Positions 1 through 64,000 of a stretch of DNA of 64,000 nucleotides are shown here, piece by piece. Positions within the stretch are counted from its first letter, which is position 1; each line of letters begins with the position of its first letter. This DNA comes from Candidatus Thermofontivivens primus (GTDB taxonomy: Bacteria; Sysuimicrobiota; Sysuimicrobiia; Sysuimicrobiales; Thermofontiviventaceae): contig JAVKJW010000001.1 in assembly GCA_031458695.1 (NCBI GenBank), forward strand, positions 1 through 64,000. The letters are read 5' to 3'. Under the pieces are notes generated by a model. That model saw only the letters and a program-made list of their open reading frames with translations. It was not told where the DNA came from and searched no databases. Position numbers and translations under genes: made by a program.

Positions 1-194
1 TCGGATGTCCCCCGGTTGTGGGTCATGAGGATGGCGATGTCATCCCCCGTGTGGGAGACCTGGCAGTCGATGAGCAGTTTCCCCTTCTCCCTCTCCACGC
101 GCTCCCGGACAATGGCCAGAAGCTCAGGGCTCGGATTGGTGTGCCCGCCAATGCTCCCAATGTCTGCCTTGATGACGCTCACGGTGATCTCCAT
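1..194 (-). CDS. fbp: Bifunctional fructose-1,6-bisphosphate aldolase/phosphatase (class V FBPase), N-terminal part; runs off the window edge
   Basis: Not in ORF track. Manual translation from ATG 194: MEITVSVIKADIGSIGGHTNPSPELL...SHTGDDIAILMTHNRG (KADIGS-GGH and GDD motifs); AAGGAGG RBS in the end of the upstream gene. Confidence 0.9.
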   Translation of the reverse strand, partial: MEITVSVIKADIGSIGGHTNPSPELLAIVRERVEREKGKLLIDCQVSHTGDDIAILMTHNRGTS

Positions 195-197
195 CCT

Positions 198-1253
198 TTA
201 AACCTCCTTGGGAAGGAATCGCCTGAAGTAGTGGAGCTTCTCTCGATAGCCTCTGGGCCAGAGGAATCGGCAGGTCGCGGCAATGTTGCTCAGGAGAACG
301 TTCCCATCCTGAGGGGTGAAGGCATACCCCACCACCTCCTGGTCCGCGTGGACGTGGAGGGTGGGGAGGACCACCACTGCGTGGGTGAGGAGCCTCCCGT
401 GGAACCCGTGATCGCGTCCGAAGGAGAAAACCAGGTTCGTCATGGGCTTGTGGGTGATGGCGATGTAGGGATTTCGCACGATCCGATCCTCTGCTTCCTC
501 AGGCGTCATCGACCTCCGCATGCGCAGGTGGAAGTGGAGGACGTGCATGTACTGGGTATTGATTTGCACGGCGCTGCTAAACAACGAGAGCTCTGCCCCT
601 ACCGTCCGGAAAAGGTGATACGCATCCCGCGCGTGGTGGGTCCCCCATGGGGAATGGTGGTCGTTCACCTTGATGGCAGGGATGACGTCCACCTCCTGGC
701 CTACGTCGCTCGCCCGCCGGATACACAGGAACTTCCCCCACTCTAAGTCATAGCCGTCCCCATTCCTGGCGAGGGCGTGGACCACGGAGGCGATGCTGTG
801 GGTATTGCAGCTCAGGACCTGGATGAAGTCATCCCGCTCCCCAAGGGCTTCGTCGTTGACGCCCAAGACGTACGGCTTTCCGAACCCGAACTCCGAACCC
901 TGGGCGATGAACAACCGCCCCCCTCGAAAGCGAAGATAGAAGCGTTCCTTGTTGCGCAACCCTACACCGTCAGGGGTACAGTCGATGACGACCTTGGACC
1001 GGGCGATGGCTGTCTCTAGGCCCAGGTAATCGGGCCGCAACCCGAGCTCCTCAAAGAACCCCGCTTTCCCAGGGTCCACGCATAGCCTCGCGCCGGCCTG
1101 CACAAGGGCGGAAAGCGCCGGGCGATCCTGGAGCCTGGGTGTGTGTTTGTAGACGATCACTTCTTCTACATCCAGTTCCCTTTGCAGCGTGCAGAACAGC
1201 GTGGCGAGAGGTTCCCCGATGGTTCCTGTACCGACGATCAGGATTGTGTCCAT
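198..1253 (-). CDS. gap: Glyceraldehyde-3-phosphate dehydrogenase, archaeal (class II)-like, divergent
   Basis: GTGTIG Rossmann motif, VIDCTP-G-G--NK, QGSE, catalytic SCNT, RRxxD, THHARD; inside CBB operon. Confidence 0.75.
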   Translation of the reverse strand: MDTILIVGTGTIGEPLATLFCTLQRELDVEEVIVYKHTPRLQDRPALSALVQAGARLCVDPGKAGFFEELGLRPDYLGLETAIARSKVVIDCTPDGVGLRNKERFYLRFRGGRLFIAQGSEFGFGKPYVLGVNDEALGERDDFIQVLSCNTHSIASVVHALARNGDGYDLEWGKFLCIRRASDVGQEVDVIPAIKVNDHHSPWGTHHARDAYHLFRTVGAELSLFSSAVQINTQYMHVLHFHLRMRRSMTPEEAEDRIVRNPYIAITHKPMTNLVFSFGRDHGFHGRLLTHAVVVLPTLHVHADQEVVGYAFTPQDGNVLLSNIAATCRFLWPRGYREKLHYFRRFLPKEV

Positions 1254-1271
1254 GACACAGATCCCTCCCCC

Positions 1272-2243
1272 TCAGGTGTACCGCTTCCGCTCCTCCACAA
1301 GCTCCCTTGCTGCCCTGGCGATGTGGCCTGCCGTCAGGCCGTAGGCCTCCAAAAGTGCTTTCCAGGGTCCGGACTGCCCCATGCGGTCTCCGATGCCAAT
1401 GCGCAAGAGGGGTGTAGGGTGCTCCTCACAAAGAACCTCAGCCACCGCACTCCCCAGGCCCCCCACGACGGTGTGCTCCTCAGCCGTGACCACCGCTCCC
1501 GTCTTTCGGGCGCTTGCCAGGATCGCCTCCCGGTCAAGCGGCTTGACCGCCGGCACGTCGATGACCTCTGCGGAGATACCCTGCTGTGCCAGGACCTCCG
1601 CTGCATCCAGGCACATCCCCACGGTGATGCCGCACCCCAGGAGGGTCACATCCTCCCCCTCGCGGAGCAGGAGGGCTCTCCCGATGCGGAAGGGGCAGCG
1701 GGCATAGATCCTGCGGACAGCGGGCCGGCCGAGGCGGATGTATACCGGGCCTTTGTAGGCTGCGGCGGCGAACACGGCGGCCCTCGTCTGCTCCGCATCA
1801 CAAGGCACAATCACGGTCATGTTGGGCATCGCTCGCATGATGGCAATGTCGTCGATTGCCTGGTGGGTCGCCCCATCCTCTCCCACAGTGATACCGGCGT
1901 GGGAGACAACGATCTTCACGTTGGCCTGGGCGTAGGCGACGGACTGGAAGATCTGGTTGAGGGCACGCTGGGCGGCGAAGATGGCAAATGTGCTGACGAA
2001 CGGAATCTTCCCGCATTGGGCCAAGCCTGCCGCCACCCCGATCATGTGGGCCTCACACAGGCCAAGGTTGAAGAAGCGCTCGGGGAATCGACGGCCAAAC
2101 CGCTCCGTATACGTAGAGTTGGCCACGTCGGCGTCGAGGACGACGATCTCCTCCCGCTCCGTGCCCAGCTCTACAAGAGCATCGCCGTAGGCATCCCGTG
2201 TGGCCACCTCTTCCCCATCCTCACACAAAAGAAGCTCCTCCAT
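1272..2243 (-). CDS. tkt: Transketolase, C-terminal subunit
   Basis: ATRDAYG, LDADV, GEDGATHQ, EEH..GGLGS motifs. Confidence 0.92.
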   Translation of the reverse strand: MEELLLCEDGEEVATRDAYGDALVELGTEREEIVVLDADVANSTYTERFGRRFPERFFNLGLCEAHMIGVAAGLAQCGKIPFVSTFAIFAAQRALNQIFQSVAYAQANVKIVVSHAGITVGEDGATHQAIDDIAIMRAMPNMTVIVPCDAEQTRAAVFAAAAYKGPVYIRLGRPAVRRIYARCPFRIGRALLLREGEDVTLLGCGITVGMCLDAAEVLAQQGISAEVIDVPAVKPLDREAILASARKTGAVVTAEEHTVVGGLGSAVAEVLCEEHPTPLLRIGIGDRMGQSGPWKALLEAYGLTAGHIARAARELVEERKRYT

Positions 2244-3087
2244 CGCGACCCAGCTCCTTCAGGGCAAGCTCCCGCTGCTCGGGGTTTAGCGGCTTGCCAT
2301 GCCAGCCCAGGCGATCCTCCAAGAAGGAGATCCCTTTCCCCTTTTTCGTGCGGGCAATGATCACCACCGGTTTCCCCTTCACCCGCCTTGCCTCCGCGAA
2401 GACATCCAGGAGGGCGGGGATGTTGTGCCCGTCAGCCTCCAGGGCCGTCCACCCGAATGCCTCCCATTTCGCTCCAAGAGGCTCCAGGGCGCACAACTCT
2501 TCCGTTCGCGCTGACTGCTGGATCCTATTCCTGTCCACGATGGCCACGAGGTTGTCCAGGGCGTAATGGGCAGCGGACATGGCCGCCTCCCATACCTGCC
2601 CCTCCTGGCACTCCCCATCACCCAGGAGCACGTACACCCTGTAGGCACGGCCATCGAGGCGTGCTGCCAGGGCCATGCCCATCCCAACGGAAAGACCCTG
2701 CCCCAGCGACCCCGTAGACATCTCTACTCCCGGACACTTCAAGACGTCAGGGTGGCCTTGGAGCCGGGACCCAAGCCTGCGGAAGGTCTCTAGCTCCTCC
2801 TCAGGGAAGAAGCCTCGCATCGCCAATGCGGCATAGAGCGCCGGGCATCCGTGCCCTTTGGAGAGGATGAACCGGTCCCGATCGGGGTCGTCTGGCCGCA
2901 GAGGGTCGACTCTGAGCTCGGAGAAGTACAGGACGGCCATGATTTCTGCAATGGAGAGGGCGCTGGTGGCATGCCCCGAGCCAGCAGCTGTCGTCATCTC
3001 AATGGCATACTTTCGGATGCGACGGCTGATTTCGCTGAGGACTGCGATGTCACGCGTTCCTGTGGAGGGGATCAGCGGTCCGCGCAT
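2221..3087 (-). CDS. tkt: Transketolase, N-terminal (ThDP-binding) subunit
   Basis: GSGH, DRDRFILSKGH, GSLGQG, GDGECQEG; start set at ATG 3087 behind GGAGG. Confidence 0.92.
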   Translation of the reverse strand: MRGPLIPSTGTRDIAVLSEISRRIRKYAIEMTTAAGSGHATSALSIAEIMAVLYFSELRVDPLRPDDPDRDRFILSKGHGCPALYAALAMRGFFPEEELETFRRLGSRLQGHPDVLKCPGVEMSTGSLGQGLSVGMGMALAARLDGRAYRVYVLLGDGECQEGQVWEAAMSAAHYALDNLVAIVDRNRIQQSARTEELCALEPLGAKWEAFGWTALEADGHNIPALLDVFAEARRVKGKPVVIIARTKKGKGISFLEDRLGWHGKPLNPEQRELALKELGRDGGASFV

Positions 3088-3952
3088 ACTCAATCCTCCA
3101 GGCGAAGAGGATCTGGCTGAACTCCGCAGGAAGGATGGGCTCTCGTACATCCTCCACCACCTTACTTAAGCCGTTGATGTCGCCGAGGCGCCGCAGGAGG
3201 GTGAGCGCGGATAGTGGCTCAAGCGCTCCCAGGACCTCGATGGCCTCCATTTCCTGGCCGTTACAGTCGAGAGGGAGGCGGCGCAGCGGGAGGGGCTGGC
3301 CGTAAGCGGCGTGTGCCAAGCGGCTTACCAGCGCGTTGAACTCCCGCCGCTCCCCAATAAGGGCCCAGGGGATCTCCAGGGGCTCCAAGCCTCCGTAGGG
3401 AGGGATGAGGGAGATGAGCATGTCGGCATGGGACTTCTGGGGTTCCACGTAACGGCGGAAGTCGTCCAGCCGGTGGAGGATCTCGAGGAGCACCTCTTCC
3501 ACGCGGTAGCCGCGTTCTTCCACGTCGCGCTTCACCTTCCAGCGGAGCTTCAGCTCCGGGTGCGTGTCGAAGTAAACTTTGATGTCCACGCACCTCTGGA
3601 GCTCTGGGGTATAAAACGGCAGCAACCCCTGGATCAGGACGATCTCACGGGGGGCAACCTCTTCCGGTTCCCCGAAGGTCCCGGTGGTATGATCATAGAC
3701 AGGCTTCCGGATCTTCTGCCCCCTCTTTAGCAAGCCGATGTGCTCCGCCACAAGGTCCAGGTCATTTGCCCCTGGGTTCAACGGGGTGATCCCAAGGGCC
3801 TTGCGCTGCTTGCGGTCGAGGGTGTGGTAGTCATCGAGGTCAATCGTGAGGACGCGATCCGGCCCCAGCATCTGCCGGACCGCTTGGATAAAGGTGGACT
3901 TCCCCGCACCGCTATCGCCCGCAATCCCAACGACAATGGGTTCTGCGCGCAT
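3050..3952 (-). CDS. prk: Phosphoribulokinase
   Basis: GIAGDSGAGKSTF P-loop, DDYHTLDR, KPVYDH, RDVEERG; ATG 3952 lies 13 bp after rbcL stop. Confidence 0.9.
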   Translation of the reverse strand: MRAEPIVVGIAGDSGAGKSTFIQAVRQMLGPDRVLTIDLDDYHTLDRKQRKALGITPLNPGANDLDLVAEHIGLLKRGQKIRKPVYDHTTGTFGEPEEVAPREIVLIQGLLPFYTPELQRCVDIKVYFDTHPELKLRWKVKRDVEERGYRVEEVLLEILHRLDDFRRYVEPQKSHADMLISLIPPYGGLEPLEIPWALIGERREFNALVSRLAHAAYGQPLPLRRLPLDCNGQEMEAIEVLGALEPLSALTLLRRLGDINGLSKVVEDVREPILPAEFSQILFAWRIEYARTADPLHRNA

Positions 3953-3965
3953 CCTCGTCACCCCC

Positions 3966-5336
3966 TCACTCCTCTCCGAACGTGACGCCTTCCCAGAGCT
4001 CCATGGCCTCCCGCAGCTCCGGGCAGGTCCGGGCTGCGTCCTGCAAGATCTGCCTCCCTTCAGCCAGGATATCCCGCCCCTCCCGGTAGGCAGCGGCCAC
4101 GGCCTCCACGGCCGCGCGGTTGGCACGCGCACCCGCTCGTGACCCACGGGGGTGTCCATGGGTACCTCCCCCGAAGAGGAAGAAGGCGTCGTTCCCGTAG
4201 ATACTGACCAGATCCGGCACGTGCCACACATGGATACCTCCCGAAGCTACGGGGAAGAGGGGCTTCAGCCCCGCCCACGGCTGATCGAACAGAAGTCCGC
4301 GCTGAGGATTGGCAGGAACGAACTCCTCCCGGAGGAGGTCAGCAATCCCGCGGACCTCCTCCCGGGCTCCCTCCAGCTTCCCGACCACCGTCCCGGTATG
4401 GACGTGGTCACCCCCCGCCATGCGCAGCCACTTGGCCACCACCCGAAAATGGATACCGTGATCCTTGGGGCGGGTGAACACCGCGTGCATCGCCCGATGG
4501 CAGTGGATCATGAGCCCGAGCTCCTCAGCACGCCGGCGGAGTGTGGCATACGCCGAGAATCCTACCGTGAGGAAGTCCACCATGATGTACCGGGATCCCA
4601 CATCTTTGGCGAACTCCGCCCTCCTCAGCATCTCCTCCGTATCCCCTGCCGTCACGTTGAGCCAGTGGCCCTTGGTCTCCCCGGTCTCCTCCTCGGCCCT
4701 GTGCACCGCGTCCATGACATAGAGGTAGCGATCGCGCCATCTGCAGAAGGGCTGGGAGTTGAGGTTCTCGTCATCCTTTGTGGTGTCCAGACCGCCGACG
4801 AGGCACTCGTAGACGACCCTGGCGAACTCCTTGGGGCCCAGGCCGAGCTTTGGCTTGATCGTCCCGCCGAGGAGGGGCCTGTGGTAGACCTTCAACCGGT
4901 CCCTCTCCTGGGCGATCCCGGTTGGAGGACCGGGGAACGTCTTCAGGTAGGCGGTGGGAATACGCATGTCCAGAAGGCGCAGAGCACGCACTGCCTTGAA
5001 CCCAAAGACGTTCCCGACAATCGAGGACATCACGTTGACGATACTGCCCTCCTCGAACAGATCAAGGGGATAAGCGATATAGGCGGTATTCCCGTCGATG
5101 GCGTAACAACGGCCCTTGTACCTGTGGAGGTCCGTCATCTCCTGGGACCATACCTCTGTCCAGGTCCCTGTGGACGACTCGGCAGCCACGGCTGCCGCAG
5201 CCTCTTCGAGAGGGATCCCCGGGGAGGGCTCGATGCGAAAAGCGCAGAGAAGGTCTGTCTCCTTGGGCTCGTATCCGGGTTCGTAGTAAGTTTTACGGTA
5301 TGGCTGCACCCCTGCGACGAACTGCTGCCGAGCCAT
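3966..5336 (-). CDS. rbcL: RuBisCO large subunit, Form I-like (probably Form I-alpha/I'-type clade, no adjacent small subunit)
   Basis: [59 protein letters not shown] catalytic motifs intact. Confidence 0.96.
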
Positions 5337-5381
5337 GTGCTCACCTCCTCATTCGTCCTGGACGGGATTCTGCCAGGACGT

Positions 5382-6050
5382 TCAAACCCGCGCTTCCTCC
5401 CGCATCGCCTGGAGCTTCCGCCAGTCAGCAAGGAAACGCTCTAGCCCGATGTCGGTGAGGGGGTGCTTGATCATCTGCTGGAGCACGGAGAAAGGCATCG
5501 TGACCACCGGACAACCTAGCCTAGCTGCCTCCAAGACGTGGAGAGGGTGGCGGACGCTCGCCGCCAGGACCTGGCTTGGGATCCCCTGCACCCGGAAGAG
5601 CTCCACGGTCTTTCGGACTACCTTTAGGCCATCCCAAGAGATGTCGTCGATCCGCCCCAGGAAGATGCTCACATACGTAGCCCCGGCGAGAGCAGCGAGG
5701 AGGGCTTGATTTGGGGAGAAGATCAGGGTGGCGTTGACGCGAATCCCCTGCTCTTTCAGGAGCCGCATCGCCTCCAGCCCTGAGGGCGTCGTGGGGATCT
5801 TCACCACCACGTGTTCGCTCCACCGAGCAACGCCCACCGCCTCCTGTATCATCCCCTTCGTGTCCGTAGCCGTGACTTCGACGCTGATGGGCCCGGGCAG
5901 GATTTCCACAATGCGTTTGATGTGGCCCTCGGTGTCGAGGACTCCCTCCCGGGCGAGGAGGGTGGGGTTCGTGGTGACTCCGGCAATGACGCCCATCTTT
6001 GCTCCTGCCCGGATCTCCTCCAGGTTGGCCGTGTCCAGGAATAGCAGCAT
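5382..6050 (-). CDS. tal: Transaldolase (short Tal/FSA family)
   Basis: FLDTAN, GVTTNPTLL, VVKIP, NATLIFS, HPLTDIGLERF; ATG 6050 with GGAGG RBS. Confidence 0.9.
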   Translation of the reverse strand: MLLFLDTANLEEIRAGAKMGVIAGVTTNPTLLAREGVLDTEGHIKRIVEILPGPISVEVTATDTKGMIQEAVGVARWSEHVVVKIPTTPSGLEAMRLLKEQGIRVNATLIFSPNQALLAALAGATYVSIFLGRIDDISWDGLKVVRKTVELFRVQGIPSQVLAASVRHPLHVLEAARLGCPVVTMPFSVLQQMIKHPLTDIGLERFLADWRKLQAMREEARV

Positions 6051-6119
6051 CCCTCGTCCTCCTTCCTTGCTGCTCTTGCCGTCTATTCTCCAGAGGCTAG
6101 GGGCCTGGCAGCAACCCCT

Positions 6120-6174
6120 CTCCGGCGAAATGGGGAAGATCGTCGGTGAACGGTACCTTTCCGTCGGCAAGCGA
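6120..6174 (-). promoter_or_regulatory. Three imperfect direct repeats at 21-bp period; candidate LytTR binding boxes for the cbb promoter
   Basis: ctccggcgaaatg (6120), cgtcggtgaacgg (6141), cgtcggcaagcga (6162); followed on minus strand by weak TTGCTG-N18-GAGAAT (6114-6085). Confidence 0.65.
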
Positions 6175-6207
6175 TCAAGACGGGAGGGTGAGGGGGGTGG
6201 AGGTGAG

Positions 6208-6236
6208 TTGACGGTTCCCCCCTGTTGTTCTAGAAT
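6208..6236 (+). promoter_or_regulatory. Sigma70-type promoter of the LytTR gene
   Basis: TTGACG-N17-TAGAAT. Confidence 0.7.
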
Positions 6237-6259
6237 CCTGACAAACAGCCGCGAGGCGG

Positions 6260-6997
6260 ATGGGCATGGAGGAACCTGCGAGGCTCAACCTCAAAGCGCT
6301 TGTGGTCGACGATGATGAGATCAGCCGCAAAGAGCTTGTGCGCCTCATCACGAGACAGGGAGTGCACTGTGTGGACGAAACAGCCACCGCTGCCCAAGCG
6401 TTGAGCCTTCTTGTGGAGCGCTCCTACGACGTGGTCTTCCTGGACATCCAGATGCCGGGCCTCACCGGCATGGAGGCTATCCGCGTGATCAACCGCATGC
6501 CCTCGCGGCCGCACGTTGTCTTCGTGACGGCATACCCTCACTATGCTGTGGAGGCCTTTGAGGAAGCAGCCTTCGATTATCTCCTCAAGCCTGTCTCGGA
6601 GGAGCGGTTGGTCCGCACCCTCGCGCGCATTGCCCGCAGAACTGGGATGGAGGCCCCAGCTCCTCTGGACCGCCTCCCGGTCGAGGTCGGGGATCGTGTG
6701 ATCCTCCTGGATGTCTCCGAAATCCGCTACGCCGTCGCTAGGGACGATTACGCCTACGTGACCACGTACGACGCCACTTACCGCACCTCCTACACCCTCG
6801 GCGAGCTCCACCGCCGCCTCGGTCCCTCTAGGTTCCTGCGCGTCCACAGGAGCTTTCTCGTCAACATCGATCACATCCTGGAGATCCATCCGTATTTCAA
6901 AGGTACGCTCATCCTGCGCATGGATGACAAAGGGAGGACCGAGATCCCCGTAAGCCGCCGGGAGGCTCCCCGTTTCCGGATGCTCCTTGGGTGGTAA
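6260..6997 (+). CDS. LytTR-family response regulator (orphan)
   Basis: REC (VVDDD, FLDIQMPG, VTAY, YLLKP) plus LytTR domain (FLRVHRSFLVN, IPVSRR). Confidence 0.93.
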   Translation: MGMEEPARLNLKALVVDDDEISRKELVRLITRQGVHCVDETATAAQALSLLVERSYDVVFLDIQMPGLTGMEAIRVINRMPSRPHVVFVTAYPHYAVEAFEEAAFDYLLKPVSEERLVRTLARIARRTGMEAPAPLDRLPVEVGDRVILLDVSEIRYAVARDDYAYVTTYDATYRTSYTLGELHRRLGPSRFLRVHRSFLVNIDHILEIHPYFKGTLILRMDDKGRTEIPVSRREAPRFRMLLGW

Positions 6998-7000
6998 ATA

Positions 7001-7030
7001 CCCCGGCAAAAGTCTTGACCTTTGCCGGGG
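7001..7030 (+). terminator. Stem-loop after LytTR gene
   Basis: ccccggcaaa-N10-tttgccgggg perfect 10-bp stem; no strong U tract. Confidence 0.5.
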
Positions 7031-7129
7031 CCCCTCTTGAAATCGCCTGCTCACCCGTGCGGCCCTCCTCAAAGGTTTGCTAGACTATCTTCCCGATGTG
7101 GTAGTATGGAATGCGGGGGAGAGGCACCG

Positions 7130-8023
7130 ATGAAGCAAGTGATCAGCATCTCCCGGAGGACAGATATCCCCCGTTTCTACCTAGAGTGGCTGCGGGAAGC
7201 GCTGCAGAGAGGAGAAGTGACTTACGTGCATCCAGGGGCCGGGCCACGCACCGTCTCGCTCCTCCCCGAGCATGTGCACACCTTGGTGTTCTGGTCGAAG
7301 GATTACGGCCTCTTCCTCCGGGACGGGGTGCTCCACGAGGCCCTGAAGCGATACTCTGTCTATTTCCACTTCTCCATCACAGGCATGGGAGGATCTTTCC
7401 TGGAACCTCTCGTGCCTCCTGCAGACGTTGCCCTCGAGCAGATGAAAGCTCTCGCGCGTACCTGGGGTCCGGAACGCATCGAATGGCGGTTCGATCCGAT
7501 CCTGCATTGGGAGATCGATGGAAGAGTTTTCTCCAATGCAGCACAGTTCCAGAAACTGGCGCCTGCAGTGCGGAAGATCGGAGTTGGAAGGTGCACCTTT
7601 TCCTTTGCTACATTGTATCGGAAGGTCCATCCCCGATCGCGGCGGTTCGGGTTCCGCTATGTAGATCCAAACGACGAACAGAAGACGGAGATCCTCAAGG
7701 AGATGGTGGCTACCGCTTCCTCGCTTGGAATCACCCTGTACTCCTGTGCAGACTCTCGATGGACCGTGGTTGAGGGCATCCGGGATGCACGGTGTATTGA
7801 TGCGAACCTCCTCAGTCAGCTCCACCCCAAACACGAACCGGCTCCAGGTGGGAAGGATCCGTCCCAACGGAAAGAATGTCTCTGCACACCCAGCGTCGAC
7901 GTCGGCAGCTACACGCAGGCCTGCTCTCTTGGTTGTATGTACTGCTACGCAAACCCCAAGATCCCCGCGCAGCTGGTGCAACGTTTGGGCGAGGAAGGAG
8001 GTGTCGCAGCTGGCGCGTTGTGA
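7130..8023 (+). CDS. DUF1848 family protein (radical-SAM-like C-terminal Cys motif)
   Basis: ISISRRTDIPxFY, VFWSK, WRFDPI, CxxxCxYCYA at C-terminus. Confidence 0.85.
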   Translation: MKQVISISRRTDIPRFYLEWLREALQRGEVTYVHPGAGPRTVSLLPEHVHTLVFWSKDYGLFLRDGVLHEALKRYSVYFHFSITGMGGSFLEPLVPPADVALEQMKALARTWGPERIEWRFDPILHWEIDGRVFSNAAQFQKLAPAVRKIGVGRCTFSFATLYRKVHPRSRRFGFRYVDPNDEQKTEILKEMVATASSLGITLYSCADSRWTVVEGIRDARCIDANLLSQLHPKHEPAPGGKDPSQRKECLCTPSVDVGSYTQACSLGCMYCYANPKIPAQLVQRLGEEGGVAAGAL

Positions 8024-9332
8024 ACCCGTGCGGAGCGCGTTTATGACTTACGACCCCTCCAAGAGAAACGGGTGGGCCCGCGGCCTCATTCACTTCCACA
8101 CAGAGTTTTCGGACGGTGGCGCCTCTGTCCAGAAGGCCGCGGAGATCGCCCGTGCCCACGGCTATGACTTCCTCATCGTCACCGACCACCTCCAGGACCT
8201 CAAGCTCAAGAAAGGGAGGAGCCTCCAGGAGTACATCATCGCCTGTGATACAGCCTCCAAAGAGACCGGCACCCTCGTGATCCCGGGTGGGGAGATCGAA
8301 GTGGACTGGGAAAACCCAAGGACCGGAGACTCCTCACAGGCGCACACCCTTGCCTTCTCCATCCGGCATCTCATCTCGGAGTTCGACTGGACAACGCCAG
8401 GGGAGAAGCCCTACGCGGGATGGACAGACAACGCGGGAGGACGCGGCACAATCCTCGCCGTCCAGCAGAAGCTCATGCGGTACGGCGTCCCGCCAGCAGC
8501 CAGCCACCAGTTCCAGCACGCCTATCTGGGAAGCCCGATTCATCCCGCGGAGCATGCAGATTACCGCTACGACTTGGAGCGCATCGGGTCGAGCCGGTTG
8601 TTGGATTTCTTTTACTCGGGAGTGATCGATGCAGCGCATGAACCAGAGGATTTCGCCCTCTACCTCTCCTGCCTGGACAATCCATCGGAGATATCCCCGG
8701 CAATTTACGCGAGTTGCGATTACCATTACGGTCCGGAAACGCTCCGGGAGCTTCTCCATCAACATCGGGAGGAGATCGTAGCTAGGCTCCGCCAGATCGT
8801 GGTGAAATGGCGCCGTGTGATCGGCGTCCCCCTCTGCTGGCTCCTTCGGTGGCAACCTGATATTGCTTTAAGCTTGTTCGAACACCTGGGACGTCGACTT
8901 TTCGCCTTGTTTCGGACGATACCTCCCGTCCAGTTCGCGGCAGAACAACTCTCCCACGCTACATATGTGTATCTCGGTGACAGTGCACTCACTGAAGAGA
9001 ACGTGATCCAAGCACTGTGGAAAGGCCAGAGCTGCGTGACCCGCGGTGCTGCCGAGTTCCGTGACCTGAGACCGGTGCCGTCCAATGTCCCTCAAAAGGT
9101 CTCCCGTGTGGATCTCTACCTCGACCTTCCCGTCACCTATTCAGTCCACCGGCCCCGCAGCGTCCTGATCTACCGAGATGGTAATCTGGTGGATTGGATC
9201 GTCGTCCCCGACGTGCGACAAGCCATCACCCTCACATGGACGGACCCCTCTCCACCCGCAGGGATCCATAGCTACGTCCTCTACGTCCCCTCGAAGTTCC
9301 TCAGCTCCCCGCTCTTGGTGGAGGTTTCCTGA
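8001..9332 (+). CDS. PHP-domain metallohydrolase (CehA/McbA-like)
   Basis: HFHTEFSDG, GYDFLIVTDH, GGE, SCDYH; GTG 8001 behind AGGAGG. Confidence 0.7.
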   Translation: MSQLARCEPVRSAFMTYDPSKRNGWARGLIHFHTEFSDGGASVQKAAEIARAHGYDFLIVTDHLQDLKLKKGRSLQEYIIACDTASKETGTLVIPGGEIEVDWENPRTGDSSQAHTLAFSIRHLISEFDWTTPGEKPYAGWTDNAGGRGTILAVQQKLMRYGVPPAASHQFQHAYLGSPIHPAEHADYRYDLERIGSSRLLDFFYSGVIDAAHEPEDFALYLSCLDNPSEISPAIYASCDYHYGPETLRELLHQHREEIVARLRQIVVKWRRVIGVPLCWLLRWQPDIALSLFEHLGRRLFALFRTIPPVQFAAEQLSHATYVYLGDSALTEENVIQALWKGQSCVTRGAAEFRDLRPVPSNVPQKVSRVDLYLDLPVTYSVHRPRSVLIYRDGNLVDWIVVPDVRQAITLTWTDPSPPAGIHSYVLYVPSKFLSSPLLVEVS

Positions 9333-9625
9333 GAAAGTGCAGCAACAGTCCCTACCGGAGGCGGACGAGGATCTTGTAAGTGAGAGGGACTGCTGCCCTG
9401 CTATTTCGAACGCGGGGAGACCCGCACACAACACTTCCAGAACAGGAAGATCCACGAAGAGCTGAAGGAGCTCCTGGCAGGGCTCAGCGGCAATCGCCAG
9501 AGCATATCGGTGAATCTCCTCGCCCCGGCGGACGATGCATAGCGCGTGCAATATCCCACCATGGTCACACATGATGGGGTCGTCACAAGTCTGTAGAATA
9601 GAGGTGAAGAGGAGGTGGGAAGAGT

Positions 9626-10204
9626 ATGGGAGAGCCCATGAGCGTCCTTGAGGCGATCCGCACCCGCCGGAGCATCGCCAGGATGAAACCCGATCCGATC
9701 CCACGGGAAGTCCTGGAACAGTGCCTCGAAGCAGCAGTCTGGGTGCCCAACCACCGGCTGACCGAACCCTGGCAGTTCTTCGTCCTAGAGGGAGAGGCCA
9801 AGCGCAGATTTGCCGAGATCCGTCGGAACTTCCGGCGCACCCAGCTCCCTAATCCGGACGCTCCGGAGGCGCAGGCCGCACTGGAAAAGGTCTACCAGGA
9901 CACGGTTCAAACCCCCGTGATCATCGTGGTGACCTCCCGCATCACGGAGGACCCGGAACTACGAGAAGAAGACTTCTGGTCCACATTTGGCGCGGCGTAT
10001 GCCTTCATGCTCGCTGCCTGGAGTTATGGCATCGGAACTTACTTTCGCACAGGGGGGCTCAGGGACTATCCTCCGTTGCGCGAGTTCCTGAACCTACAGG
10101 AGGACCGCAGGATCATCGGGATACTCTACGTGGGCTACCCTGCCGAGATTCCTCAGAAGAGGCGAACCCCGGCGTCGGAGAAGACGGTGTGGTTAGGTGG
10201 ATAG
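9626..10204 (+). CDS. Nitroreductase family protein (YdjA-like)
   Basis: IRTRRSI, PNHRLTEPWQF, LYVGYP. Confidence 0.88.
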   Translation: MGEPMSVLEAIRTRRSIARMKPDPIPREVLEQCLEAAVWVPNHRLTEPWQFFVLEGEAKRRFAEIRRNFRRTQLPNPDAPEAQAALEKVYQDTVQTPVIIVVTSRITEDPELREEDFWSTFGAAYAFMLAAWSYGIGTYFRTGGLRDYPPLREFLNLQEDRRIIGILYVGYPAEIPQKRRTPASEKTVWLGG

Positions 10205-10332
10205 TGCCCGGGATTCGGTGCGAGGTGCCCTTCCCAGGGGACGAACCTCTCGCCTGAGACATTCAGGTGGGAGGAGGATCTTTCCATCTGCAGGCTATAA
10301 TGGAAGGAGAATCGTTCTTGGAGGAGGGCACA

Positions 10333-11520
10333 ATGCCTCACTACCGTTACTTGATCGTTGGCGGGGGCATGGCCGGAGACACTGCCGCACGAGGGATCCG
10401 GGAGGTAGACCCTATCGGGACCATCGGTCTGATCAGTGCCGAGCCCTATCCTCCCTACAACCGGCCTCCCCTATCCAAGGGCTTGTGGAAAGGCCAGACT
10501 CTGGAGGACATCTGGCGTGACACAAGGAGCCTCGGTGTGGAGCTCCACCTGGGGAGGATCGCCACGAGCTTAGACCCGGGCAAAAGGGAGGTCATTGACA
10601 ACCAGGGAACCTTGTACACCTTTGAAAAGCTCCTGCTGGCCACAGGAGGCACACCGCGGAAACTCCCTTCTGGGACAGGAGCCGAGGACCGAGTGGTCTA
10701 CTTCCGCACGTACGACGACTATCAGCGGGTACGGACCATGGCAGCGGCGGGCGAGCGTTTCGCTGTGATCGGGGGAGGGTTCATTGGTTCGGAGATGGCG
10801 GCAGCACTGACGATGAACGGGAAACGCGTCGTAATGATCCTCATGGAGGAGGGCGTGTGTGGTCGTCTCTTCCCATCCGGCCTCGCTCGGTTTGTGACAG
10901 AGTATTACCAAGAGAGAGGGGTGGAGGTGATCACGGAGGATGCAGTGATGACGGTGGAAGGTTGCGGGGAGAAGACGGTGCTCCAGACGAAGGCGGGGCG
11001 GAGGATCGAAGTGGACGGGGTCGTTGCCGGTCTCGGCATCCGGCCCAATACCGACCTCGCTGAGCAAGCCGGCCTTCCTGTGGATGACGGGATCGCCGTC
11101 GACGAGTACCTGCAGCCCGGCCACCCAGACATCTATGCAGCAGGGGACGTGGTGAAGTTCTACAACCCTCTCCTCGGCAAGCGCATTCGCGTCGAACATG
11201 AGGACAACGCCAACACCATGGGCCAGGTCGCAGGGAGGAACATGGCAGGGGAAGCCACTCCTTACCACCACCTCCCGTTCTTCTACTCGGACCTTTTTGA
11301 CCTCGGGTACGAGGCCGTGGGAGAACTGGATCCCCAGCTTGAGACTGTGGAGGACTGGAAGGAACCCTACCGGGAGGGCGTGGTCTACTATCTGGAAGGC
11401 GGCCGCGTGCGTGGTGTCCTCCTGTGGAACGTTTGGGGGCAACTCGACCGCGCCAGGGAGCTTATCGCGCAACCCGGTCCTTTCACGCCCGCTGAGTTGA
11501 AAGGACGGATCCCCGCCTGA
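10333..11520 (+). CDS. FAD/NAD(P)-dependent oxidoreductase (ferredoxin reductase/MDHAR-like)
   Basis: IVGGGMAG, PYNRPPLSK, LATGG, IGGGFIGSE, IYAAGD, PFFYSD. Confidence 0.9.
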   Translation: MPHYRYLIVGGGMAGDTAARGIREVDPIGTIGLISAEPYPPYNRPPLSKGLWKGQTLEDIWRDTRSLGVELHLGRIATSLDPGKREVIDNQGTLYTFEKLLLATGGTPRKLPSGTGAEDRVVYFRTYDDYQRVRTMAAAGERFAVIGGGFIGSEMAAALTMNGKRVVMILMEEGVCGRLFPSGLARFVTEYYQERGVEVITEDAVMTVEGCGEKTVLQTKAGRRIEVDGVVAGLGIRPNTDLAEQAGLPVDDGIAVDEYLQPGHPDIYAAGDVVKFYNPLLGKRIRVEHEDNANTMGQVAGRNMAGEATPYHHLPFFYSDLFDLGYEAVGELDPQLETVEDWKEPYREGVVYYLEGGRVRGVLLWNVWGQLDRARELIAQPGPFTPAELKGRIPA

Positions 11521-11521
11521 G

Positions 11522-12226
11522 ATGAGGACGAAGCGTGACGTTCTCACAATTCTCGCACTCATTGGGACAGCGGCTGCGCTTGCGGGACTCTTCATCGGTA
11601 TTGGCCACTCCCTCATCGTATGGGCGACAGGAAGAGTTCGGGAGAGCGACCTGGCGATCACCCGGGGCCGCTGGGATCTTGTAGCGGTTTCTATTGCTGC
11701 CTTTATGGCGTTCCTCGCCTTGATCCCTGTGAGGATCAAGCGAGACTGGCGGGCACACGGCATCTACGTGGCGTTTATCATCTCCCTCTTTGCGGAAATG
11801 TTTGGCTTCCCGCTGACTGTCTATTTTCTCTCCACAGCTTTCGGCCTCACCGTGTTTGAGAAGAAGTTCATGCTGTACATGCTCCGGATAGGAATGCCCA
11901 TAGGCTCGCTCATCACATTCTTGGGCGTTCTTCTCGTTCTGCTGGGGTGGAGAGAGGTGTACCGTGCCAAGGACAGATTGGCCACACAGGGTATTTACAG
12001 ATATCTGCGCCACCCTCAATACTTGGGGATCCTTCTCGTCACCGCCGGTTGGCTCGTACACTGGCCCACCATCCCTGGCCTCGTGATGTGGCCGATCCTT
12101 GCGCTGCTCTACTACCGCCTGGCACTACAGGAGGACCGGTACCTCGCCGGGAAATTCGGCGAGGAGTTCTGGACATACGCGAAGAAGACCCCCATGTTCC
12201 TTCCCCTCAGGGTGATCAAGGACTAA
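11522..12226 (+). CDS. Isoprenylcysteine carboxylmethyltransferase/PEMT family membrane protein
   Basis: Multi-TM; LATQGIYRYLRHPQYLG, ED..L..KFGEE. Confidence 0.8.
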   Translation: MRTKRDVLTILALIGTAAALAGLFIGIGHSLIVWATGRVRESDLAITRGRWDLVAVSIAAFMAFLALIPVRIKRDWRAHGIYVAFIISLFAEMFGFPLTVYFLSTAFGLTVFEKKFMLYMLRIGMPIGSLITFLGVLLVLLGWREVYRAKDRLATQGIYRYLRHPQYLGILLVTAGWLVHWPTIPGLVMWPILALLYYRLALQEDRYLAGKFGEEFWTYAKKTPMFLPLRVIKD

Positions 12227-12286
12227 CTACTCCGGCAAACGTCAAAAGAAATTTTCCGGGTACTGAGAAACCGGAGACCGTCCCTC

Positions 12287-12334
12287 TTGACGCCAAGTGA
12301 TTCTCGAAGTATTATTTCGATAGACATCGAAATA
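12287..12334 (+). promoter_or_regulatory. sdpRI promoter with overlapping 9-4-9 inverted-repeat operator
   Basis: TTGACG-N17-TATTAT (12287-12315); TATTTCGAT-agac-ATCGAAATA (12313-12334). Confidence 0.75.
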
Positions 12335-12350
12335 CTAGAGATCCGAAGCC

Positions 12351-12641
12351 ATGTCTCTTCAAGCCATATTCCGAGCTCTGGCCGATCCCACACGCCGGGA
12401 GATCCTGCGCCTGTTAAGGGAACGGGATCTGACCGCCGGGGAGATCGCTGAACGCTTCCCGCTTGCCCGTTCTACACTCTCCGCCCACTGTGACGTGCTG
12501 AAAAAGGCGAACCTCGTGATCACCGAGAGGCGAGGGACAACCATTATCTACAGCCTGAACGTTTCTGTGGTCGAGGAAGCCCTGGCGGCCTTGATGGATC
12601 TCTTCCAAGTGGGGAAAGACCGGAAGGAGGGGAGATCATGA
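12351..12641 (+). CDS. sdpR: ArsR-family autorepressor SdpR
   Basis: FRALADPTRREIL, TAGEIA, YSLN.SV.EE; coupled to sdpI. Confidence 0.85.
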   Translation: MSLQAIFRALADPTRREILRLLRERDLTAGEIAERFPLARSTLSAHCDVLKKANLVITERRGTTIIYSLNVSVVEEALAALMDLFQVGKDRKEGRS

Positions 12642-13315
12642 AGTTTACATTCCGAAACGAGGCGCTTAGTCTCACCCTGCTCTTCACGATGTTTGTGCTG
12701 GCGTTTGCGACATGGCCTATAGCCCCGGAGCGCATCCCCGTACACTGGGACTTCCAGGGGCTGCCTGATCGTTACGGGGGCAAGGTGGAAGGGCTTCTCG
12801 CCATCCCACTTTTGGCGCTTGGGATCTACATCCTCATGGTCGTACTCCCCCGGTTCGACCCTCGCTTTGGTCACTACTTTCTATTTGCCGAAGTCTATCG
12901 CCTCATCCGGACTTCCCTCGTGGCGATTCTCTTTGGGGTGTACCTCACCCTGATTCTCTGGGTCCGCGGATATTCCATCAAGACGGAACTTGTCGTTCCG
13001 ATCCTGGTAGGGTTACTCTTCCTCCTTCTCGGGAATTACCTGGGAAAGATCCGATCGACATGGTTTGTAGGCATCCGAACCCCCTGGACTCTGTCCAGCG
13101 AGGAGTCTTGGAACAAGACCCACCGCCTGGGAGGCAAGCTCTTCATACTCCTCGGGATTGGTTGGATCCTGCTGGCTTTCGTGAAGTCACCGTGGCTGCT
13201 TGCTGGGGTTCTCGCTCTCTTGTTGGGGGGCATCCTTTTCCTGACAGCCTATTCGTATCTCATTTGGAGGCAGGATCCGTATCGGCAACAGATCCCACCG
13301 GAAGGCTCCCGCTGA
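12638..13315 (+). CDS. sdpI: SdpI family immunity membrane protein (DUF1648)
   Basis: IPVHW, GIRTPWTLSS, W.KTHRLGG. Confidence 0.88.
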   Translation: MKFTFRNEALSLTLLFTMFVLAFATWPIAPERIPVHWDFQGLPDRYGGKVEGLLAIPLLALGIYILMVVLPRFDPRFGHYFLFAEVYRLIRTSLVAILFGVYLTLILWVRGYSIKTELVVPILVGLLFLLLGNYLGKIRSTWFVGIRTPWTLSSEESWNKTHRLGGKLFILLGIGWILLAFVKSPWLLAGVLALLLGGILFLTAYSYLIWRQDPYRQQIPPEGSR

Positions 13316-13390
13316 ACGCAACCAATCAAAAGAGGCTTTCCTGAGGGAATTAGCAGAAGCCCGCGAGACGTTGCAAGAGGTAATCCAGGC

Positions 13391-13464
13391 TGGCTGGGGG
13401 GGCAGGACTCGAACCTGCACTAGGGGATCCAAAGTCCCCTGTCCTACCCTTAGACGACCCCCCA
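13391..13464 (-). tRNA. tRNA-Gln (TTG)
   Basis: TGGGGGGTCGTCTAAGGGTAGGAC-AGGGGA-CTTTGGA-TCCCCT...GGTTCGAGTCC...CCA cloverleaf. Confidence 0.96.
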
Positions 13465-13487
13465 ATCTCTTCCCTATTGTACTATAT

Positions 13488-13865
13488 TCAGGCGAGGGCA
13501 ATCACCTCGATCTCCACCGCTGCCTCCCGAGGAAGGCGGCTGACCTGGACTGTTGCGCGGGCCGGTGGGATCTCTTTGAAGTACTCCCCATAGATCTCGT
13601 TCATCTGGCCGAAATCGTTCAGATCCTTGAGGTAGACAGTGGTCTTCACCACCTTGTCTAAAGAGGAGCCACTCGCCTCGAGGATCGCTTTGATGTTCTC
13701 AAGGACCCTCCGGGTTTGGGCCTTCACGTCCTCACCGACGAGTTGGCCGGTGCGGGGATCGAGGGCCACCTGCCCCGAGACGAACACGAACCCGTTGGCC
13801 TTGATCGCCTGGGAGTACGGCCCGATGGCTGCGGGAGCATTCTCCGTGTATACCTTTTCCTTCAC
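13488..13865 (-). CDS. ridA: RidA family enamine/imine deaminase
   Basis: [29 protein letters not shown]. Confidence 0.93.
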
Positions 13866-13904
13866 GATGTACCCCTCCTTTCCTGTACCCTAGCCAAACA
13901 GGAT

Positions 13905-15119
13905 TCATTCGTAGCGCAAGGCCTCGATGGGGTGGAGCTGACTTGCCCGCCAGGCTGGGTAGACCCCGAAGATCATGCCCACGAGCACAGAGAAACTGAA
14001 GGCCAGGACGACGATGGGAAGAACCTGGGCCACCGTGGGCGTTGCCCGAAGCAAGCGGGTAACGATGGCTGCAGAACCTCCAATGCCTACCACCATTCCC
14101 ACGATCCCTCCCATGAGGCTAAGCACAATCGCCTCGATCAGGAACTGCACGAGGATATCACTCCGCCGTGCCCCGACAGCTTTCCGGATACCAATCTCGC
14201 GCGTGCGCTCCGTCACCGAGACAAGCATGATGTTCATGATCCCGATGCCCCCCACGACGAGGGAAATCGCCGCGATGCTGGTGAGCGCGATGGTGAGGAT
14301 ACGCAGGATCGCGTCTAAGGAGGAGAGGAGCTGGCTCTGGGTGAGAACAGTGAAATCCTCTGCCTGGTGAAGGCGCTGGAGAACCCTCCTGACCTCGGAA
14401 GCGGCGCGCCCGGCGGCATCCACGCTCTCGGCCTGCACGAACATGAACGAGATGTACTGGATGTCAAAGAGTTGCTGGGCCGTAGTAAGAGGAATGTAGA
14501 TACGATCGTCAAGGTCGATCCCAAGGAGTTGTCCTTTCGGCTCCAGGATGCCCACTACCATGAACGCCCGGCCATTGATGGTAACCTTCTCGCCTAGCGG
14601 GTTCCTGCCGAATCCAAACAGGTCCTCCTTCACCCTGGATCCCAGGACGACCACACGCTCGCGTCGCGTCAGGTCGGCTGGAGCAAGGAACCGCCCGCTA
14701 CTAAGCCGGAGCCCGCGTACACGCTCAAGGCTCGGAGTTGTCCCAACGATAACCGTCGTTGTGCTTTCCTTCCCAGCATAGACAGGAAGGGAGGTTTGGA
14801 GGATCGGGGAGACGGCACGGACAAAGGATGCGTCGCGCTCAATGGCAAGAGCATCCTCATAAGTGAGGGTGAGGCGCCCTTCCTCCGCCGCTACCCCGCC
14901 GTGGCGTTCGTCCTTGGCCTTCCCGGGGAGGACCCAGAGGAGATCTGGACCAAGGGAACCGAACTCCGCCACCACCTGGTTGCGGGCCGATTGGCCAATG
15001 GAGACGAGGGCGATGACGGCAGCGACCCCGATGATCACCCCAAGCATAGTCAGTCCAGCCCGTAGTTTGTTCACCCGCATGGCATCGATGGCTACGAAGA
15101 ACGCCTCTGCAAAGTCCAT
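13905..15119 (-). CDS. ABC transporter permease (MacB/FtsX-like)
   Basis: LTMLGVIIGVAAVI, GGIGIMNIMLVSVTERTREIGIRKAVGA, PIEALRYE. Confidence 0.92.
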   Translation of the reverse strand: MDFAEAFFVAIDAMRVNKLRAGLTMLGVIIGVAAVIALVSIGQSARNQVVAEFGSLGPDLLWVLPGKAKDERHGGVAAEEGRLTLTYEDALAIERDASFVRAVSPILQTSLPVYAGKESTTTVIVGTTPSLERVRGLRLSSGRFLAPADLTRRERVVVLGSRVKEDLFGFGRNPLGEKVTINGRAFMVVGILEPKGQLLGIDLDDRIYIPLTTAQQLFDIQYISFMFVQAESVDAAGRAASEVRRVLQRLHQAEDFTVLTQSQLLSSLDAILRILTIALTSIAAISLVVGGIGIMNIMLVSVTERTREIGIRKAVGARRSDILVQFLIEAIVLSLMGGIVGMVVGIGGSAAIVTRLLRATPTVAQVLPIVVLAFSFSVLVGMIFGVYPAWRASQLHPIEALRYE

Positions 15120-15131
15120 CCCAGCTCCCCC

Positions 15132-15845
15132 CTAGGTGAGTACCTCAGCAGCTCGGAGGGGGGCCTCGACGCGCTCCTCCCCCACGATGAGTCCATCCCG
15201 GATGTGCACGATGCGTTGGGCGTGCTCTGCCACGGTACGGTCGTGGGTGACGAGGATGATGGTCATGCCCGACGCGTTCAGGCGTTGGAGAATCGCCAGT
15301 ACCTCTTCCCCCGTCCGGCTGTCCAGGTTCCCCGTTGGCTCATCGGCAAGAAGGAGAGAGGGGTTATTCACCAGGGCACGGGCAATGGCCACGCGCTGCT
15401 GCTCGCCTCCCGAGAGCTCTCTGGGAGTGTGATGGCGGCGTTGCGACAGACCGACAGCTTCCAACGCCTCCGCCGCCCGCCTGGCACGCTCCTGACGGGA
15501 GACTCCCGCATACAGAAGGGGGAGCTCCACGTTGCGCTGGGCGGTCATCCTGGGAAGAAGGTGGAACGTCTGGAAGACAAAACCAATGCTCCGGTTGCGG
15601 ATCTCCGCGAGGGCGTTGTCGCTGAGCTTACTTACGTCTTGGCCGTTCAGGAGATAGATCCCACTGGTGGGCCGGTCGAGGCACCCGATGAGATTCATCA
15701 ACGTCGACTTCCCGGAACCTGAAGGCCCCATAATTGCCACGAACTCGCCCCGAGCAACCTCCAGGGAAATCCCACGCAGGGCTGGGACTTCCACACGCCC
15801 CAGCGTGTAGACCTTGACGATGTCCTTGAGAATGACGAGGCTCAT
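15132..15845 (-). CDS. ABC transporter ATP-binding protein (LolD/MacB-like)
   Basis: [29 protein letters not shown]. Confidence 0.95.
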
Positions 15846-17314
15846 CGTTCCTCCCGGATCGTCACGCGTTCGCCATCGCGAAGGTTCTGCAGCCCTCCTA
15901 TCACCACCAGCTCGCCAGGCTCCAGTCCTTCCACCACCTCTACCTTGTCGACACCTCGAAGGCCTATTTGGATCTTCCTCGCGCGGACCACGCCATTGCT
16001 GACCACAAAGACCTTCGTATTGCCCTCGCTCTCTATGAGAGCATCGAGGGGGATCTGGAGAGCGTCTTCTTTGGACTGGACAACGATGTCCACATCCACG
16101 CTCATTCCAGGGAGAAGAGGGGTGGGCCCGGAGAGATCGATCCTGGCGCGAGCGATGCGGGCTGCCGGACGGATCTCCACGGCACGGCCCAGACGAGTGA
16201 TCTGCCCTTTAAACTTGCGGCCAGGGAATGCGTCTGCGGTAACCTCCACCCGCTGCCCGGTGCGGATCTTCCCGAGATCCGCCTCATCGATGTCCGCATT
16301 CACCCATACCTCACTTAGGTCCGCAATGGAAAGGAGGGGAACCCCTGGGGTGACCACCTGGCCCACCTCAGCAAGGAGGCGTGTGATCACCCCCCTGAAA
16401 GGTGCAGTAACCAACGCGTCTTGCAGGCGACCCCTGGCGGCCTGCACAGCCTCCGATGCCTGGGCAACCTGGGCTTCACTGGCCCTGAGGGCTGCCAGGG
16501 CCTGCTGGAGCTGGTGCCTAGCCGCCTCAACCCCTGCATCGGCCTGGCGGACCTGGGCGAGGGCTACCTCCCGCTCCTCCCTCCTTGGACCTCTCTGGAG
16601 GAGACGAAGCTGGCTCAGGGCTGCATCGTATTGCGCCTTGGCCGCGTCGTATTGCGCTTTGGCCGCGTCGACCTGAGCCGGGCCTACCGCTCCCTCGGCC
16701 AGGAGTTTCCGCTGGATCTGGAGTTGGCGCTCGGCCTCTTCTAAACGCGCCTTGCTCGCTTCCACAGATGCCTCTGCAGCGCGGACTTCCTCAGGACGAG
16801 GCCCAGCTAGGACCTGCTTGTACTGCGCCCTTGCTGCCAATGCAGCAGCTTCCGCGCGGGCGAGGTTACTCCGCGCAGCTTCCACAGCTGCGCGCGCCTG
16901 TTCGAGTTGCCGACGGCTCACCACGAGCGCTGCCATTGCCTGGTCCAGCTGGGAGCGGAGGTCCCTGTCATCGAGGCGGAGGAGCACCATCCCAGGCTCC
17001 ACCGTGTCCCCCTCTTGAACGCGGACCTCCACAATGCGGCCTGGGATCTTCGCCGACAGCTCGGCGGAACGGCTCGCCACAGTACCCGTTGTGCTCACGA
17101 TCTCTGTAATCGTGCCCACAGTAGGCTCCACTACAGTGACTTCCTTGAGATCCCGGCGAAGCCCGATCCCGCCAGTTGCCCAGACGATCCCCACCACGGC
17201 GAGCGTTGCGATGGCGACAAGAAGAAGGATCCCCCGCACAGTTCTCCTCCACGATGAAAGAATTCTCGGGAGCTCCGGCGAAAGCCACAACTCTTTTGCC
17301 GGCGAACTCTCCAA
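15842..17314 (-). CDS. Efflux periplasmic adaptor (MacA/HlyD family); start uncertain
   Basis: N-terminal TM, lipoyl half-motifs ([19 protein letters not shown]), long coiled coil. Confidence 0.88.
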
Positions 17315-17388
17315 AACCCTCCTCTATATAAGTACACAGCCTGAGAAAATGCAAGGCCGGCCGTTCCAGGTAGGATTGGAAAGACTTT

Positions 17389-18312
17389 TCACTGGGTGAC
17401 TCCGTGTACCAAAATCCCCCAGAGGAGGTCTGCCTCGCTCACGGTGATGCGACGGATGGAGAGAGAATCCATGATCGTCCCACAGAGGAGAGCTCCCGCC
17501 ACGAGGATGTCTGCTCTCTCCGGCTGGATCGCCGGGAGCTTCCGGCGCTCCTCCAGAGGGATGGACGCGAGTTGCCAGAGGAGATGCTCGATCTCCTCCC
17601 GAGAAAGGGAAGAGCCGTGGACTCTCTCTGGGGTATAGGGGATGATCCTATGGTGAAAGGCGCTCAGCGCAGTCAGGGTGCCGCCAGTTCCAATGGCCAA
17701 GCTAGGGTGGAGGGAGGGGATCGCTCGGAAGACCTCTAGGAGATGGTTCCTGGCAGCGGTGATCTCTGGTGGGGACGGGGGATCGCTCGTGAGGAACTCC
17801 TCGGTGAGCCTCACTGCCCCGACAGGAAGGCTCACTACACCCTCCACCTTTTCTCCACCCCAGGCAAGCTCCGTGCTCCCCCCACCGACATCGATGACGA
17901 GCACTGGCCCCGCGGAGGGGGGTTCCTCTCGTGGGGAGAGTCCGGCGGTAGCACCAAGGAATCCCAAGGTGGCCTCCTCCTCCCCTGAGAGCACCCAGAC
18001 CCTGAGCCCACGCTCGCGCAGGGCGGCGAGGACCTCCTCCCGGTTCGCCGCCTCGCGGACGGCTTGTGTGGCCACTACATGGACCTCCACCGCGCCCCGA
18101 GCCCGTGCTTCCTCCACGAAGGAGTCGACGGCCTCAACGGTGCGGATGATCGCGGAGGAGCGAAGAAGCCCGCTTCTGGCAAGGCCTTCGCCCAACCGTG
18201 TGATCACCTGAGCCTGATAGAGGGGTTGGATTCGCCCCGGGAAGACTTCGGCAACGAGAAGCCTGACCGAGTTCGTCCCCACATCAATGGCCGCTAAGCG
18301 CATCACCGCCAT
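17389..18312 (-). CDS. ppx: Ppx/GppA family exopolyphosphatase
   Basis: AAIDVGTNSVRL, GEEEA, DVGGGSTE, GAVRLTE, RADIL. Confidence 0.92.
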   Translation of the reverse strand: MAVMRLAAIDVGTNSVRLLVAEVFPGRIQPLYQAQVITRLGEGLARSGLLRSSAIIRTVEAVDSFVEEARARGAVEVHVVATQAVREAANREEVLAALRERGLRVWVLSGEEEATLGFLGATAGLSPREEPPSAGPVLVIDVGGGSTELAWGGEKVEGVVSLPVGAVRLTEEFLTSDPPSPPEITAARNHLLEVFRAIPSLHPSLAIGTGGTLTALSAFHHRIIPYTPERVHGSSLSREEIEHLLWQLASIPLEERRKLPAIQPERADILVAGALLCGTIMDSLSIRRITVSEADLLWGILVHGVTQ

Positions 18313-18538
18313 GGGAAGACTCCGCGAGGAGGGCGAGGAGGCGAGCTCTTAACCCTGCAGGCGCTTTGTCCTTCTTGCAACATGTCTGGATGATCTCCCG
18401 GAGGCGCCGCTCAAAATCGGCATGCTCCTTACACCGGAGGCAGGCACGCACATGCTCCTCGACCTCCTGCGAGACCTCCACCTCCAGCTCGCGATCGAGC
18501 CATGTCCATAACAGACGGATCACTTGCTCGCAGTCCAT
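18284..18538 (-). CDS. Zinc-binding anti-sigma factor (RsrA/RshA-like)
   Basis: N-terminal Cys, HxxxCxxC (HVRACLRC), AP..LR.R. Confidence 0.85.
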   Translation of the reverse strand: MDCEQVIRLLWTWLDRELEVEVSQEVEEHVRACLRCKEHADFERRLREIIQTCCKKDKAPAGLRARLLALLAESSHGGDALSGH

Positions 18539-18570
18539 GGCTCCCTTCTCGGTATTCCCCCTCAGGGAAA

Positions 18571-19182
18571 TTACTCCCCACTCACCCGGCGGTTCTCCAT
18601 GGCGTACTCCCAGAGCGCCTGGCGGAGTTGCTGGCGCCCGCGATGGAGCCTGGACATCACCGTTCCCAAAGGGATGTCTAGGATCTCTGAGATCTCCTTG
18701 TAAGAAAATCCCTCGATATCGGCAAGGACCACAGCCATCCGGAACGGCGCAGGGAGTTGCGAGAGTGCCTTCCGCACGTGTTCGTCCATGATCCGCTCGA
18801 TGAATGCCTCAGGGTTCCCTCTCTCACTGAACTCCGTGCTTCCATGGACCCTATTGGAAAGGTAGAACTCCCCGATATCCTCCTGATCCACCCTCTCAGG
18901 CTCTCTATGGCTCCGGCGATACCTGTCAATGTAGGCATTCATGAGGATCTTAAAAAGCCAGGCCCGGGCGTTTGTTCCCTCCTGGAACCGGTCGAACGAT
19001 CGCCAGGCCCGGAGGAATGTCTCCTGAACGAGATCCTCGGCATCGCTGCGGTGTCCTGTAAGGCGCAAGGCCGTCCGGTAGAGGGGGTCAAGGAATTCCT
19101 CCACCATGGCTTCATAACGTTCTTGTGCACCTCTGTTCCTTCCCTGGTCCATCTCTGTAAACGATCTCCCTGCACCGTCCAT
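18571..19182 (-). CDS. ECF sigma factor (SigR/SigH-like); start uncertain
   Basis: DAEDLVQET, FQEGTNARAWL, GFSYKEI, GTVMSRLHRGR. Confidence 0.92.
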   Translation of the reverse strand: MDGAGRSFTEMDQGRNRGAQERYEAMVEEFLDPLYRTALRLTGHRSDAEDLVQETFLRAWRSFDRFQEGTNARAWLFKILMNAYIDRYRRSHREPERVDQEDIGEFYLSNRVHGSTEFSERGNPEAFIERIMDEHVRKALSQLPAPFRMAVVLADIEGFSYKEISEILDIPLGTVMSRLHRGRQQLRQALWEYAMENRRVSGE

Positions 19183-19389
19183 TCCTACACCGTCCCTTTG
19201 TCCCACAAAGGGGGTGCACAGGCTTTCAGGGCCACGAGAGGGAGATGCAAGCTTCGCGAAAGCCGCCCTTTGCCGGGCATTTCGAAGGGGAGTGTCTCGC
19301 TTCTTGATACAGACGGATCTCTGCTACTCCCGGAAAAGTCAGCAAGAAAGGGTTTGCTCACTCGCTTGGGATCCCTGGGTGGATCTTCC

Positions 19390-19821
19390 TCAGGCGCGCC
19401 TTGCTGGCTCTCGGGGGCGGTCGGGGAGCAGGTCCGCAAGGGTCATCTGCTTCAGAACCCCTTCAGCAGCCGTGCGGATCGCCTCCCACACCGGGCGGAC
19501 ACCACACCCTGGGGCATAGATACAGGGAACGTCCCCCGCCTCCACACATTCCCATGGAGAGAGGGAGCCCTCCAGGACGACAAAAGCCTCCCGCAGGGTA
19601 ATCTCCTCAGGAGGCCGCGCCAGGACGTGACCGCCGTTTGGCCCGCGCTTGCTCGTCACAAGCCCCGCCCTTCGGAGGGTGACCATCAGCTGGTTGAGGT
19701 AAGGGACGGGAAGACCCTGACGGCGCGCGATCTCGTGGCTCTGCACAGGACCCTGCCCGTAGTGGATGGCCAGATCTAACAAGGCCCTGATTCCGTACTC
19801 TGCTCGTGTCGAGACCCGCAT
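19390..19821 (-). CDS. Rrf2 family regulator (IscR/CymR-like, three Cys)
   Basis: STRAEYGIRAL, SKRGPNGG, C-x6-C-x5-C. Confidence 0.92.
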   Translation of the reverse strand: MRVSTRAEYGIRALLDLAIHYGQGPVQSHEIARRQGLPVPYLNQLMVTLRRAGLVTSKRGPNGGHVLARPPEEITLREAFVVLEGSLSPWECVEAGDVPCIYAPGCGVRPVWEAIRTAAEGVLKQMTLADLLPDRPREPARRA

Positions 19822-19865
19822 GGTTCCCTCACATCCTTCCTTGATCCCGCGGGATCAGGACGCCT

Positions 19866-20273
19866 TCATCCCTCCTGGACCTCCACGTCCTCCTCGGAGA
19901 TCTTCCCATCGAGGATACGGAAGGCCCGAATCACCGGGTTCTGCTGGTCTTGGAGGGAGACGATTACATAGATGGCTTCCGGGTAGAAGGCCTTCTCCAC
20001 GTCGGTCCGAGAGGGATAGGCCTGGGAGTGCGTGTGAGAGTGGTAGATCCCCACCAGCTCCCAGCCCTTCGCCTCTATCTCTTTGAAGAATTTCAGTTGC
20101 TCTGCCGGATCCATGAGATAGGTAAAGGGGCTATGGTCGACATTGGTCCCCCGGTAGACCTCTTCCACGACCCCATCCTTCCCAGCAAGGAGCCCACAGC
20201 ATTCGTTGGGATATTCTTCCCGGGCGTGCCGGATGATTTCCTCCACTTGATTCTTCCGCAATCTGAGCGCCAT
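19866..20273 (-). CDS. mec: M67/JAB metallopeptidase (Mec+-like, CysO-Cys peptidase)
   Basis: PNECCGLL, YHSHT..AYPS.TD JAMM motif; next to cysM. Confidence 0.85.
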   Translation of the reverse strand: MALRLRKNQVEEIIRHAREEYPNECCGLLAGKDGVVEEVYRGTNVDHSPFTYLMDPAEQLKFFKEIEAKGWELVGIYHSHTHSQAYPSRTDVEKAFYPEAIYVIVSLQDQQNPVIRAFRILDGKISEEDVEVQEG

Positions 20274-20322
20274 CTTCCCGCGATACTCACCTGCCCTCAT
20301 TTTACCATAAAGCTAGGCCATC

Positions 20323-21291
20323 TTAGAGCTCTCTCCAAAGGGCCGTGCTCAGATAGCGATCCCCGCCGTCAGGGAAGATCACGACCACGACCCCCTCTTC
20401 GAGGGACCGCGCCACCTCCAGCGCAGCGACCATCGCCGCCCCTGCAGACTGGCCAACAAAGAGCCCCTCCTCCCGGGCAAGGCGCCGCGCCATGGCGTAG
20501 GCGTCCTCGGTGCGCACATGGATCTTCCGATCGTGGACTCGGGGATCATAGATGCCCGGGACAATAGCCGTCTCCATGTGCTTAAGCCCCTCAATCCCAT
20601 GGAGAGGGCTATCTGGCTCCACCGCAATCACCTCAATCGCTGGGTTGAACTCCTTAAGCCGGCGCCCTACTCCCATGAGGGTCCCGCTCGTGCCGATCCC
20701 GGCGACGAAGTGGGTCACGCGACCTCCTGTCTGCTCGAGGATCTCCACGCCAGTGGTGTGGTAGTGGGCCCGCCAGTTCTCCGGGTTGTTGTATTGGTCG
20801 GGCATGAAGTAACGATCGGGGTTCTCCTCATAGATCCGCCTAGCGACCCTGATGGCGCCGTCGGAACCCTCCAGAGGGTCGGAGACAATGATCCGCGCCC
20901 CATAGGCAGCGATAATCTTTCTACGCTCCTCGCTCACGTTCCCGGGGACGACGAGTTCCACCTGGTAACCCTTGATGGCGCCGATCATCGCGTAGGCGAT
21001 CCCAGCGTTCCCCGAGGTAGAGTCCAGGATCACCTTCTCGGGAGTGAGCTGGCCCGACCGTTCGGCCTCCTCAATCATCCGCAGGACTGGGCGGTCCTTC
21101 ACGGATCCACCCGGGTTAAACCACTCGGCCTTGGCTAAGATCTCCACACCTTCCTTGACACCCGAAAGGACACGCTCAATGCGCAGAAGAGGCGTCCCCC
21201 CGATGCAGGCCAGGAGGGATGTCCCTCGCCGCGGCGTCAGCTCCGATGCCTTAGCTCTTGTAGAGGACTCGATCGGTCTCACCATGATCAC
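20323..21291 (-). CDS. cysM: PLP-dependent cysteine synthase, CysM-like (probable O-phosphoserine sulfhydrylase)
   Basis: NPGGSVKDRP, TSGNAG, GIGTSGT, IEGLKHM. Confidence 0.85.
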   Translation of the reverse strand: MIMVRPIESSTRAKASELTPRRGTSLLACIGGTPLLRIERVLSGVKEGVEILAKAEWFNPGGSVKDRPVLRMIEEAERSGQLTPEKVILDSTSGNAGIAYAMIGAIKGYQVELVVPGNVSEERRKIIAAYGARIIVSDPLEGSDGAIRVARRIYEENPDRYFMPDQYNNPENWRAHYHTTGVEILEQTGGRVTHFVAGIGTSGTLMGVGRRLKEFNPAIEVIAVEPDSPLHGIEGLKHMETAIVPGIYDPRVHDRKIHVRTEDAYAMARRLAREEGLFVGQSAGAAMVAALEVARSLEEGVVVVIFPDGGDRYLSTALWREL

Positions 21292-22163
21292 TCGTCGAAA
21301 AGCACCGTCGCCTCAGGATAGAACCGGACTCTATGGTCGCGGAGCCTCTCCCCGATCAGCTTCTGGAGCATGGCGTTTGCTTGATCTAAGGGCCTAGACC
21401 CCTGCAGGAACTCCAAGGGAAGGTTCACCCTCAGGGCTCGCCCCGGGATGATGTGCCGGGTGATCCCCGTAGGGAGCTTTGCCCCGTTCTGGGCGATGGC
21501 CAAGATCTCTTCCTTGGTAAATAAAGGGAAGCTAACCAGGACCTCTGCGCCGCCGTACTCCTGGGCCAGGGCAGCAAGGTCATCCTCCAGGACCCGGTAG
21601 ATGCGGGCCGTGGACTTATATACCGCGACAACCCTTCTCAGGAGCTCCACATCCCGTAACAGATCGGACACCCCTCCAACTGCATAGGCTGTCCCGTCCG
21701 AAAGGGTGACCGCGCAGAGGACTTCTCTCCTCCGCAGGCGGGCCTGGGCTTCCTCCTGTGGGACTCGCTCAATCTCCGTTCCAAGGACCCCGGCAATCCG
21801 CTCGATGAGTTCAACACCTGGCATATCCAAGAGGAGGTGACGCCAGACATCCAAGATGATGCACGGGTCGAAGTAATCCACCACCTGGACCATCTGGTAA
21901 GGGTATCCCAGCTGGGTCAAGGCCATGACCCGGTTCGCACCGTCGAGCACCACGAGGGGGCCGGGGAATTGATCCAGGGGTGCGGCAATCGGGGGGTTCT
22001 TCAGGAATCCATCCTGCCGCAAGCGCTCAGAAAGCCGCTCTACACGCTTTGGGTCGCATTCCTCGTGGAGGAGGACCTCTCTCCCCTCCACGATGGCCAT
22101 CCGTGGGAGCCTCAAGCCCCGCAATGAGGCAGTCGTTGTGGTTGCCAGGAGCTCGCGATCCAT
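21288..22163 (-). CDS. SbnI/SerK-like free L-serine kinase (ParB/Srx fold)
   Basis: LLHEE..PKR, NPPI, VLDGANR, WRH, LPTGITRH.IPGRAL.VNLPL, RFYPE: collinear with S. aureus SbnI as recalled. Confidence 0.75.
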   Translation of the reverse strand: MDRELLATTTTASLRGLRLPRMAIVEGREVLLHEECDPKRVERLSERLRQDGFLKNPPIAAPLDQFPGPLVVLDGANRVMALTQLGYPYQMVQVVDYFDPCIILDVWRHLLLDMPGVELIERIAGVLGTEIERVPQEEAQARLRRREVLCAVTLSDGTAYAVGGVSDLLRDVELLRRVVAVYKSTARIYRVLEDDLAALAQEYGGAEVLVSFPLFTKEEILAIAQNGAKLPTGITRHIIPGRALRVNLPLEFLQGSRPLDQANAMLQKLIGERLRDHRVRFYPEATVLFDE

Positions 22164-22174
22164 GGTCCCTCGCG

Positions 22175-23617
22175 TTACTCCGCGTCCTTCCGCTGACGGC
22201 TCAAGTGGTCGATGAGGTCGATCTTGGTCACAATCCCCACGACCCGCCCCTGTTCCACGACAACGGCGGCGTTGGTAGAGATGAAGAGTTCCGCGACCTG
22301 CTCAATGGGTGTATCCGGGTTCACCACAGGAGGAGCCGGATCTACAATCGGCGCGATAGGATCTTCTGGGTCGTACCCTCCCTCGAGGAGGTGGTTAAGG
22401 AGATCCACCTCGGTGATCATCCCGACAAGCCCGCTGTCCTCCAGGACAGGAAGCTGGGAGATATCGTATTGCTTCATCTTGGCGATGACCACCCCAATGG
22501 AGTCCCCTGGGCTCGCTGTGATAAGCTCCAAACGCTTCCCCCGAAGGATGTCCGCCACAACACCCAGCCCGGATTCCAGGAACCCGTGCTCACGCATCCA
22601 GTCGTCTGAGAAGATCTTGGAGAGGTACCGGGCGCCTCCATCTGGGAAGATGACCACCACGCGCTTCCCCGCCCCATGGTCGGGCAGCGTCCGAAGATAC
22701 TTCAGCGCACCCGCAAGAGCCGCCCCACTGCTTCCTCCAGCGAAGATCCCCTCCTCCCGAACCAGTCGGCGCGTCATGAGAAAGGCCTCACGATCCGTGA
22801 CCTGGACCACCTGGTCCACCACGGAGAAGTCCATGGTCTCTGGGAGGAAATCCTCCCCAATCCCTTCGACCTTATAGGTATGGGCCTCGCCAAGGCGTCC
22901 GGACTTGAAGTATTCGGTGTACACAGAACCAATGGGATCAACGCCAACCACAGTGAGCGAGGAGTTACGCTCCTTGAGGAACCGGCCGGCCCCGGAAATG
23001 GTCCCTCCTGTCCCCATCCCGGCTACGAGGATATCCACTTTTCCCCTCGTCTGTTTCCAGATCTCTGGCCCCGTTGTCTCATAGTGTGCCCGGGGATTCA
23101 TCGGGTTATGGTATTGGCCGGCATAGAACGCGTTGGGCGTCTCCTGGGCAATCCTACGGCTTACGCTGTAGTAGCTCCTCGGGTCCTCCGGTGGGACAGC
23201 GGTCGGGGTGATCACGACTCGTGCACCAAACGCCCGCAGTAGCTGGATCTTCTCCTGGCTCATCTTATCGGGGAGGACGAAGACCGTTTTATACCCCTTC
23301 ACGGCGGCAGCCATAGCCAGCCCCACACCGGTGTTCCCGGATGTTGCCTCGACGATCGTACCCCCAGGGCGGAGGAGCCCACGGCGTTCCGCATCCTCGA
23401 TCATAGCGACGCCAATGCGGTCCTTGACCGAGCCTCCTGGGTTCAGGTACTCCAGCTTCGCGACGACTTCGGCACGCACGCCGCGCACCACCTTGTGCAA
23501 CCGGACAAGAGGAGTGTTCCCAATGACCTCGAGGATGCTATCCGCAATTTCCTCCGCGAGAGGGACCTCCAGCGAGGTCCTTCCTCGCAGTTTCCTGGCA
23601 TCTCGTCCGCTCCCCAT
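22175..23617 (-). CDS. cbs: Cystathionine beta-synthase with C-terminal CBS domains
   Basis: NPGGSVKDRIG, PDKMSQEK, GMGTGGT, YKVEGIGEDF, YLSKIF.D.WM, tandem CBS pair. Confidence 0.9.
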   Translation of the reverse strand: MGSGRDARKLRGRTSLEVPLAEEIADSILEVIGNTPLVRLHKVVRGVRAEVVAKLEYLNPGGSVKDRIGVAMIEDAERRGLLRPGGTIVEATSGNTGVGLAMAAAVKGYKTVFVLPDKMSQEKIQLLRAFGARVVITPTAVPPEDPRSYYSVSRRIAQETPNAFYAGQYHNPMNPRAHYETTGPEIWKQTRGKVDILVAGMGTGGTISGAGRFLKERNSSLTVVGVDPIGSVYTEYFKSGRLGEAHTYKVEGIGEDFLPETMDFSVVDQVVQVTDREAFLMTRRLVREEGIFAGGSSGAALAGALKYLRTLPDHGAGKRVVVIFPDGGARYLSKIFSDDWMREHGFLESGLGVVADILRGKRLELITASPGDSIGVVIAKMKQYDISQLPVLEDSGLVGMITEVDLLNHLLEGGYDPEDPIAPIVDPAPPVVNPDTPIEQVAELFISTNAAVVVEQGRVVGIVTKIDLIDHLSRQRKDAE

Positions 23618-23636
23618 CTCCCGGGTCCTTCCCTTC

Positions 23637-23936
23637 TCACTCCCGACTCCATACGGGAGGTTCCCCTCCCGCCATAGCCGGGATAATGGAGACCTCGTCA
23701 CCGTCCGCCAGGGAGGTGTCCTTGCCCTGGAGTTGACGGATCTCTGTCCCGTTGACGAAGATATTGATGAAGCTCCTCACCTCTCCGCTCTCGTCGCAGA
23801 GCTGGGAGAGGATCCCGGGGAACTTCCTCTCCAGGGATTCCAGGAGCTCCCCCACAGTGGCTGCATCCACGATTACCTTTGCCTCCCCACCCGTGTACCG
23901 GCGGAGAGGAGTTGGGAGATAGACCTGCGCCGGCAT
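23637..23936 (-). CDS. MoaD/ThiS/CysO-like sulfur carrier with C-terminal extension after GG
   Basis: LPTPLR.YTGG, INIFVNG, DGDEVSIIPAMAGG followed by EPPVWSRE-stop. Confidence 0.88.
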   Translation of the reverse strand: MPAQVYLPTPLRRYTGGEAKVIVDAATVGELLESLERKFPGILSQLCDESGEVRSFINIFVNGTEIRQLQGKDTSLADGDEVSIIPAMAGGEPPVWSRE

Positions 23937-23941
23937 CTTTT

Positions 23942-25084
23942 TCACCCCATCAACGCCTGTTCGAGATCTTCGATAAGATCCTCCGGGTGTTCGATGCCCA
24001 CAGAAAGCCGGAGGAGGTCCTCCTCCACCTGCAAGGGGGTCCCTTCCAGGGAAGCGTGGGTCATCGAAGCAGGGTGGTCGATGAGGGACTCCACACCTCC
24101 TAGGCTTTCCGCCAGGAGGATGATCCTTGTCTGAGAGGCCACCCTCCGCGCCGCCTCCTTTCCTCCTTTCACCCTAAACGACACCATCCCCCCGAAGCCG
24201 GACATTTGGCGGCGGGCCACCTCATATCCAGGGTGATCGGGAAGCCCAGGGTAGTACACCCTCTCGACACGGGGGTGAGAGCGGAGGAATGCGGCGACCT
24301 GGGACGCGTTGGCCTGGTGTCTCTCCATGCGTATGGCCAGAGTTTTGACCCCCCGGAGAACAAGCCAGCAGTCAAACGGGCCAGGGACGGCTCCGACGGC
24401 GTTTTGATGGAACTTCAGGGTCTCGTAGAGGTCCACGTTGGATGTGATGACGGCCCCGCCGACGACATCGCTGTGCCCTCCCAGGTACTTGGTCGTGGAG
24501 TGGACCACGAGGTCCGCGCCGAGGAGGAGGGGCTTCTGGAAATAGGGGGTCGCGAAGGTGTTGTCCACGGCCACGAGCGCACCACGCCTGTGAGCAATCT
24601 CTGCAATCGCCTGGATATCCAGGATCTTGAGGTAGGGGTTCGTAGGGGTCTCCACGAGGACAAGCCTCGTTGAGGGGGTGAACGCTTCCTCTAGCTGGTC
24701 AAGGTCCGTCATGTCCACGAAGGAGGTCTCCACCCCATAGCGCCCGAGGACGCGCACGAAGTAGCGATAGGTCCCCCCGTACACGTCGTTGGGGGCAAGG
24801 ACGTGATCCCCGGGTGAGAGGAGGTAACTCACCGCCGTGATGGCAGCCATTCCAGATGAGAAGGCGAGCCCGAATGCACCCTCTTCAAGGGAAGCCAGGC
24901 ATCGCTCAAGCGCCGCCCGCGTGGGGTTTCCTGTCCGTGCGTATTCATATCCCTTGTGGATCCCTGGGGCCTCCTGGGCGTACGTGGAGGTCTGGTAGAT
25001 GGGAACGATCACAGCGCCTGTAGCCTGGTCAGGTTCCTGCCCATGATGGATTGCCCGCGTTTCAAAACGATAAGAGGACGACAT
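23942..25084 (-). CDS. Cystathionine gamma-lyase/gamma-synthase
   Basis: PIYQTSTY, YARTGNPTR, ETPTNP, DNTFATP, STTKYLGGHSD, AESLGGVESL. Confidence 0.92.
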   Translation of the reverse strand: MSSSYRFETRAIHHGQEPDQATGAVIVPIYQTSTYAQEAPGIHKGYEYARTGNPTRAALERCLASLEEGAFGLAFSSGMAAITAVSYLLSPGDHVLAPNDVYGGTYRYFVRVLGRYGVETSFVDMTDLDQLEEAFTPSTRLVLVETPTNPYLKILDIQAIAEIAHRRGALVAVDNTFATPYFQKPLLLGADLVVHSTTKYLGGHSDVVGGAVITSNVDLYETLKFHQNAVGAVPGPFDCWLVLRGVKTLAIRMERHQANASQVAAFLRSHPRVERVYYPGLPDHPGYEVARRQMSGFGGMVSFRVKGGKEAARRVASQTRIILLAESLGGVESLIDHPASMTHASLEGTPLQVEEDLLRLSVGIEHPEDLIEDLEQALMG

Positions 25085-25108
25085 CCCATGCCCCAATTGT
25101 TGAGGAAA

Positions 25109-25160
25109 ATAGTCTAGATTTGCCTAGGGAGATACTATCATGGGGGTTGGGGGGTGTCAA
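25109..25160 (-). promoter_or_regulatory. Promoter of the sulfur operon with downstream imperfect palindrome (candidate Rrf2 operator)
   Basis: TTGACA-N17-TAGTAT with extended TG (25160-25132); CTAG-N6-CTAG in atagtctagatttgcctagggagat (25109-25133). Confidence 0.65.
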
Positions 25161-25203
25161 GTACAGCACGAACTTGGGTTCCAAAGTATCGCTATACGCT
25201 CCC

Positions 25204-25245
25204 TTGCTCTTCCCGCGTCTTTATGCTATATTCCATATATGGAAT
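25204..25245 (+). promoter_or_regulatory. arsR promoter with 16-bp perfect palindromic operator
   Basis: TTGCTC-N17-TATATT; ATTCCATATATGGAAT (25230-25245) overlapping -10 and start codon. Confidence 0.7.
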
Positions 25246-25612
25246 GAAAACCCAGGATTCCCACTCCAGAAAGTTCCTGAAACCTGAAGTCCTAAAACTC
25301 ATAGGCCACCCTGTGCGGATGCAGATCCTCATGGCCCTGGCGAGGGGGGAGGAGTGTGTCTGCCACCTGACGTTCATGCTGGGGATGCGCCAGGCGTACG
25401 TCTCCCAGCAGCTCGCCATTTTGCGTCGTGCAGGTCTCGTGGTGGACCGGAAAGAGGGCTTGAACGTCTATTACCAAATCGCAGATCCGCACATTCGAGA
25501 ACTCCTCCATCTCTTGGAGAAAGCGGTGGAGGTTCCAAACAAGGTTCATCACCATGGGAGAATAGCGGGGTGCCCTTGTCCCAAGTGTCAGATCGCCCTG
25601 GTCGAGGCGTAA
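25244..25612 (+). CDS. arsR: ArsR/SmtB metalloregulator with Cys/His-rich tail
   Basis: HPVRMQIL, ECVCHL, VSQQLAILR, HHH..GCPCPKC. Confidence 0.88.
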   Translation: MKTQDSHSRKFLKPEVLKLIGHPVRMQILMALARGEECVCHLTFMLGMRQAYVSQQLAILRRAGLVVDRKEGLNVYYQIADPHIRELLHLLEKAVEVPNKVHHHGRIAGCPCPKCQIALVEA

Positions 25613-25672
25613 GGGTTTTTCCCTTTTCTTTTGCCTGGCAATATTCCAAAAACTGAATATAAGGAGGGGCCA

Positions 25673-25945
25673 ATGGAGATCCAGATTCTGTGCGCCGAGT
25701 GTGTGTGTTGCATGCAGTTTGAGCTGCAGGTGTATCGTGCCTTACGGGAGCTCGGCCTTAAGGGAAGGGTGTTTAGGGTTGAAGGGGAATCCATTGTGAA
25801 CTACCTGGTGCCTGGTTCCCAGGCACCAGGGCTGATGATCAACGGGGAACTCGTGTGGGCTGGCGGCCCGCCGCCATCTGAGGAGAAGCTGAAATCCTGG
25901 ATTTGGCTGGCCTTCCAGCGGGAGCAACTCCAGAAAGCAGGGTGA
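25673..25945 (+). CDS. Small thioredoxin-like protein (MTH895/Thioredoxin_3 family, atypical CAECVCC)
   Basis: MEIQILCAECVCC, PGLMING, P...L. Confidence 0.7.
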   Translation: MEIQILCAECVCCMQFELQVYRALRELGLKGRVFRVEGESIVNYLVPGSQAPGLMINGELVWAGGPPPSEEKLKSWIWLAFQREQLQKAG

Positions 25946-25977
25946 ACTGCCCCTCGCTGAAGAAAGGAGGAACTCCC

Positions 25978-27036
25978 ATGCAGGTTTCCCAGATCCTGGC
26001 GGCAGGGCTCTTCGCCCTCAAAGACTACATCGCGTCCCACGTCCTCACCTGTCTTGTTCCTGCTTTCCTCCTGGCTGGAGCGATCGTAACGTTCGTCAAC
26101 CGCGAGGCCATCCTCGATCTCCTTGGAGCGAAAGCGAACAAGCTGAAGTCGTTCTCCCTGGCAAGCGGTGCAAGTTTCTTCCTTGCTGCCTGTTCGTGCA
26201 CAGTAATCCCGGTGAGCAGCGGCCTGTACTACGGCGGGGCGGGAATCGGAGCTGCCTTCATCGTCCTGTGGGTAGCCCCGGCATCCAACCTGCTTGCGCT
26301 GATCTACACCGGCAGTATCCTCGGCGGGGCGATGGTTCTGGCGCGCGTGGTCGCCGCAGTGATCCTGGCCTTCGCTGTCGGCTGGGTCATGTCGCTTGCG
26401 TTCCGGCAGGAAGAAGGGGAACGCATCGCGCACGCTTCCCTTGCATCGAACGGACCGACGACACAAGTCATCGCTCCAGTGGACCTCGGTCTTCTGGGCC
26501 TCCTGGTCGTCTCGCTGCTCGCCCCGAATTACCTCGTGCGCTCAGGCCCGTACAGCCAGAAGGTAGTGGTCTGGGCAATCGCCACAGCGGCTGTTGCCGC
26601 GTACGCTGGCTGGACGAAGACGAGAGCGGAAATCCGCCGGTGGCTCGAGGAGACGTGGTGGTTCGTCCGCCTGATCTTTCCCCTGCTGCTCGTGGGTGTC
26701 TATATCGTCGGGGTGATCGGGGCGTTGCTTCCTCGTACATGGATTGAGCAGTACCTCGGGGGTTCTGGGCTGCAGGCTTCGTTCCTGGCCACATTACTCG
26801 GGAGTGTCAGCTACTTCGCCACCATGACCGAGGCACCGTTCGTACATACCTTGATGAAGCTGGGGATGGGTAAGGGCCCGGCCCTCGCCCTCCTCCTCAC
26901 GGGACCTGGGCTCAGCCTACCGAACTGGCTGGCAATTGCCCGGGTCTTTGGGGCGAAGAAAGCTACTGTCTACGTGCTGACCATCGTTGTCCTTGGAACG
27001 CTGGTGGGCTGGTCCTTTGGCAACTTCATCTTCTGA
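25978..27036 (+). CDS. DUF318/ArsP family permease
   Basis: HVLTCLVPAF, ACSCTVIP, YFATMTE, GPALALLLTGPGLSLP. Confidence 0.9.
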   Translation: MQVSQILAAGLFALKDYIASHVLTCLVPAFLLAGAIVTFVNREAILDLLGAKANKLKSFSLASGASFFLAACSCTVIPVSSGLYYGGAGIGAAFIVLWVAPASNLLALIYTGSILGGAMVLARVVAAVILAFAVGWVMSLAFRQEEGERIAHASLASNGPTTQVIAPVDLGLLGLLVVSLLAPNYLVRSGPYSQKVVVWAIATAAVAAYAGWTKTRAEIRRWLEETWWFVRLIFPLLLVGVYIVGVIGALLPRTWIEQYLGGSGLQASFLATLLGSVSYFATMTEAPFVHTLMKLGMGKGPALALLLTGPGLSLPNWLAIARVFGAKKATVYVLTIVVLGTLVGWSFGNFIF

Positions 27037-27053
27037 ATGGGGGTGATCGTGAA

Positions 27054-27338
27054 ATGAAAATCCAGGTCGTGGGACCAGGTTGCCCGAGGTGCCAGGCGAC
27101 GGAGAGGAACGTCCTCGACGCCTGCTATACGCTGCAGCTTCCCGCGGAGGTTGAGCACGTGCACGATCCGAAGGAATTCGCTAAACTGGGGGTCAGGTTC
27201 ACCCCGGCGGTCATCGTGGACGGGAGGATTTTGATCTCAGGGCGGGTCCCGTCTGTGGCAGAGCTGCAGAAGCTCTTCACAGAGCTCCAGAAGGCTTCCG
27301 GGGAGAGTGAACGTGGGGAGGCTCATCCTCGGACCTGA
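27054..27338 (+). CDS. Small thioredoxin-like redox protein (MTH895/TM0996 family)
   Basis: MKIQVVGPGCPRC, TPAVIVDG, GRVPS. Confidence 0.88.
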   Translation: MKIQVVGPGCPRCQATERNVLDACYTLQLPAEVEHVHDPKEFAKLGVRFTPAVIVDGRILISGRVPSVAELQKLFTELQKASGESERGEAHPRT

Positions 27339-28470
27339 AAAAACCATCCGTCTCCCGGAAGGTACCCAGGGAAGCGAGGTCATCCTCGAACCCCTAGAAA
27401 ATGGGTGGAGCGTGTGGTTTGCGCGTCCCGACGTCCGCCGGGTATACATCGAGCCTACCACGCGCTGCAACCTCGACTGCGCGATGTGTGTCCGCAGGGT
27501 CTGGAAGGATCCTGTTGGGGAGATGGGCTGGGAGACATTCCAGAAGGTCCTCGAAGACCTTCGGTCCTTCCCCGACCTTCACAGGGTGACCTTCGGAGGC
27601 TTTGGAGAGCCCCTCGTGCATCCCCGCATCGTGGAGATGGTGGCCCAGGTTCGAGACCTGGGGGTGGGGGTCACGCTCACCACAAATGGTGTCTTGCTGG
27701 ACCGTTCCATGTCCGAGGCGTTGCTGGAGGCCGGCCTGGATACCATCGTCGTCTCTGTCGACCCCATGCATGTTCAGGCCTACGCGCGGGCGGGGCTCAT
27801 GGAAGGGGTGGACCGCGTCCTGACCAACGTACAAGGGCTCCGGGAACTGGCACGGAGGCGCAATCTCATGGTTCCCCGCATCGGATTGGAGTATGTGGTT
27901 ACCCGGAGTAACCTGGAAGAGCTCACCCTGTTGCCTGAGCTGGCAAAAGCACTCGGAGCTTCCTCTGTCTTGGTGACCAACCTCCTCCCCCATACGCAAG
28001 ATCTTGCCAGCGATATCCTGTACGATCGGGATGAGCCACTTCCTCTCCCAGCTGGATGGCCGGTGCCAAGCGGCGATTGGATTGTGTGGGGAATTCCCAA
28101 ACTCCCTCGCCTGAAGTGGGGCGCTCACCGCCGTTGCCGGTTCGTAGAGCAGCGTGCGCTGGTGATCGCGTGGGACGGCGTGGTAAGCCCATGCTACCAC
28201 CTCCTCCATTCCTATCCCTTCTACATCTACGGGAGGCGCAAGGAGGTTACGCGCTATGTGCTCGGCCATGTAGGGGAACGCTCCCTGCTCGAGATCTGGA
28301 CATCTCCGGAGTACGTGCTCTTCCGTGCGAAGGTCCGGGAGTTCCGGTTCCCTTCCTGTGTCGACTGCGGGATGAACTGCACATTTGCCCAGGAGAACGC
28401 CGACTGCTGGGGCAACAACCCTTCCTGCGCCGACTGCCTCTGGGCCCAAGACATGATCCTCTGTCCCTAA
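27307..28470 (+). CDS. Radical SAM/SPASM protein, resembling tungsten-cofactor oxidoreductase maturases
   Basis: CNLDCAMC, GFGEPL, SPCY, C-terminal FPSCVDC..C..DCWGNNPSCADCLWAQD..CP. Confidence 0.8.
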   Translation: MNVGRLILGPEKTIRLPEGTQGSEVILEPLENGWSVWFARPDVRRVYIEPTTRCNLDCAMCVRRVWKDPVGEMGWETFQKVLEDLRSFPDLHRVTFGGFGEPLVHPRIVEMVAQVRDLGVGVTLTTNGVLLDRSMSEALLEAGLDTIVVSVDPMHVQAYARAGLMEGVDRVLTNVQGLRELARRRNLMVPRIGLEYVVTRSNLEELTLLPELAKALGASSVLVTNLLPHTQDLASDILYDRDEPLPLPAGWPVPSGDWIVWGIPKLPRLKWGAHRRCRFVEQRALVIAWDGVVSPCYHLLHSYPFYIYGRRKEVTRYVLGHVGERSLLEIWTSPEYVLFRAKVREFRFPSCVDCGMNCTFAQENADCWGNNPSCADCLWAQDMILCP

Positions 28471-28562
28471 GGTATCCCACCCAAAATTCCTACGCTGGTC
28501 ACCTGTCAAGCCATTTGTCCATTTACCCGAACGATAAGAAAACAGATCTTCTTGACGGAACC

Positions 28563-29957
28563 TCACCGCCTTCGATACAACTCCAAAATGCCATCTTGAC
28601 GGACAACCAACAAAAATCGCCAGTCCTCCGTCAACGTGGCTGGCGGATAGATAAACCGAAAGCCACTGGAGATCGTATCCAACATTTGCCCTTCTCTCGT
28701 GCCAATGCGCTGAAGAATGCGCTTCCCGGGAATATCCCAGAAAAAGAGCGTGGCCCAACCATGAGGGCGTTCCCTGCCATGCAGGACAGCCGCATAGTGG
28801 CCGTCCGGTGAAACGCCAGCAAGTGTATCAAAGTAAAAGCCTGCCCCAGCAGGACGAACGTATTCGTCCAATACCGCAAAGGTCGATGGGTCAATGACAA
28901 AGAAACCACGTGCACTGGTGATGTACAGCAACCGGCTGTCCGGCGAAAAGGCTAAGCCCCAGATTACACTATCGGGAGCGCCACCGATCCGTCTGAGCGT
29001 TCTTCGATCCGGCTGAAGGAAAGAACCGTCCATGAAACGATACACGCAAAGAAAGTTCCCTCCACCTACAGCCAAATACCTGTCGGAAATAGCAACGGCC
29101 CTCACAATCGGACGTTCTCCCGAGCACGGGATAAGTCCTACACTGATCACTTCACGCAGGTCTTCGGTCGAAAACACAGTGAAAGAATCCTTCCTCGCGG
29201 CCTTTGAGACAAACATCAACCGACCGCCATGCGACCATCCTATGGGCGAACGGCCTCGAATTTGCGCAATTGGGCTCAGGCCACCACCCTTCAGTTCAAA
29301 GATCACGATGGCTTCCTCAGCTGATTCAAGCGCCAAGTAACGTCCGTCGGGAGATGCCCGCAAGTTGATTTCTTCAAGGGGGACCCTCATCCAGGTTTCT
29401 CCGCCGTAGAGTTTTTGGACGTCCACTTGAAGAAGATCTGCTCTCCCTCGGTCCTGGTACCACATTCGCAAACCTGCTGCCGTAACGACCGGTTGGTTGA
29501 TGAAATGCCGGCGAGCAAGTGGAAGAGCCATCTCCAACGCCAGGCGCATCAACATGGGAATGCCACGTGCCGCCGCGGAGAAAAAGGGCTGCATGGAGCG
29601 AACAACTGGCGGTTGTTGAGAAATCTGTTTTTCCAGTTCCTTGGCAATCTCCTCGCTTTTGCGCTCAATTTCCGGAATTCCTTTCTTTTCTGCCTCCTTG
29701 CGAAACGCTTCCCATTGCTCGTCGAACCATTTGGCACGGGCTGCTTTCTCCTCTTCGGTGGGTGGACGGGTTACCTCATGGAAGTAAGCGACATTCCCTT
29801 CGGGCAACAGGACAGCCTTGCGGATGTACCCCTCCTTCTCGCGGATCTCCGTCACTTTCTTAAAGAGCTCGTCACTACCAGAAACCTCACTCGAAAGGAG
29901 GGAAAAGACCATGAACACAGGAACAAGAAACAGCAAAGAACGTTTTGTTCGCCCCAT
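28563..29957 (-). CDS. Exported WD40/beta-propeller protein
   Basis: Signal peptide; SPDGRYLA, AFSPDSR, SPDGHYA blade motifs; ATG 29957 behind GGAGG. Confidence 0.65.
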   Translation of the reverse strand: MGRTKRSLLFLVPVFMVFSLLSSEVSGSDELFKKVTEIREKEGYIRKAVLLPEGNVAYFHEVTRPPTEEEKAARAKWFDEQWEAFRKEAEKKGIPEIERKSEEIAKELEKQISQQPPVVRSMQPFFSAAARGIPMLMRLALEMALPLARRHFINQPVVTAAGLRMWYQDRGRADLLQVDVQKLYGGETWMRVPLEEINLRASPDGRYLALESAEEAIVIFELKGGGLSPIAQIRGRSPIGWSHGGRLMFVSKAARKDSFTVFSTEDLREVISVGLIPCSGERPIVRAVAISDRYLAVGGGNFLCVYRFMDGSFLQPDRRTLRRIGGAPDSVIWGLAFSPDSRLLYITSARGFFVIDPSTFAVLDEYVRPAGAGFYFDTLAGVSPDGHYAAVLHGRERPHGWATLFFWDIPGKRILQRIGTREGQMLDTISSGFRFIYPPATLTEDWRFLLVVRQDGILELYRRR

Positions 29958-30053
29958 GGCTTTCACCTCCAGGTAAAATCCTTTCTATGGAAGATCAACA
30001 CCATCCTAAACACACTTGGCGTCTGGACGAAGCCATGACGGGCGGTCCCTTGA

Positions 30054-30887
30054 TCAGATCTGCGGTAAGCGAATTTTGATTTCCGTGTATCCCTTGGGGG
30101 CTGTGAACACGGCTCCAGGAAGGGGCCCTGTGGAAACCTTTTCCAGGAACACCGTGTGGAATTCTCTCCCGTCCTTGACCGCCGCACCTTTCACCGGGAC
30201 CGGGAAGGTGAGCCCGAGATCGAGGGTCTTCGGAGGCCTTGGCTGGGTGAGGAGGAGATGGCTATCTCCAAGAAATTCGGGAAGGCCCACCGTTCTCAGA
30301 AACTCCAGGTAAAATGCCAGGAAGCTCTCAAGCACCCGGAGGTCCTTGAGGTCGAGGCCCAATGCGCTTCCATCCACAAACCAGCCCCGGCATGTTACCC
30401 ATTCGCCCCCTACAAGAGACCTGCATCCATCCACAACCTTCGCTACTAGCCCCCGGATCGTCTCGGTGCCGATGACCTTTGGACTCTCGCAGAGGTCTTG
30501 CGGAACGCTGATCCTGACGAACCCTGGGGGAGTCAGCATGCGCTCCATCTGCTCCCGGACCGCTGGAGGAAGCTGGGAGAGACGCGACTCCATCTGACGC
30601 CGGACCTCCCGGATCTGGCGCAGCAGGTCCTCCCCCACTTCCACATACGATCGACGGGCGTGATCCACGATCCACATCTTCCGTGCCGCCTCGTCGTACA
30701 GGATGCTCCCGGAGAGATGTTCAATCGTGACGTCCACGCGCATCCTCCCTGGAGCAAACAAGAAAGAGAGCCTGGCATTCTGCGGGCCGCGGTACTCGAG
30801 GGTGGCATCGGCGAAAGCGACCCTTCCGATACTCACGGCCAGGAGCATGGCCAACAAGAGTGAAGCCTTCTGAAAACGGCTACCCAC
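30054..30887 (-). CDS. Exported protein, DUF4412-like
   Basis: Signal peptide ending AFA; GRMRVD, DH..RSY, GTETIRG, F..PKGY. Confidence 0.6.
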   Translation of the reverse strand: MGSRFQKASLLLAMLLAVSIGRVAFADATLEYRGPQNARLSFLFAPGRMRVDVTIEHLSGSILYDEAARKMWIVDHARRSYVEVGEDLLRQIREVRRQMESRLSQLPPAVREQMERMLTPPGFVRISVPQDLCESPKVIGTETIRGLVAKVVDGCRSLVGGEWVTCRGWFVDGSALGLDLKDLRVLESFLAFYLEFLRTVGLPEFLGDSHLLLTQPRPPKTLDLGLTFPVPVKGAAVKDGREFHTVFLEKVSTGPLPGAVFTAPKGYTEIKIRLPQI

Positions 30888-30891
30888 CTTT

Positions 30892-31365
30892 TCACCTCCC
30901 CAGATAGATCCCTTGGGGACAGCTCCGCTTTTGCTCCAGAACGTCCCACGACACCTTGAGGAGCAGGCTTATAACGGAATGAAGGCTTTCAGGAATCGTG
31001 CCCTCGAGGGGATCTTGCGTGCGCACAGTGTATCCCCTATAGGTAATCCAGTAGGTAAACCCGTCGTACACGGGATAGTTCGGAAGATATTCTGCCTTGA
31101 GGTGATCGAAGCCAGCGGCCTCCAGCGCTCTCTGGAGGCCCTCCAACTGCGCCCTCTCCAGGCGCGCACAAAAAGATTCGCGGCCTGTGGGACCAAACCA
31201 GCGCTCCAGACGCACACTACCATCCACATACACCCGCAGCTGCTCGTGGATTCCCGCAATCCCTCCCGCCCTATTGAACTCCACAAGCACCTCCCCCGAG
31301 GTCGCTCCTCCTGCAGGTGCTGTGAGCAGCAGGAAGACGAGAGGAAAGAACAGAGGACCTTTCAT
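30892..31365 (-). CDS. Exported small protein, emfourin (protealysin inhibitor)-like
   Basis: Signal peptide; RAGGIAG, DGFTYWIT, IPESL..VI..L. Confidence 0.5.
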   Translation of the reverse strand: MKGPLFFPLVFLLLTAPAGGATSGEVLVEFNRAGGIAGIHEQLRVYVDGSVRLERWFGPTGRESFCARLERAQLEGLQRALEAAGFDHLKAEYLPNYPVYDGFTYWITYRGYTVRTQDPLEGTIPESLHSVISLLLKVSWDVLEQKRSCPQGIYLGR

Positions 31366-31376
31366 GGCTCTTTCCC

Positions 31377-32834
31377 TTAGCGCTTGGGCCTGAATTGGAA
31401 ACGCACAACCTGGCGGGCCTCGTTCCCTGCCCTGTCCTTGACGCGTACCTCGAGGACGTTCTCCCCTTCTGCAAGAAGCTCTTTCCCGAGATTCCCCCTG
31501 GCCTGAGCAGGGCCTCGTTCGAGACGGTCCGAGACGTCCCGTCCGTTGAGGAGAATCTTCACCGTCTGGGGATCCACGCCGCTCACAACGGCCCGGTCCC
31601 GATACTGGATGGCGACGCCGACACCCTCCCCTTCGACGGTGGATCCATGTTTCGGGGCATCCACCCGCACGAGCGGAGGGGTCTCGTCAGGGAGGAAAGC
31701 GAGGGCCAGGGGCCAACCTTCTTCCTTGGTCATGATCACGATCTCTCCTGTCTCGTTCAGGTCGGCGCTCCTCCCGGGACGGGTCCCCACGCTGACCTCA
31801 AAAACCTCCTTCGTTTGAAGAACAACCATGTAGAGTCCCGGCTTCTCCCGGTACAGGCCGCTGAACAGCACACGCTCACCGTCCCCGCTGAGACGCAGGG
31901 TCTGGTCCCTCTCCCAGTCGCCCTTCGCCACGCCCTGGATCGCCATGAGGACGGCTCCGCTCCCCCCGTCGATCACCTTGAGCACCGACGGCTTGCCGCT
32001 CTCTCGCGCCACGTACGCCACCTTCCTGCCCTCCAGATCGGCTGTTAGAGCCCCGATCTCCCCCGGCTCGCGGGTGAGTTGTCTTTCCCCCGTTCCGTCG
32101 AGGTTCGCCCGCCACACCTGGCCGCCCCTCTTGTAGAAGACGGCACGGCGCGTCAGCACTACTGGTGTCAGGCCGTCTGCCTGGTGCACAAGGATACGCA
32201 GGCCTGTCCCGTCGGTGCGGACGGTCCCCAGGTAGCCCAGGTACTGCCTGCGGTAGACGATGAAGCCTCCATCTTCGCTGATCGCTGGAGCTGCGGCATG
32301 ATGGTGCTCGCTCTCGTCCTTTCGGAGAGGCCGGGTCAGGCGTCGGAGCCCGGTTCCGTCGCTATGCACGACACAGATTTCCCTTTCCGCCTGTTTCGGA
32401 TCGCGTTTTTCGATATCGCAGATGAAAGCGATCGTGCGCATTTGCCGGTCGGCGGAAAACTCACTTGAGCTGAATCCTTTGATCTCTGCGGGCGCGCCAG
32501 CCACATCTCCGGGGATTTTCAGCCCCCTCACCGGCTCTAGAAAAACAGAGGTGAAGGCAAATGTGCTCAAACCGGGTACAAAGGTGATCCTGTCACCAAA
32601 TGGAGAGATCCTTGGAGAAAACGCATAGCCACCGTAAGGCACTTCCACGATGAACAAGCGGTCACTCCGATGGAGCACCTTGACTCTGTTGGGGTCGAAG
32701 GGAACGTAGATCTTTGGCGCGACGCGGTGGTAGGATACTTGCCCAGTTCCGGGGGATGGTGTCCCAATAATAAGCAAAACCACCAGGATCAAAAGGTGCA
32801 GTATCCGCTGTGCCTTATGGATTCGAGGATACAT
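31377..32834 (-). CDS. Exported TolB-like beta-propeller with C-terminal Ig-like domain
   Basis: Signal peptide; DGTGLRRLT/DGTGERQLT repeats; DETPP, GENVLEVRVKDRAGN. Confidence 0.7.
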   Translation of the reverse strand: MYPRIHKAQRILHLLILVVLLIIGTPSPGTGQVSYHRVAPKIYVPFDPNRVKVLHRSDRLFIVEVPYGGYAFSPRISPFGDRITFVPGLSTFAFTSVFLEPVRGLKIPGDVAGAPAEIKGFSSSEFSADRQMRTIAFICDIEKRDPKQAEREICVVHSDGTGLRRLTRPLRKDESEHHHAAAPAISEDGGFIVYRRQYLGYLGTVRTDGTGLRILVHQADGLTPVVLTRRAVFYKRGGQVWRANLDGTGERQLTREPGEIGALTADLEGRKVAYVARESGKPSVLKVIDGGSGAVLMAIQGVAKGDWERDQTLRLSGDGERVLFSGLYREKPGLYMVVLQTKEVFEVSVGTRPGRSADLNETGEIVIMTKEEGWPLALAFLPDETPPLVRVDAPKHGSTVEGEGVGVAIQYRDRAVVSGVDPQTVKILLNGRDVSDRLERGPAQARGNLGKELLAEGENVLEVRVKDRAGNEARQVVRFQFRPKR

Positions 32835-33093
32835 TCCACACCTCCCTTTGTGTGTCTCCTCCGTCGGCCTCCCGGGGAAGCTTTCACTCCCTCCTTCCCC
32901 CTGTAGGAAGGAACGGCCACTCAAAGAAAGGTATGGAAATACTTCGAAAAGCAGTGAATCTTCCCTCTCGAGTATTGCTTAAAAATAAATAAGGATACAC
33001 TTCTGGAAGGAAGCATACCAGAGAGAATTCCCCCTCATCAAGCCCCTTCGCCCTACCACTTGGGGAATTCCACTGACGGCGCTGAGGCGCCAG

Positions 33094-33249
33094 ATGGACG
33101 ATATCGTCCGGCAGATTGCGGAACTGGCACAAGGGTTGGTGTGGGAGACCGTCGCTGAGTGGATGGAAGATGAGGCTACCCTGCAGCTCGTGTAAGAGCT
33201 CGGGGTCGGCTACGCCCAGAGATATCACATCGGAAAGCTTGTACCGGTT
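33094..33249 (+). pseudogene. EAL-domain C-terminal remnant
   Basis: MDDIVRQIAELAQGLVWETVAEWMEDEATLQLV*ELGVGYAQRYHIGK; internal TAA 33193-33195; no N-terminal part. Confidence 0.7.
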
Positions 33250-33361
33250 TTGTGCATCAGGCTCGGAATTCACAACCCGATCTGGATCGTGGAATGGATT
33301 TGCAGAGGTTTGCAAATACGGTATTCAAGGAGTGGATGGCTGTTAAAACTCGCATAAAATC

Positions 33362-33436
33362 TGGAGCCGCCGAGGGGATTCGAACCCCTAACCCCCGCAT
33401 TACAAGTGCGGCGCTCTTCCGTTGAGCTACGGCGGC
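33362..33436 (-). tRNA. tRNA-Thr (TGT)
   Basis: GCCGCCGTAGCTCAACGGAAGAGC-G-CCGCA-CTTGTAA-TGCGG...GGTTCGAATCC...CCA. Confidence 0.96.
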
Positions 33437-33552
33437 GCGGTTCCCGTGGAGGAACCCCCTGACTTGCCCGGGCACACTACCCGGGCGACTCTGGGGAGAA
33501 CGCCAAGTGTTCTAGCCTATTCTAGCACTTCTCCGTCGAAGAGGGCAACGGC

Positions 33553-33918
33553 TCAGTATGCACTGAAGCGGGTGAGCCTGTGTTCGAACAGATCCTCATC
33601 CGCCTTCAGGGCGCAGTAGAGCCAGATGAAGGGAAGGAGAAGCCCGCCAGAGAGCACCAGCATCCCCGCGAGGAGGATGAAGTGAACCCACAGCCCATGA
33701 AAGAGGTACCAGAGGGGGCCAAGGAGGAAGGCGAACCAGTTCCACTTGAGCCGCGGGGGGGCCGGGGGCTGGGTGAGGGGGGGCGCCGTCATGGGAGGGC
33801 CTAGCGGTTTTTCAAGGAATCCGCCGATTGAGGCGCGCATCTTGGGGCTCTTCTGGAACATCACCACCAAGAGCGCAATTGCCACGATCGCAACGAACAG
33901 CACAAAGACTGCAATCAA
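33553..33918 (-). CDS. DUF2628-like membrane protein
   Basis: N-terminal TM, Pro-rich linker, WNWFAFLLGPLWYL. Confidence 0.65.
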   Translation of the reverse strand: MIAVFVLFVAIVAIALLVVMFQKSPKMRASIGGFLEKPLGPPMTAPPLTQPPAPPRLKWNWFAFLLGPLWYLFHGLWVHFILLAGMLVLSGGLLLPFIWLYCALKADEDLFEHRLTRFSAY

Positions 33919-34074
33919 ACCCCATCACCTCGGCATAGACTGGATCCTCCTATCCCGAACCGGTGGGCATGCTAATTCGGCATTGCAGGGGTCGATTCCT
34001 CTCACCTCCCCCGCATCAAAAGAAGGAGTCTCCCCCACCTGACCCCGAAAATTTAAAGGAGGCACAAGAGGCAG

Positions 34075-35910
34075 ATGAACGTGGTGCCTGAGTCCCTTCC
34101 GGTTCTGTCTATTGGCGTCGGCATCCACGCCGCGGTTACCCTTTTCCTCCTCCTCCGCTACTTAGAGTCGCGGGAGCGTCTAGTGGGGTGGTGGACGGGG
34201 GCTTATCTCCTATTCACCCTCCACATCCTCGCAGAAGGGTGGGTCAACCCTACGGCACCCTTGTGGATCCTGTTCTTACGCCACTCCTTCTTCCTGGCAT
34301 CGAGCTGGACGTTGACAGTAAGCTTCGTCCGGGAGGCACCCGCCCCTCCCCTGGCTAGGTGGACCCTCCTCTTTGCCCTCCTTGCGGCTGCGGCCCTTAG
34401 CATGAGCGCCTTTGCCCTTAAGGTGGGCTGGAGGTGGCCGTGGGGAGCGATCCCCCCTTCTGTGATCGGAGGAGCTGGGTTCCTGACAGCAGCGTTCCTG
34501 TTCCGGAGAAGCGAGGGGTGGAGCCGCGACCTTGCAGGGAACCTTCTCTTCTGGGGAATGGTCCTCACAGGTCTCCATGCTCTTGATTACCCCTTCCTCC
34601 GGAGCGATCCCCTTCTTTCTACCGTCGGCGCAGGCCTCAGCGGCCTCTTCACCCTCGCCTTCGGATTTGGCATCGTCCTCCAGGCATGGCACAGGACTCG
34701 CGAACTCACCCTCCTCCATGCCGTCGCCGAGGCTCTCAACCGTTCGCTGAACGTCCGGGAGACGCTTGGGGATGTCCTCCGCCAGATTAGCGACCGCCTG
34801 GGCTTGCTGGGAGGGTGGATGTACCTCTGGAGCCAGGAGCGGGGGGAGTATGTCCCCGGACCCACCTATAGCCTCCCGGAGGTCCTCGCAAGGGATCCGG
34901 TCGCTTTGGAGGGAGAGTGCCGGTGTCTTCAGATGCTCGTGCGTGGGGAGCTAGCCCAGGTCATTGACCTTGAGTGCGAGCGCCTCGAGCAGCTACAGTT
35001 CCGGATCACCAATCGCCACGTGACGGTACCCCTGCGAACCTCTGAGAGAACGCTCGGGCTCATGAATTTTGTTGTCCCCCCGAGGCGAGCCCTGATGCCC
35101 AGGGAGCTAGAGATGCTCTCCGCCATCGGGTTCCAGGTCGGCATGGCGATCGAGCGGACCCGGCTCTACGAGGAGGTCCTGGCGAAGGAAGCTGTGCGGA
35201 CGGAACTCCTCGAGAAGATCATCTCGGCCCAAGAGGATGAGCGGCGGCGCATCGCGCGGGAGCTGCACGACGAGGCCGGGCAGGCTCTCACCGCGCTGAT
35301 CCTGAACCTCGAAATGGCCGAGGAAAGCCTCCCGGAAACCAGCAGCCAGATCCGGGAGCAACTCCATCATCTCCGGGAACTCGCCGAGCATACGCTTGGG
35401 GAGATCCGGAAGTTGATCTATGACCTCCGCCCTACGATCCTCGACGACCTGGGCCTGAATGCGGCCATCCGCTGGTACCTGAAGAACGCCGTGGAACCCC
35501 GAGGGATCTCTGTGGAGCTGGAGATGCCCCCTTCGGACAGGCGCCTTCCCCATCACGTGGAGACGGCCATCTTTCGCATCATCCAGGAGGCCCTCAACAA
35601 CGTCGTCAAACACGCCCAGGCCTCGAAGGTCCGCGTGGAGGTGCATTATAATCAATCTGAGGTCCGGGTCTCCGTAACCGATAACGGAAAGGGATTCAAT
35701 GTGGGCGCGGTCCTGGCGAGGTCGGATGGGGGAAGGGGTGTAGGCCTCCTCGGGATGCAGGAAAGGGCATCCCTGCTGGGGGGGAAGTTCTCCATCGCCT
35801 CTGCGCCCGGCCGAGGGACGCGCGTGGAACTTGTCCTTCCCCTCACCCAGGCCGCAAGCTCCGGAGGTAGAGGAATCCCTGAGGAGGAGAGTGGAGGTGA
35901 ATTCCGTTGA
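34075..35910 (+). CDS. Membrane sensor histidine kinase (multi-TM, GAF, HisKA_3, HATPase)
   Basis: ERRRIARELHDEAGQ, QEALNNVVKHA, DNGKGF, GLLGMQER; GAF with CxC-x16-C. Confidence 0.93.
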   Translation: MNVVPESLPVLSIGVGIHAAVTLFLLLRYLESRERLVGWWTGAYLLFTLHILAEGWVNPTAPLWILFLRHSFFLASSWTLTVSFVREAPAPPLARWTLLFALLAAAALSMSAFALKVGWRWPWGAIPPSVIGGAGFLTAAFLFRRSEGWSRDLAGNLLFWGMVLTGLHALDYPFLRSDPLLSTVGAGLSGLFTLAFGFGIVLQAWHRTRELTLLHAVAEALNRSLNVRETLGDVLRQISDRLGLLGGWMYLWSQERGEYVPGPTYSLPEVLARDPVALEGECRCLQMLVRGELAQVIDLECERLEQLQFRITNRHVTVPLRTSERTLGLMNFVVPPRRALMPRELEMLSAIGFQVGMAIERTRLYEEVLAKEAVRTELLEKIISAQEDERRRIARELHDEAGQALTALILNLEMAEESLPETSSQIREQLHHLRELAEHTLGEIRKLIYDLRPTILDDLGLNAAIRWYLKNAVEPRGISVELEMPPSDRRLPHHVETAIFRIIQEALNNVVKHAQASKVRVEVHYNQSEVRVSVTDNGKGFNVGAVLARSDGGRGVGLLGMQERASLLGGKFSIASAPGRGTRVELVLPLTQAASSGGRGIPEEESGGEFR

Positions 35911-36560
35911 AGAAGATCCGGGTGCTCATTGCCGATGACCACACCATCGTCCGAGAGGGAATCCGGATGATCCTCACTGCCCAGCCGGATATCGAGGTCG
36001 TGGGGGAGGCAGCGAACGGGCAGGAGGCCATCGAGCTCACCCGCAAACTCCGGCCCGACGTGGTGGTCATGGACATCAGCATGCCAGGGGTCTCCGGGAT
36101 TCACGCCACGAAGGCAATCAAGGCGGAGATGCCCGAGGTGAATGTCCTGGCGCTCACGATGCACGAAGACGAGACGTACGTCTTCCAGCTCCTGAAGGCC
36201 GGGGCTGCTGGCTACGTTCTTAAACGCGGTGCAGCCTCCGACCTTGTCAATGCTGTCCGGGCAGCCAGCAAAGGGGAGGCCTTCCTCTACCCTTCCGTGG
36301 CCAAGGCGGTGGTCCAGGACTACCTCCAGCGGGTAGAGGCTGGGGAAGAGCGCGAGCGCTGGGATGGACTCACCCAGCGGGAGAGGGAGATCCTCAAGCT
36401 GATCGCAGAAGGCTATACCAACCAGGAAATTGCTCAGAAGCTTTACATCAGTGTCAAGACCGTCCAGACCCACCGGGCACACATCTTGGAGAAGCTCGGT
36501 CTGCACGACCGCACCGAGCTCGTGCGCTATGCCATCCGGAAGGGTCTCATCGAACCGTAG
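35907..36560 (+). CDS. NarL/LuxR-family response regulator
   Basis: IADDH, VMDISMP, LTQREREIL, ISVKTVQTHR. Confidence 0.95.
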   Translation: MKKIRVLIADDHTIVREGIRMILTAQPDIEVVGEAANGQEAIELTRKLRPDVVVMDISMPGVSGIHATKAIKAEMPEVNVLALTMHEDETYVFQLLKAGAAGYVLKRGAASDLVNAVRAASKGEAFLYPSVAKAVVQDYLQRVEAGEERERWDGLTQREREILKLIAEGYTNQEIAQKLYISVKTVQTHRAHILEKLGLHDRTELVRYAIRKGLIEP

Positions 36561-36717
36561 ATCCCCCAGGTTTCGCCAGGCAATGATCCGGTTTCCCCCA
36601 CAACGATCTACTGCATCTCCATAAGCGCAAAATCGGTTCTGTACCCGATAGCGGACCAGCCTTCCGTGTGTTACCGTTAGGGCAAGGAGTCCCTGCCGGA
36701 GGCCTTCCAGCTTCACC

Positions 36718-37104
36718 ATGCGAAAGGTTCGCGTAGTGATCGCCGACAGATTTGTAGAGACACGGGGAGCCATCAAACACCTCCTGAAACGGGATCCGTG
36801 GATCGAAGTGGTCGGGGAGATCTCTAGTTGCTCCGAAGTCATCCCCACGGTATCTGCATTGCGTCCCGATGCCTTGCTCATTGACGCCATGGGGCAAATG
36901 AGAGGGCTTGAGGTGATCCGGGAGCTCCGGGCGCTCTTTCCGGAGATCCGCATCATCGCCCTCACCGATCACAGCGAGGAAGAATACAAGCGCACGACCC
37001 TGGCCGCGGGAGCGGATTGCTGGATCCCAAAGATCCGACTCGGAAAAGACCTCCTCCCCATGGTTCGGGCCCTCTTCCCCAATGGGGTACAGAAAGTGGG
37101 TTAA
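36718..37104 (+). CDS. Stand-alone receiver domain protein
   Basis: VVIAD, PDALLID, IIALT, GAD.WIPK. Confidence 0.75.
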   Translation: MRKVRVVIADRFVETRGAIKHLLKRDPWIEVVGEISSCSEVIPTVSALRPDALLIDAMGQMRGLEVIRELRALFPEIRIIALTDHSEEEYKRTTLAAGADCWIPKIRLGKDLLPMVRALFPNGVQKVG

Positions 37105-37235
37105 TCGCGTCCTTACCTCGGGAATGGTGGGAACAGTCTTGTCACTCTGCCGGGTCGTCACTGAACCCGCTATCCTTCCTCCATCCATGGCCTGATGAGC
37201 TATCCTGTTTCGACCCGATGGTACGCCCCAGGGCA

Positions 37236-37263
37236 ATCGGATACCATGGGGATGGTATCCGAT
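37236..37263. repeat. Perfect 12-4-12 inverted repeat
   Basis: ATCGGATACCAT-gggg-ATGGTATCCGAT. Confidence 0.8.
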
Positions 37264-37409
37264 CCTTTGGAGTTCTCCAGAGGGATTCCAAGAGGGGGCT
37301 CCTTGAAAATCCTGCGTGATTCTTGGGATTCGAGGGAGTCCAGCAAAATCTCCTGAGAGGATTTTCTGGGACCTCGGGATCTCAAGAAGGCGGACAGGAG
37401 CGGAACGCC

Positions 37410-38039
37410 GTGGCGACGGTCCACGTCTATGTTGCCGCCTCTGAGACTCTGATTCGCGAGGGGTTACGTTGCCTCTTCTCCCGGGATCCCACGATCGAGG
37501 TGATCGACGGCTCCCCCCTCGACTCCCTCTGTGAGGCCGAACAAGTCCCAGACGTAGCCATCCTCGTCGTAGGCGTCCCCACCGGGGATTCCGTGGAGGT
37601 GATCCGCAACCTCTGCCGACGCTTTCCCAAGATCAAAGTCCTCGCCCTCGTCGCTTCCTCGGCACAGGAGGCGATGCTCTCCGCTCTCCGCGCCGGCGCT
37701 GCTGGCTGCCTACCCCTCGATGCCGACCCGGGAGATTTAATCGCCGCGGTCCGTACCCTCGCTCAGGGGGAATGTTATCTTCATCCCCTAGCGGCCGCCG
37801 CGATCATGAACGAGTACCGCCAGGGAGAGGCAGCGTCTTGCGCCCACCTTAGCCCTCGTGAGGAGGAGATCCTCTCCCTCCTCGCCTCAGGAGCAACCAA
37901 TCGGGAGATCGCAAAGAGGCTCCACCTGAGCACGCGGACAGTGGAAGCGCACCGGGCGAAGATCATGGCCAAGCTCGGAGCGCAGCACCTGGTGGACCTT
38001 ATCCGCCACGCCATCCGGCGCGGGCTTATCAAGCTGTAG
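37410..38039 (+). CDS. NarL/LuxR-family regulator with degenerate receiver
   Basis: HTH LSPREEEIL..LSTRTVEAHRAKIM; REC lacks acidic pair, phospho-Asp (PDVAILVV) and Lys. Confidence 0.85.
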   Translation: MATVHVYVAASETLIREGLRCLFSRDPTIEVIDGSPLDSLCEAEQVPDVAILVVGVPTGDSVEVIRNLCRRFPKIKVLALVASSAQEAMLSALRAGAAGCLPLDADPGDLIAAVRTLAQGECYLHPLAAAAIMNEYRQGEAASCAHLSPREEEILSLLASGATNREIAKRLHLSTRTVEAHRAKIMAKLGAQHLVDLIRHAIRRGLIKL

Positions 38040-38075
38040 GAGTTTGACCCCAAGCCCCGAATTACTTTCCTCACG

Positions 38076-39305
38076 ATGAAAGCGCTCCAGTTCGGCTTCA
38101 GCATCCCCCGGTACCTCCTGGGGAAGGTCCTAGGCCACAGGTTCCCCAGGATCCTATGGAGTCGGTTTGCCTCACTGCAGTACACCGATGCTCCCGAACC
38201 CCAGCTTCCCTGGGGAGAGTGGGTGAAGATCGCCGTGCACCTCGGTGGCATCTGTGGAAGCGACCTCCACCTTCTCTTCCTGGACGATAGTCCCTCCCTC
38301 TCTCCCTTCGCTTCCTTCCCGTTCATCCCAGGTCACGAGATCGTGGGTACGGTGGTAGAGGTAGGTCCGGAGGCAGGAGAGATCAAACCTGGAGAACGGG
38401 TCGCGGTGGACCCGCTCCTTCCCTGCGCGGCGCGCGGGCTCGAACTCTGCCAAGCCTGTAGCCGTGGGGACTTCAACCTATGCACCCGGTTCACCGACGG
38501 CCGCCTGAGCCCGGGCATCCTCATCGGGGGGTGCAGGGATACAGGGGGAGGGTGGGGGCCTTACGTGGTAGCCCATAAGAGCCAGGTGTTGAAGGTGCCC
38601 CCTACGGTGACCGATGAGAACGCCGTCATGGTGGATCCCCTGGCGATCTCGATCCATGCCGTGGTGCGCCATCCGCCAGGGGATGCGGATACCGTCCTGG
38701 TGATCGGCGGGGGTGTGATCGGCATCTGCGTGATCGCTGCCCTCCGGGCCCTTGGGTTCCGTGGGAGGATCGTCGTCCTGGCGAAGTACCCTTACCAAGC
38801 CAAGACAGCACAAGCATATGGGGCGAATGAAACCATCCTCCTCCAGAGGGGCGATGGGCACTACGATGCCCTGGCCGACGTCCTTGGGGGACGCTTGCTC
38901 CAGCCGGTGCTAGGGAAGCGGGTCCTGGTGGGAGGAGCGGATGTGACCTATGAGTGCGTGGGAACGGGACGGAGCATTGACGATGCTCTTCGCCTCACAA
39001 GGAGCCGGGGGAAGGTGGTCCTGGTTGGCCTCGCCGCGATCCCGAAAGGGGTGGATTGGACATTCATTTGGCTCCATGAACTCCAGGTCCTCGGAACCAT
39101 CAATGGGGCTCTCGAGACGCTCCAGGGACAACGACAGAAGGCGCACGAGATCGCCCTCGATCTCCTGGCCCAAGGGAAGGTAGATCTCAGCCCGTTGGTG
39201 ACCCACCGGTTCCCTCTTGATGCCTACCCGGAGGCTTTTTCAACCGCCACGGGCAAGAGCCGCAACAGGGTATTCAAGGTAGTTTTCCAGCACGTTCACG
39301 CATAA
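38076..39305 (+). CDS. Zinc-dependent MDR alcohol/polyol dehydrogenase
   Basis: GICGSD, PGHE, structural Cys cluster, GGGVIG, THRFPL. Confidence 0.9.
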   Translation: MKALQFGFSIPRYLLGKVLGHRFPRILWSRFASLQYTDAPEPQLPWGEWVKIAVHLGGICGSDLHLLFLDDSPSLSPFASFPFIPGHEIVGTVVEVGPEAGEIKPGERVAVDPLLPCAARGLELCQACSRGDFNLCTRFTDGRLSPGILIGGCRDTGGGWGPYVVAHKSQVLKVPPTVTDENAVMVDPLAISIHAVVRHPPGDADTVLVIGGGVIGICVIAALRALGFRGRIVVLAKYPYQAKTAQAYGANETILLQRGDGHYDALADVLGGRLLQPVLGKRVLVGGADVTYECVGTGRSIDDALRLTRSRGKVVLVGLAAIPKGVDWTFIWLHELQVLGTINGALETLQGQRQKAHEIALDLLAQGKVDLSPLVTHRFPLDAYPEAFSTATGKSRNRVFKVVFQHVHA

Positions 39306-39353
39306 GTATCTCCTCGTCGCGTTATTCGCCTACCCCCTTTGTACGTAGTAACC

Positions 39354-39392
39354 TTTTCACAATTTCCCCATCCCCCCTTCAAGATATCTTCA
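39354..39392 (+). promoter_or_regulatory. Four 11-bp-periodic hexamer repeats; candidate OmpR-family boxes
   Basis: TTTTCA(39354), TCCCCA(39365), CCTTCA(39376), TCTTCA(39387). Confidence 0.55.
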
Positions 39393-39481
39393 TGATGGGA
39401 GAGTACCCTGGAAGTGCGGGCTCAGCGTGAAGATCCTCAAGCAGTGAGGTATGATGTACACTAGGAAAAGGAGGGAATCGC

Positions 39482-39829
39482 ATGAACCAGAGGACATTGG
39501 TGTGGGTTGTCGTGGCCGTCCTTCTCCTTCTCCTCCTTGGCCCCGTGCTCGGCGGGCTCGGATGGGGAGGAATGGGGTGGATGATGGGCCCTTGGATGAT
39601 GGGAGGGTGGCGTGGTTGGGGCGGATACGGCCCCTGGGGGTGGGGGTTCTGGATTGGACCCTTGGTGATGGTCCTTCTCCTCGTAGTGGTGGCGATTGCG
39701 ATCGTGACCATGCTGACACGCGCGCGCTCTGTCCATGAGGAGTCTCCCTTAGAGATTCTCAAGCGCCGCTATGCGCGGGGGGAGATCACCAAGGAGGAGT
39801 TCGAGCAGCTGAAGCGCGATCTGGGCTAG
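39482..39829 (+). CDS. SHOCT-domain membrane protein, Gly/Met/Trp-rich
   Basis: PLEILKRRYARGEITKEEFE. Confidence 0.85.
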   Translation: MNQRTLVWVVVAVLLLLLLGPVLGGLGWGGMGWMMGPWMMGGWRGWGGYGPWGWGFWIGPLVMVLLLVVVAIAIVTMLTRARSVHEESPLEILKRRYARGEITKEEFEQLKRDLG

Positions 39830-39932
39830 GAACCCCCAGCGAAATCTTTGGCAAGATTTCGCTGGGATCGCTCAGGAGTGGACAAGCAGTCTGTGTACTG
39901 CTTAAAGACCCTCTCCTGGGAAGGGATGGATC

Positions 39933-40628
39933 GTGGCAAAGAGGACGGTCTTGGTTGTAGACGATGAGCGGGAGATCGTGGATCTGCTGCGCTCCTACCT
40001 GGAGCGCGATGGATACCGCGTCCTGGTTGCTTACGATGGGAGGGAAGCCCTGGAGATCGCCCGCCGCGACCGCCCTGATCTCATGATCCTGGACCTGATG
40101 CTCCCTGAAGTAGACGGGTGGGAAGTGTGCCGGCAGGTGCGGGCCACCTCCTCCATCCCTATCATCATGCTTACTGCAAGGGATGAGGAGACAGACAAGC
40201 TCGTTGGACTGGAACTCGGCGCCGATGATTATATCACCAAACCGTTCAGCCCTCGTGAGGTGGTTGCCCGGGTGCGCGCAGTCCTGCGCCGGGCGGCGGG
40301 AGAGGGTCCACCACCGGTGAAGATCGTGGCAGGGGACGTGGAGATCGATCCGGCCCGGTTTGAAGTCCGGCGGGGCGGGGAGGTGATCCACTTGACGCCT
40401 ACGGAGTTCAAACTCCTGGAGGTCCTTGCCCGAAACCCAGGGAGAACCTTTACCCGCCTTCAACTCATCGACCAGGTCCACGGGTACGCTTTCGAGGGAT
40501 ACGAGCGCACCATCGACGCGCATGTGAAGAACCTCCGACAGAAACTGGAACCTGACCCCCGCCACCCCCGCTACATCCTCACGGTGTATGGTGTGGGATA
40601 CAAGTTCAGCGAGACAGGCGGGAATTAG
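39933..40628 (+). CDS. OmpR-family response regulator
   Basis: VVDDE, LDLMLP, GADDYITKPF, ERTIDAHVKNLR, TVYGVGY. Confidence 0.95.
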   Translation: MAKRTVLVVDDEREIVDLLRSYLERDGYRVLVAYDGREALEIARRDRPDLMILDLMLPEVDGWEVCRQVRATSSIPIIMLTARDEETDKLVGLELGADDYITKPFSPREVVARVRAVLRRAAGEGPPPVKIVAGDVEIDPARFEVRRGGEVIHLTPTEFKLLEVLARNPGRTFTRLQLIDQVHGYAFEGYERTIDAHVKNLRQKLEPDPRHPRYILTVYGVGYKFSETGGN

Positions 40629-40632
40629 AAGG

Positions 40633-41751
40633 ATGCGAAGCCTCACGGTAAAACTCACGCTGGCATTCCTTGCCATCGCTTTCATCTCGGTGGGGATGGT
40701 TGGATTTCTTGCCAACCGAGCGACCCAGATGCAGTTCGGTTCGTACCTCGAACAAAACCCTTGGCTTGAACGGATGGGGCCGGGGATGGCTTTGCACATG
40801 CAGCGGATGATGCTCCAGATGTTTGGCCCTCCGGAGCGCCGGTTCTTAGCCCGGGTAAACCGGGCCATCTGGCTCTCTGCCCTCGCCTCCGGTATCCTTG
40901 CCACAATACTCGGCCTCCTGTTGACGCGCCAACTCACAGCTCCGCTCAGGGAACTGGCAACAGCGGCCCGCCGGATTGGGAGGGGAGAGCTCAGGCAGAT
41001 GGTTGAGGTGTACGCCGATGATGAGCTTGGTGAAGTCGCGCAGGCCTTTAATGCCATGGCCGCTGCGTTGAATAAACAGGAGGAGCTCCGCCGCCAGCTT
41101 CTGGCCGACATCGCCCACGAGCTCGGAACGCCCCTTGCCGTTATCCAAGGGAACCTTGAGGGGATGCTCGATGGGGTGATCGAGCCAACAGCTGAGAGGC
41201 TCGCTTCTCTGCATACGCACGTCGGCCTCCTTGCTCGTCTGGTCAAGGACCTGCGAGATCTTTCCCTGGCGCAAGCCGGCCAGCTCACTCTCCACCCAGA
41301 GAGGCTGGACCTCGCGAGGACCATCCAGGAGATCATAGAAGTCGTCCGGCCCAGGGCTGAGGAAAAAGGTATCACCCTGGTCACTTCCGTCGACACTGTT
41401 CCTCCCGTCTTGGTCGACCCCCATCGCCTAGCCCAGGTCCTCCATAATCTCCTGGACAATGCTTTGCGTCATACCCCTCCAGGTGGTACCGTGGAGATCG
41501 TGGCGAGGCAAGAAAATAAGATGGTCCGCGTCTCGGTAAGGGACACAGGTTCAGGAATCCCCCCCGAGGACCTCCCCCACGTATTTGACCGGTTTTACCG
41601 GGTGGACAGATCCAGATCACGTGCAACAGGCGGGACCGGGCTTGGTCTGGCAGTTGTGAAGCACGTTGTGGAAGCCTCTGGTGGGCAGGTTTTCGTGGAG
41701 AGCAAGATGGGCCAAGGGAGCACCTTCTCCTTTACCCTCCCCATGGCCTAA
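40633..41751 (+). CDS. HAMP-HisKA sensor kinase (BaeS-like)
   Basis: DIAHELGTPL, NLLDNALRH, DTGSGI, FYRVDRSR, GTGLGL. Confidence 0.95.
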   Translation: MRSLTVKLTLAFLAIAFISVGMVGFLANRATQMQFGSYLEQNPWLERMGPGMALHMQRMMLQMFGPPERRFLARVNRAIWLSALASGILATILGLLLTRQLTAPLRELATAARRIGRGELRQMVEVYADDELGEVAQAFNAMAAALNKQEELRRQLLADIAHELGTPLAVIQGNLEGMLDGVIEPTAERLASLHTHVGLLARLVKDLRDLSLAQAGQLTLHPERLDLARTIQEIIEVVRPRAEEKGITLVTSVDTVPPVLVDPHRLAQVLHNLLDNALRHTPPGGTVEIVARQENKMVRVSVRDTGSGIPPEDLPHVFDRFYRVDRSRSRATGGTGLGLAVVKHVVEASGGQVFVESKMGQGSTFSFTLPMA

Positions 41752-41773
41752 GTAACCCCTCTCTGCGAAATGC

Positions 41774-41950
41774 CTAACATCCCTCGCCGAAGCCACTGGC
41801 CTCTACCCCGAGCCAGCGGAACTGGACGGCGTAAAGTCCTAGAAGGCAAACATCGCAGAGGATCCGATACCCGAAGGGCCATGCATCGGGCATCTCGGCG
41901 ATCTCCACCGGGGTCTGGCACCGCTCACACCGTTCTCTCATCTCCACCAT
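41774..41950 (-). CDS. Small putative zinc-finger protein (58 aa)
   Basis: MVEMRERCERC...CDVC...; GGAGGGGAGG RBS. Confidence 0.5.
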   Translation of the reverse strand: MVEMRERCERCQTPVEIAEMPDAWPFGYRILCDVCLLGLYAVQFRWLGVEASGFGEGC

Positions 41951-42028
41951 GCTGGGTACCTCCCCTCCTTGGAATCCCTGCTCGCAAACCACACGAAATC
42001 TCCTCCCAAGGCTTCGCCAGGCCTCCTT

Positions 42029-42066
42029 AAAAAGGCGACGCCCCTCGCACATGCGAGAGGCGTCGC
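42029..42066 (-). terminator. Intrinsic terminator-like hairpin just downstream of a strong promoter
   Basis: GCGACGCCTCTCGC-ATGT-GCGAGGGGCGTCGC-CTTTTT. Confidence 0.7.
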
Positions 42067-42083
42067 GGCCTTAGCTTGGGTTC

Positions 42084-42112
42084 TTTATACCACAGGAACG
42101 GGGAGAAGTCAA
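42084..42112 (-). promoter_or_regulatory. Sigma70 promoter divergent from the cox operon
   Basis: TTGACT-N17-TATAAA with extended TG. Confidence 0.7.
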
Positions 42113-42138
42113 CCTCATGGACACGGCGAACAACCCTC

Positions 42139-42167
42139 TTGACCTCCCTCCCGGGATATTGTAAAGT
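42139..42167 (+). promoter_or_regulatory. Candidate promoter of the first cox operon
   Basis: TTGACC-N17-TAAAGT. Confidence 0.5.
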
Positions 42168-42212
42168 TGTGGTTGATTAAACTATTGGAGATCTCTTTAG
42201 TCTCTTTTAGAG

Positions 42213-43040
42213 ATGGATTCGCTAGAGACCTCGAAAGGTCGCATACACTCAACCGGGAAGGCGTTCGCTGTTGTCCTGTGGATCCTCGTTGCGGCTGCGG
42301 TCCTCGGGACCATCGGGGCTAGCCGTCGCTGGTGGCTCCCTCCTCTCGCCTCCACCCAGGGGGCAGATGTCGATCGTCTCTTCTACCTCACCCTTGCCAT
42401 CACCAGCTTGGTGTTCGTCCTCGTGCAGATCCTGCTGGGTGTGTTCGTCTACCGGTTCATCGCCACAAAAGAAGAGAGGGCTGCCTCCTGGCATGAGCAT
42501 CGGGGGTTAGAGGTCTCCTGGACTTTGATCACCGCCGTTGTCCTTACCATCCTCATCTCCATGGGAGGGCTGGTGTGGGCAAAGCTCCATCAGCCTCCGC
42601 CAGCTGGCGCCCTCGTTGTCGAGGTGACGGCAGAACAGTTCGGATGGCGCATCCGGTATCCTGGCCCTGATGAGAAATTTGGGCGCACCGCACCGCAGCT
42701 CATCAGCGCGACAAACCCGCTTGGAATCGACCCAGCGGACCCGGCTGGCCAGGACGACGTTGTGACCCTGAACGACCTTCGCCTCGTGGAGAACCACCCC
42801 GTGCGTATCCTTATTCGCTCCAAGGACGTGATCCACAGCTTCTTCCTCCCCAACTTCCGCATCAAACAGGACGCTGTACCGGGGATGGCTGTGGAGGTGT
42901 GGTTCACCCCTCGAGTTGCCGGCGACTACCCCATTGCCTGTGCGGAGCTGTGTGGGGTCGGCCACTACATCATGCGGGGTCAGGTGAAGGTTGTCTCCCA
43001 GGAGGAATTCGAGAGATGGCTCCAAGGGAAGCGGGAGTAG
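42213..43040 (+). CDS. coxB: Cytochrome c oxidase subunit II (oxidase 1)
   Basis: DVIHSF, CuA motif CAELCGVGHYIM; no fused heme c. Confidence 0.95.
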   Translation: MDSLETSKGRIHSTGKAFAVVLWILVAAAVLGTIGASRRWWLPPLASTQGADVDRLFYLTLAITSLVFVLVQILLGVFVYRFIATKEERAASWHEHRGLEVSWTLITAVVLTILISMGGLVWAKLHQPPPAGALVVEVTAEQFGWRIRYPGPDEKFGRTAPQLISATNPLGIDPADPAGQDDVVTLNDLRLVENHPVRILIRSKDVIHSFFLPNFRIKQDAVPGMAVEVWFTPRVAGDYPIACAELCGVGHYIMRGQVKVVSQEEFERWLQGKRE

Positions 43041-43056
43041 ATAAAGGAGAGGAAAG

Positions 43057-44790
43057 ATGAGTGCACACCAGACCCATACTGTCGTCGCGCACAAGGAGAG
43101 CTTCCTCCGCCGGTACATCTTTAGCCAGGACCACAAGATCATCGGGATCCAGTACTACCTCACTTCCTTATTCATGGCCGTCGTCGGTGGGATCCTGGCG
43201 ATGCTCATCCGCTTGCAGCTGGGCTGGCCGGGGAGCTCAGGGATCCGGCCCGATGCCTACCTCGCCTTTGTGACGATGCATGGGACGATCATGATCTTCT
43301 TCTTCCTCACCACCATCCTCACTGGAGGGTTCGGAAACTTCCTCATCCCCCTCCAGATCGGAGCAAGGGATATGGCCTTTCCCTTCTTGAACATGCTCTC
43401 CTACTGGCTGTTCCCTCCTGCGATCATCGTGCTCCTCGCTTCGTTCTTTGTCTCGGGTGGAGCCCCGAACTCCGGGTGGACAGCCTATCCGCCCTTGAGC
43501 GCCCTGAAGGAAGCGGCGCCTGGATCTGGCCTTGGGCAGACTCTCTGGCTCATCAGCCTGGCGATCCTCATCGTTGCCTTCCTATTCGGCTCCCTCAACT
43601 ACATCACGACGGTTCTGACCCTACGGACCCGCGGGATGTCCATGATGCGCCTCCCGTTAACGATCTGGGCGTTGTTCATTACCGCCATCCTCTCCCTCCT
43701 GGCGTTTCCCGTGTTGCTCGCGGCGGCGGTCATGCTCTTGTTTGACCGCATCGCCGGGACCAGCTTCTTCCTCCCTGCGGGCCTCGTCGTGGGAGGAAAG
43801 CTCATCCCATCCGCCGGCGGTTCTCCTCTCCTGTGGCAGCACCTCTTCTGGTTCCTGGGGCATCCAGAGGTCTATGTCCTGATTCTTCCTCCCATGGGAT
43901 TTGTCTCGGATATCCTGTCCACGTTCTCCCGGAAGCCCATCTTTGGGTACAAGGTAATGGTGGCATCCATTAGTGCCATCGGCTTCCTGAGCTTCATCGT
44001 CTGGGGCCACCACATGTTCGTGAGTGGCATGAATCCATGGTTGGGAACAGCGTTCATGGCCACGACGCTCGTCATTGCCGTTCCTTCAGCCATTAAGACA
44101 TTCAACTGGCTGGCCACTTTGTACAAGGCACGGATCACGATCTCCACGCCCATGCTCTTCGCGCTCGGGTTTGTCTCCCTGTTCGTCACCGGGGGGCTCA
44201 CAGGGATCTTTCTAGGCTCCCCCACCATTGACATCCAACTCCACGACACCTACTTTGTCGTGGCTCACTTCCATTTCGTGATGGCAAGCGCCGCGCTGTT
44301 CGGCGTCTTCGCCGGGACCTACTACTGGTTTCCTAAGATGTTCGGGCGCATGATGTCTGAACGCCTGGGTCGGTGGCACTTCTGGCTGACCTTCCTAGGG
44401 ATCTACGCCACTTTCTTCCCGATGCACTACCTGGGCATCGCCGGGATGATGCGGCGTATCTACTCGCCGCTGCTGTACCCGCACCTCCAGCCGCTCCAGC
44501 CCCTCAACGTCTTCATCTCCGTGGCCGCGTTCGTCCTAGGAGTAAGCCAGCTGATCTTCGCTTTCAACTTCTTCTGGAGCCTGTTCCGTGGGGAGAAAGC
44601 CCCGGTGAACCCCTGGAGGGCCAACACCCTGGAGTGGACAGCTCCTTCCCCACCGCCGCACGGAAACTGGGGAGAGACCCTCCCCACCGTCCACCGGTGG
44701 CCATACGATTACAGCGTCCCAGATGCGCGCGAGGACTACATCCCCCAGACCGTCCCCGTTGCTGTACCTGGCGCACGTCGTGAGGTATGA
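43057..44790 (+). CDS. coxA: Cytochrome c oxidase subunit I, A1 type
   Basis: DHK, MHG, WFLGHPEVY, WGHH, AHFH. Confidence 0.97.
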   Translation: MSAHQTHTVVAHKESFLRRYIFSQDHKIIGIQYYLTSLFMAVVGGILAMLIRLQLGWPGSSGIRPDAYLAFVTMHGTIMIFFFLTTILTGGFGNFLIPLQIGARDMAFPFLNMLSYWLFPPAIIVLLASFFVSGGAPNSGWTAYPPLSALKEAAPGSGLGQTLWLISLAILIVAFLFGSLNYITTVLTLRTRGMSMMRLPLTIWALFITAILSLLAFPVLLAAAVMLLFDRIAGTSFFLPAGLVVGGKLIPSAGGSPLLWQHLFWFLGHPEVYVLILPPMGFVSDILSTFSRKPIFGYKVMVASISAIGFLSFIVWGHHMFVSGMNPWLGTAFMATTLVIAVPSAIKTFNWLATLYKARITISTPMLFALGFVSLFVTGGLTGIFLGSPTIDIQLHDTYFVVAHFHFVMASAALFGVFAGTYYWFPKMFGRMMSERLGRWHFWLTFLGIYATFFPMHYLGIAGMMRRIYSPLLYPHLQPLQPLNVFISVAAFVLGVSQLIFAFNFFWSLFRGEKAPVNPWRANTLEWTAPSPPPHGNWGETLPTVHRWPYDYSVPDAREDYIPQTVPVAVPGARREV

Positions 44791-44834
44791 GTCGTAGGTG
44801 ACACAACAGATAGACGATAGACAGGGAAGATAAG

Positions 44835-45479
44835 ATGACTCAGCTCCTCGTAAAGGAAAAGACAAAGGAAAGCGCCGCCTACTGGGGAACCGGTTTTGAT
44901 AGGGATCCACCCGGAGGAGGTGGATGGGGGTTCGAGGAAGCCATGCCCTCATCCCGGTATAGCGCCAGGATCGCGGTGTGGTTCCTTCTCGCGGCCATCG
45001 CTATGCTCTTCATGGCCTTCACCAGCACGTACCTGTCGAGACGGACGGTGGCGGACTGGGTGCCCATCGCAGCGCCACGGATTCTCTGGGCCAACACAAC
45101 GATCCTCCTGGTAAGCAGTGGCTTGCTGGAGTGGTCTCGGCGGGCCCTCAGGCGCGGCAGCCTCTGGAGCGCGCAACGTGGCTTCCTGGGGACCACCTTG
45201 CTGGGGTGCACCTTCCTGGCCGGCCAAATCCTCGCTTGGCGTCAGCTCGTCCGCCAGGGGATCGGGCTCCAGGGGAGTCCCCACGGCGCCTTCTTCTTCC
45301 TCCTCACCGGCGCCCATGGGCTCCACATCCTGGGAGCGATCCTCGCCCTTGCCTTCGTGACCTTCTCCGCGTGGAAGGGGCGTTATTCGCCGGGTAACAT
45401 GGAACCCGTCGACCTGAGTGCGACCTTCTGGCACTTCCTCGACGGGCTGTGGTTGTACCTGTTCTTGTTACTCTTCTGA
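44835..45479 (+). CDS. Cytochrome c oxidase subunit III (CoxO-like)
   Basis: LTGAHGLH, FWHFLDGLW. Confidence 0.9.
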   Translation: MTQLLVKEKTKESAAYWGTGFDRDPPGGGGWGFEEAMPSSRYSARIAVWFLLAAIAMLFMAFTSTYLSRRTVADWVPIAAPRILWANTTILLVSSGLLEWSRRALRRGSLWSAQRGFLGTTLLGCTFLAGQILAWRQLVRQGIGLQGSPHGAFFFLLTGAHGLHILGAILALAFVTFSAWKGRYSPGNMEPVDLSATFWHFLDGLWLYLFLLLF

Positions 45480-45497
45480 CCCTAAGGAGTTGGAGAG

Positions 45498-46154
45498 ATG
45501 GGAGAGAGCCCTGCTGTACAGACAATGGCCGTCAGAACGCTGCAGGAGATCGACCAGGAGCAGGTCCTGACATCTGACTGGGGCGGCGGACGCTCTCCTT
45601 TCGGGGTGAGCTGGGCCAAGTTCATGATGTGGATCTTCCTCGCCTCCGACGCCCTTACTTTCGCGGGGTTGCTCTCGGGGTACGGGGTGGCCAGGCTCCA
45701 CAGCGGGAACTGGCCGAGACAAGGGGAGATCTTCAACCTGTGGGTTGTGGCCACGATGACGTTCATCCTCATCTGCAGCAGCGCCACCATGGCTATGGCC
45801 GTCGGCTCGGCACGGCGTGGTGACCGGACAGCTGCAGTTCGGTTCCTGGCCCTGACCATCCTGGGTGGCCTCTCCTTCCTTGGCATGCAGGCCTATGAGT
45901 GGACGAACTTTATCCTCGAGGGGGCCCGCCTCACCACGAATCCCTGGGGGGTTCCTTTGTTCAGCGCCACCTTCTTTGTGATCACAGGGTTTCATGGAGG
46001 GCACGTGACAAGCGGCGTCCTGTACCTCCTGGGCGTCACCATCCGTGCTTTGCGCGGGCGCTATTCAGCCGAGGGCGTAGAGATTGCAGGTCTGTACTGG
46101 CACTTCGTGGACCTGGTCTGGGTCTTCATCTTCACGTTGCTGTATCTGATTTAG
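45498..46154 (+). CDS. Cytochrome c oxidase subunit III (CoxP-like)
   Basis: KFMMWIFLASD, ITGFHGGHV, GLYWHFVDLVW. Confidence 0.92.
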   Translation: MGESPAVQTMAVRTLQEIDQEQVLTSDWGGGRSPFGVSWAKFMMWIFLASDALTFAGLLSGYGVARLHSGNWPRQGEIFNLWVVATMTFILICSSATMAMAVGSARRGDRTAAVRFLALTILGGLSFLGMQAYEWTNFILEGARLTTNPWGVPLFSATFFVITGFHGGHVTSGVLYLLGVTIRALRGRYSAEGVEIAGLYWHFVDLVWVFIFTLLYLI

Positions 46155-46157
46155 CTG

Positions 46158-46192
46158 GGAGTGAGCAGTAAGGAGTCAGGAGTTAGGAGTAA
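46158..46192 (+). repeat. Heptamer tandem repeat (GGAGTNA)x5, intergenic
   Basis: ggagtga gcagtaa ggagtca ggagtta ggagtaa. Confidence 0.7.
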
Positions 46193-46208
46193 AGGAGAGG
46201 GAGGAAGA

Positions 46209-46502
46209 ATGGAAGGCGCAGGGCACGGTGGATACAAGATCTACATCCTCACCTGGTTCTGGCTGCTCGTCATCACAGCCCTTGAGGTCAGTATCACCCT
46301 AGTGCACATGCCAAAGATGCTTATGGCCTCCCTGCTTATCCTCCTGGCCCTCATGAAGGTCGCCCTCATCGCCGCATACTTCATGCACCTGCGGTTTGAG
46401 CGCTTGAGCCTCGTCTATGTCGCGGTGACGCCTCTGGTCTTCGCGGCCATCCTCTTCTTCGCCCTCGTGCCAGACGCCACCCGTCTCCCGGGCCTCCGGT
46501 GA
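46209..46502 (+). CDS. Cytochrome c oxidase subunit IV
   Basis: 3 TM; KVALIAAYFMHLRFE. Confidence 0.88.
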   Translation: MEGAGHGGYKIYILTWFWLLVITALEVSITLVHMPKMLMASLLILLALMKVALIAAYFMHLRFERLSLVYVAVTPLVFAAILFFALVPDATRLPGLR

Positions 46503-46743
46503 ACGGGGTTAACCAAAAAGTTGTCCCCGCAAGGCCGCGGCCTTAGCCAAGGGGGTAAGGCGGCAGGTTTATCGTATCCAAACGGCTGGAAGGAGCTAGG
46601 TGGAAGTGCCGTCAGACCCGGTACTCGGCGTCCAAGTTGTGAGGGGTAGTGGAGGGCGTGGAGGCACAGCAATCGCGTGGACGCGCAAGAGGCGGTGGGT
46701 GGAAACCGGATATCCGAAAGTAAGGCATAAAGGGGGGAGGCAA

Positions 46744-47532
46744 ATGCCAGAGGTTCAATCGCACGGGATACGCATCAGCTACGATGATTACGGCCAGGGA
46801 GAGCCGGCGCTCCTCTTCATGCCCGGCTGGTGTTCTAGTCGCAGAGTCTTTGACGAACTCACCCGGCGCTGCGCCCAATGGAGGCGCACACTTGCCATCG
46901 ACTGGCGCGGGCATGGACAGTCGGAGAGACCCACCGATGATTTCGGAGCCAGCGACCTCGCTGACGATGCCCTCGCCGTGGTCGAAGCGAGCCAGGCGGA
47001 CCGGGTGGTGCCCGTCGCGCTGGCCCATGCAGGCTGGATCGCCATCGAGCTGCGCCGCAGGCTGGGTGCTCGTATCCCAAAGCTCGTGCTGCTCGACTGG
47101 ATCGTCCTCGAAGCACCACCGCCCTTTCTTGGGGCACTGCAGTCGCTCCAGGATCCGGCCTTGTGGCAGCAAACGCGCGAGCAACTCTTCTCCATGTGGC
47201 TCCAGGGACTGGACATTCCTGCGTTGACCCACTTTGTGCGCGAGGATATGGGCTCGTATCCCTTTGAGATGTGGGCCCGCGCAGGCCGCGAGATCGGCGC
47301 CGCGTATGCAAAGGCCGGGAGCCCCCTCCAGGCCCTAGCCAGCTTGGACCCTCCCGTGCCGGTGCTCCATCTGTACGCTCAGCCAGAAGACCCAGGATAC
47401 CTGGCTGCACAGCGCTCGTTTGGTGCCGCGCATCCGTGGTTCCAGGTGCTGAAGCTCCAAGCGCGTAGCCACTTCCCCATGTATGAAGTGCCGGACGAGA
47501 TGGCGATGGCTATCGAGAGATTTGCAGCTTAA
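46744..47532 (+). CDS. Alpha/beta-hydrolase-fold cofactor-free dioxygenase, Hod/Qdo/AqdC-like
   Basis: PGWC, WRGHG, PVALAHAGW, LDW, LF.MW, W.RAGREI..AY...GSP, H.YAQP, HPWF, SHFP: collinear with Hod as recalled. Confidence 0.75.
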   Translation: MPEVQSHGIRISYDDYGQGEPALLFMPGWCSSRRVFDELTRRCAQWRRTLAIDWRGHGQSERPTDDFGASDLADDALAVVEASQADRVVPVALAHAGWIAIELRRRLGARIPKLVLLDWIVLEAPPPFLGALQSLQDPALWQQTREQLFSMWLQGLDIPALTHFVREDMGSYPFEMWARAGREIGAAYAKAGSPLQALASLDPPVPVLHLYAQPEDPGYLAAQRSFGAAHPWFQVLKLQARSHFPMYEVPDEMAMAIERFAA

Positions 47533-47698
47533 TTCAGGGGCTCCGTCAAGAGGTGTGTAAATGTCCAGGCGGCGACCTCCTTTTCCGTGACCTCAATGCC
47601 ATCCTCGTAGCCGTAGACCTCGGTCAGCAAGTCGGGGACATTTTTCTGGGAACTGGAATCCATATTGCGCTGTGTCGATGATACCCCGTGTGTTTGTT

Positions 47699-47758
47699 GC
47701 GGCCATCCTCCTCTTCGCTCTCTGCCCGGATGCCACCAGGATCCCGGGTCTCCGGTGA
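47699..47758 (+). repeat. Degenerate second copy of the coxD 3' end (46443-46502)
   Basis: Ungapped 49/60 identity counted by hand; AAILLFALCPDATRIPGLR* vs AAILFFALVPDATRLPGLR*. Confidence 0.85.
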
Positions 47759-47767
47759 AGGGGGATA

Positions 47768-48796
47768 TTACTCACCAAGCCATTCCTGTGCAGGTATACT
47801 TAGGAACTCCTCCACAGGGATCCCTTACCCGCCTACCAGGAGCTTCCGAACAGACCGGTAGGTGCGTGCAAACAGCTCCATGCCGGGAAGCGACTCCTTG
47901 CGCCTCCCGCTTGTGACCTCAATGGCCACTAGATGGCCATTCCCGTGAAGGACGTAATCCACCTCATGCCCGTGCTCCCGCTAGTAGAACACCTCAACGC
48001 CTGTACCAGCAAGGCTGTTGACGAGATAGGCACCTACGGCCGATCCCACAAGGCGACCCCAGAATTCCGGATCCCCCCGTGCCTTCTCGAAGGGACGGTC
48101 CGAAGATGCTGTCATCAATGCAGTATTGAGCACAAGCAACTTGGGGCTTGATCCTCGCTGCCGGATGCGGGACCCGGAATACTTCTGGAGTCCCGTCACC
48201 ATCCCTGCCCCCGAAAGGAGCTGAAGGTAGTGCGCAAGAGTCGTGGTATTTCCTGCATCCTGAAGCTGGCCAAGCATTTTTTGGTAGGACAGCACCTGTC
48301 CTGAATCGTCACAAGCCAATCGAAACAGTTGCCGCAACAGCGCAGGTTTGTCCACCCTTGTGAGCAGGAGGATATCGCGGGCAAGCGCGGTCTCCACGAG
48401 GGAGTCCAGGATGTAGTGCGCCCAGCGATCTCTTTCGTCAATAAGGACGGCAGCTCCGGGGTAGCCACCGAAATACAGGTAACGATCTAGATCCCACCCA
48501 AAAGCCTGATGCATCTCCACGTAAGACCAGTGCGAGATACGGATCAGCTCAAAGCGGCCAGCAAGGCTCTCCGTGAGGCCCTCCTGGACAAGCAGCGGGG
48601 GAGACCCGAGGAGGATCACCTTAAGGTTGATGCCTGCTGCGGTGTCTTCATCCCAGAGGCGCTTGACCGTCTCCGGCCAGCCGGGAACTTTGTGTACCTC
48701 GTCAAGAACGAGCAAGCTGCCACCCTTTCCAGCCTCGCGGCTACGGATTCTCCCAACCTCCCACTGTGATGGGTCTATGTGGCGATCCAAATTCAT
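47768..48796 (-). pseudogene. AAA_14/DUF4143 ATPase pseudogene
   Basis: LVLDEVHK, LLGS, GGYPG, then VFY*REHGHEVDYV..AIEV..LLVGG*GIPVEEFL; two in-frame stops, Walker A missing. Confidence 0.8.
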
Positions 48797-48867
48797 GGTA
48801 TTGTCCTTGGCCCCTGACCTAAGTCAGTTGTGCCCATGGCACTGCGTTCTTTAAAATCCCCCCTAGA

Positions 48868-49590
48868 ATGGGGCGTCACTATCTGAAGGCTGCAATCCTA
48901 TGGATTCTCCTCACTGCGATAGGGGAGTTCCTTGCCCTTCGGATTCCTCTCTTTCCCACGGCCGCCGCAGAAGAGGCCAGGATCATTGACTCCTCGTTCA
49001 TCCTTCTCATGATCCTGGGGATCCCGGTGTTCACCTTCGTCCTGGCCGTGTTGATCTACACCCTCTCCACCTTCCGCAGCCGGGAGGAGGCGCCAGAAGA
49101 TGGTCCCCCGGTGCACGGGCGGCCTGCGGTGGCCCTGCTGTGGATTACCATTACGGCCGGCCTCGCCATCTACGTGATCTTTAACCCAGGGTTGAAGGGC
49201 CTAGCGGAGCTGAGGGCTAACCAGAGAGCCGACCTGATGGTCCGCGTAGAAGGGTCCAGGTGGTTCTGGAAGGTCACCTATCCGGAGTACGGGATCACCG
49301 CCAGGGAGATCGTGTTGCCTGTCCACAGGAGAGTTCGTTTTGAGGTCACCTCCGTCGACGTCGTCCACTCCTTCTGGGTCCCCGCCTTCCGGGTGAAAAT
49401 CGACGCCGTGCCCGGGATAGTGACCCGCGTATTCGTAACACCAACACAAACGGGGACATTTCAGGAGGACTATCACTTCCGGCTCCAGTGCGCGGAGCTG
49501 TGCGGGCTGGGCCATAGCATGATGACTGCCCCTGTGACGGTCCTGGAGCAAGGAGAATTTGACGCCTGGGTGGGTAAGGCGAAACCGTGA
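48868..49590 (+). CDS. coxB: Cytochrome c oxidase subunit II (oxidase 2)
   Basis: DVVHSFWVP, CAELCGLGHSMM. Confidence 0.95.
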   Translation: MGRHYLKAAILWILLTAIGEFLALRIPLFPTAAAEEARIIDSSFILLMILGIPVFTFVLAVLIYTLSTFRSREEAPEDGPPVHGRPAVALLWITITAGLAIYVIFNPGLKGLAELRANQRADLMVRVEGSRWFWKVTYPEYGITAREIVLPVHRRVRFEVTSVDVVHSFWVPAFRVKIDAVPGIVTRVFVTPTQTGTFQEDYHFRLQCAELCGLGHSMMTAPVTVLEQGEFDAWVGKAKP

Positions 49591-49609
49591 AGGAAAGGGG
49601 CAAGGGGTG

Positions 49610-51457
49610 ATGGCATTTGCTCCCATCCTGAGAGGGCTTGTGTGGGGGGCCCTAGGATTCCTACTCGGAGGAGGAGGCGCGGTCCTTGTCCGGCTCCTTC
49701 TGGGCCTTCCGGCGTTCCAACCGGAGCCTCTCATCACCATCGGATACTTCCCTGGCCTCCTCGGATGGCTCCTGGGCGTAGGTGCCTGGGACGTTTGGGC
49801 ACGGGAGTGGTTCGGATTGCCGGTGAGGCGGGAGGCCGTCTATGACTGGCGGAGGTACTTCCGGTTCACCACCGACCACAAGGTCATCGGGGTCCAGTAC
49901 CTGGTCACCTTCGTGGTTCTGTTCCTCCTCGCAGGCTTCTTCGCCATGCTCATGCGCATCGAGCTGATGGCACCCGGCCCGACGATCATGTCGGCGGGCC
50001 TGTACAACCACATCATGAGCATGCACGGGATCATCATGATCGCCGTGGCTGTTGCAGCGATCATCGGAGGGCTCGGGAACTTCGCCGTCCCCCTCCTCAT
50101 CGGGGCCGAGGATATGGCCTTCCCGCGCATCAACGCCCTGAGCTACTGGCTGATCCCCCCCGTGGCTGTTCTCCTGGTCTCCACATTCTTTGCAGGCGGT
50201 TTTGATTCGGGGTGGACGGCTTACCCACCGCTCAGTGAGGTGAATGCACCAGGGCAGGTCTTGTTCAACCTTGCTGTGATCACCTTCGGCTTCTCCTCGA
50301 TTCTCGGAGCTCTCAACTTCCTCGCCACGATCCTCCGGCTGCGAGCTCCTGGAATGACTTGGAGAAGGCTTCCGATCTTCGTGTGGTCGATCTTCGCGGC
50401 GTCTTTCATCAGCCTCACGGCCACCCAGTTCCTGGCCGCCGGGCTCCTCATGATCCTCCTCGATAGGGAGGCGGGGATGACGTTCTTCAACGCCGCAAGG
50501 GGAGGTGCACCTCTCCTTTACCAGCACATCTTCTGGTTTTACTCCCACCCAGCGGTGTACATCATGATCCTCCCAGCATTCGGCTTGGCGCTGGAGATCC
50601 TCCCGCACTTCTCCCGGAAACCGCTCTACGCCTACCCTTGGCTCGTGGCGGGCTTCTTCGGCATCGTCTTCCTCAGCTTCATCGTCTGGGCGCACCACTT
50701 GTTCACCAGCGGCATGCCCGATTACCTCCATGGACCCTTCATGGCGACAACGGAGCTGATCTCCATCCCGACAGGCCTCGTCTTCCTCTCCGCGCTGGGC
50801 ACCATCTGGATGGGCAGGCTCCGGCTAAAGACCCCGATGCTCTTTGCCCTCGGCTTTTTGTTCAACTTCCTCATCGGAGGTGTCACCGGCATCTTCAACG
50901 CTGACGTGCCGACGGACCTGCACCTCCAGGATACGTACTTCGTCGTCGGCCACTTCCACTTCACCATCATGGGCGGGATGATCTTTGCCCTCTTCGCCGG
51001 GATCTACTACTGGTTCCCCAAGATCACGGGCCGTATGTACAATGAGACACTGGGAAAGCTGCACTTCTGGTGGATGTTCCTCACCTTCAATACAACGTTC
51101 ATTCCTATGTTCTGGCTCGGCCTCTTTGGTATGAACCGCAGGATCTTTGACTACCCGCCTGCTCTGGGGTCCGTCAACCGGTTCATCTCCATCTCTGCCT
51201 TCTTGCTGGGGTCCAGCTTCGTCGTCTTCGTCTCCAACATGGTTCTGTCATGGGCCAGGGGTCCCCAAGCGGCCGCGAATCCCTGGCAGGCGCGCACGCT
51301 GGAGTGGCAGGTCCCCTCACCACCACCTGTGCACAACTTCCCTGCCCCACCCCAAGTGGTGGGGCATCCCTACGACTACGGTTTCACGAACTCCGTGCAT
51401 GCTCTGGTGGGAGTAAGCGGGGGATCTGGAGAACAAGGGGTGGACACCGATGGATGA
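49610..51457 (+). CDS. coxA: Cytochrome c oxidase subunit I, A2 type, with N-terminal TM extension
   Basis: TDHKVIG, MHG, WFYSHPAVY, WAHH, GHFH. Confidence 0.96.
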   Translation: MAFAPILRGLVWGALGFLLGGGGAVLVRLLLGLPAFQPEPLITIGYFPGLLGWLLGVGAWDVWAREWFGLPVRREAVYDWRRYFRFTTDHKVIGVQYLVTFVVLFLLAGFFAMLMRIELMAPGPTIMSAGLYNHIMSMHGIIMIAVAVAAIIGGLGNFAVPLLIGAEDMAFPRINALSYWLIPPVAVLLVSTFFAGGFDSGWTAYPPLSEVNAPGQVLFNLAVITFGFSSILGALNFLATILRLRAPGMTWRRLPIFVWSIFAASFISLTATQFLAAGLLMILLDREAGMTFFNAARGGAPLLYQHIFWFYSHPAVYIMILPAFGLALEILPHFSRKPLYAYPWLVAGFFGIVFLSFIVWAHHLFTSGMPDYLHGPFMATTELISIPTGLVFLSALGTIWMGRLRLKTPMLFALGFLFNFLIGGVTGIFNADVPTDLHLQDTYFVVGHFHFTIMGGMIFALFAGIYYWFPKITGRMYNETLGKLHFWWMFLTFNTTFIPMFWLGLFGMNRRIFDYPPALGSVNRFISISAFLLGSSFVVFVSNMVLSWARGPQAAANPWQARTLEWQVPSPPPVHNFPAPPQVVGHPYDYGFTNSVHALVGVSGGSGEQGVDTDG

Positions 51458-51653
51458 GACCAGGAAGCGCGCGCAGCTCCGTCTCGGGCTGTGGGTCTTT
51501 ATCGCCCTCATCATCTTGACGGTGGTGGAGCTATGGATCGCTTTTGCGGTGCCCAGGCCCCTCTTGTACTTGGTAGTCATCAACCTCGCAGATGCCTGGC
51601 TGATCATGGAGTACTTCATGCACCTTTCTCGGATGTGGCGCGCGGAGGAGTGA
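51450..51653 (+). CDS. Cytochrome c oxidase subunit IV-like
   Basis: 2 TM; LTVVE, EYFMHL. Confidence 0.8.
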   Translation: MDETRKRAQLRLGLWVFIALIILTVVELWIAFAVPRPLLYLVVINLADAWLIMEYFMHLSRMWRAEE

Positions 51654-52222
51654 TGGAGATGCAAACCGTTCGTGTACATGTCCCTTATGACCATACCCAC
51701 ACAAGGCGCATCGGCCTCTGGCTCTTCTTCATCTCGGAGGGATTCCTGTTCCTGGCCTTGATCTCCAGCCGCTACTACCTCTTTGGGCTATCCCGTCCCG
51801 AGGAGCTGAACCAAGCTCTTGGCCTTCTCATCACCACAATCCTCCTCCTCAGCAGCCTCACGGCCTACAGGGCCGAGACCTCCATCCTCCACGGTGATCA
51901 AGGGATGTTCCTGCGCAACACGCTGGCTACAATCCTGCTGGGAAGTCTCTTCCTGGTCGGCGTCGCGTTGGAGTGGGCGGAGGCCTTCCGCTTCTTCCCG
52001 CCGCACACGCGCTTCGGCACGATTTTCTTTACCCTGACCGGGATGCACGGGTTCCACGTTCTCAGCGGAGTCGTCCTGCTGGTCTTCCTTTACTTCCACG
52101 GGAGGCGGGGGCGGTTCGGCGTAACGAATACCTGGCCAGTGGAGGGCGTCATCAAGTACTGGCACTTTGTGGACGTGGTTTGGGTGTTCATCTATCCCAC
52201 ACTCTACCTAGTCTCGTCCTAA
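51653..52222 (+). CDS. coxC: Cytochrome c oxidase subunit III (oxidase 2)
   Basis: GLWLFFISE, TGMHGFHV, YWHFVDVVW. Confidence 0.92.
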   Translation: MEMQTVRVHVPYDHTHTRRIGLWLFFISEGFLFLALISSRYYLFGLSRPEELNQALGLLITTILLLSSLTAYRAETSILHGDQGMFLRNTLATILLGSLFLVGVALEWAEAFRFFPPHTRFGTIFFTLTGMHGFHVLSGVVLLVFLYFHGRRGRFGVTNTWPVEGVIKYWHFVDVVWVFIYPTLYLVSS

Positions 52223-52376
52223 GTATCGCTTGGCCCCTGCAGATTACCCCCTCAAAAGGAATCTTGCTGGGGCCAGATCATCCATTTGTCGAAGGCCTGG
52301 CCGCTTTTCACAAGACCAGACCGAATCCAGAAAAGTAGTTGCAAAAAGAAGACAAAGTGGATTAAAATACTCTTAA

Positions 52377-53225
52377 ATGCAGGTGGAGCTCTTCGAGCGC
52401 TTTGCCCAAGCCTCCAACCTCCGAGAACTTCTCGATGGGATGAGTCTATTGGCGGGCGGGCCGGTCCTGGTCACGGATCCAAGCGGGCGACTCCTATGCC
52501 TCCCTTCCTGCCATCCGGATTCCTGCCCCCTGCTGGAAGGTCAAAGTATGCGCTCCCCGCATTGCCCAGTGGCGCAGAAGGTGGCGGAACATGCTTGCAA
52601 TGGGGCGCGATCTCCCGTGGTGATGCGCTTCCATGGTGTACGCCATGTCGTCTCCTCCATCCAGGGTTGGGGACGCCTCCTGGGCTTCGTCATCGCAGAG
52701 GAGAGGAGCTGCGGTCCCCTGAGAGGACCCTCCTCTCAATCTCTTCGGCACTTGCGCCTGGGAGCCACGTTGCTCTCCAAGTGGATCGAGCGGGTGCTGG
52801 CCTACATAGAGCATGGTCCAGCCCTTCACTCGGAAAAGACGAACGGCCAGGATGCCCTCGATGGGCAGGTCCTGGAGGAGCTCGCCGGTTGCCGAAGGGC
52901 CTCCACAAGAGAGATCCTCAAGGAAGCGATCCTCGCCAGAAAGATCTCCCCTCATGGGGTGGCCCGCTTGCGCAGGGAGTTCGGCCTTACCTGGAGGGAG
53001 GTGGAGGTGTTCGTGCGTTATTACCTCTTTCCCCACCAGGAGGCCATTCAGAACGGGAACGCCCGGCGCTCCCTCGCGCGTCACCTTGGGATCACGGAAG
53101 GAACGCTGCGCGTCTACCTGAATGAGGTGCGCAGCAAGCTCAGCCTGCAAGCAAGGCGCGGCAGCCTGTCGATTCTCCTCTGGGCAAGGGAGGAGAGGAT
53201 TGCCCCTTCGGATATCTTATCCTAA
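52377..53225 (+). CDS. Putative regulator: Cys-rich PocR-like sensor domain plus LuxR-like HTH
   Basis: VTDPSGRLL..C..C..C..C; LTWREVEV..LARHLGITEGTLRVYLNEVRSKL. Confidence 0.55.
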   Translation: MQVELFERFAQASNLRELLDGMSLLAGGPVLVTDPSGRLLCLPSCHPDSCPLLEGQSMRSPHCPVAQKVAEHACNGARSPVVMRFHGVRHVVSSIQGWGRLLGFVIAEERSCGPLRGPSSQSLRHLRLGATLLSKWIERVLAYIEHGPALHSEKTNGQDALDGQVLEELAGCRRASTREILKEAILARKISPHGVARLRREFGLTWREVEVFVRYYLFPHQEAIQNGNARRSLARHLGITEGTLRVYLNEVRSKLSLQARRGSLSILLWAREERIAPSDILS

Positions 53226-53331
53226 TGAGTGTGCATGAATTCAGGGAGGGGAAAATGGTTTGCTTGACGAACAGAGCCGCAACCTGCGCGTATTTGCGTG
53301 GGACTTATACAACTACGGAAGGGGGATCATC

Positions 53332-53796
53332 ATGAGGAGAACCACGGTTTTGCTTATCGGGTGCCTTTTTCTGTTCGTCCTAGTGCAGGCGGGAGGAGGA
53401 GCGCCCAAAAAGCAGGAGGTCACGATTCAGCTCACAGAGTTTGCGTTCAAGCCCAATAAGATCACCTTGACCAAGGGAGTGCCTGCTGAGCTGAAACTCT
53501 CCAATAAGGGAAGCGTGACCCACGAGTTTATGGTCTACGCACCTCCAAAGGCTGGTATGTCGATGGAAGATGTGGAGAAGTGGGCGGAGGACCAGTCCTA
53601 CTTCAAGGACCTTGAAGTTACGGTCGAGGGAGCTGGCATCGAGGTCGTAGGAAAGGGCATCTTCGAGGTGGAGATCGAGGCAGGGAAATCGGCCGAGATC
53701 AAGTTCACGCCCACTAAGGCCGGGACGTTTGAGATCGGCTGCCACCTGCCCGGCCACTATGAGGCAGGGATGAAGGGAACGCTGGTCGTGAAGTAG
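53332..53796 (+). CDS. Exported cupredoxin (type 1 copper protein)
   Basis: Signal peptide, FAFKP, THEFM, CHLPGHYEAGM. Confidence 0.88.
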   Translation: MRRTTVLLIGCLFLFVLVQAGGGAPKKQEVTIQLTEFAFKPNKITLTKGVPAELKLSNKGSVTHEFMVYAPPKAGMSMEDVEKWAEDQSYFKDLEVTVEGAGIEVVGKGIFEVEIEAGKSAEIKFTPTKAGTFEIGCHLPGHYEAGMKGTLVVK

Positions 53797-53810
53797 AAAA
53801 TTCTTAGGCT

Positions 53811-54269
53811 ATGAATCGATTCCAGCGCTTGTCTGTCGCGACAGCCATTGCGGTGTACCTTCTCATCGTCCTAGGGGGCGTCGTCCGGGCGATGGGGGCG
53901 GGATTGGCGTGCCCGGACTGGCCGCTTTGCCACGGGCGGCTGATCCCGCCTCTCCAGGGCCCCATCCTTGTGGAGTATTTCCACCGCTTGGCTGCGGCCG
54001 TTGTGAGCGTGCTCGTGGTGATCACTGCTATCGAGGCCTGGCGGAGGGAACGCCATCATAGAACCATCGTCTTCCTGGCTTCCGTGGCGGTGATCCTCCT
54101 GGTCATCCAGGTATTCCTTGGCGGCTTCACGGTACTCACCAAGCTCCACCGCGCCTTGACCGCGGCCCACCTGGCGACGGCCGCGGCCCTGCTGGCTGTC
54201 GTCGTCCTTCTGGCGAGCCTGAGCTTCCGAACCCCCGCCCCGATCTCCGGAGGATCTCGAAGAAGATGA
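53811..54269 (+). CDS. ctaA: Heme A synthase, compact 4-TM form
   Basis: GG.VR..GAGLACPDWPLCHG, EYFHR, Q..LGG, H; only 152 aa. Confidence 0.85.
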   Translation: MNRFQRLSVATAIAVYLLIVLGGVVRAMGAGLACPDWPLCHGRLIPPLQGPILVEYFHRLAAAVVSVLVVITAIEAWRRERHHRTIVFLASVAVILLVIQVFLGGFTVLTKLHRALTAAHLATAAALLAVVVLLASLSFRTPAPISGGSRRR

Positions 54270-55141
54270 CGGGCTACACGTTCCCTCACTCCTTCCTTGA
54301 CTACCTCAGCCTCACCAAGCCGAGGATTGTCTTCCTCCTCTTGGTTACCACGTTCACGACCATGTTCATGGCGGCGCAAGGAAGGCCCCCTCTCCTTCTG
54401 AGCCTATGGACGCTCCTTGGGGGGGCACTTGCAGCTGGGGCAGCCAACGCCATCAACTGTTACCTCGACAGGGACATCGATGCAATCATGGCCCGCACGC
54501 GCAAGCGGCCACTCCCCGCAGGACGGTTGAAAGATCGGCATGCTCTATGGTTTGGGGTCTTCCTCTCGGCCGCCTCATTCGTTGTGTTGGCCCTGCTCGT
54601 CAACCTCCTCAGCGCCTTGCTCGCGGTTGCGGGTATCGTGTACTACGACGCCATCTACACAGCTTGGTTGAAGCGCAGGACCCCTCAAAACATCGTGATC
54701 GGGGGTGCGGCGGGAGCAATTGCTCCGCTTCTGGGGTGGTCCGCCGTCACGGGCCGCCTGGAATTCCCCGCCTTCCTCCTCTCCCTCATCATCTTCTTGT
54801 GGACGCCTCCCCACTTCTGGTCCCTGGCTTTAAACCAAGCTCAGGACTACCAGAGGGCGGGCATTCCTATGCTCCCTGCCATCTCCGGGGAGCAGGAGAC
54901 TTCCCGGCAAATCGTGCTCTACACCTTCACTCTCGTCCCAGCGACACTCCTCCTCTATCCCTTTGAGGTCGTGGGGAAGGTCTACTTCCTCGCAGCGCTC
55001 CTCCTCAATGGAGGGCTCCTGTTCTTTGCTCTGAACCTCCTCCTGCACCCGCACCGGCAATCGGCTTGGCGTCTCTTCTACTACTCCAACGTCTACTTAG
55101 CCCTGCTCTTCCTCGCCCTGGTGGTGGACCGCCTCGCCTGA
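54266..55141 (+). CDS. ctaB: Protoheme IX farnesyltransferase (heme O synthase)
   Basis: LTKPRI, DRDIDAIM.RT..RP, NIVIGG, WTPPHFW. Confidence 0.95.
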   Translation: MTGYTFPHSFLDYLSLTKPRIVFLLLVTTFTTMFMAAQGRPPLLLSLWTLLGGALAAGAANAINCYLDRDIDAIMARTRKRPLPAGRLKDRHALWFGVFLSAASFVVLALLVNLLSALLAVAGIVYYDAIYTAWLKRRTPQNIVIGGAAGAIAPLLGWSAVTGRLEFPAFLLSLIIFLWTPPHFWSLALNQAQDYQRAGIPMLPAISGEQETSRQIVLYTFTLVPATLLLYPFEVVGKVYFLAALLLNGGLLFFALNLLLHPHRQSAWRLFYYSNVYLALLFLALVVDRLA

Positions 55142-55342
55142 GGCACACCGAAGGAATCGGTGGAAAGATCCTTTTTACCGGGAGCCCTCTCTCGAAAAAG
55201 GCGGTAGTCGTTCCCGGGGAAGGAATACGGAGTCCCTTGGAAGAAGAGCTTATCTAGCTGTTTAAAGTAGCCCATGATCCCGCCTGGAATCCCGTTCGGG
55301 AGAGGATGCGGGAGAAGGAATATGGAGTGAGGGGGGATCTCC

Positions 55343-56725
55343 ATGCGAAAGGCACCCTTCCTCATCCTCATCGTTTTTTCCCTCCTTTTTCTCGGTGAGA
55401 CCACGACAGGAGCAGAGGAGAGCGCGTGGCCGTTGTTCGGCTACGATCTCGTCCATACGAACTTCAACCCGGTAGAAAAACACATCAATTCTGCATCTGT
55501 GCCTCACATGCAGGTGGCTTGGCGCCTCCAGGCCGACGGGCCGGTACACATGCCGGTGGTCGACCGAGAGATTGCTTATTTCGGATCGTGGGCGGGAACG
55601 TTCTACGCCGTGGAGGTCTCCACGGGGAAGGTGCGCTGGCGCATCACAACGGAGACCTATCCGGAACCCCGCTACGGTTTCCCCACTCTCGGCGTTACGG
55701 CCACAGCTGCGGTGCAGGACGGCAGGATCTACTTCCCCACAGCGCTGGCCCGCGTTTGGTGCGTGGACGCGCGGACGGGGAAAGTCCTCTGGAGGCAGGC
55801 CATTGGGAATCCCAAGGCGGATGACATCTCCTGGTCCTCGCCGGTGGTGCACAGGGGTAGAGTCTACATCGGCGTCTCCTCGCGCAGCGACCATCCTACC
55901 CAGAAAGGGAAGGTGGTCGCCCTCGATGCCCGAACGGGGAAGATCCTCTGGACCTTCTCCACGGTCACCTATGCCACCCCCGAATGGGACGCCGGTGGAT
56001 CCGGCGTGACCTCCACGCCCACGTTAGATCCCCGCAGGAACGTCCTGTACATCACCACCGGGAACCCGCGCAGCCCGACCAAGGAACTACCGCCAGGTCC
56101 TAACCTCTATTCCGAAAGCATCCTCGCCCTGGATGCCCGCACAGGGAGGAAGCTCTGGCACTACCAGGCGACGCCACGCGACCCTCTGGACCTTGACTTC
56201 ATCGCGTCGGCGAACTTGTTCACCATTCGCAAGAACGGCACGGCGATACAGGTCGTGGGAGCCGGGAAAAAGGACGGTTTTTACTACTTAGTCGATGCAG
56301 AGACCGGGCGTCTCATCTACAAGAAAGCCTTAGGAACGAAGGAGTACGGAGCAACCATCATGGGCGACGCAGCCCTCGCGCATGGAAGGCTCTACCTCGG
56401 CGTGACGCTCTTCTCCCCGCAAGGACCCAGGGGGAAGATGGCTGCCCTGGAGCCAGCCACCGGGCGGGTGCTCTGGGAACGACCCCTCCTGGCCCACACC
56501 TTCAACCGCCCAACAGCTGCAGGAGATGTCGTCTTCCTGGGGGATTATAAGGGGAACTTGTATGCGTTTGAGATGGCAAGTGGGAAGCTCCTTTGGCATC
56601 GCGCCATGGGAGGACGCATCGGCCCACGCGGGAAGGACGGCGTGACCGTTGCTGCAGGCGTCGTGCTGGTGCCGTTGGGGTACCCTGCAAATGTCCTCGC
56701 TGCCCTCCGCCCATCCCTGCGGTGA
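55343..56725 (+). CDS. Exported PQQ-binding-like beta-propeller (PVA/alcohol dehydrogenase-like)
   Basis: Signal peptide; repeated ALDARTGK..W blades; YITTGN, DLDF, KDG. Confidence 0.8.
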   Translation: MRKAPFLILIVFSLLFLGETTTGAEESAWPLFGYDLVHTNFNPVEKHINSASVPHMQVAWRLQADGPVHMPVVDREIAYFGSWAGTFYAVEVSTGKVRWRITTETYPEPRYGFPTLGVTATAAVQDGRIYFPTALARVWCVDARTGKVLWRQAIGNPKADDISWSSPVVHRGRVYIGVSSRSDHPTQKGKVVALDARTGKILWTFSTVTYATPEWDAGGSGVTSTPTLDPRRNVLYITTGNPRSPTKELPPGPNLYSESILALDARTGRKLWHYQATPRDPLDLDFIASANLFTIRKNGTAIQVVGAGKKDGFYYLVDAETGRLIYKKALGTKEYGATIMGDAALAHGRLYLGVTLFSPQGPRGKMAALEPATGRVLWERPLLAHTFNRPTAAGDVVFLGDYKGNLYAFEMASGKLLWHRAMGGRIGPRGKDGVTVAAGVVLVPLGYPANVLAALRPSLR

Positions 56726-56731
56726 TTGGGA

Positions 56732-58012
56732 CTAAGAAAGCCGCTCATCCCTCCTTTTTTGAGGTTTGAGATGCCGGTCCCACAGGCCGACGGTCATCAC
56801 TGCGAGCAGACCTAAACAACCCGCTACGAAGAACCCCGTGCGCGGCCCCCACAGATCCATCACGCCTCCAGTCAGAAGGGCCCCAAGAGGGGTGGATCCG
56901 GCAAAGAGCAGCGTGTACATGCTCATCACCCTGCCCCTGAGGTGATCAGGGACGAGGACCTGCACCGAGGTGTTGGTCGTGGCGGTGAACGTGATCATGG
57001 AGAATCCTGCAATGGCCGCAAGCCCTACAGCGGGAGGGAGACTCCCTACAAGCCCCATCCCCAATACAGCCAGGGAGACTGCGGTCGCTCCGCCATAGCG
57101 AAGCTCAGTGCGAGGACCAAAGCGGCTCGCCCCGGCAAGGGCGAGAGCTCCACTGAACGCGCCAATTCCCATGGCGGCCATGACGAACCCGTAAGATCGA
57201 GCATCTCCATGGAGCATGGTACGAGCCAAGACGGGGATCAACACGTTGAAGTTCAGGACCGCCGTGCTCACAGCACCGAGAAGCGCAAGGGAAGTGAGGA
57301 TTGCGGGAGTGCGCAGGATGTATCCCAGACCATCCCGGATGTCCTGAAGGATGTTCCCTGGTGGGGAGGGATCGACAGGGAGAGGTTCGATGCGGGAGAG
57401 AGCCCATAGCACAGCGAGAAAGCTGATCCCGTTGAGGAAGAATGCCGGGGCGAGGCCGAAGCGAGCGATGACGAACCCCGCGATCGCGGGGCCAATGATC
57501 CGGGCCGCGTTGAAGTTGGCAGAGTTCAGGGCAATGGCGTTCATGAGGTCCCTCCGCCCCACCAGTTCCACCAAGAACGATTGGCGAGCCGGCATGTCAA
57601 AGCTGTTCACGATCCCCAGCAGGGTCGCCAGTATTGCCACGTGCCAGTAGCGGACAAGATTCGTCCAAGTGAGAAAGCTCAGGAGGAAGGCAAGAGTCAT
57701 GAGGACCGTCTGCGTTGTAAACAAGAGCGCACGCTTGGGAAAGCGATCTGCAATAGCCCCACCGAAGAGGCTGAAGAGCATCACCGGTGCAAACTGCAGG
57801 GCGTTCACGACTCCGAGGAGGAAGGGGGAGTTCGTCAGGGTGAGGACAAGCCAGGCCTGGGCTACCGTCTGCATCCAGGACCCGATGAGAGAGATCCCAT
57901 GACCCACGAAGAAGATGCGGAAGTTCCGATGGCCGAGGGCCGGGAAAAACTTAGCCCTCCTGGAAAGCTGGACCTCTTGTGCGATGGCTTCCCCGTCCAC
58001 TCCAGATTGCAT
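56732..58012 (-). CDS. MFS transporter (MFS_3/DUF894 family)
   Basis: HRNFR, SLIGSWMQ, DMPARQS, NAIALNS, LRGRVMS. Confidence 0.9.
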   Translation of the reverse strand: MQSGVDGEAIAQEVQLSRRAKFFPALGHRNFRIFFVGHGISLIGSWMQTVAQAWLVLTLTNSPFLLGVVNALQFAPVMLFSLFGGAIADRFPKRALLFTTQTVLMTLAFLLSFLTWTNLVRYWHVAILATLLGIVNSFDMPARQSFLVELVGRRDLMNAIALNSANFNAARIIGPAIAGFVIARFGLAPAFFLNGISFLAVLWALSRIEPLPVDPSPPGNILQDIRDGLGYILRTPAILTSLALLGAVSTAVLNFNVLIPVLARTMLHGDARSYGFVMAAMGIGAFSGALALAGASRFGPRTELRYGGATAVSLAVLGMGLVGSLPPAVGLAAIAGFSMITFTATTNTSVQVLVPDHLRGRVMSMYTLLFAGSTPLGALLTGGVMDLWGPRTGFFVAGCLGLLAVMTVGLWDRHLKPQKRRDERLS

Positions 58013-58141
58013 ATGCACCTCCTCCATCCTATCACCCTCCCCCACCAGGGACAACCCGTTCCACACGAGACCCGCCGCATGTCAAGTGTCTCTTTATGCA
58101 AGGAACTCCCCATGTTACACTGACTGTGCAGGAGGTCCGTG

Positions 58142-58876
58142 ATGAACCCAGTGATCGTCCAATTCGGCCCCATCGCTATCCGCTGGTACGGGGTCATGGT
58201 TGCACTCACCATCCTCGGAGGAACCGCACTGGCCTATCGCTTCGGGCGCCGCTTCGGGATCCCCCAAGAGGCCTTCGACCGCCTGCTCTTGCCGTTCGTC
58301 ATCGTCCTCGTAGCGGGAGCACGCCTGGGCTACGTCCTCAGCCATCCGGCGGAGTTCACCAATCCCCTGGAAATCCTGCGCATTGACCGTGGCGGTCTCT
58401 CCTCCCATGGAGCGCTGGCCGCAGGCTTTCTGTACCTCACCACCTTCGCCCGCAGACATCAGCTCTCAGTGTGGGCCATGGCAGATGCCATTGTTCCAGC
58501 GATCCCCCTTGGTAATGTCCTCATCCGTTTCGGAAACTTTATGAATGGAGAGCTCTACGGCGATCCCACATCCCTCCCCTGGGGCATCGTTTTCCCGGGA
58601 GTGCCAGGAGGACCCCGTCATCCCCTCCAACTCTACGAAATGGCTGCTGGAGCGATCCTTCTGGCCCTTTGCTCTCCCTGGAGCAAGGCGCGGCGATTTG
58701 AGGGCGAGCTCTTCTGGAAGGTCATCCTTGGGACCTCCCTTGTACGCTTCGGTCTCGACCTCCTCCGGAGTGAGGCCAGGGTCGCTGGTCCGTTCACTTT
58801 GGGCCAGTTCCCCGCGTTGGTCTTGATCGTTGCCGCAGCTTGGATGCTGTATAGACAGGACAGAGCAAAAACGTAG
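58142..58876 (+). CDS. lgt: Prolipoprotein diacylglyceryl transferase
   Basis: IRWYG, GARLGYV, GGLSSHG, RFGNFMNGELYG, RHPLQLYE. Confidence 0.93.
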   Translation: MNPVIVQFGPIAIRWYGVMVALTILGGTALAYRFGRRFGIPQEAFDRLLLPFVIVLVAGARLGYVLSHPAEFTNPLEILRIDRGGLSSHGALAAGFLYLTTFARRHQLSVWAMADAIVPAIPLGNVLIRFGNFMNGELYGDPTSLPWGIVFPGVPGGPRHPLQLYEMAAGAILLALCSPWSKARRFEGELFWKVILGTSLVRFGLDLLRSEARVAGPFTLGQFPALVLIVAAAWMLYRQDRAKT

Positions 58877-59058
58877 AGACCACTCCCCCAGGGGCGTCAG
58901 GGAGGCTCGGGGGATCGCGCTCCAACCGTTGTGGACGCTTGTCCACGTCCTGCTGGCCTTCGCCTATAAGCCGGCATCCTTGAAAGGATCGTGCTGGGAA
59001 TGTGATGGCCAAGTCCAAAAGACCCTTAGCTGACCAGTAAAGGAGAGCGTGAGAGAGG

Positions 59059-60489
59059 TCATTGCATCAGGGTGATCAGGCTCTGTACCACCGAGAGGAC
59101 CGGCGTGGGGAGAATTCCGAGAAGGAGGACGCCCAAAGCTGCAAGGGTCATGGCCACAGAAGCAGGCACGCTGGAATGAACTTGGACGTAGGGACGGGGC
59201 TCCCCACTGGCCACCACATAGGCAACGCGCATGTAGTAGTAAACAGAGACTACGCTTGTGAGCACGCCGAGGACGGCCAGTCCAACCTGTCCACCCTCGA
59301 TGGCCGCGGTAAAGACGTACAGCTTTGCCATGAACCCGCCTGTGGGGGGGATCCCTGCGAGGGAGGCCATGAAGAGCGCCATCGCTACCCCAAGGAGAGG
59401 CCTGCGTGCTCCGACCCCGGCGTAGTCCTCAATGAGGTCCGCCTCCGCCCCATCCCGCTCCAAAAGCGCCACTACCGCGAACGCCCCGAGCGTCATGAAG
59501 AGGTAGTTGAGCAGGTAGAAGACCGTGCTCCAGAGCCCAGAGGGGGTACCAGAGGCGACTCCCACGAGAGCATAGCCAGCGTGAGCGATGCTGGAGTAAG
59601 CCATGAGGCGCTTGAAGTTCCCCTGGAGGAGAGCGACGGTGTTCCCGAGGATCATGGTTGCTGCGGCAATCCCCGCCAGGACTGGGATCCACTGGAGGGC
59701 GAGGAAATCCAACGAGAGGGGAAAGACTCGCAGGATCCCAGCGAAAGCCCCGAGTTTGGCCGCAACCGACATGAACGCTGTCACAGGGAGGGGAGCACCC
59801 TCGTAGACGTCCGGGGCCCATAGGTGAAAAGGGACTGCAGCAGCCTTGAACCCAAGCCCGATTGTCAGAAGACCCATCCCTGCCAGGAGGAGGAAGCTCC
59901 CATGTGAACCAGGGAGGGCATCCAAACGCATCGTCCCGGTCGCGCCGTAGATCAGAGCAACCCCGTATAGGAAGAAGGCCGAGGAAAACGCACCCAGCAG
60001 GAAGTACTTCATGCCCGCCTCCAGGGATCTTGGGCTCCTGCGGGCGAACGCGGCAAGGATATACAACGGGATAGAGAGGGTCTCCAGCCCGAGGAAGAGA
60101 AGGAGGAGGTCCCGCGACCCAGCCATGATCATTGCACCAAGGGTGGAGGCAAAGAGAAGCGCATAGTACTCCCCGCGTTCCAGCTGGAACCTGTGGAGGT
60201 AGCCCGCTCCCACCAGGATCGCCATCCCAAGGGCGAGAAGGAGAACGGTCTCGAACAGCCAAGTGAGCTCATCGCGAACGAACATCCCGGCTGAGTCCGG
60301 AAAAGCGCCCTGTGTGCTGGTTGCGGCTATCCCAAGCGTGACAACTACTGCGGCCAGAGCAGGCCAGCGCAGCAACGCACGTCGTCTTTCTCCCAGCAGG
60401 AGGTCAAGGGCCAAGAGAGCGACCAAAGCAACGGCGACGGAGATCTCCGGTGCCAGGATCCGAAGGTCCATTGAGGGAAAGGCGTTCAC
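59059..60489 (-). CDS. nuoN: NADH-quinone oxidoreductase subunit N
   Basis: EAGMKYF, FK...VPFH.WAPDVYEGAP, KRLMAYSSIAHAGY, GIPPT.GF.AK. Confidence 0.95.
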   Translation of the reverse strand: MNAFPSMDLRILAPEISVAVALVALLALDLLLGERRRALLRWPALAAVVVTLGIAATSTQGAFPDSAGMFVRDELTWLFETVLLLALGMAILVGAGYLHRFQLERGEYYALLFASTLGAMIMAGSRDLLLLFLGLETLSIPLYILAAFARRSPRSLEAGMKYFLLGAFSSAFFLYGVALIYGATGTMRLDALPGSHGSFLLLAGMGLLTIGLGFKAAAVPFHLWAPDVYEGAPLPVTAFMSVAAKLGAFAGILRVFPLSLDFLALQWIPVLAGIAAATMILGNTVALLQGNFKRLMAYSSIAHAGYALVGVASGTPSGLWSTVFYLLNYLFMTLGAFAVVALLERDGAEADLIEDYAGVGARRPLLGVAMALFMASLAGIPPTGGFMAKLYVFTAAIEGGQVGLAVLGVLTSVVSVYYYMRVAYVVASGEPRPYVQVHSSVPASVAMTLAALGVLLLGILPTPVLSVVQSLITLMQ

Positions 60490-62096
60490 CGACCCTCACC
60501 TCTCATCTCCTCAGGTTGCAAAGTGGCACGTGGATAGGTTGGCAGGTTGGAATCTTTAACCGCATAGTCTGCGAACTTGCTCACGTGTGTCCTGAGAACC
60601 GTCGTTGGAAAGGTGCGCTCCTGGACACGAGTCACCAGTCTCTCCACAGAAGCCTCTGTCCGGACCAGGAATGGGCGCGGGTAGATCCCGATCCAGAAGA
60701 TGAGCAGGAGCAAGGGGAGGAACACGAGGAGCTCCCGTCGCTTCACATCCACAAGGCGCTCAGGCGAGCGGGCCCTTACCGGACCGTGCATCACCTGCTC
60801 GATCATCCACAGGAGGTAGACAGCAGAGAGGATCACTCCCAAAACCGCCACCGCAGCATACCGCCAGTCGCTCCGAAAGACCCCCAGGAGGATCAGGAAC
60901 TCGCCCACGAACCCGTTGGTACCTGGAAGAGCCATGGAGGAGAGGCTCACAATCAACACAACGACAGCGAATGTCGGCATCAGCCTGGCTACACCCCCGA
61001 AGTCATGGAGCATCCGGGTGTGCACGCGGTCATAGAGAATGCCCACGATCAAGAAGAGCCCCCCCGTGCTGATTCCATGGTTGACCATCTGGAGCAAGCT
61101 CCCTTGGATAGCTTGTTGGTTGAGGGCGAAAATCCCAAGGATCACGAGCCCCAAGTGGCTCACACTGGAGTATGCCACAAGCCGCTTGACGTCCTGTTGC
61201 CTCCACGCAACAAGCCCGCCGTAGACGATGCCGATCAGGGCCAGGATGCTGAAAAGATCTGCAACGCTTCTACTAGCCTCCGGGAAGAGGGGGAGGCCGA
61301 AACGCAGGAACCCGTATGCCCCTACCTTCAGAAGGAGGGCCGCCAGGATCACGCTCCCCGCCGTGGGCGCCTCCACGTGAGCATCGGGGAGCCAGGTATG
61401 CAAAGGCCAGATGGGGACCTTGATGGCAAAGGCAAGCGCAAAGGCCGCGAAGAGCCACATCTGGGTGGAAGGGGGAAGGCGGATCCCCTGGAGTTCCAGG
61501 AGGTCGAAGGTGGGGATGCCCAGGAAGGACCGGCCTTGCAGGTGGAGGACCACAATGGCGACAAGCATCAGGACGCTCCCGGCCATGGTATACAGGAAGA
61601 ACTTGATCGCTGCGTAGGAGCGGCGGGGCCCGCCCCAGATGCCGATAAGAAAGTACATGGGGATGAGCATCCCCTCCCAGAACACGTAGAACAAAATGAG
61701 GTCCAAGCTGAGGAAGGTTCCCAGAATCGCCGTCTCCAAGAGGAGCATGAGGGCAGTGAACTCCCTCACTTTCTCCGTCACGGACTCCCAGGAGGAAAGG
61801 AGAGCGAGGGGGAAGATCACGGCTGTAAGCGCCACGAGGAGCACGGAGACGCCATCGACCCCGAGGTGATAGGAGATCCCAAGTGGGGGGATCCACGGCG
61901 CACGCTCCTCCATCTGCATCCCTGCGACGCCTGGGCTGAACCGCAAGAACATCCAGATGGCCAGGGCGAGGGTGAGCAGGCTGCTAAGGAAACCAAGCCA
62001 GCGGGTGATGTGCGCGCGCCCGTTCACGAATGCCACGACCACAGCCCCCGCCAGGGGCGTGAAGACCAAGGATGTGAGGATCGGAAGTTGCGTCAT
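60486..62096 (-). CDS. nuoM: NADH-quinone oxidoreductase subunit M (extended C-tail)
   Basis: GVDG.S, FWE, PLHTWLPDAHVEAPT, KRLVAYSSVSH, LPGTNGFVGE. Confidence 0.95.
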   Translation of the reverse strand: MTQLPILTSLVFTPLAGAVVVAFVNGRAHITRWLGFLSSLLTLALAIWMFLRFSPGVAGMQMEERAPWIPPLGISYHLGVDGVSVLLVALTAVIFPLALLSSWESVTEKVREFTALMLLLETAILGTFLSLDLILFYVFWEGMLIPMYFLIGIWGGPRRSYAAIKFFLYTMAGSVLMLVAIVVLHLQGRSFLGIPTFDLLELQGIRLPPSTQMWLFAAFALAFAIKVPIWPLHTWLPDAHVEAPTAGSVILAALLLKVGAYGFLRFGLPLFPEASRSVADLFSILALIGIVYGGLVAWRQQDVKRLVAYSSVSHLGLVILGIFALNQQAIQGSLLQMVNHGISTGGLFLIVGILYDRVHTRMLHDFGGVARLMPTFAVVVLIVSLSSMALPGTNGFVGEFLILLGVFRSDWRYAAVAVLGVILSAVYLLWMIEQVMHGPVRARSPERLVDVKRRELLVFLPLLLLIFWIGIYPRPFLVRTEASVERLVTRVQERTFPTTVLRTHVSKFADYAVKDSNLPTYPRATLQPEEMRGEGR

Positions 62097-62173
62097 CTTC
62101 TTTCACTCCCCTAGGGCAATCCCCGCGGGGTCCAGAACCCACCTATGGTTGGACAGACATAGGGATCTACCCC

Positions 62174-64000
62174 CTACCGGAACAACCAGTACCCCAAGAG
62201 GAACAGAGTTCCCGCAAGGAACACCAGGGCGTAGTTCCTCAGGTAGCCTGTCTGGAAAAGCCTCAGGCCTGCGCCGATCGCGCGAACCAGGACGCCGACG
62301 CCGTTCACCACCCCGTCGATGAGCAGAGGATCAAACACCTCGGCAAGACCCTGGGCGATCCTCCTGCCTGGGGTCACAATCAGGATCTGGTAAAGTTCCT
62401 CGATGTAAAACTTCCGGGAAACTACCCGCGAAAGGGTGGGGTTCGCAAGTCGCAAAGCCCCTCGGAGATAGACCGCCCAGGCCAAGAGAAGGCCGGCAAG
62501 GCCCGCGAGCACTGGAGCGAAACCAAGCGCCAGAGCATGTGGGAGTTCCCTTTCCATGAACACAGGGGCCAAGAGGCGCAAAAGCGGCTCCCCGCCCCAC
62601 GAGGCCCCAAGCCAACCACCCAAAGCTGCCAAGCCCACAAGAATCCACATCGCCGTCGCCATGAGGGGCGGGGCCTCATGGACATGATCGTAGGTCCGGG
62701 GCGCTGGGCTGAAGAACGTGAGTGTAGCCGCCCGGCCGATGTAGACGGCGGTGAGGAAGGCTGTCCCGACCCCCAACACCCAGGCGGCTCCTTTCTCTTG
62801 GCCCAGGAGGTGGAGGAGGATAAGATCCTTGCTGTAGTACCCGGAGAGCGGCGGGATCCCGGCAAGGGCCAGGGCGCCGACGAGAAAAGCAAAGGTCGTT
62901 GCTGGCAGATGCGGCCACAACCCTCCCAAACGCTGGAGGTTCGTCTCCCCATGCACTGCGTGCATGACGGCCCCCGCCGCGAGGAAGAGGAGCGCCTTGA
63001 AGAAGGCATGCGTGGTCAGGTGGAAAATGGAGGCTGCGAATGCCCCAACCCCCGCAGCCATGAACATGTACCCGAGCTGGCTGATGGTAGAGTAGGCCAG
63101 GACACGCTTGAGATCTTGTTCGGTAATGGCGACAGAGGCGGCAAACAGGGCGGTCAGCGTACCCACCGCCAGGATCACCTCCATGGTCAGGGGAGCCAGG
63201 GAGAATAAGGGATGGAGGCGAGCGATCATGTAGACCCCGGCCGTCACCATGGTGGCGGCGTGGATAAGGGCGCTCACCGGGGTCGGCCCTTCCATGGCAT
63301 CGGGAAGCCAGAGGTAGAGCGGAAGCTGGGCCGATTTCCCCGTGGCCCCTGTAAACAGAAGCAGGGTAACGACGGTGGCCGTGAAGTCGCCGGGGGAGAA
63401 CGCATCAGACGCGCGATGGAGGATCCCCTGGATCTCTACGGTCCCTAGGCGGAGAAGCAGGAGGACGATCCCCAGCAGGAACGCTGCGTCGCCGATCCTG
63501 TTGACGACGAATGCCTTTCGACCCGCCATGGCCGCCTGGGGGCGCTCGAACCAGAAGCCAATGAGGAGGTAGGAGCATAGGCCGACAAGCTCCCATCCCA
63601 CGAACAGGAGGAGAAGGTTATCGGCGAGGACCAGGAGGAGCATGGAGAACACAAAAAAGTTGAGATAGGTGAAGTAACGGGAGTAATCAGGGTCCTCTCC
63701 CATGTAGGCAGTGGAATAGAGATGGATGAGGAAGCTCACCCCGCTCACCAGGAGGGCCATCCAACCTGAAAGCGTATCCACGAGAAGCCCGACGTGCACG
63801 GTTACTTCCCCGGAGAGAACCCACGGATACAGAATCAGGGAGAGCCGGCGACCCTCCTCAGGGAGGCGCAGGAGATCCAGGAATGTCCACAGGGACCCTA
63901 CGAACGAAGCTCCCACAGCTACGCAGGCAATCCCTGCAACGGCTTTCTTAGACAGCCTCCCACCCACAAGCCCGTTCACGAGCATCCCGGCCAGGGGAGC
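62174..64000 (-). CDS. nuoL: NADH-quinone oxidoreductase subunit L, 5' end outside window
   Basis: GWELVG, NRIGD, KSAQLPL..WLPDAMEGPTPVSALIHAATMV, KRVLAYSTISQLG; frame open to 64000. Confidence 0.95.
   Translation of the reverse strand, partial: APLAGMLVNGLVGGRLSKKAVAGIACVAVGASFVGSLWTFLDLLRLPEEGRRLSLILYPWVLSGEVTVHVGLLVDTLSGWMALLVSGVSFLIHLYSTAYMGEDPDYSRYFTYLNFFVFSMLLLVLADNLLLLFVGWELVGLCSYLLIGFWFERPQAAMAGRKAFVVNRIGDAAFLLGIVLLLLRLGTVEIQGILHRASDAFSPGDFTATVVTLLLFTGATGKSAQLPLYLWLPDAMEGPTPVSALIHAATMVTAGVYMIARLHPLFSLAPLTMEVILAVGTLTALFAASVAITEQDLKRVLAYSTISQLGYMFMAAGVGAFAASIFHLTTHAFFKALLFLAAGAVMHAVHGETNLQRLGGLWPHLPATTFAFLVGALALAGIPPLSGYYSKDLILLHLLGQEKGAAWVLGVGTAFLTAVYIGRAATLTFFSPAPRTYDHVHEAPPLMATAMWILVGLAALGGWLGASWGGEPLLRLLAPVFMERELPHALALGFAPVLAGLAGLLLAWAVYLRGALRLANPTLSRVVSRKFYIEELYQILIVTPGRRIAQGLAEVFDPLLIDGVVNGVGVLVRAIGAGLRLFQTGYLRNYALVFLAGTLFLLGYWLFR

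Follow-up and report, generated by a model that had tools for sequence, protein, structure and literature searches.

The 64,000-nt window analysed here, positions 1 to 64,000 of contig JAVKJW010000001.1 of Candidatus Thermofontivivens primus, contains an unannotated gene whose product most likely phosphorylates free serine, feeding a carrier-protein-dependent cysteine synthase. In the pathway that we propose, with a probability of roughly 0.75, the 291-aa protein would belong to a bacterial subfamily akin to archaeal SerK and staphylococcal SbnI and would act as a kinase on free L-serine, converting serine and a nucleotide to O-phospho-L-serine (OPS), which the translationally coupled CysM would turn into a PLP-aminoacrylate. 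A MoeZ-like E1 that includes a rhodanese domain would charge a CysO-like carrier, whose thiocarboxylate would attack this intermediate, and a Mec-like JAMM peptidase would free cysteine from the CysO-Cys adduct, probably also trimming the 8-residue tail that masks the Gly-Gly end of the carrier. Cystathionine beta-synthase (CBS) and a CGL-type enzyme would provide a second route, from homocysteine and serine through cystathionine to cysteine, and an Rrf2 protein probably regulates the operon. From homologues, predicted fold, conserved residues, the order of genes, gene fusions and the presence or absence of genes, we infer every catalytic step, the phosphate donor, the OPS preference and carrier dependence of CysM, and the double role of Mec. 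A literature search found no description of a serine kinase wired to a carrier-dependent CysM in this way, and throughout the phylum this wiring appears to take the place of the customary acetyl-serine route.

The genes formed a tight operon on the minus strand (19390-25096) encoding a CGS/CGL-type PLP enzyme, the carrier, CBS, the kinase, CysM, Mec and Rrf2 (Table 1). The initial annotation of the window had placed a ParB-fold gene, a CysM-like gene, a JAMM peptidase and a CysO-like carrier in one operon, and an ORF for each was found in place; CBS (between carrier and kinase), the CGS/CGL-type enzyme and the Rrf2 regulator were operon members that it did not include. The cysteine route that it read from the kinase, CysM, CysO and Mec genes was retained, but not as the only one, as the operon also holds the carrier-independent route through CBS and CGL. 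The stop codon of the CGS/CGL-type gene overlapped the start of the carrier gene, and the GTGA overlap reported between kinase and CysM consisted of the kinase stop TGA (21290-21288) and a GTG at 21291, an ATG at 21285 being an equally possible CysM start. Homologues suggested that the carrier starts at its fifth codon, and CBS, whose relatives measured 456-482 aa, probably starts at residue 29 of its ORF, an ATG at position 23617. The JAMM protein carried an H-x-H...S-x-x-D motif (HSHTHSQAYPSRTD), read directly from the ORF translation. The region contained 2 promoter-like sites, where shuffled sequence would be expected to give 1.8.

Table 1. Features of the cysteine operon and its upstream flank in the window.
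Feature	Position	Strand	Basis
Promoter-like site (TTGACA, 17 nt, TG-TAGTAT)	25132..25160	-	Consensus match only; 36 nt 5' of the operon's first gene
CGS/CGL-family PLP enzyme, 384 aa	23942..25096	-	Pfam Cys_Met_Meta_PP 1.1e-154; NCBIfam NF005871 588 bits, cut-off 513
CysO-like ThiS/MoaD-family sulfur carrier	23637..23945	-	Pfam ThiS 1.4e-17; NCBIfam SAMP1 62.5 bits, cut-off 60
Cystathionine beta-synthase (CBS)	22175..23701	-	TIGR01137 524.8 bits, cut-off 510; PALP and two CBS domains
Putative kinase of free L-serine (SbnI/SerK-like), 291 aa	21288..22163	-	Homology, predicted fold, conserved residues
CysM-type cysteine synthase	20323..21291	-	TIGR01138 393.7 bits, cut-off 394.2; TIGR01136 over cut-off
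Mec-like JAMM metallopeptidase, 144 aa	19866..20300	-	Prok-JAB 1.2e-27; Desampylase model 102.7 bits, under cut-off 130
Rrf2-family regulator (CymR/IscR-like), operon's last gene	19390..19821	-	Rrf2 3.4e-39; CymR model 96.5 bits, under cut-off 195

The 291-aa protein carried the SbnI-type motifs ascribed to it earlier, LHE (32-34), DGxxR (74-78), WxH (107-109), PxGxTR..IxGR (231-242) and RxYxE (280-284), and all five were invariant in 28 homologues. A Pfam search gave no match at E ≤ 0.01, with no HTH or other DNA-binding domain found; the NCBIfam SbnI model matched at 5.5e-19 and 68.5 bits (cut-off 350), aligning residues 24-285 with positions 10-248 of its 254, and the SerK model matched at 4.4e-12 and 45.7 bits (cut-off 380). 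Because these scores are far below both equivalog cut-offs, the kinase was assigned to a separate subfamily. Full-length matches, in sequence as in predicted fold, were confined to SbnI and SerK. At E ≤ 1, its PDB sequence matches were SbnI (1e-13) and SerK/PF0380 (1.6e-8 to 3.3e-7) only, comprising 7 distinct sequences, and a 28-sequence profile yielded 6.8e-29 for SbnI and 2.1e-15 for SerK. The structure comparison with SbnI and SerK that had been recommended showed agreement in both fold and catalytic residues. When an AlphaFold model (pLDDT 90.4, pTM 0.86) was searched with Foldseek, the top nine PDB matches belonged without exception to SbnI or SerK, with E values from 1e-17 to 1e-14 and a target TM of 0.73-0.81 over 232-271 alignment columns; a ParB N-domain came next at E 1.8e-4. 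Glu34 aligned with SerK Glu30, the residue mutated in PDB entries titled E30A and E30Q, and with SbnI Glu20, while Asp74 aligned with SbnI Asp58; both were invariant in 28/28 homologues and are the predicted catalytic residues. Since identity to the solved enzymes was only 19-22% and the scores fell below the equivalog cut-offs, the substrate or phosphate donor could differ.

The kinase, a single-copy gene in this genome, was present in 88 of the 94 genomes of the phylum (53/54 of high quality), and CysE over its cut-off in 1 of the 94; these counts take in the unpublished genomes G017 and G025, without which they become 86/92 and 1/92. The predicted bypass of serine acetyltransferase agreed with the absence of CysE over the cut-off from the host genome (96% complete) and from 93/94 genomes of the phylum, an absence that rests on draft genomes. 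The sole CysK/M-type genes of the host were the two in the operon. With CysE lacking in genome and phylum and the kinase in the operon, serine phosphorylation would therefore replace serine acetylation.

A synteny survey, also recommended earlier, revealed a conserved neighbourhood of cysteine genes around the kinase in 80 loci kept of 498 genome hits. In 25/80 loci CysM lay directly downstream, its end no more than 1.6 kb from the kinase; on the same strand as the kinase were CysM (32/80), CysO (28/80), Mec (28/80) and CBS (26/80), Rrf2 followed Mec in 22/80, and 43/80 had one or more of the six operon genes. In 18 of the remaining 37 loci (18/80 overall), from Chloroflexota relatives, the kinase adjoined TrpB2, which is reportedly an O-phosphoserine-dependent tryptophan synthase (Busch 2014, cited in PMC12790993). 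TrpB2 would thus be a second OPS-consuming PLP beta-replacement enzyme next to the same kinase family, although the pairing is absent from the host operon; a literature search found no work treating TrpB2 together with a serine kinase. Neither context was seen in 19/80 loci, many of them short. A SerB gene lay beside the kinase in locus L069, locus L012 encoded a CysM-JAMM fusion, and fusions among the 150 cluster representatives listed joined the kinase to a PGDH-like dehydrogenase (6), a JAMM domain (1) and a ThiS-type carrier (1). The neighbourhood context supported a role for the kinase in OPS supply. The PGDH fusions are as compatible with serine catabolism as with OPS supply.

The genome also encoded SerA (652 bits, over the cut-off), directly upstream of which lay a class-V aminotransferase gene, and 3-phosphoglycerate can probably serve as a source of OPS as well, as in Thermococcus. 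Because this pair may already supply OPS, the kinase was not demonstrably required. The same pair would serve an alternative that we consider unlikely, in which the kinase acts mainly in serine assimilation, serine being converted through OPS and 3-phosphohydroxypyruvate to 3-phosphoglycerate by the aminotransferase and SerA running backwards, and its place in a cysteine operon is secondary. The six PGDH-kinase fusions would fit this, as would the accessible text of Makino 2016 (PMC5120207), where serK neighbours homologues of 3-phosphoglycerate dehydrogenase and the route is proposed for Thermococcales and Desulfurococcales. However, both in the host and in every one of the 26 rows of its clade the kinase lies among cysteine genes instead of beside SerA, and translational coupling links it to CysM; assimilation and a cysteine role are not exclusive.

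It is highly improbable that the kinase runs backwards in vivo, making serine from OPS and a nucleoside di- or monophosphate in place of a missing phosphoserine phosphatase and so feeding CBS. HAD-type SerB was absent from the host genome and, at E ≤ 1e-25, from 94/94 genomes of the phylum, and a similar dual role is proposed for the unrelated family DUF1015 in the available part of GapMind 2026 (PMC13759103), which also puts the equilibrium constant at about 4e-4, unfavourable to that direction. However, a SerB match was lacking in 6/14 control genomes too, indicating that other phosphatases are common. The host genome has an ORF of 208 aa from the histidine-phosphatase family, and the TrpB2 and CysM contexts demand OPS rather than serine. 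We give just as little credence to the protein being no serine kinase, whether a ParB/SbnI-like regulator or a homoserine/threonine-type hydroxy-amino acid kinase feeding the CGS-type enzyme of the operon. In NCBIfam, SbnI carries a bifunctional label, as transcriptional regulator and as O-phospho-L-serine synthase, and the scores are under both equivalog cut-offs, but the catalytic Glu and Asp are invariant, as are the TRH/GR motifs at the C terminus, the domain search found no DNA-binding domain, the TrpB2, PGDH and SerB links indicate serine or OPS, and the characterised members are specific for L-serine in the accessible text of Makino 2016 (PMC5120207).

CysM carried its PLP lysine (K65) in SVKDR, missed the TIGR01138 cut-off by 0.5 bit, and matched E. 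coli CysM (1.7e-72) and chain 3dki, 'O-phosphoserine sulfhydrylase' (6.5e-62), in the PDB. The basic residue pointed out in its IEGLK motif was K237 of the substrate loop, which is K in 32/33 and R in 1/33 kinase-linked CysMs, and Gly at the equivalent position of the paralogous CBS. The initial annotation had taken this residue as a mark of OPS-specific enzymes, but K237 aligned with R210 of E. coli CysM, an O-acetylserine enzyme, and is not diagnostic. Its core reading, from serine through OPS and CysO-Cys to cysteine, was supported by fold, residues, synteny, fusions, CysE absence and the MoeZ-like E1; the bypass of SerA/SerC that it included was not required and was dropped along with the diagnostic residue. 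In the Makino 2016 text available (PMC5120207), Lys188 of the Thermococcus enzyme occupies the position at which the Aeropyrum enzyme has Arg297, a residue that binds phosphoserine. A reading of CysM as an ordinary enzyme for O-acetylserine and sulfide (or thiosulfate), unrelated to the kinase, is scarcely credible, for although E. coli and Salmonella CysM are its best PDB sequence matches and both have the basic loop residue, an O-acetylserine source is lacking with CysE, CysM-JAMM fusions occur, and adjacency to CysO and Mec is conserved.

The carrier was a pro-protein in which ...AMAGG preceded the tail; the GG was invariant in 21 sequences, and 27/28 kinase-linked carriers had a tail of 1-18 residues after it. 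A MoeZ-like E1, expected elsewhere in the genome, was found about 100 kb from the operon (C1:125024-126202), a 392-aa protein with ThiF and rhodanese domains that scored 422.6 bits over the full length of the MoeZ model, under the cut-off of 647. With carrier, CysM, Mec and this E1 encoded in the genome, the predicted carrier system is complete. The modelled complex of CysM with CysO (residues 1-94) scored 0.62 against 0.00 for the best control, reaching a mark reached by 116/157 solved complexes and 2/215 mismatched pairs, and runs agreed in at least 68% of contacts, with a partner pLDDT of at least 87. The model supports CysM-CysO binding, but because a similar complex from mycobacteria has already been solved, the pass may only reflect likeness. 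In the mycobacterial mec-cysO-cysM/MoeZ system, which makes cysteine from OPS and thiocarboxylated CysO, as here, a JAMM peptidase, a ThiS-type Gly-Gly carrier and a CysM-type PLP enzyme adjoin and a rhodanese-domain E1 is encoded elsewhere. The organism with that system also has reverse transsulfuration, according to the part of PMC11361707 available. Unlike that system, the operon here has the serine kinase gene between carrier/CBS and cysM and includes CBS, CGL and Rrf2, and the CysE/CysK route is absent. Mycobacterial CysO ends at GG, whereas the carrier here has the C-terminal tail. In HcyS/HcyD of Wolinella and QbsE/QbsD of Pseudomonas, a ThiS-type carrier with masked Gly-Gly is trimmed by a JAMM peptidase; the extra C-terminal residues and the nearby JAMM gene are shared, but the products there are homocysteine or a quinoline thioacid, and trimming by Mec would be the corresponding step here.

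In Staphylococcus, SbnI phosphorylates free serine with ATP and so supplies SbnA in staphyloferrin B synthesis. SbnI was the best sequence and fold match of the kinase, up to the C-terminal R-x-Y-x-E region, and SbnI passes OPS to an adjacent PLP enzyme of the CysK fold, as the kinase here putatively does. In contrast, identity was 21-22%, the proposed product here is cysteine, and, as noted earlier, no SbnB or siderophore genes were found at the locus; an SbnA-grade match was likewise lacking (215-266 bits, cut-off 350). DUF1015 'SerBK', in the available part of GapMind 2026 (PMC13759103), is another bacterial free-serine kinase proposed from comparative genomics, with remote structural likeness to SbnI, but it belongs to a different family, is serA-linked as a serB replacement, and has no cysteine or sulfur-carrier link there. 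The accessible text of Makino 2016 (PMC5120207) reports that Thermococcus kodakarensis, which lacks a clear serine acetyltransferase, phosphorylates rather than acetylates free serine to make cysteine, using SerK and an OPS-using CysK, and that no clear-cut SerK homologues were found in bacteria. The kinase fold, the catalytic Glu and, in the synthase, a Lys at the phosphate-binding place are shared with T. kodakarensis, whereas its SerK is archaeal and ADP-dependent, sulfide is its sulfur donor, and its serK and synthase genes do not share an operon. The kinase described here is about 19-20% identical to SerK and has a C-terminal extension of roughly 40 residues with a conserved R-x-Y-x-E...L-F-D-E end.

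The cysteine operon of the window comprised seven tightly packed minus-strand genes running from 25096 to 19390, which in our ORF calls either overlapped or were separated by gaps of at most 44 nt. ORF calls and family scores confirmed the gene arrangement proposed in the initial annotation, as every operon member named there was found, but its inventory had omitted the cystathionine beta-synthase (CBS), the CGS/CGL-type PLP enzyme (CGL), and the Rrf2 regulator. The GTGA overlap described for the kinase and CysM genes was also recovered; the kinase stop codon overlapped the GTG, and an alternative CysM start was present at an ATG 6 nt further on. A promoter-like site was located just 5' of the first gene of the operon. 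No credible terminator was detected within the operon; the sole terminator-like site lay within the CGL gene, and fewer sites were counted than shuffled sequence would lead one to expect. An Rfam search of positions 18500-26500 at E<=0.1 gave zero matches, indicating that no known riboswitch or leader lies in that interval.

Genes of the cysteine operon, with the family evidence for each
Feature	Position	Strand	Evidence
Cystathionine gamma-synthase/lyase-family enzyme (CGL)	23942-25096	-	NCBIfam NF005871 588 bits, over cut-off
ThiS-family carrier	23637-23945	-	ThiS 1.4e-17
Cystathionine beta-synthase (CBS), two CBS domains	22175-23701	-	TIGR01137 524.8, over cut-off; likely start ATG 23617
291-aa kinase-like protein	21288-22163	-	No Pfam hit; NCBIfam SbnI/SerK matches
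CysM	20323-21291	-	TIGR01138 393.7 vs cut-off 394.2; TIGR01136 over cut-off
JAMM peptidase (Mec)	19866-20300	-	Prok-JAB 1.2e-27
Rrf2 regulator	19390-19821	-	Rrf2 3.4e-39

A cluster divergent from the operon, at 25154-28470 (+), combined genes for an ArsR-family regulator and an ArsP_1-type permease with those for two small Thioredoxin_3 proteins and a radical-SAM/SPASM enzyme. The Rrf2 gene was followed immediately, on its own strand (17389-19206, -), by genes for an ECF-type sigma factor, a zf-HC2 anti-sigma factor, and a Ppx/GppA phosphatase. A metatranscriptome search found three runs, X1 and X2 from one study and X3 from another, with 9% of the sampled words present in X1, 5% in X2, and next to none in X3. 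X1 contained two exact contig pieces, at 19904-20241 (Mec) and at 21993-22241 (across the CBS-kinase junction), X2 contained three pieces with one or two differences each, in CysM, CBS, and CGL, and the X3 pieces, some 30 nt in length, showed just 90-95% identity. As these pieces are contigs of RNA libraries that may contain DNA, they were not counted as proof of transcription or co-transcription.

The kinase-like protein matched the NCBIfam models of SbnI (5.5e-19) and SerK (4.4e-12) over its full length and fell far short of the equivalog cut-offs of both (68.5 vs 350 bits for SbnI, 45.7 vs 380 bits for SerK). Across all PDB sequences, at E<=1, it matched solely SbnI and SerK/PF0380 (7 distinct sequences), and a profile built from 28 sequences reached 6.8e-29 for SbnI and 2.1e-15 for SerK. 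The AlphaFold model was confident (pLDDT 90.4, pTM 0.86), and structure comparison bore out the proposed kinship, as the best nine Foldseek matches in the PDB were all SbnI or SerK, with a target TM of 0.73-0.81 over 232-271 alignment columns. Ten orders of magnitude separated these from ParB, Noc, and sulfiredoxin, which matched the N-terminal domain alone; other ParB-fold proteins aligned to the model over some 80-90 columns at an rmsd of 2-6 A. By Foldseek, the model thus had the two-domain fold, a ParB/sulfiredoxin-like N-domain followed by a C-domain exclusive to SerK and SbnI. Glu34 of the kinase aligned with Glu30 of SerK (the H-E motif) and Glu20 of SbnI, and Asp74 (D-G-x-x-R) with Asp58 of SbnI; both were invariant in 28 of 28 homologues, as were all the motifs listed in the initial annotation. 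SbnI Glu20 and Asp58 are reportedly catalytic, and PDB titles place SerK Glu30 at the position mutated in the deposited E30A and E30Q structures. On the strength of the full-length sequence matches, the predicted fold, the aligned Glu and Asp, and the invariant motifs, the protein genuinely belongs to the SerK/SbnI superfamily. Its missed cut-offs, together with 19-22% identity to the SerK and SbnI structures, indicated a separate subfamily that is an equivalog of neither. A role as a chromosome-partition ParB was rejected, given the absence of any HTH/ParB Pfam hit and a ParB fold match covering the N-domain alone.

CysM, the carrier, and the JAMM peptidase share this single operon. CysM matched PALP (1.3e-72) and TIGR01136 (364.7 bits against a cut-off of 344) and fell just under the cut-off of TIGR01138; an SbnA-like, non-cysteine role was rejected, as the SbnA model scored 215 bits and the CysM model 394. 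The Schiff-base lysine of the SVKDR motif was invariant in 33 of 33 kinase-linked CysMs, and the mycobacterial CysM chain was among the PDB sequence matches. In the mycobacterial enzyme, Arg220 is the residue that binds the phosphate of O-phosphoserine (OPS). The basic residue highlighted in the initial annotation, K237, was conserved (Lys in 32 of the 33, Arg in the other), but it is not specific to OPS enzymes, since its counterpart in E. coli CysM is R210; in the paralogous CBS that place is taken by Gly. In the accessible part of Makino 2016 (PMC5120207), the phosphoserine-binding residue is Arg297 in the Aeropyrum enzyme, and the Thermococcus enzyme has Lys at that place. With a basic residue common to E. 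coli CysM, K237 is compatible with OPS use yet not diagnostic of it.

The carrier had a Gly-Gly that was invariant in 21 of 21 sequences, yet its C-terminus read ...AMAGG followed by an 8-residue tail (23637-23663), and a tail was present in 27 of 28 kinase-linked carriers. Such a tail suggests that a peptidase would be needed to expose the Gly-Gly end, most simply Mec. The tails varied from 1 to 18 residues, and several in Sysuimicrobiota-like loci ended in a Cys-containing motif resembling R-R-C-L-C-R. When CysM was modeled with the carrier cut at GG, the complex scored 0.62 against 0.00 for the best control, with at least 68% contact agreement between runs and a partner pLDDT of at least 87; among solved complexes, 116 of 157 attained the mark for this score, as did 2 of 215 mismatched pairs. 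A similar CysM-carrier complex has already been solved, and while the model supports binding, its pass may reflect likeness to that complex alone.

The remaining pathway genes were sought in the genome (2.61 Mb, 56 contigs, 96% complete) and in its phylum, Sysuimicrobiota. As expected for a route bypassing serine acetyltransferase, no CysE was detected in the genome, where the single weak match (39 bits) came from the hexapeptide region of a 452-aa ORF, and the only CysK/M-type genes were the two in the cysteine operon. The MoeZ-type E1 that was predicted to lie elsewhere had a counterpart on the same contig at 125024-126202, a 392-aa ORF with a ThiF match of 286.9 bits; the MoeZ model gave 422.6 bits, short of its cut-off of 647, across positions 14-384 of 392. 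Residues 280-388 matched rhodanese models, and the ORF has a C-x-x-G-x-R loop. Across the phylum, the kinase was present in 88 of 94 genomes (53 of 54 of high quality), or 86 of 92 when the unpublished G017 and G025 were set aside. CysE exceeded its cut-off in one of the 94 (one of the 92), a genome 89% complete with 3% contamination (G011). Of 14 control genomes, 8 gave a hit above the cut-off of this model, indicating that it detects the real enzyme. HAD-type SerB was found in none of the 94 genomes (none of the 92). The genome's only histidine-phosphatase-family ORF, of 208 aa on contig C47 (2970-3551), is a candidate non-HAD phosphoserine phosphatase.

The most likely mechanism, to which we assign a probability of about 0.75, is a carrier-dependent route from serine to cysteine alongside a route from homocysteine. 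The kinase would phosphorylate serine, OPS would be converted to aminoacrylate on CysM, this intermediate would be attacked by the thiocarboxylate of a carrier that the MoeZ-like E1 charges, and Mec would release cysteine; CBS and the CGL-type enzyme would provide the homocysteine route. From the lack of CysE in the genome, and so indirectly, CysM is predicted to prefer OPS over O-acetylserine and thiocarboxylate over sulfide. The initial annotation had this route bypass SerA and SerC as well, which did not hold, as SerA was present (652 bits) with a class-V aminotransferase immediately upstream. OPS could probably be made from 3-phosphoglycerate as well in this organism; both OPS routes exist in Thermococcus, according to the accessible part of Makino 2016 (PMC5120207).

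Among the best 150 cluster representatives, six proteins of 576-603 aa joined a PGDH-like 2-hydroxyacid dehydrogenase to a kinase homologue (P0168, P0234, P0240, P0246, P0254, and P0261), one joined a JAMM domain to it, and one a ThiS-type carrier, so that each partner found belongs to serine/phosphoserine metabolism or to the carrier-protein route. The three PGDH fusions scanned against NCBIfam scored 375-387 bits with TIGR01327 over the first ~310 model positions, and the dehydrogenase domain was short, without the regulatory C-terminus. In these fusions the enzyme that opens the phosphoserine pathway is physically tied to a kinase homologue, and elsewhere they favor an alternative in which the kinase serves serine assimilation toward 3-phosphoglycerate; we consider this unlikely as the main role here, and it is compatible with the carrier-dependent route. 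Operation of the kinase in reverse, as a substitute for SerB, is highly improbable, as the reaction is thermodynamically unfavorable in that direction according to the accessible part of GapMind 2026 (PMC13759103) and a histidine-phosphatase-family ORF is available in the genome. For a protein that is an equivalog of neither SbnI nor SerK, another substrate or a regulatory role might be envisaged; the Glu and Asp positions are retained in all 28 homologues, and we give this alternative the same very slim chance. That CysM is an ordinary O-acetylserine enzyme is scarcely credible in a genome without CysE.

The kinase family proved to be broad. A word-indexed search gave 537 related proteins, mostly from MAGs labelled Armatimonadota or Chloroflexota and named, where a name was given, 'hypothetical protein' or 'ParB N-terminal domain-containing protein'. 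A full HMMER search of 1.84 billion cluster representatives recovered 2,037 clusters at E<=1e-3, 1,280 at E<=1e-10 (clusters at 50% identity), and 474 at E<=1e-30. At one genome per species, a relative was encoded in 498 of 543 pattern hits. We kept 80 loci, from Chloroflexota (mostly Anaerolineae), MAGs labelled Armatimonadota, Sysuimicrobiota or ANGP1, Latescibacterota, and a few others, and scored their ORFs against the seven operon proteins of the window. The pairing of kinase and CysM recurred in this synteny survey, with CysM on the same strand in 32 of the 80 loci and directly after the kinase in 25. The other same-strand partners were the carrier (28), Mec (28), CBS (26), Rrf2 (22), and the CGL-type enzyme (15); at least one of the six accompanied the kinase in 43 loci, and all six did so in 10. 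In a quick midpoint-rooted tree with SH-aLRT as its sole support, the window's kinase belonged to a 26-row clade (SH-aLRT 98) in which every row had cysteine context.

The remaining 37 loci had none of the six partners, and in 18 of them the neighbor was TrpB2, usually directly upstream of the kinase and preceded by tryptophanyl-tRNA synthetase. TrpB2 is reportedly an O-phosphoserine-dependent tryptophan synthase. Each of the five TrpB2 neighbors scanned exceeded the NF009057 and TIGR01415 cut-offs, and 16 of the 18 TrpB2-linked kinases fell in one Chloroflexota clade of 17 rows in the same quick midpoint-rooted tree. The order tryptophanyl-tRNA synthetase, TrpB2, kinase homologue was conserved at 3282-9032 of locus L059 and in 17 other Chloroflexota loci (e.g., L032, L051, and L081), suggesting a dedicated module for salvage of serine plus indole to tryptophan. 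In one locus (L069), a SerB gene adjoined the kinase and TrpB2. In several scanned TrpB2 loci, a small PilZ protein and a 570-610-aa protein with Thy1 (ThyX) domains came next. Neither cysteine nor TrpB2 context was seen in 19 of the 80 loci, several of which were just 3-5 kb long. In two Latescibacterota loci (L020 and L025), isochorismatase-family and quinolinate/nicotinate phosphoribosyltransferase-like proteins followed the kinase homologue, and cysteine or tryptophan genes were absent nearby.

A wider, joint reading is that a large bacterial family of free-serine kinases, the 1,280 clusters, is the general means of serine activation in several phyla (the window's own, Chloroflexota, and others), replaces serine acetyltransferase phylum-wide, and feeds OPS to at least two different PLP beta-replacement enzymes, the carrier-dependent CysM and, for serine-plus-indole salvage to tryptophan, TrpB2, with Mec doing double duty in carrier unmasking and cysteine release. 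We regard the odds for and against this combination as even. In the accessible part of Makino 2016 (PMC5120207), clear-cut SerK homologues were reported missing from bacteria. SerK, SbnI, and sulfiredoxin were the sole enzymes mentioned in the accessible part of a 2025 ParB-fold survey, and that of GapMind 2026 (PMC13759103) assigned the serine-kinase role to another family, DUF1015, as a proposal, and did not contain the word CysO. In the literature accessible to the searches, no paper joined CysO, O-phosphoserine, and a serine kinase, or TrpB2 and a serine kinase. Likewise, no description of the kinase-CysM-carrier wiring was found in the accessible parts of the literature on serine kinases, on ParB-like proteins, cysteine synthases or carriers, or on CSP1-3/Sysuimicrobiota.

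Relatives are known for every part of the operon. The novelty lies in the kinase subfamily of bacteria, in its combination with the carrier-dependent route, in the lack of CysE across the phylum, and in the link to TrpB2. Cysteine synthesis is a recurrent gap in metabolic reconstructions of uncultured bacteria, and public records label the kinase 'hypothetical' or 'ParB N-terminal domain', with no recognition by Pfam. If it is a serine kinase, a phylum lacking CysE would gain a complete serine-to-cysteine route, the TrpB2 enzymes, puzzling so far, would acquire a dedicated source of the substrate reported for them, and free-serine kinases would become a widespread bacterial class, beyond the two isolated cases of hyperthermophilic archaea and the staphylococcal siderophore cluster. 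The family could also yield candidates for phosphoserine production in engineered strains.

Further fusions were seen among the neighbors of the kinase. In locus L012 (3426-4868), CysM and a Mec-type JAMM domain formed a single polypeptide; ORFs of similar length with Mec-like C-termini were present in L013, L014, and L078, and that of L018 was cut by the contig end. A separate carrier gene was not detected within loci L012, L013, and L078. An aspartate-semialdehyde dehydrogenase with a C-terminal JAMM/desampylase domain (~500 aa) was encoded in L030 (394-1884) and L043 (1944-3452), with ORFs of similar length in L033, L080, and L083. These fusions lay near the kinase, the CysO-like carrier, and CysM in Anaerolineae, which may point to a link, by way of a carrier protein, with the homocysteine/methionine branch.
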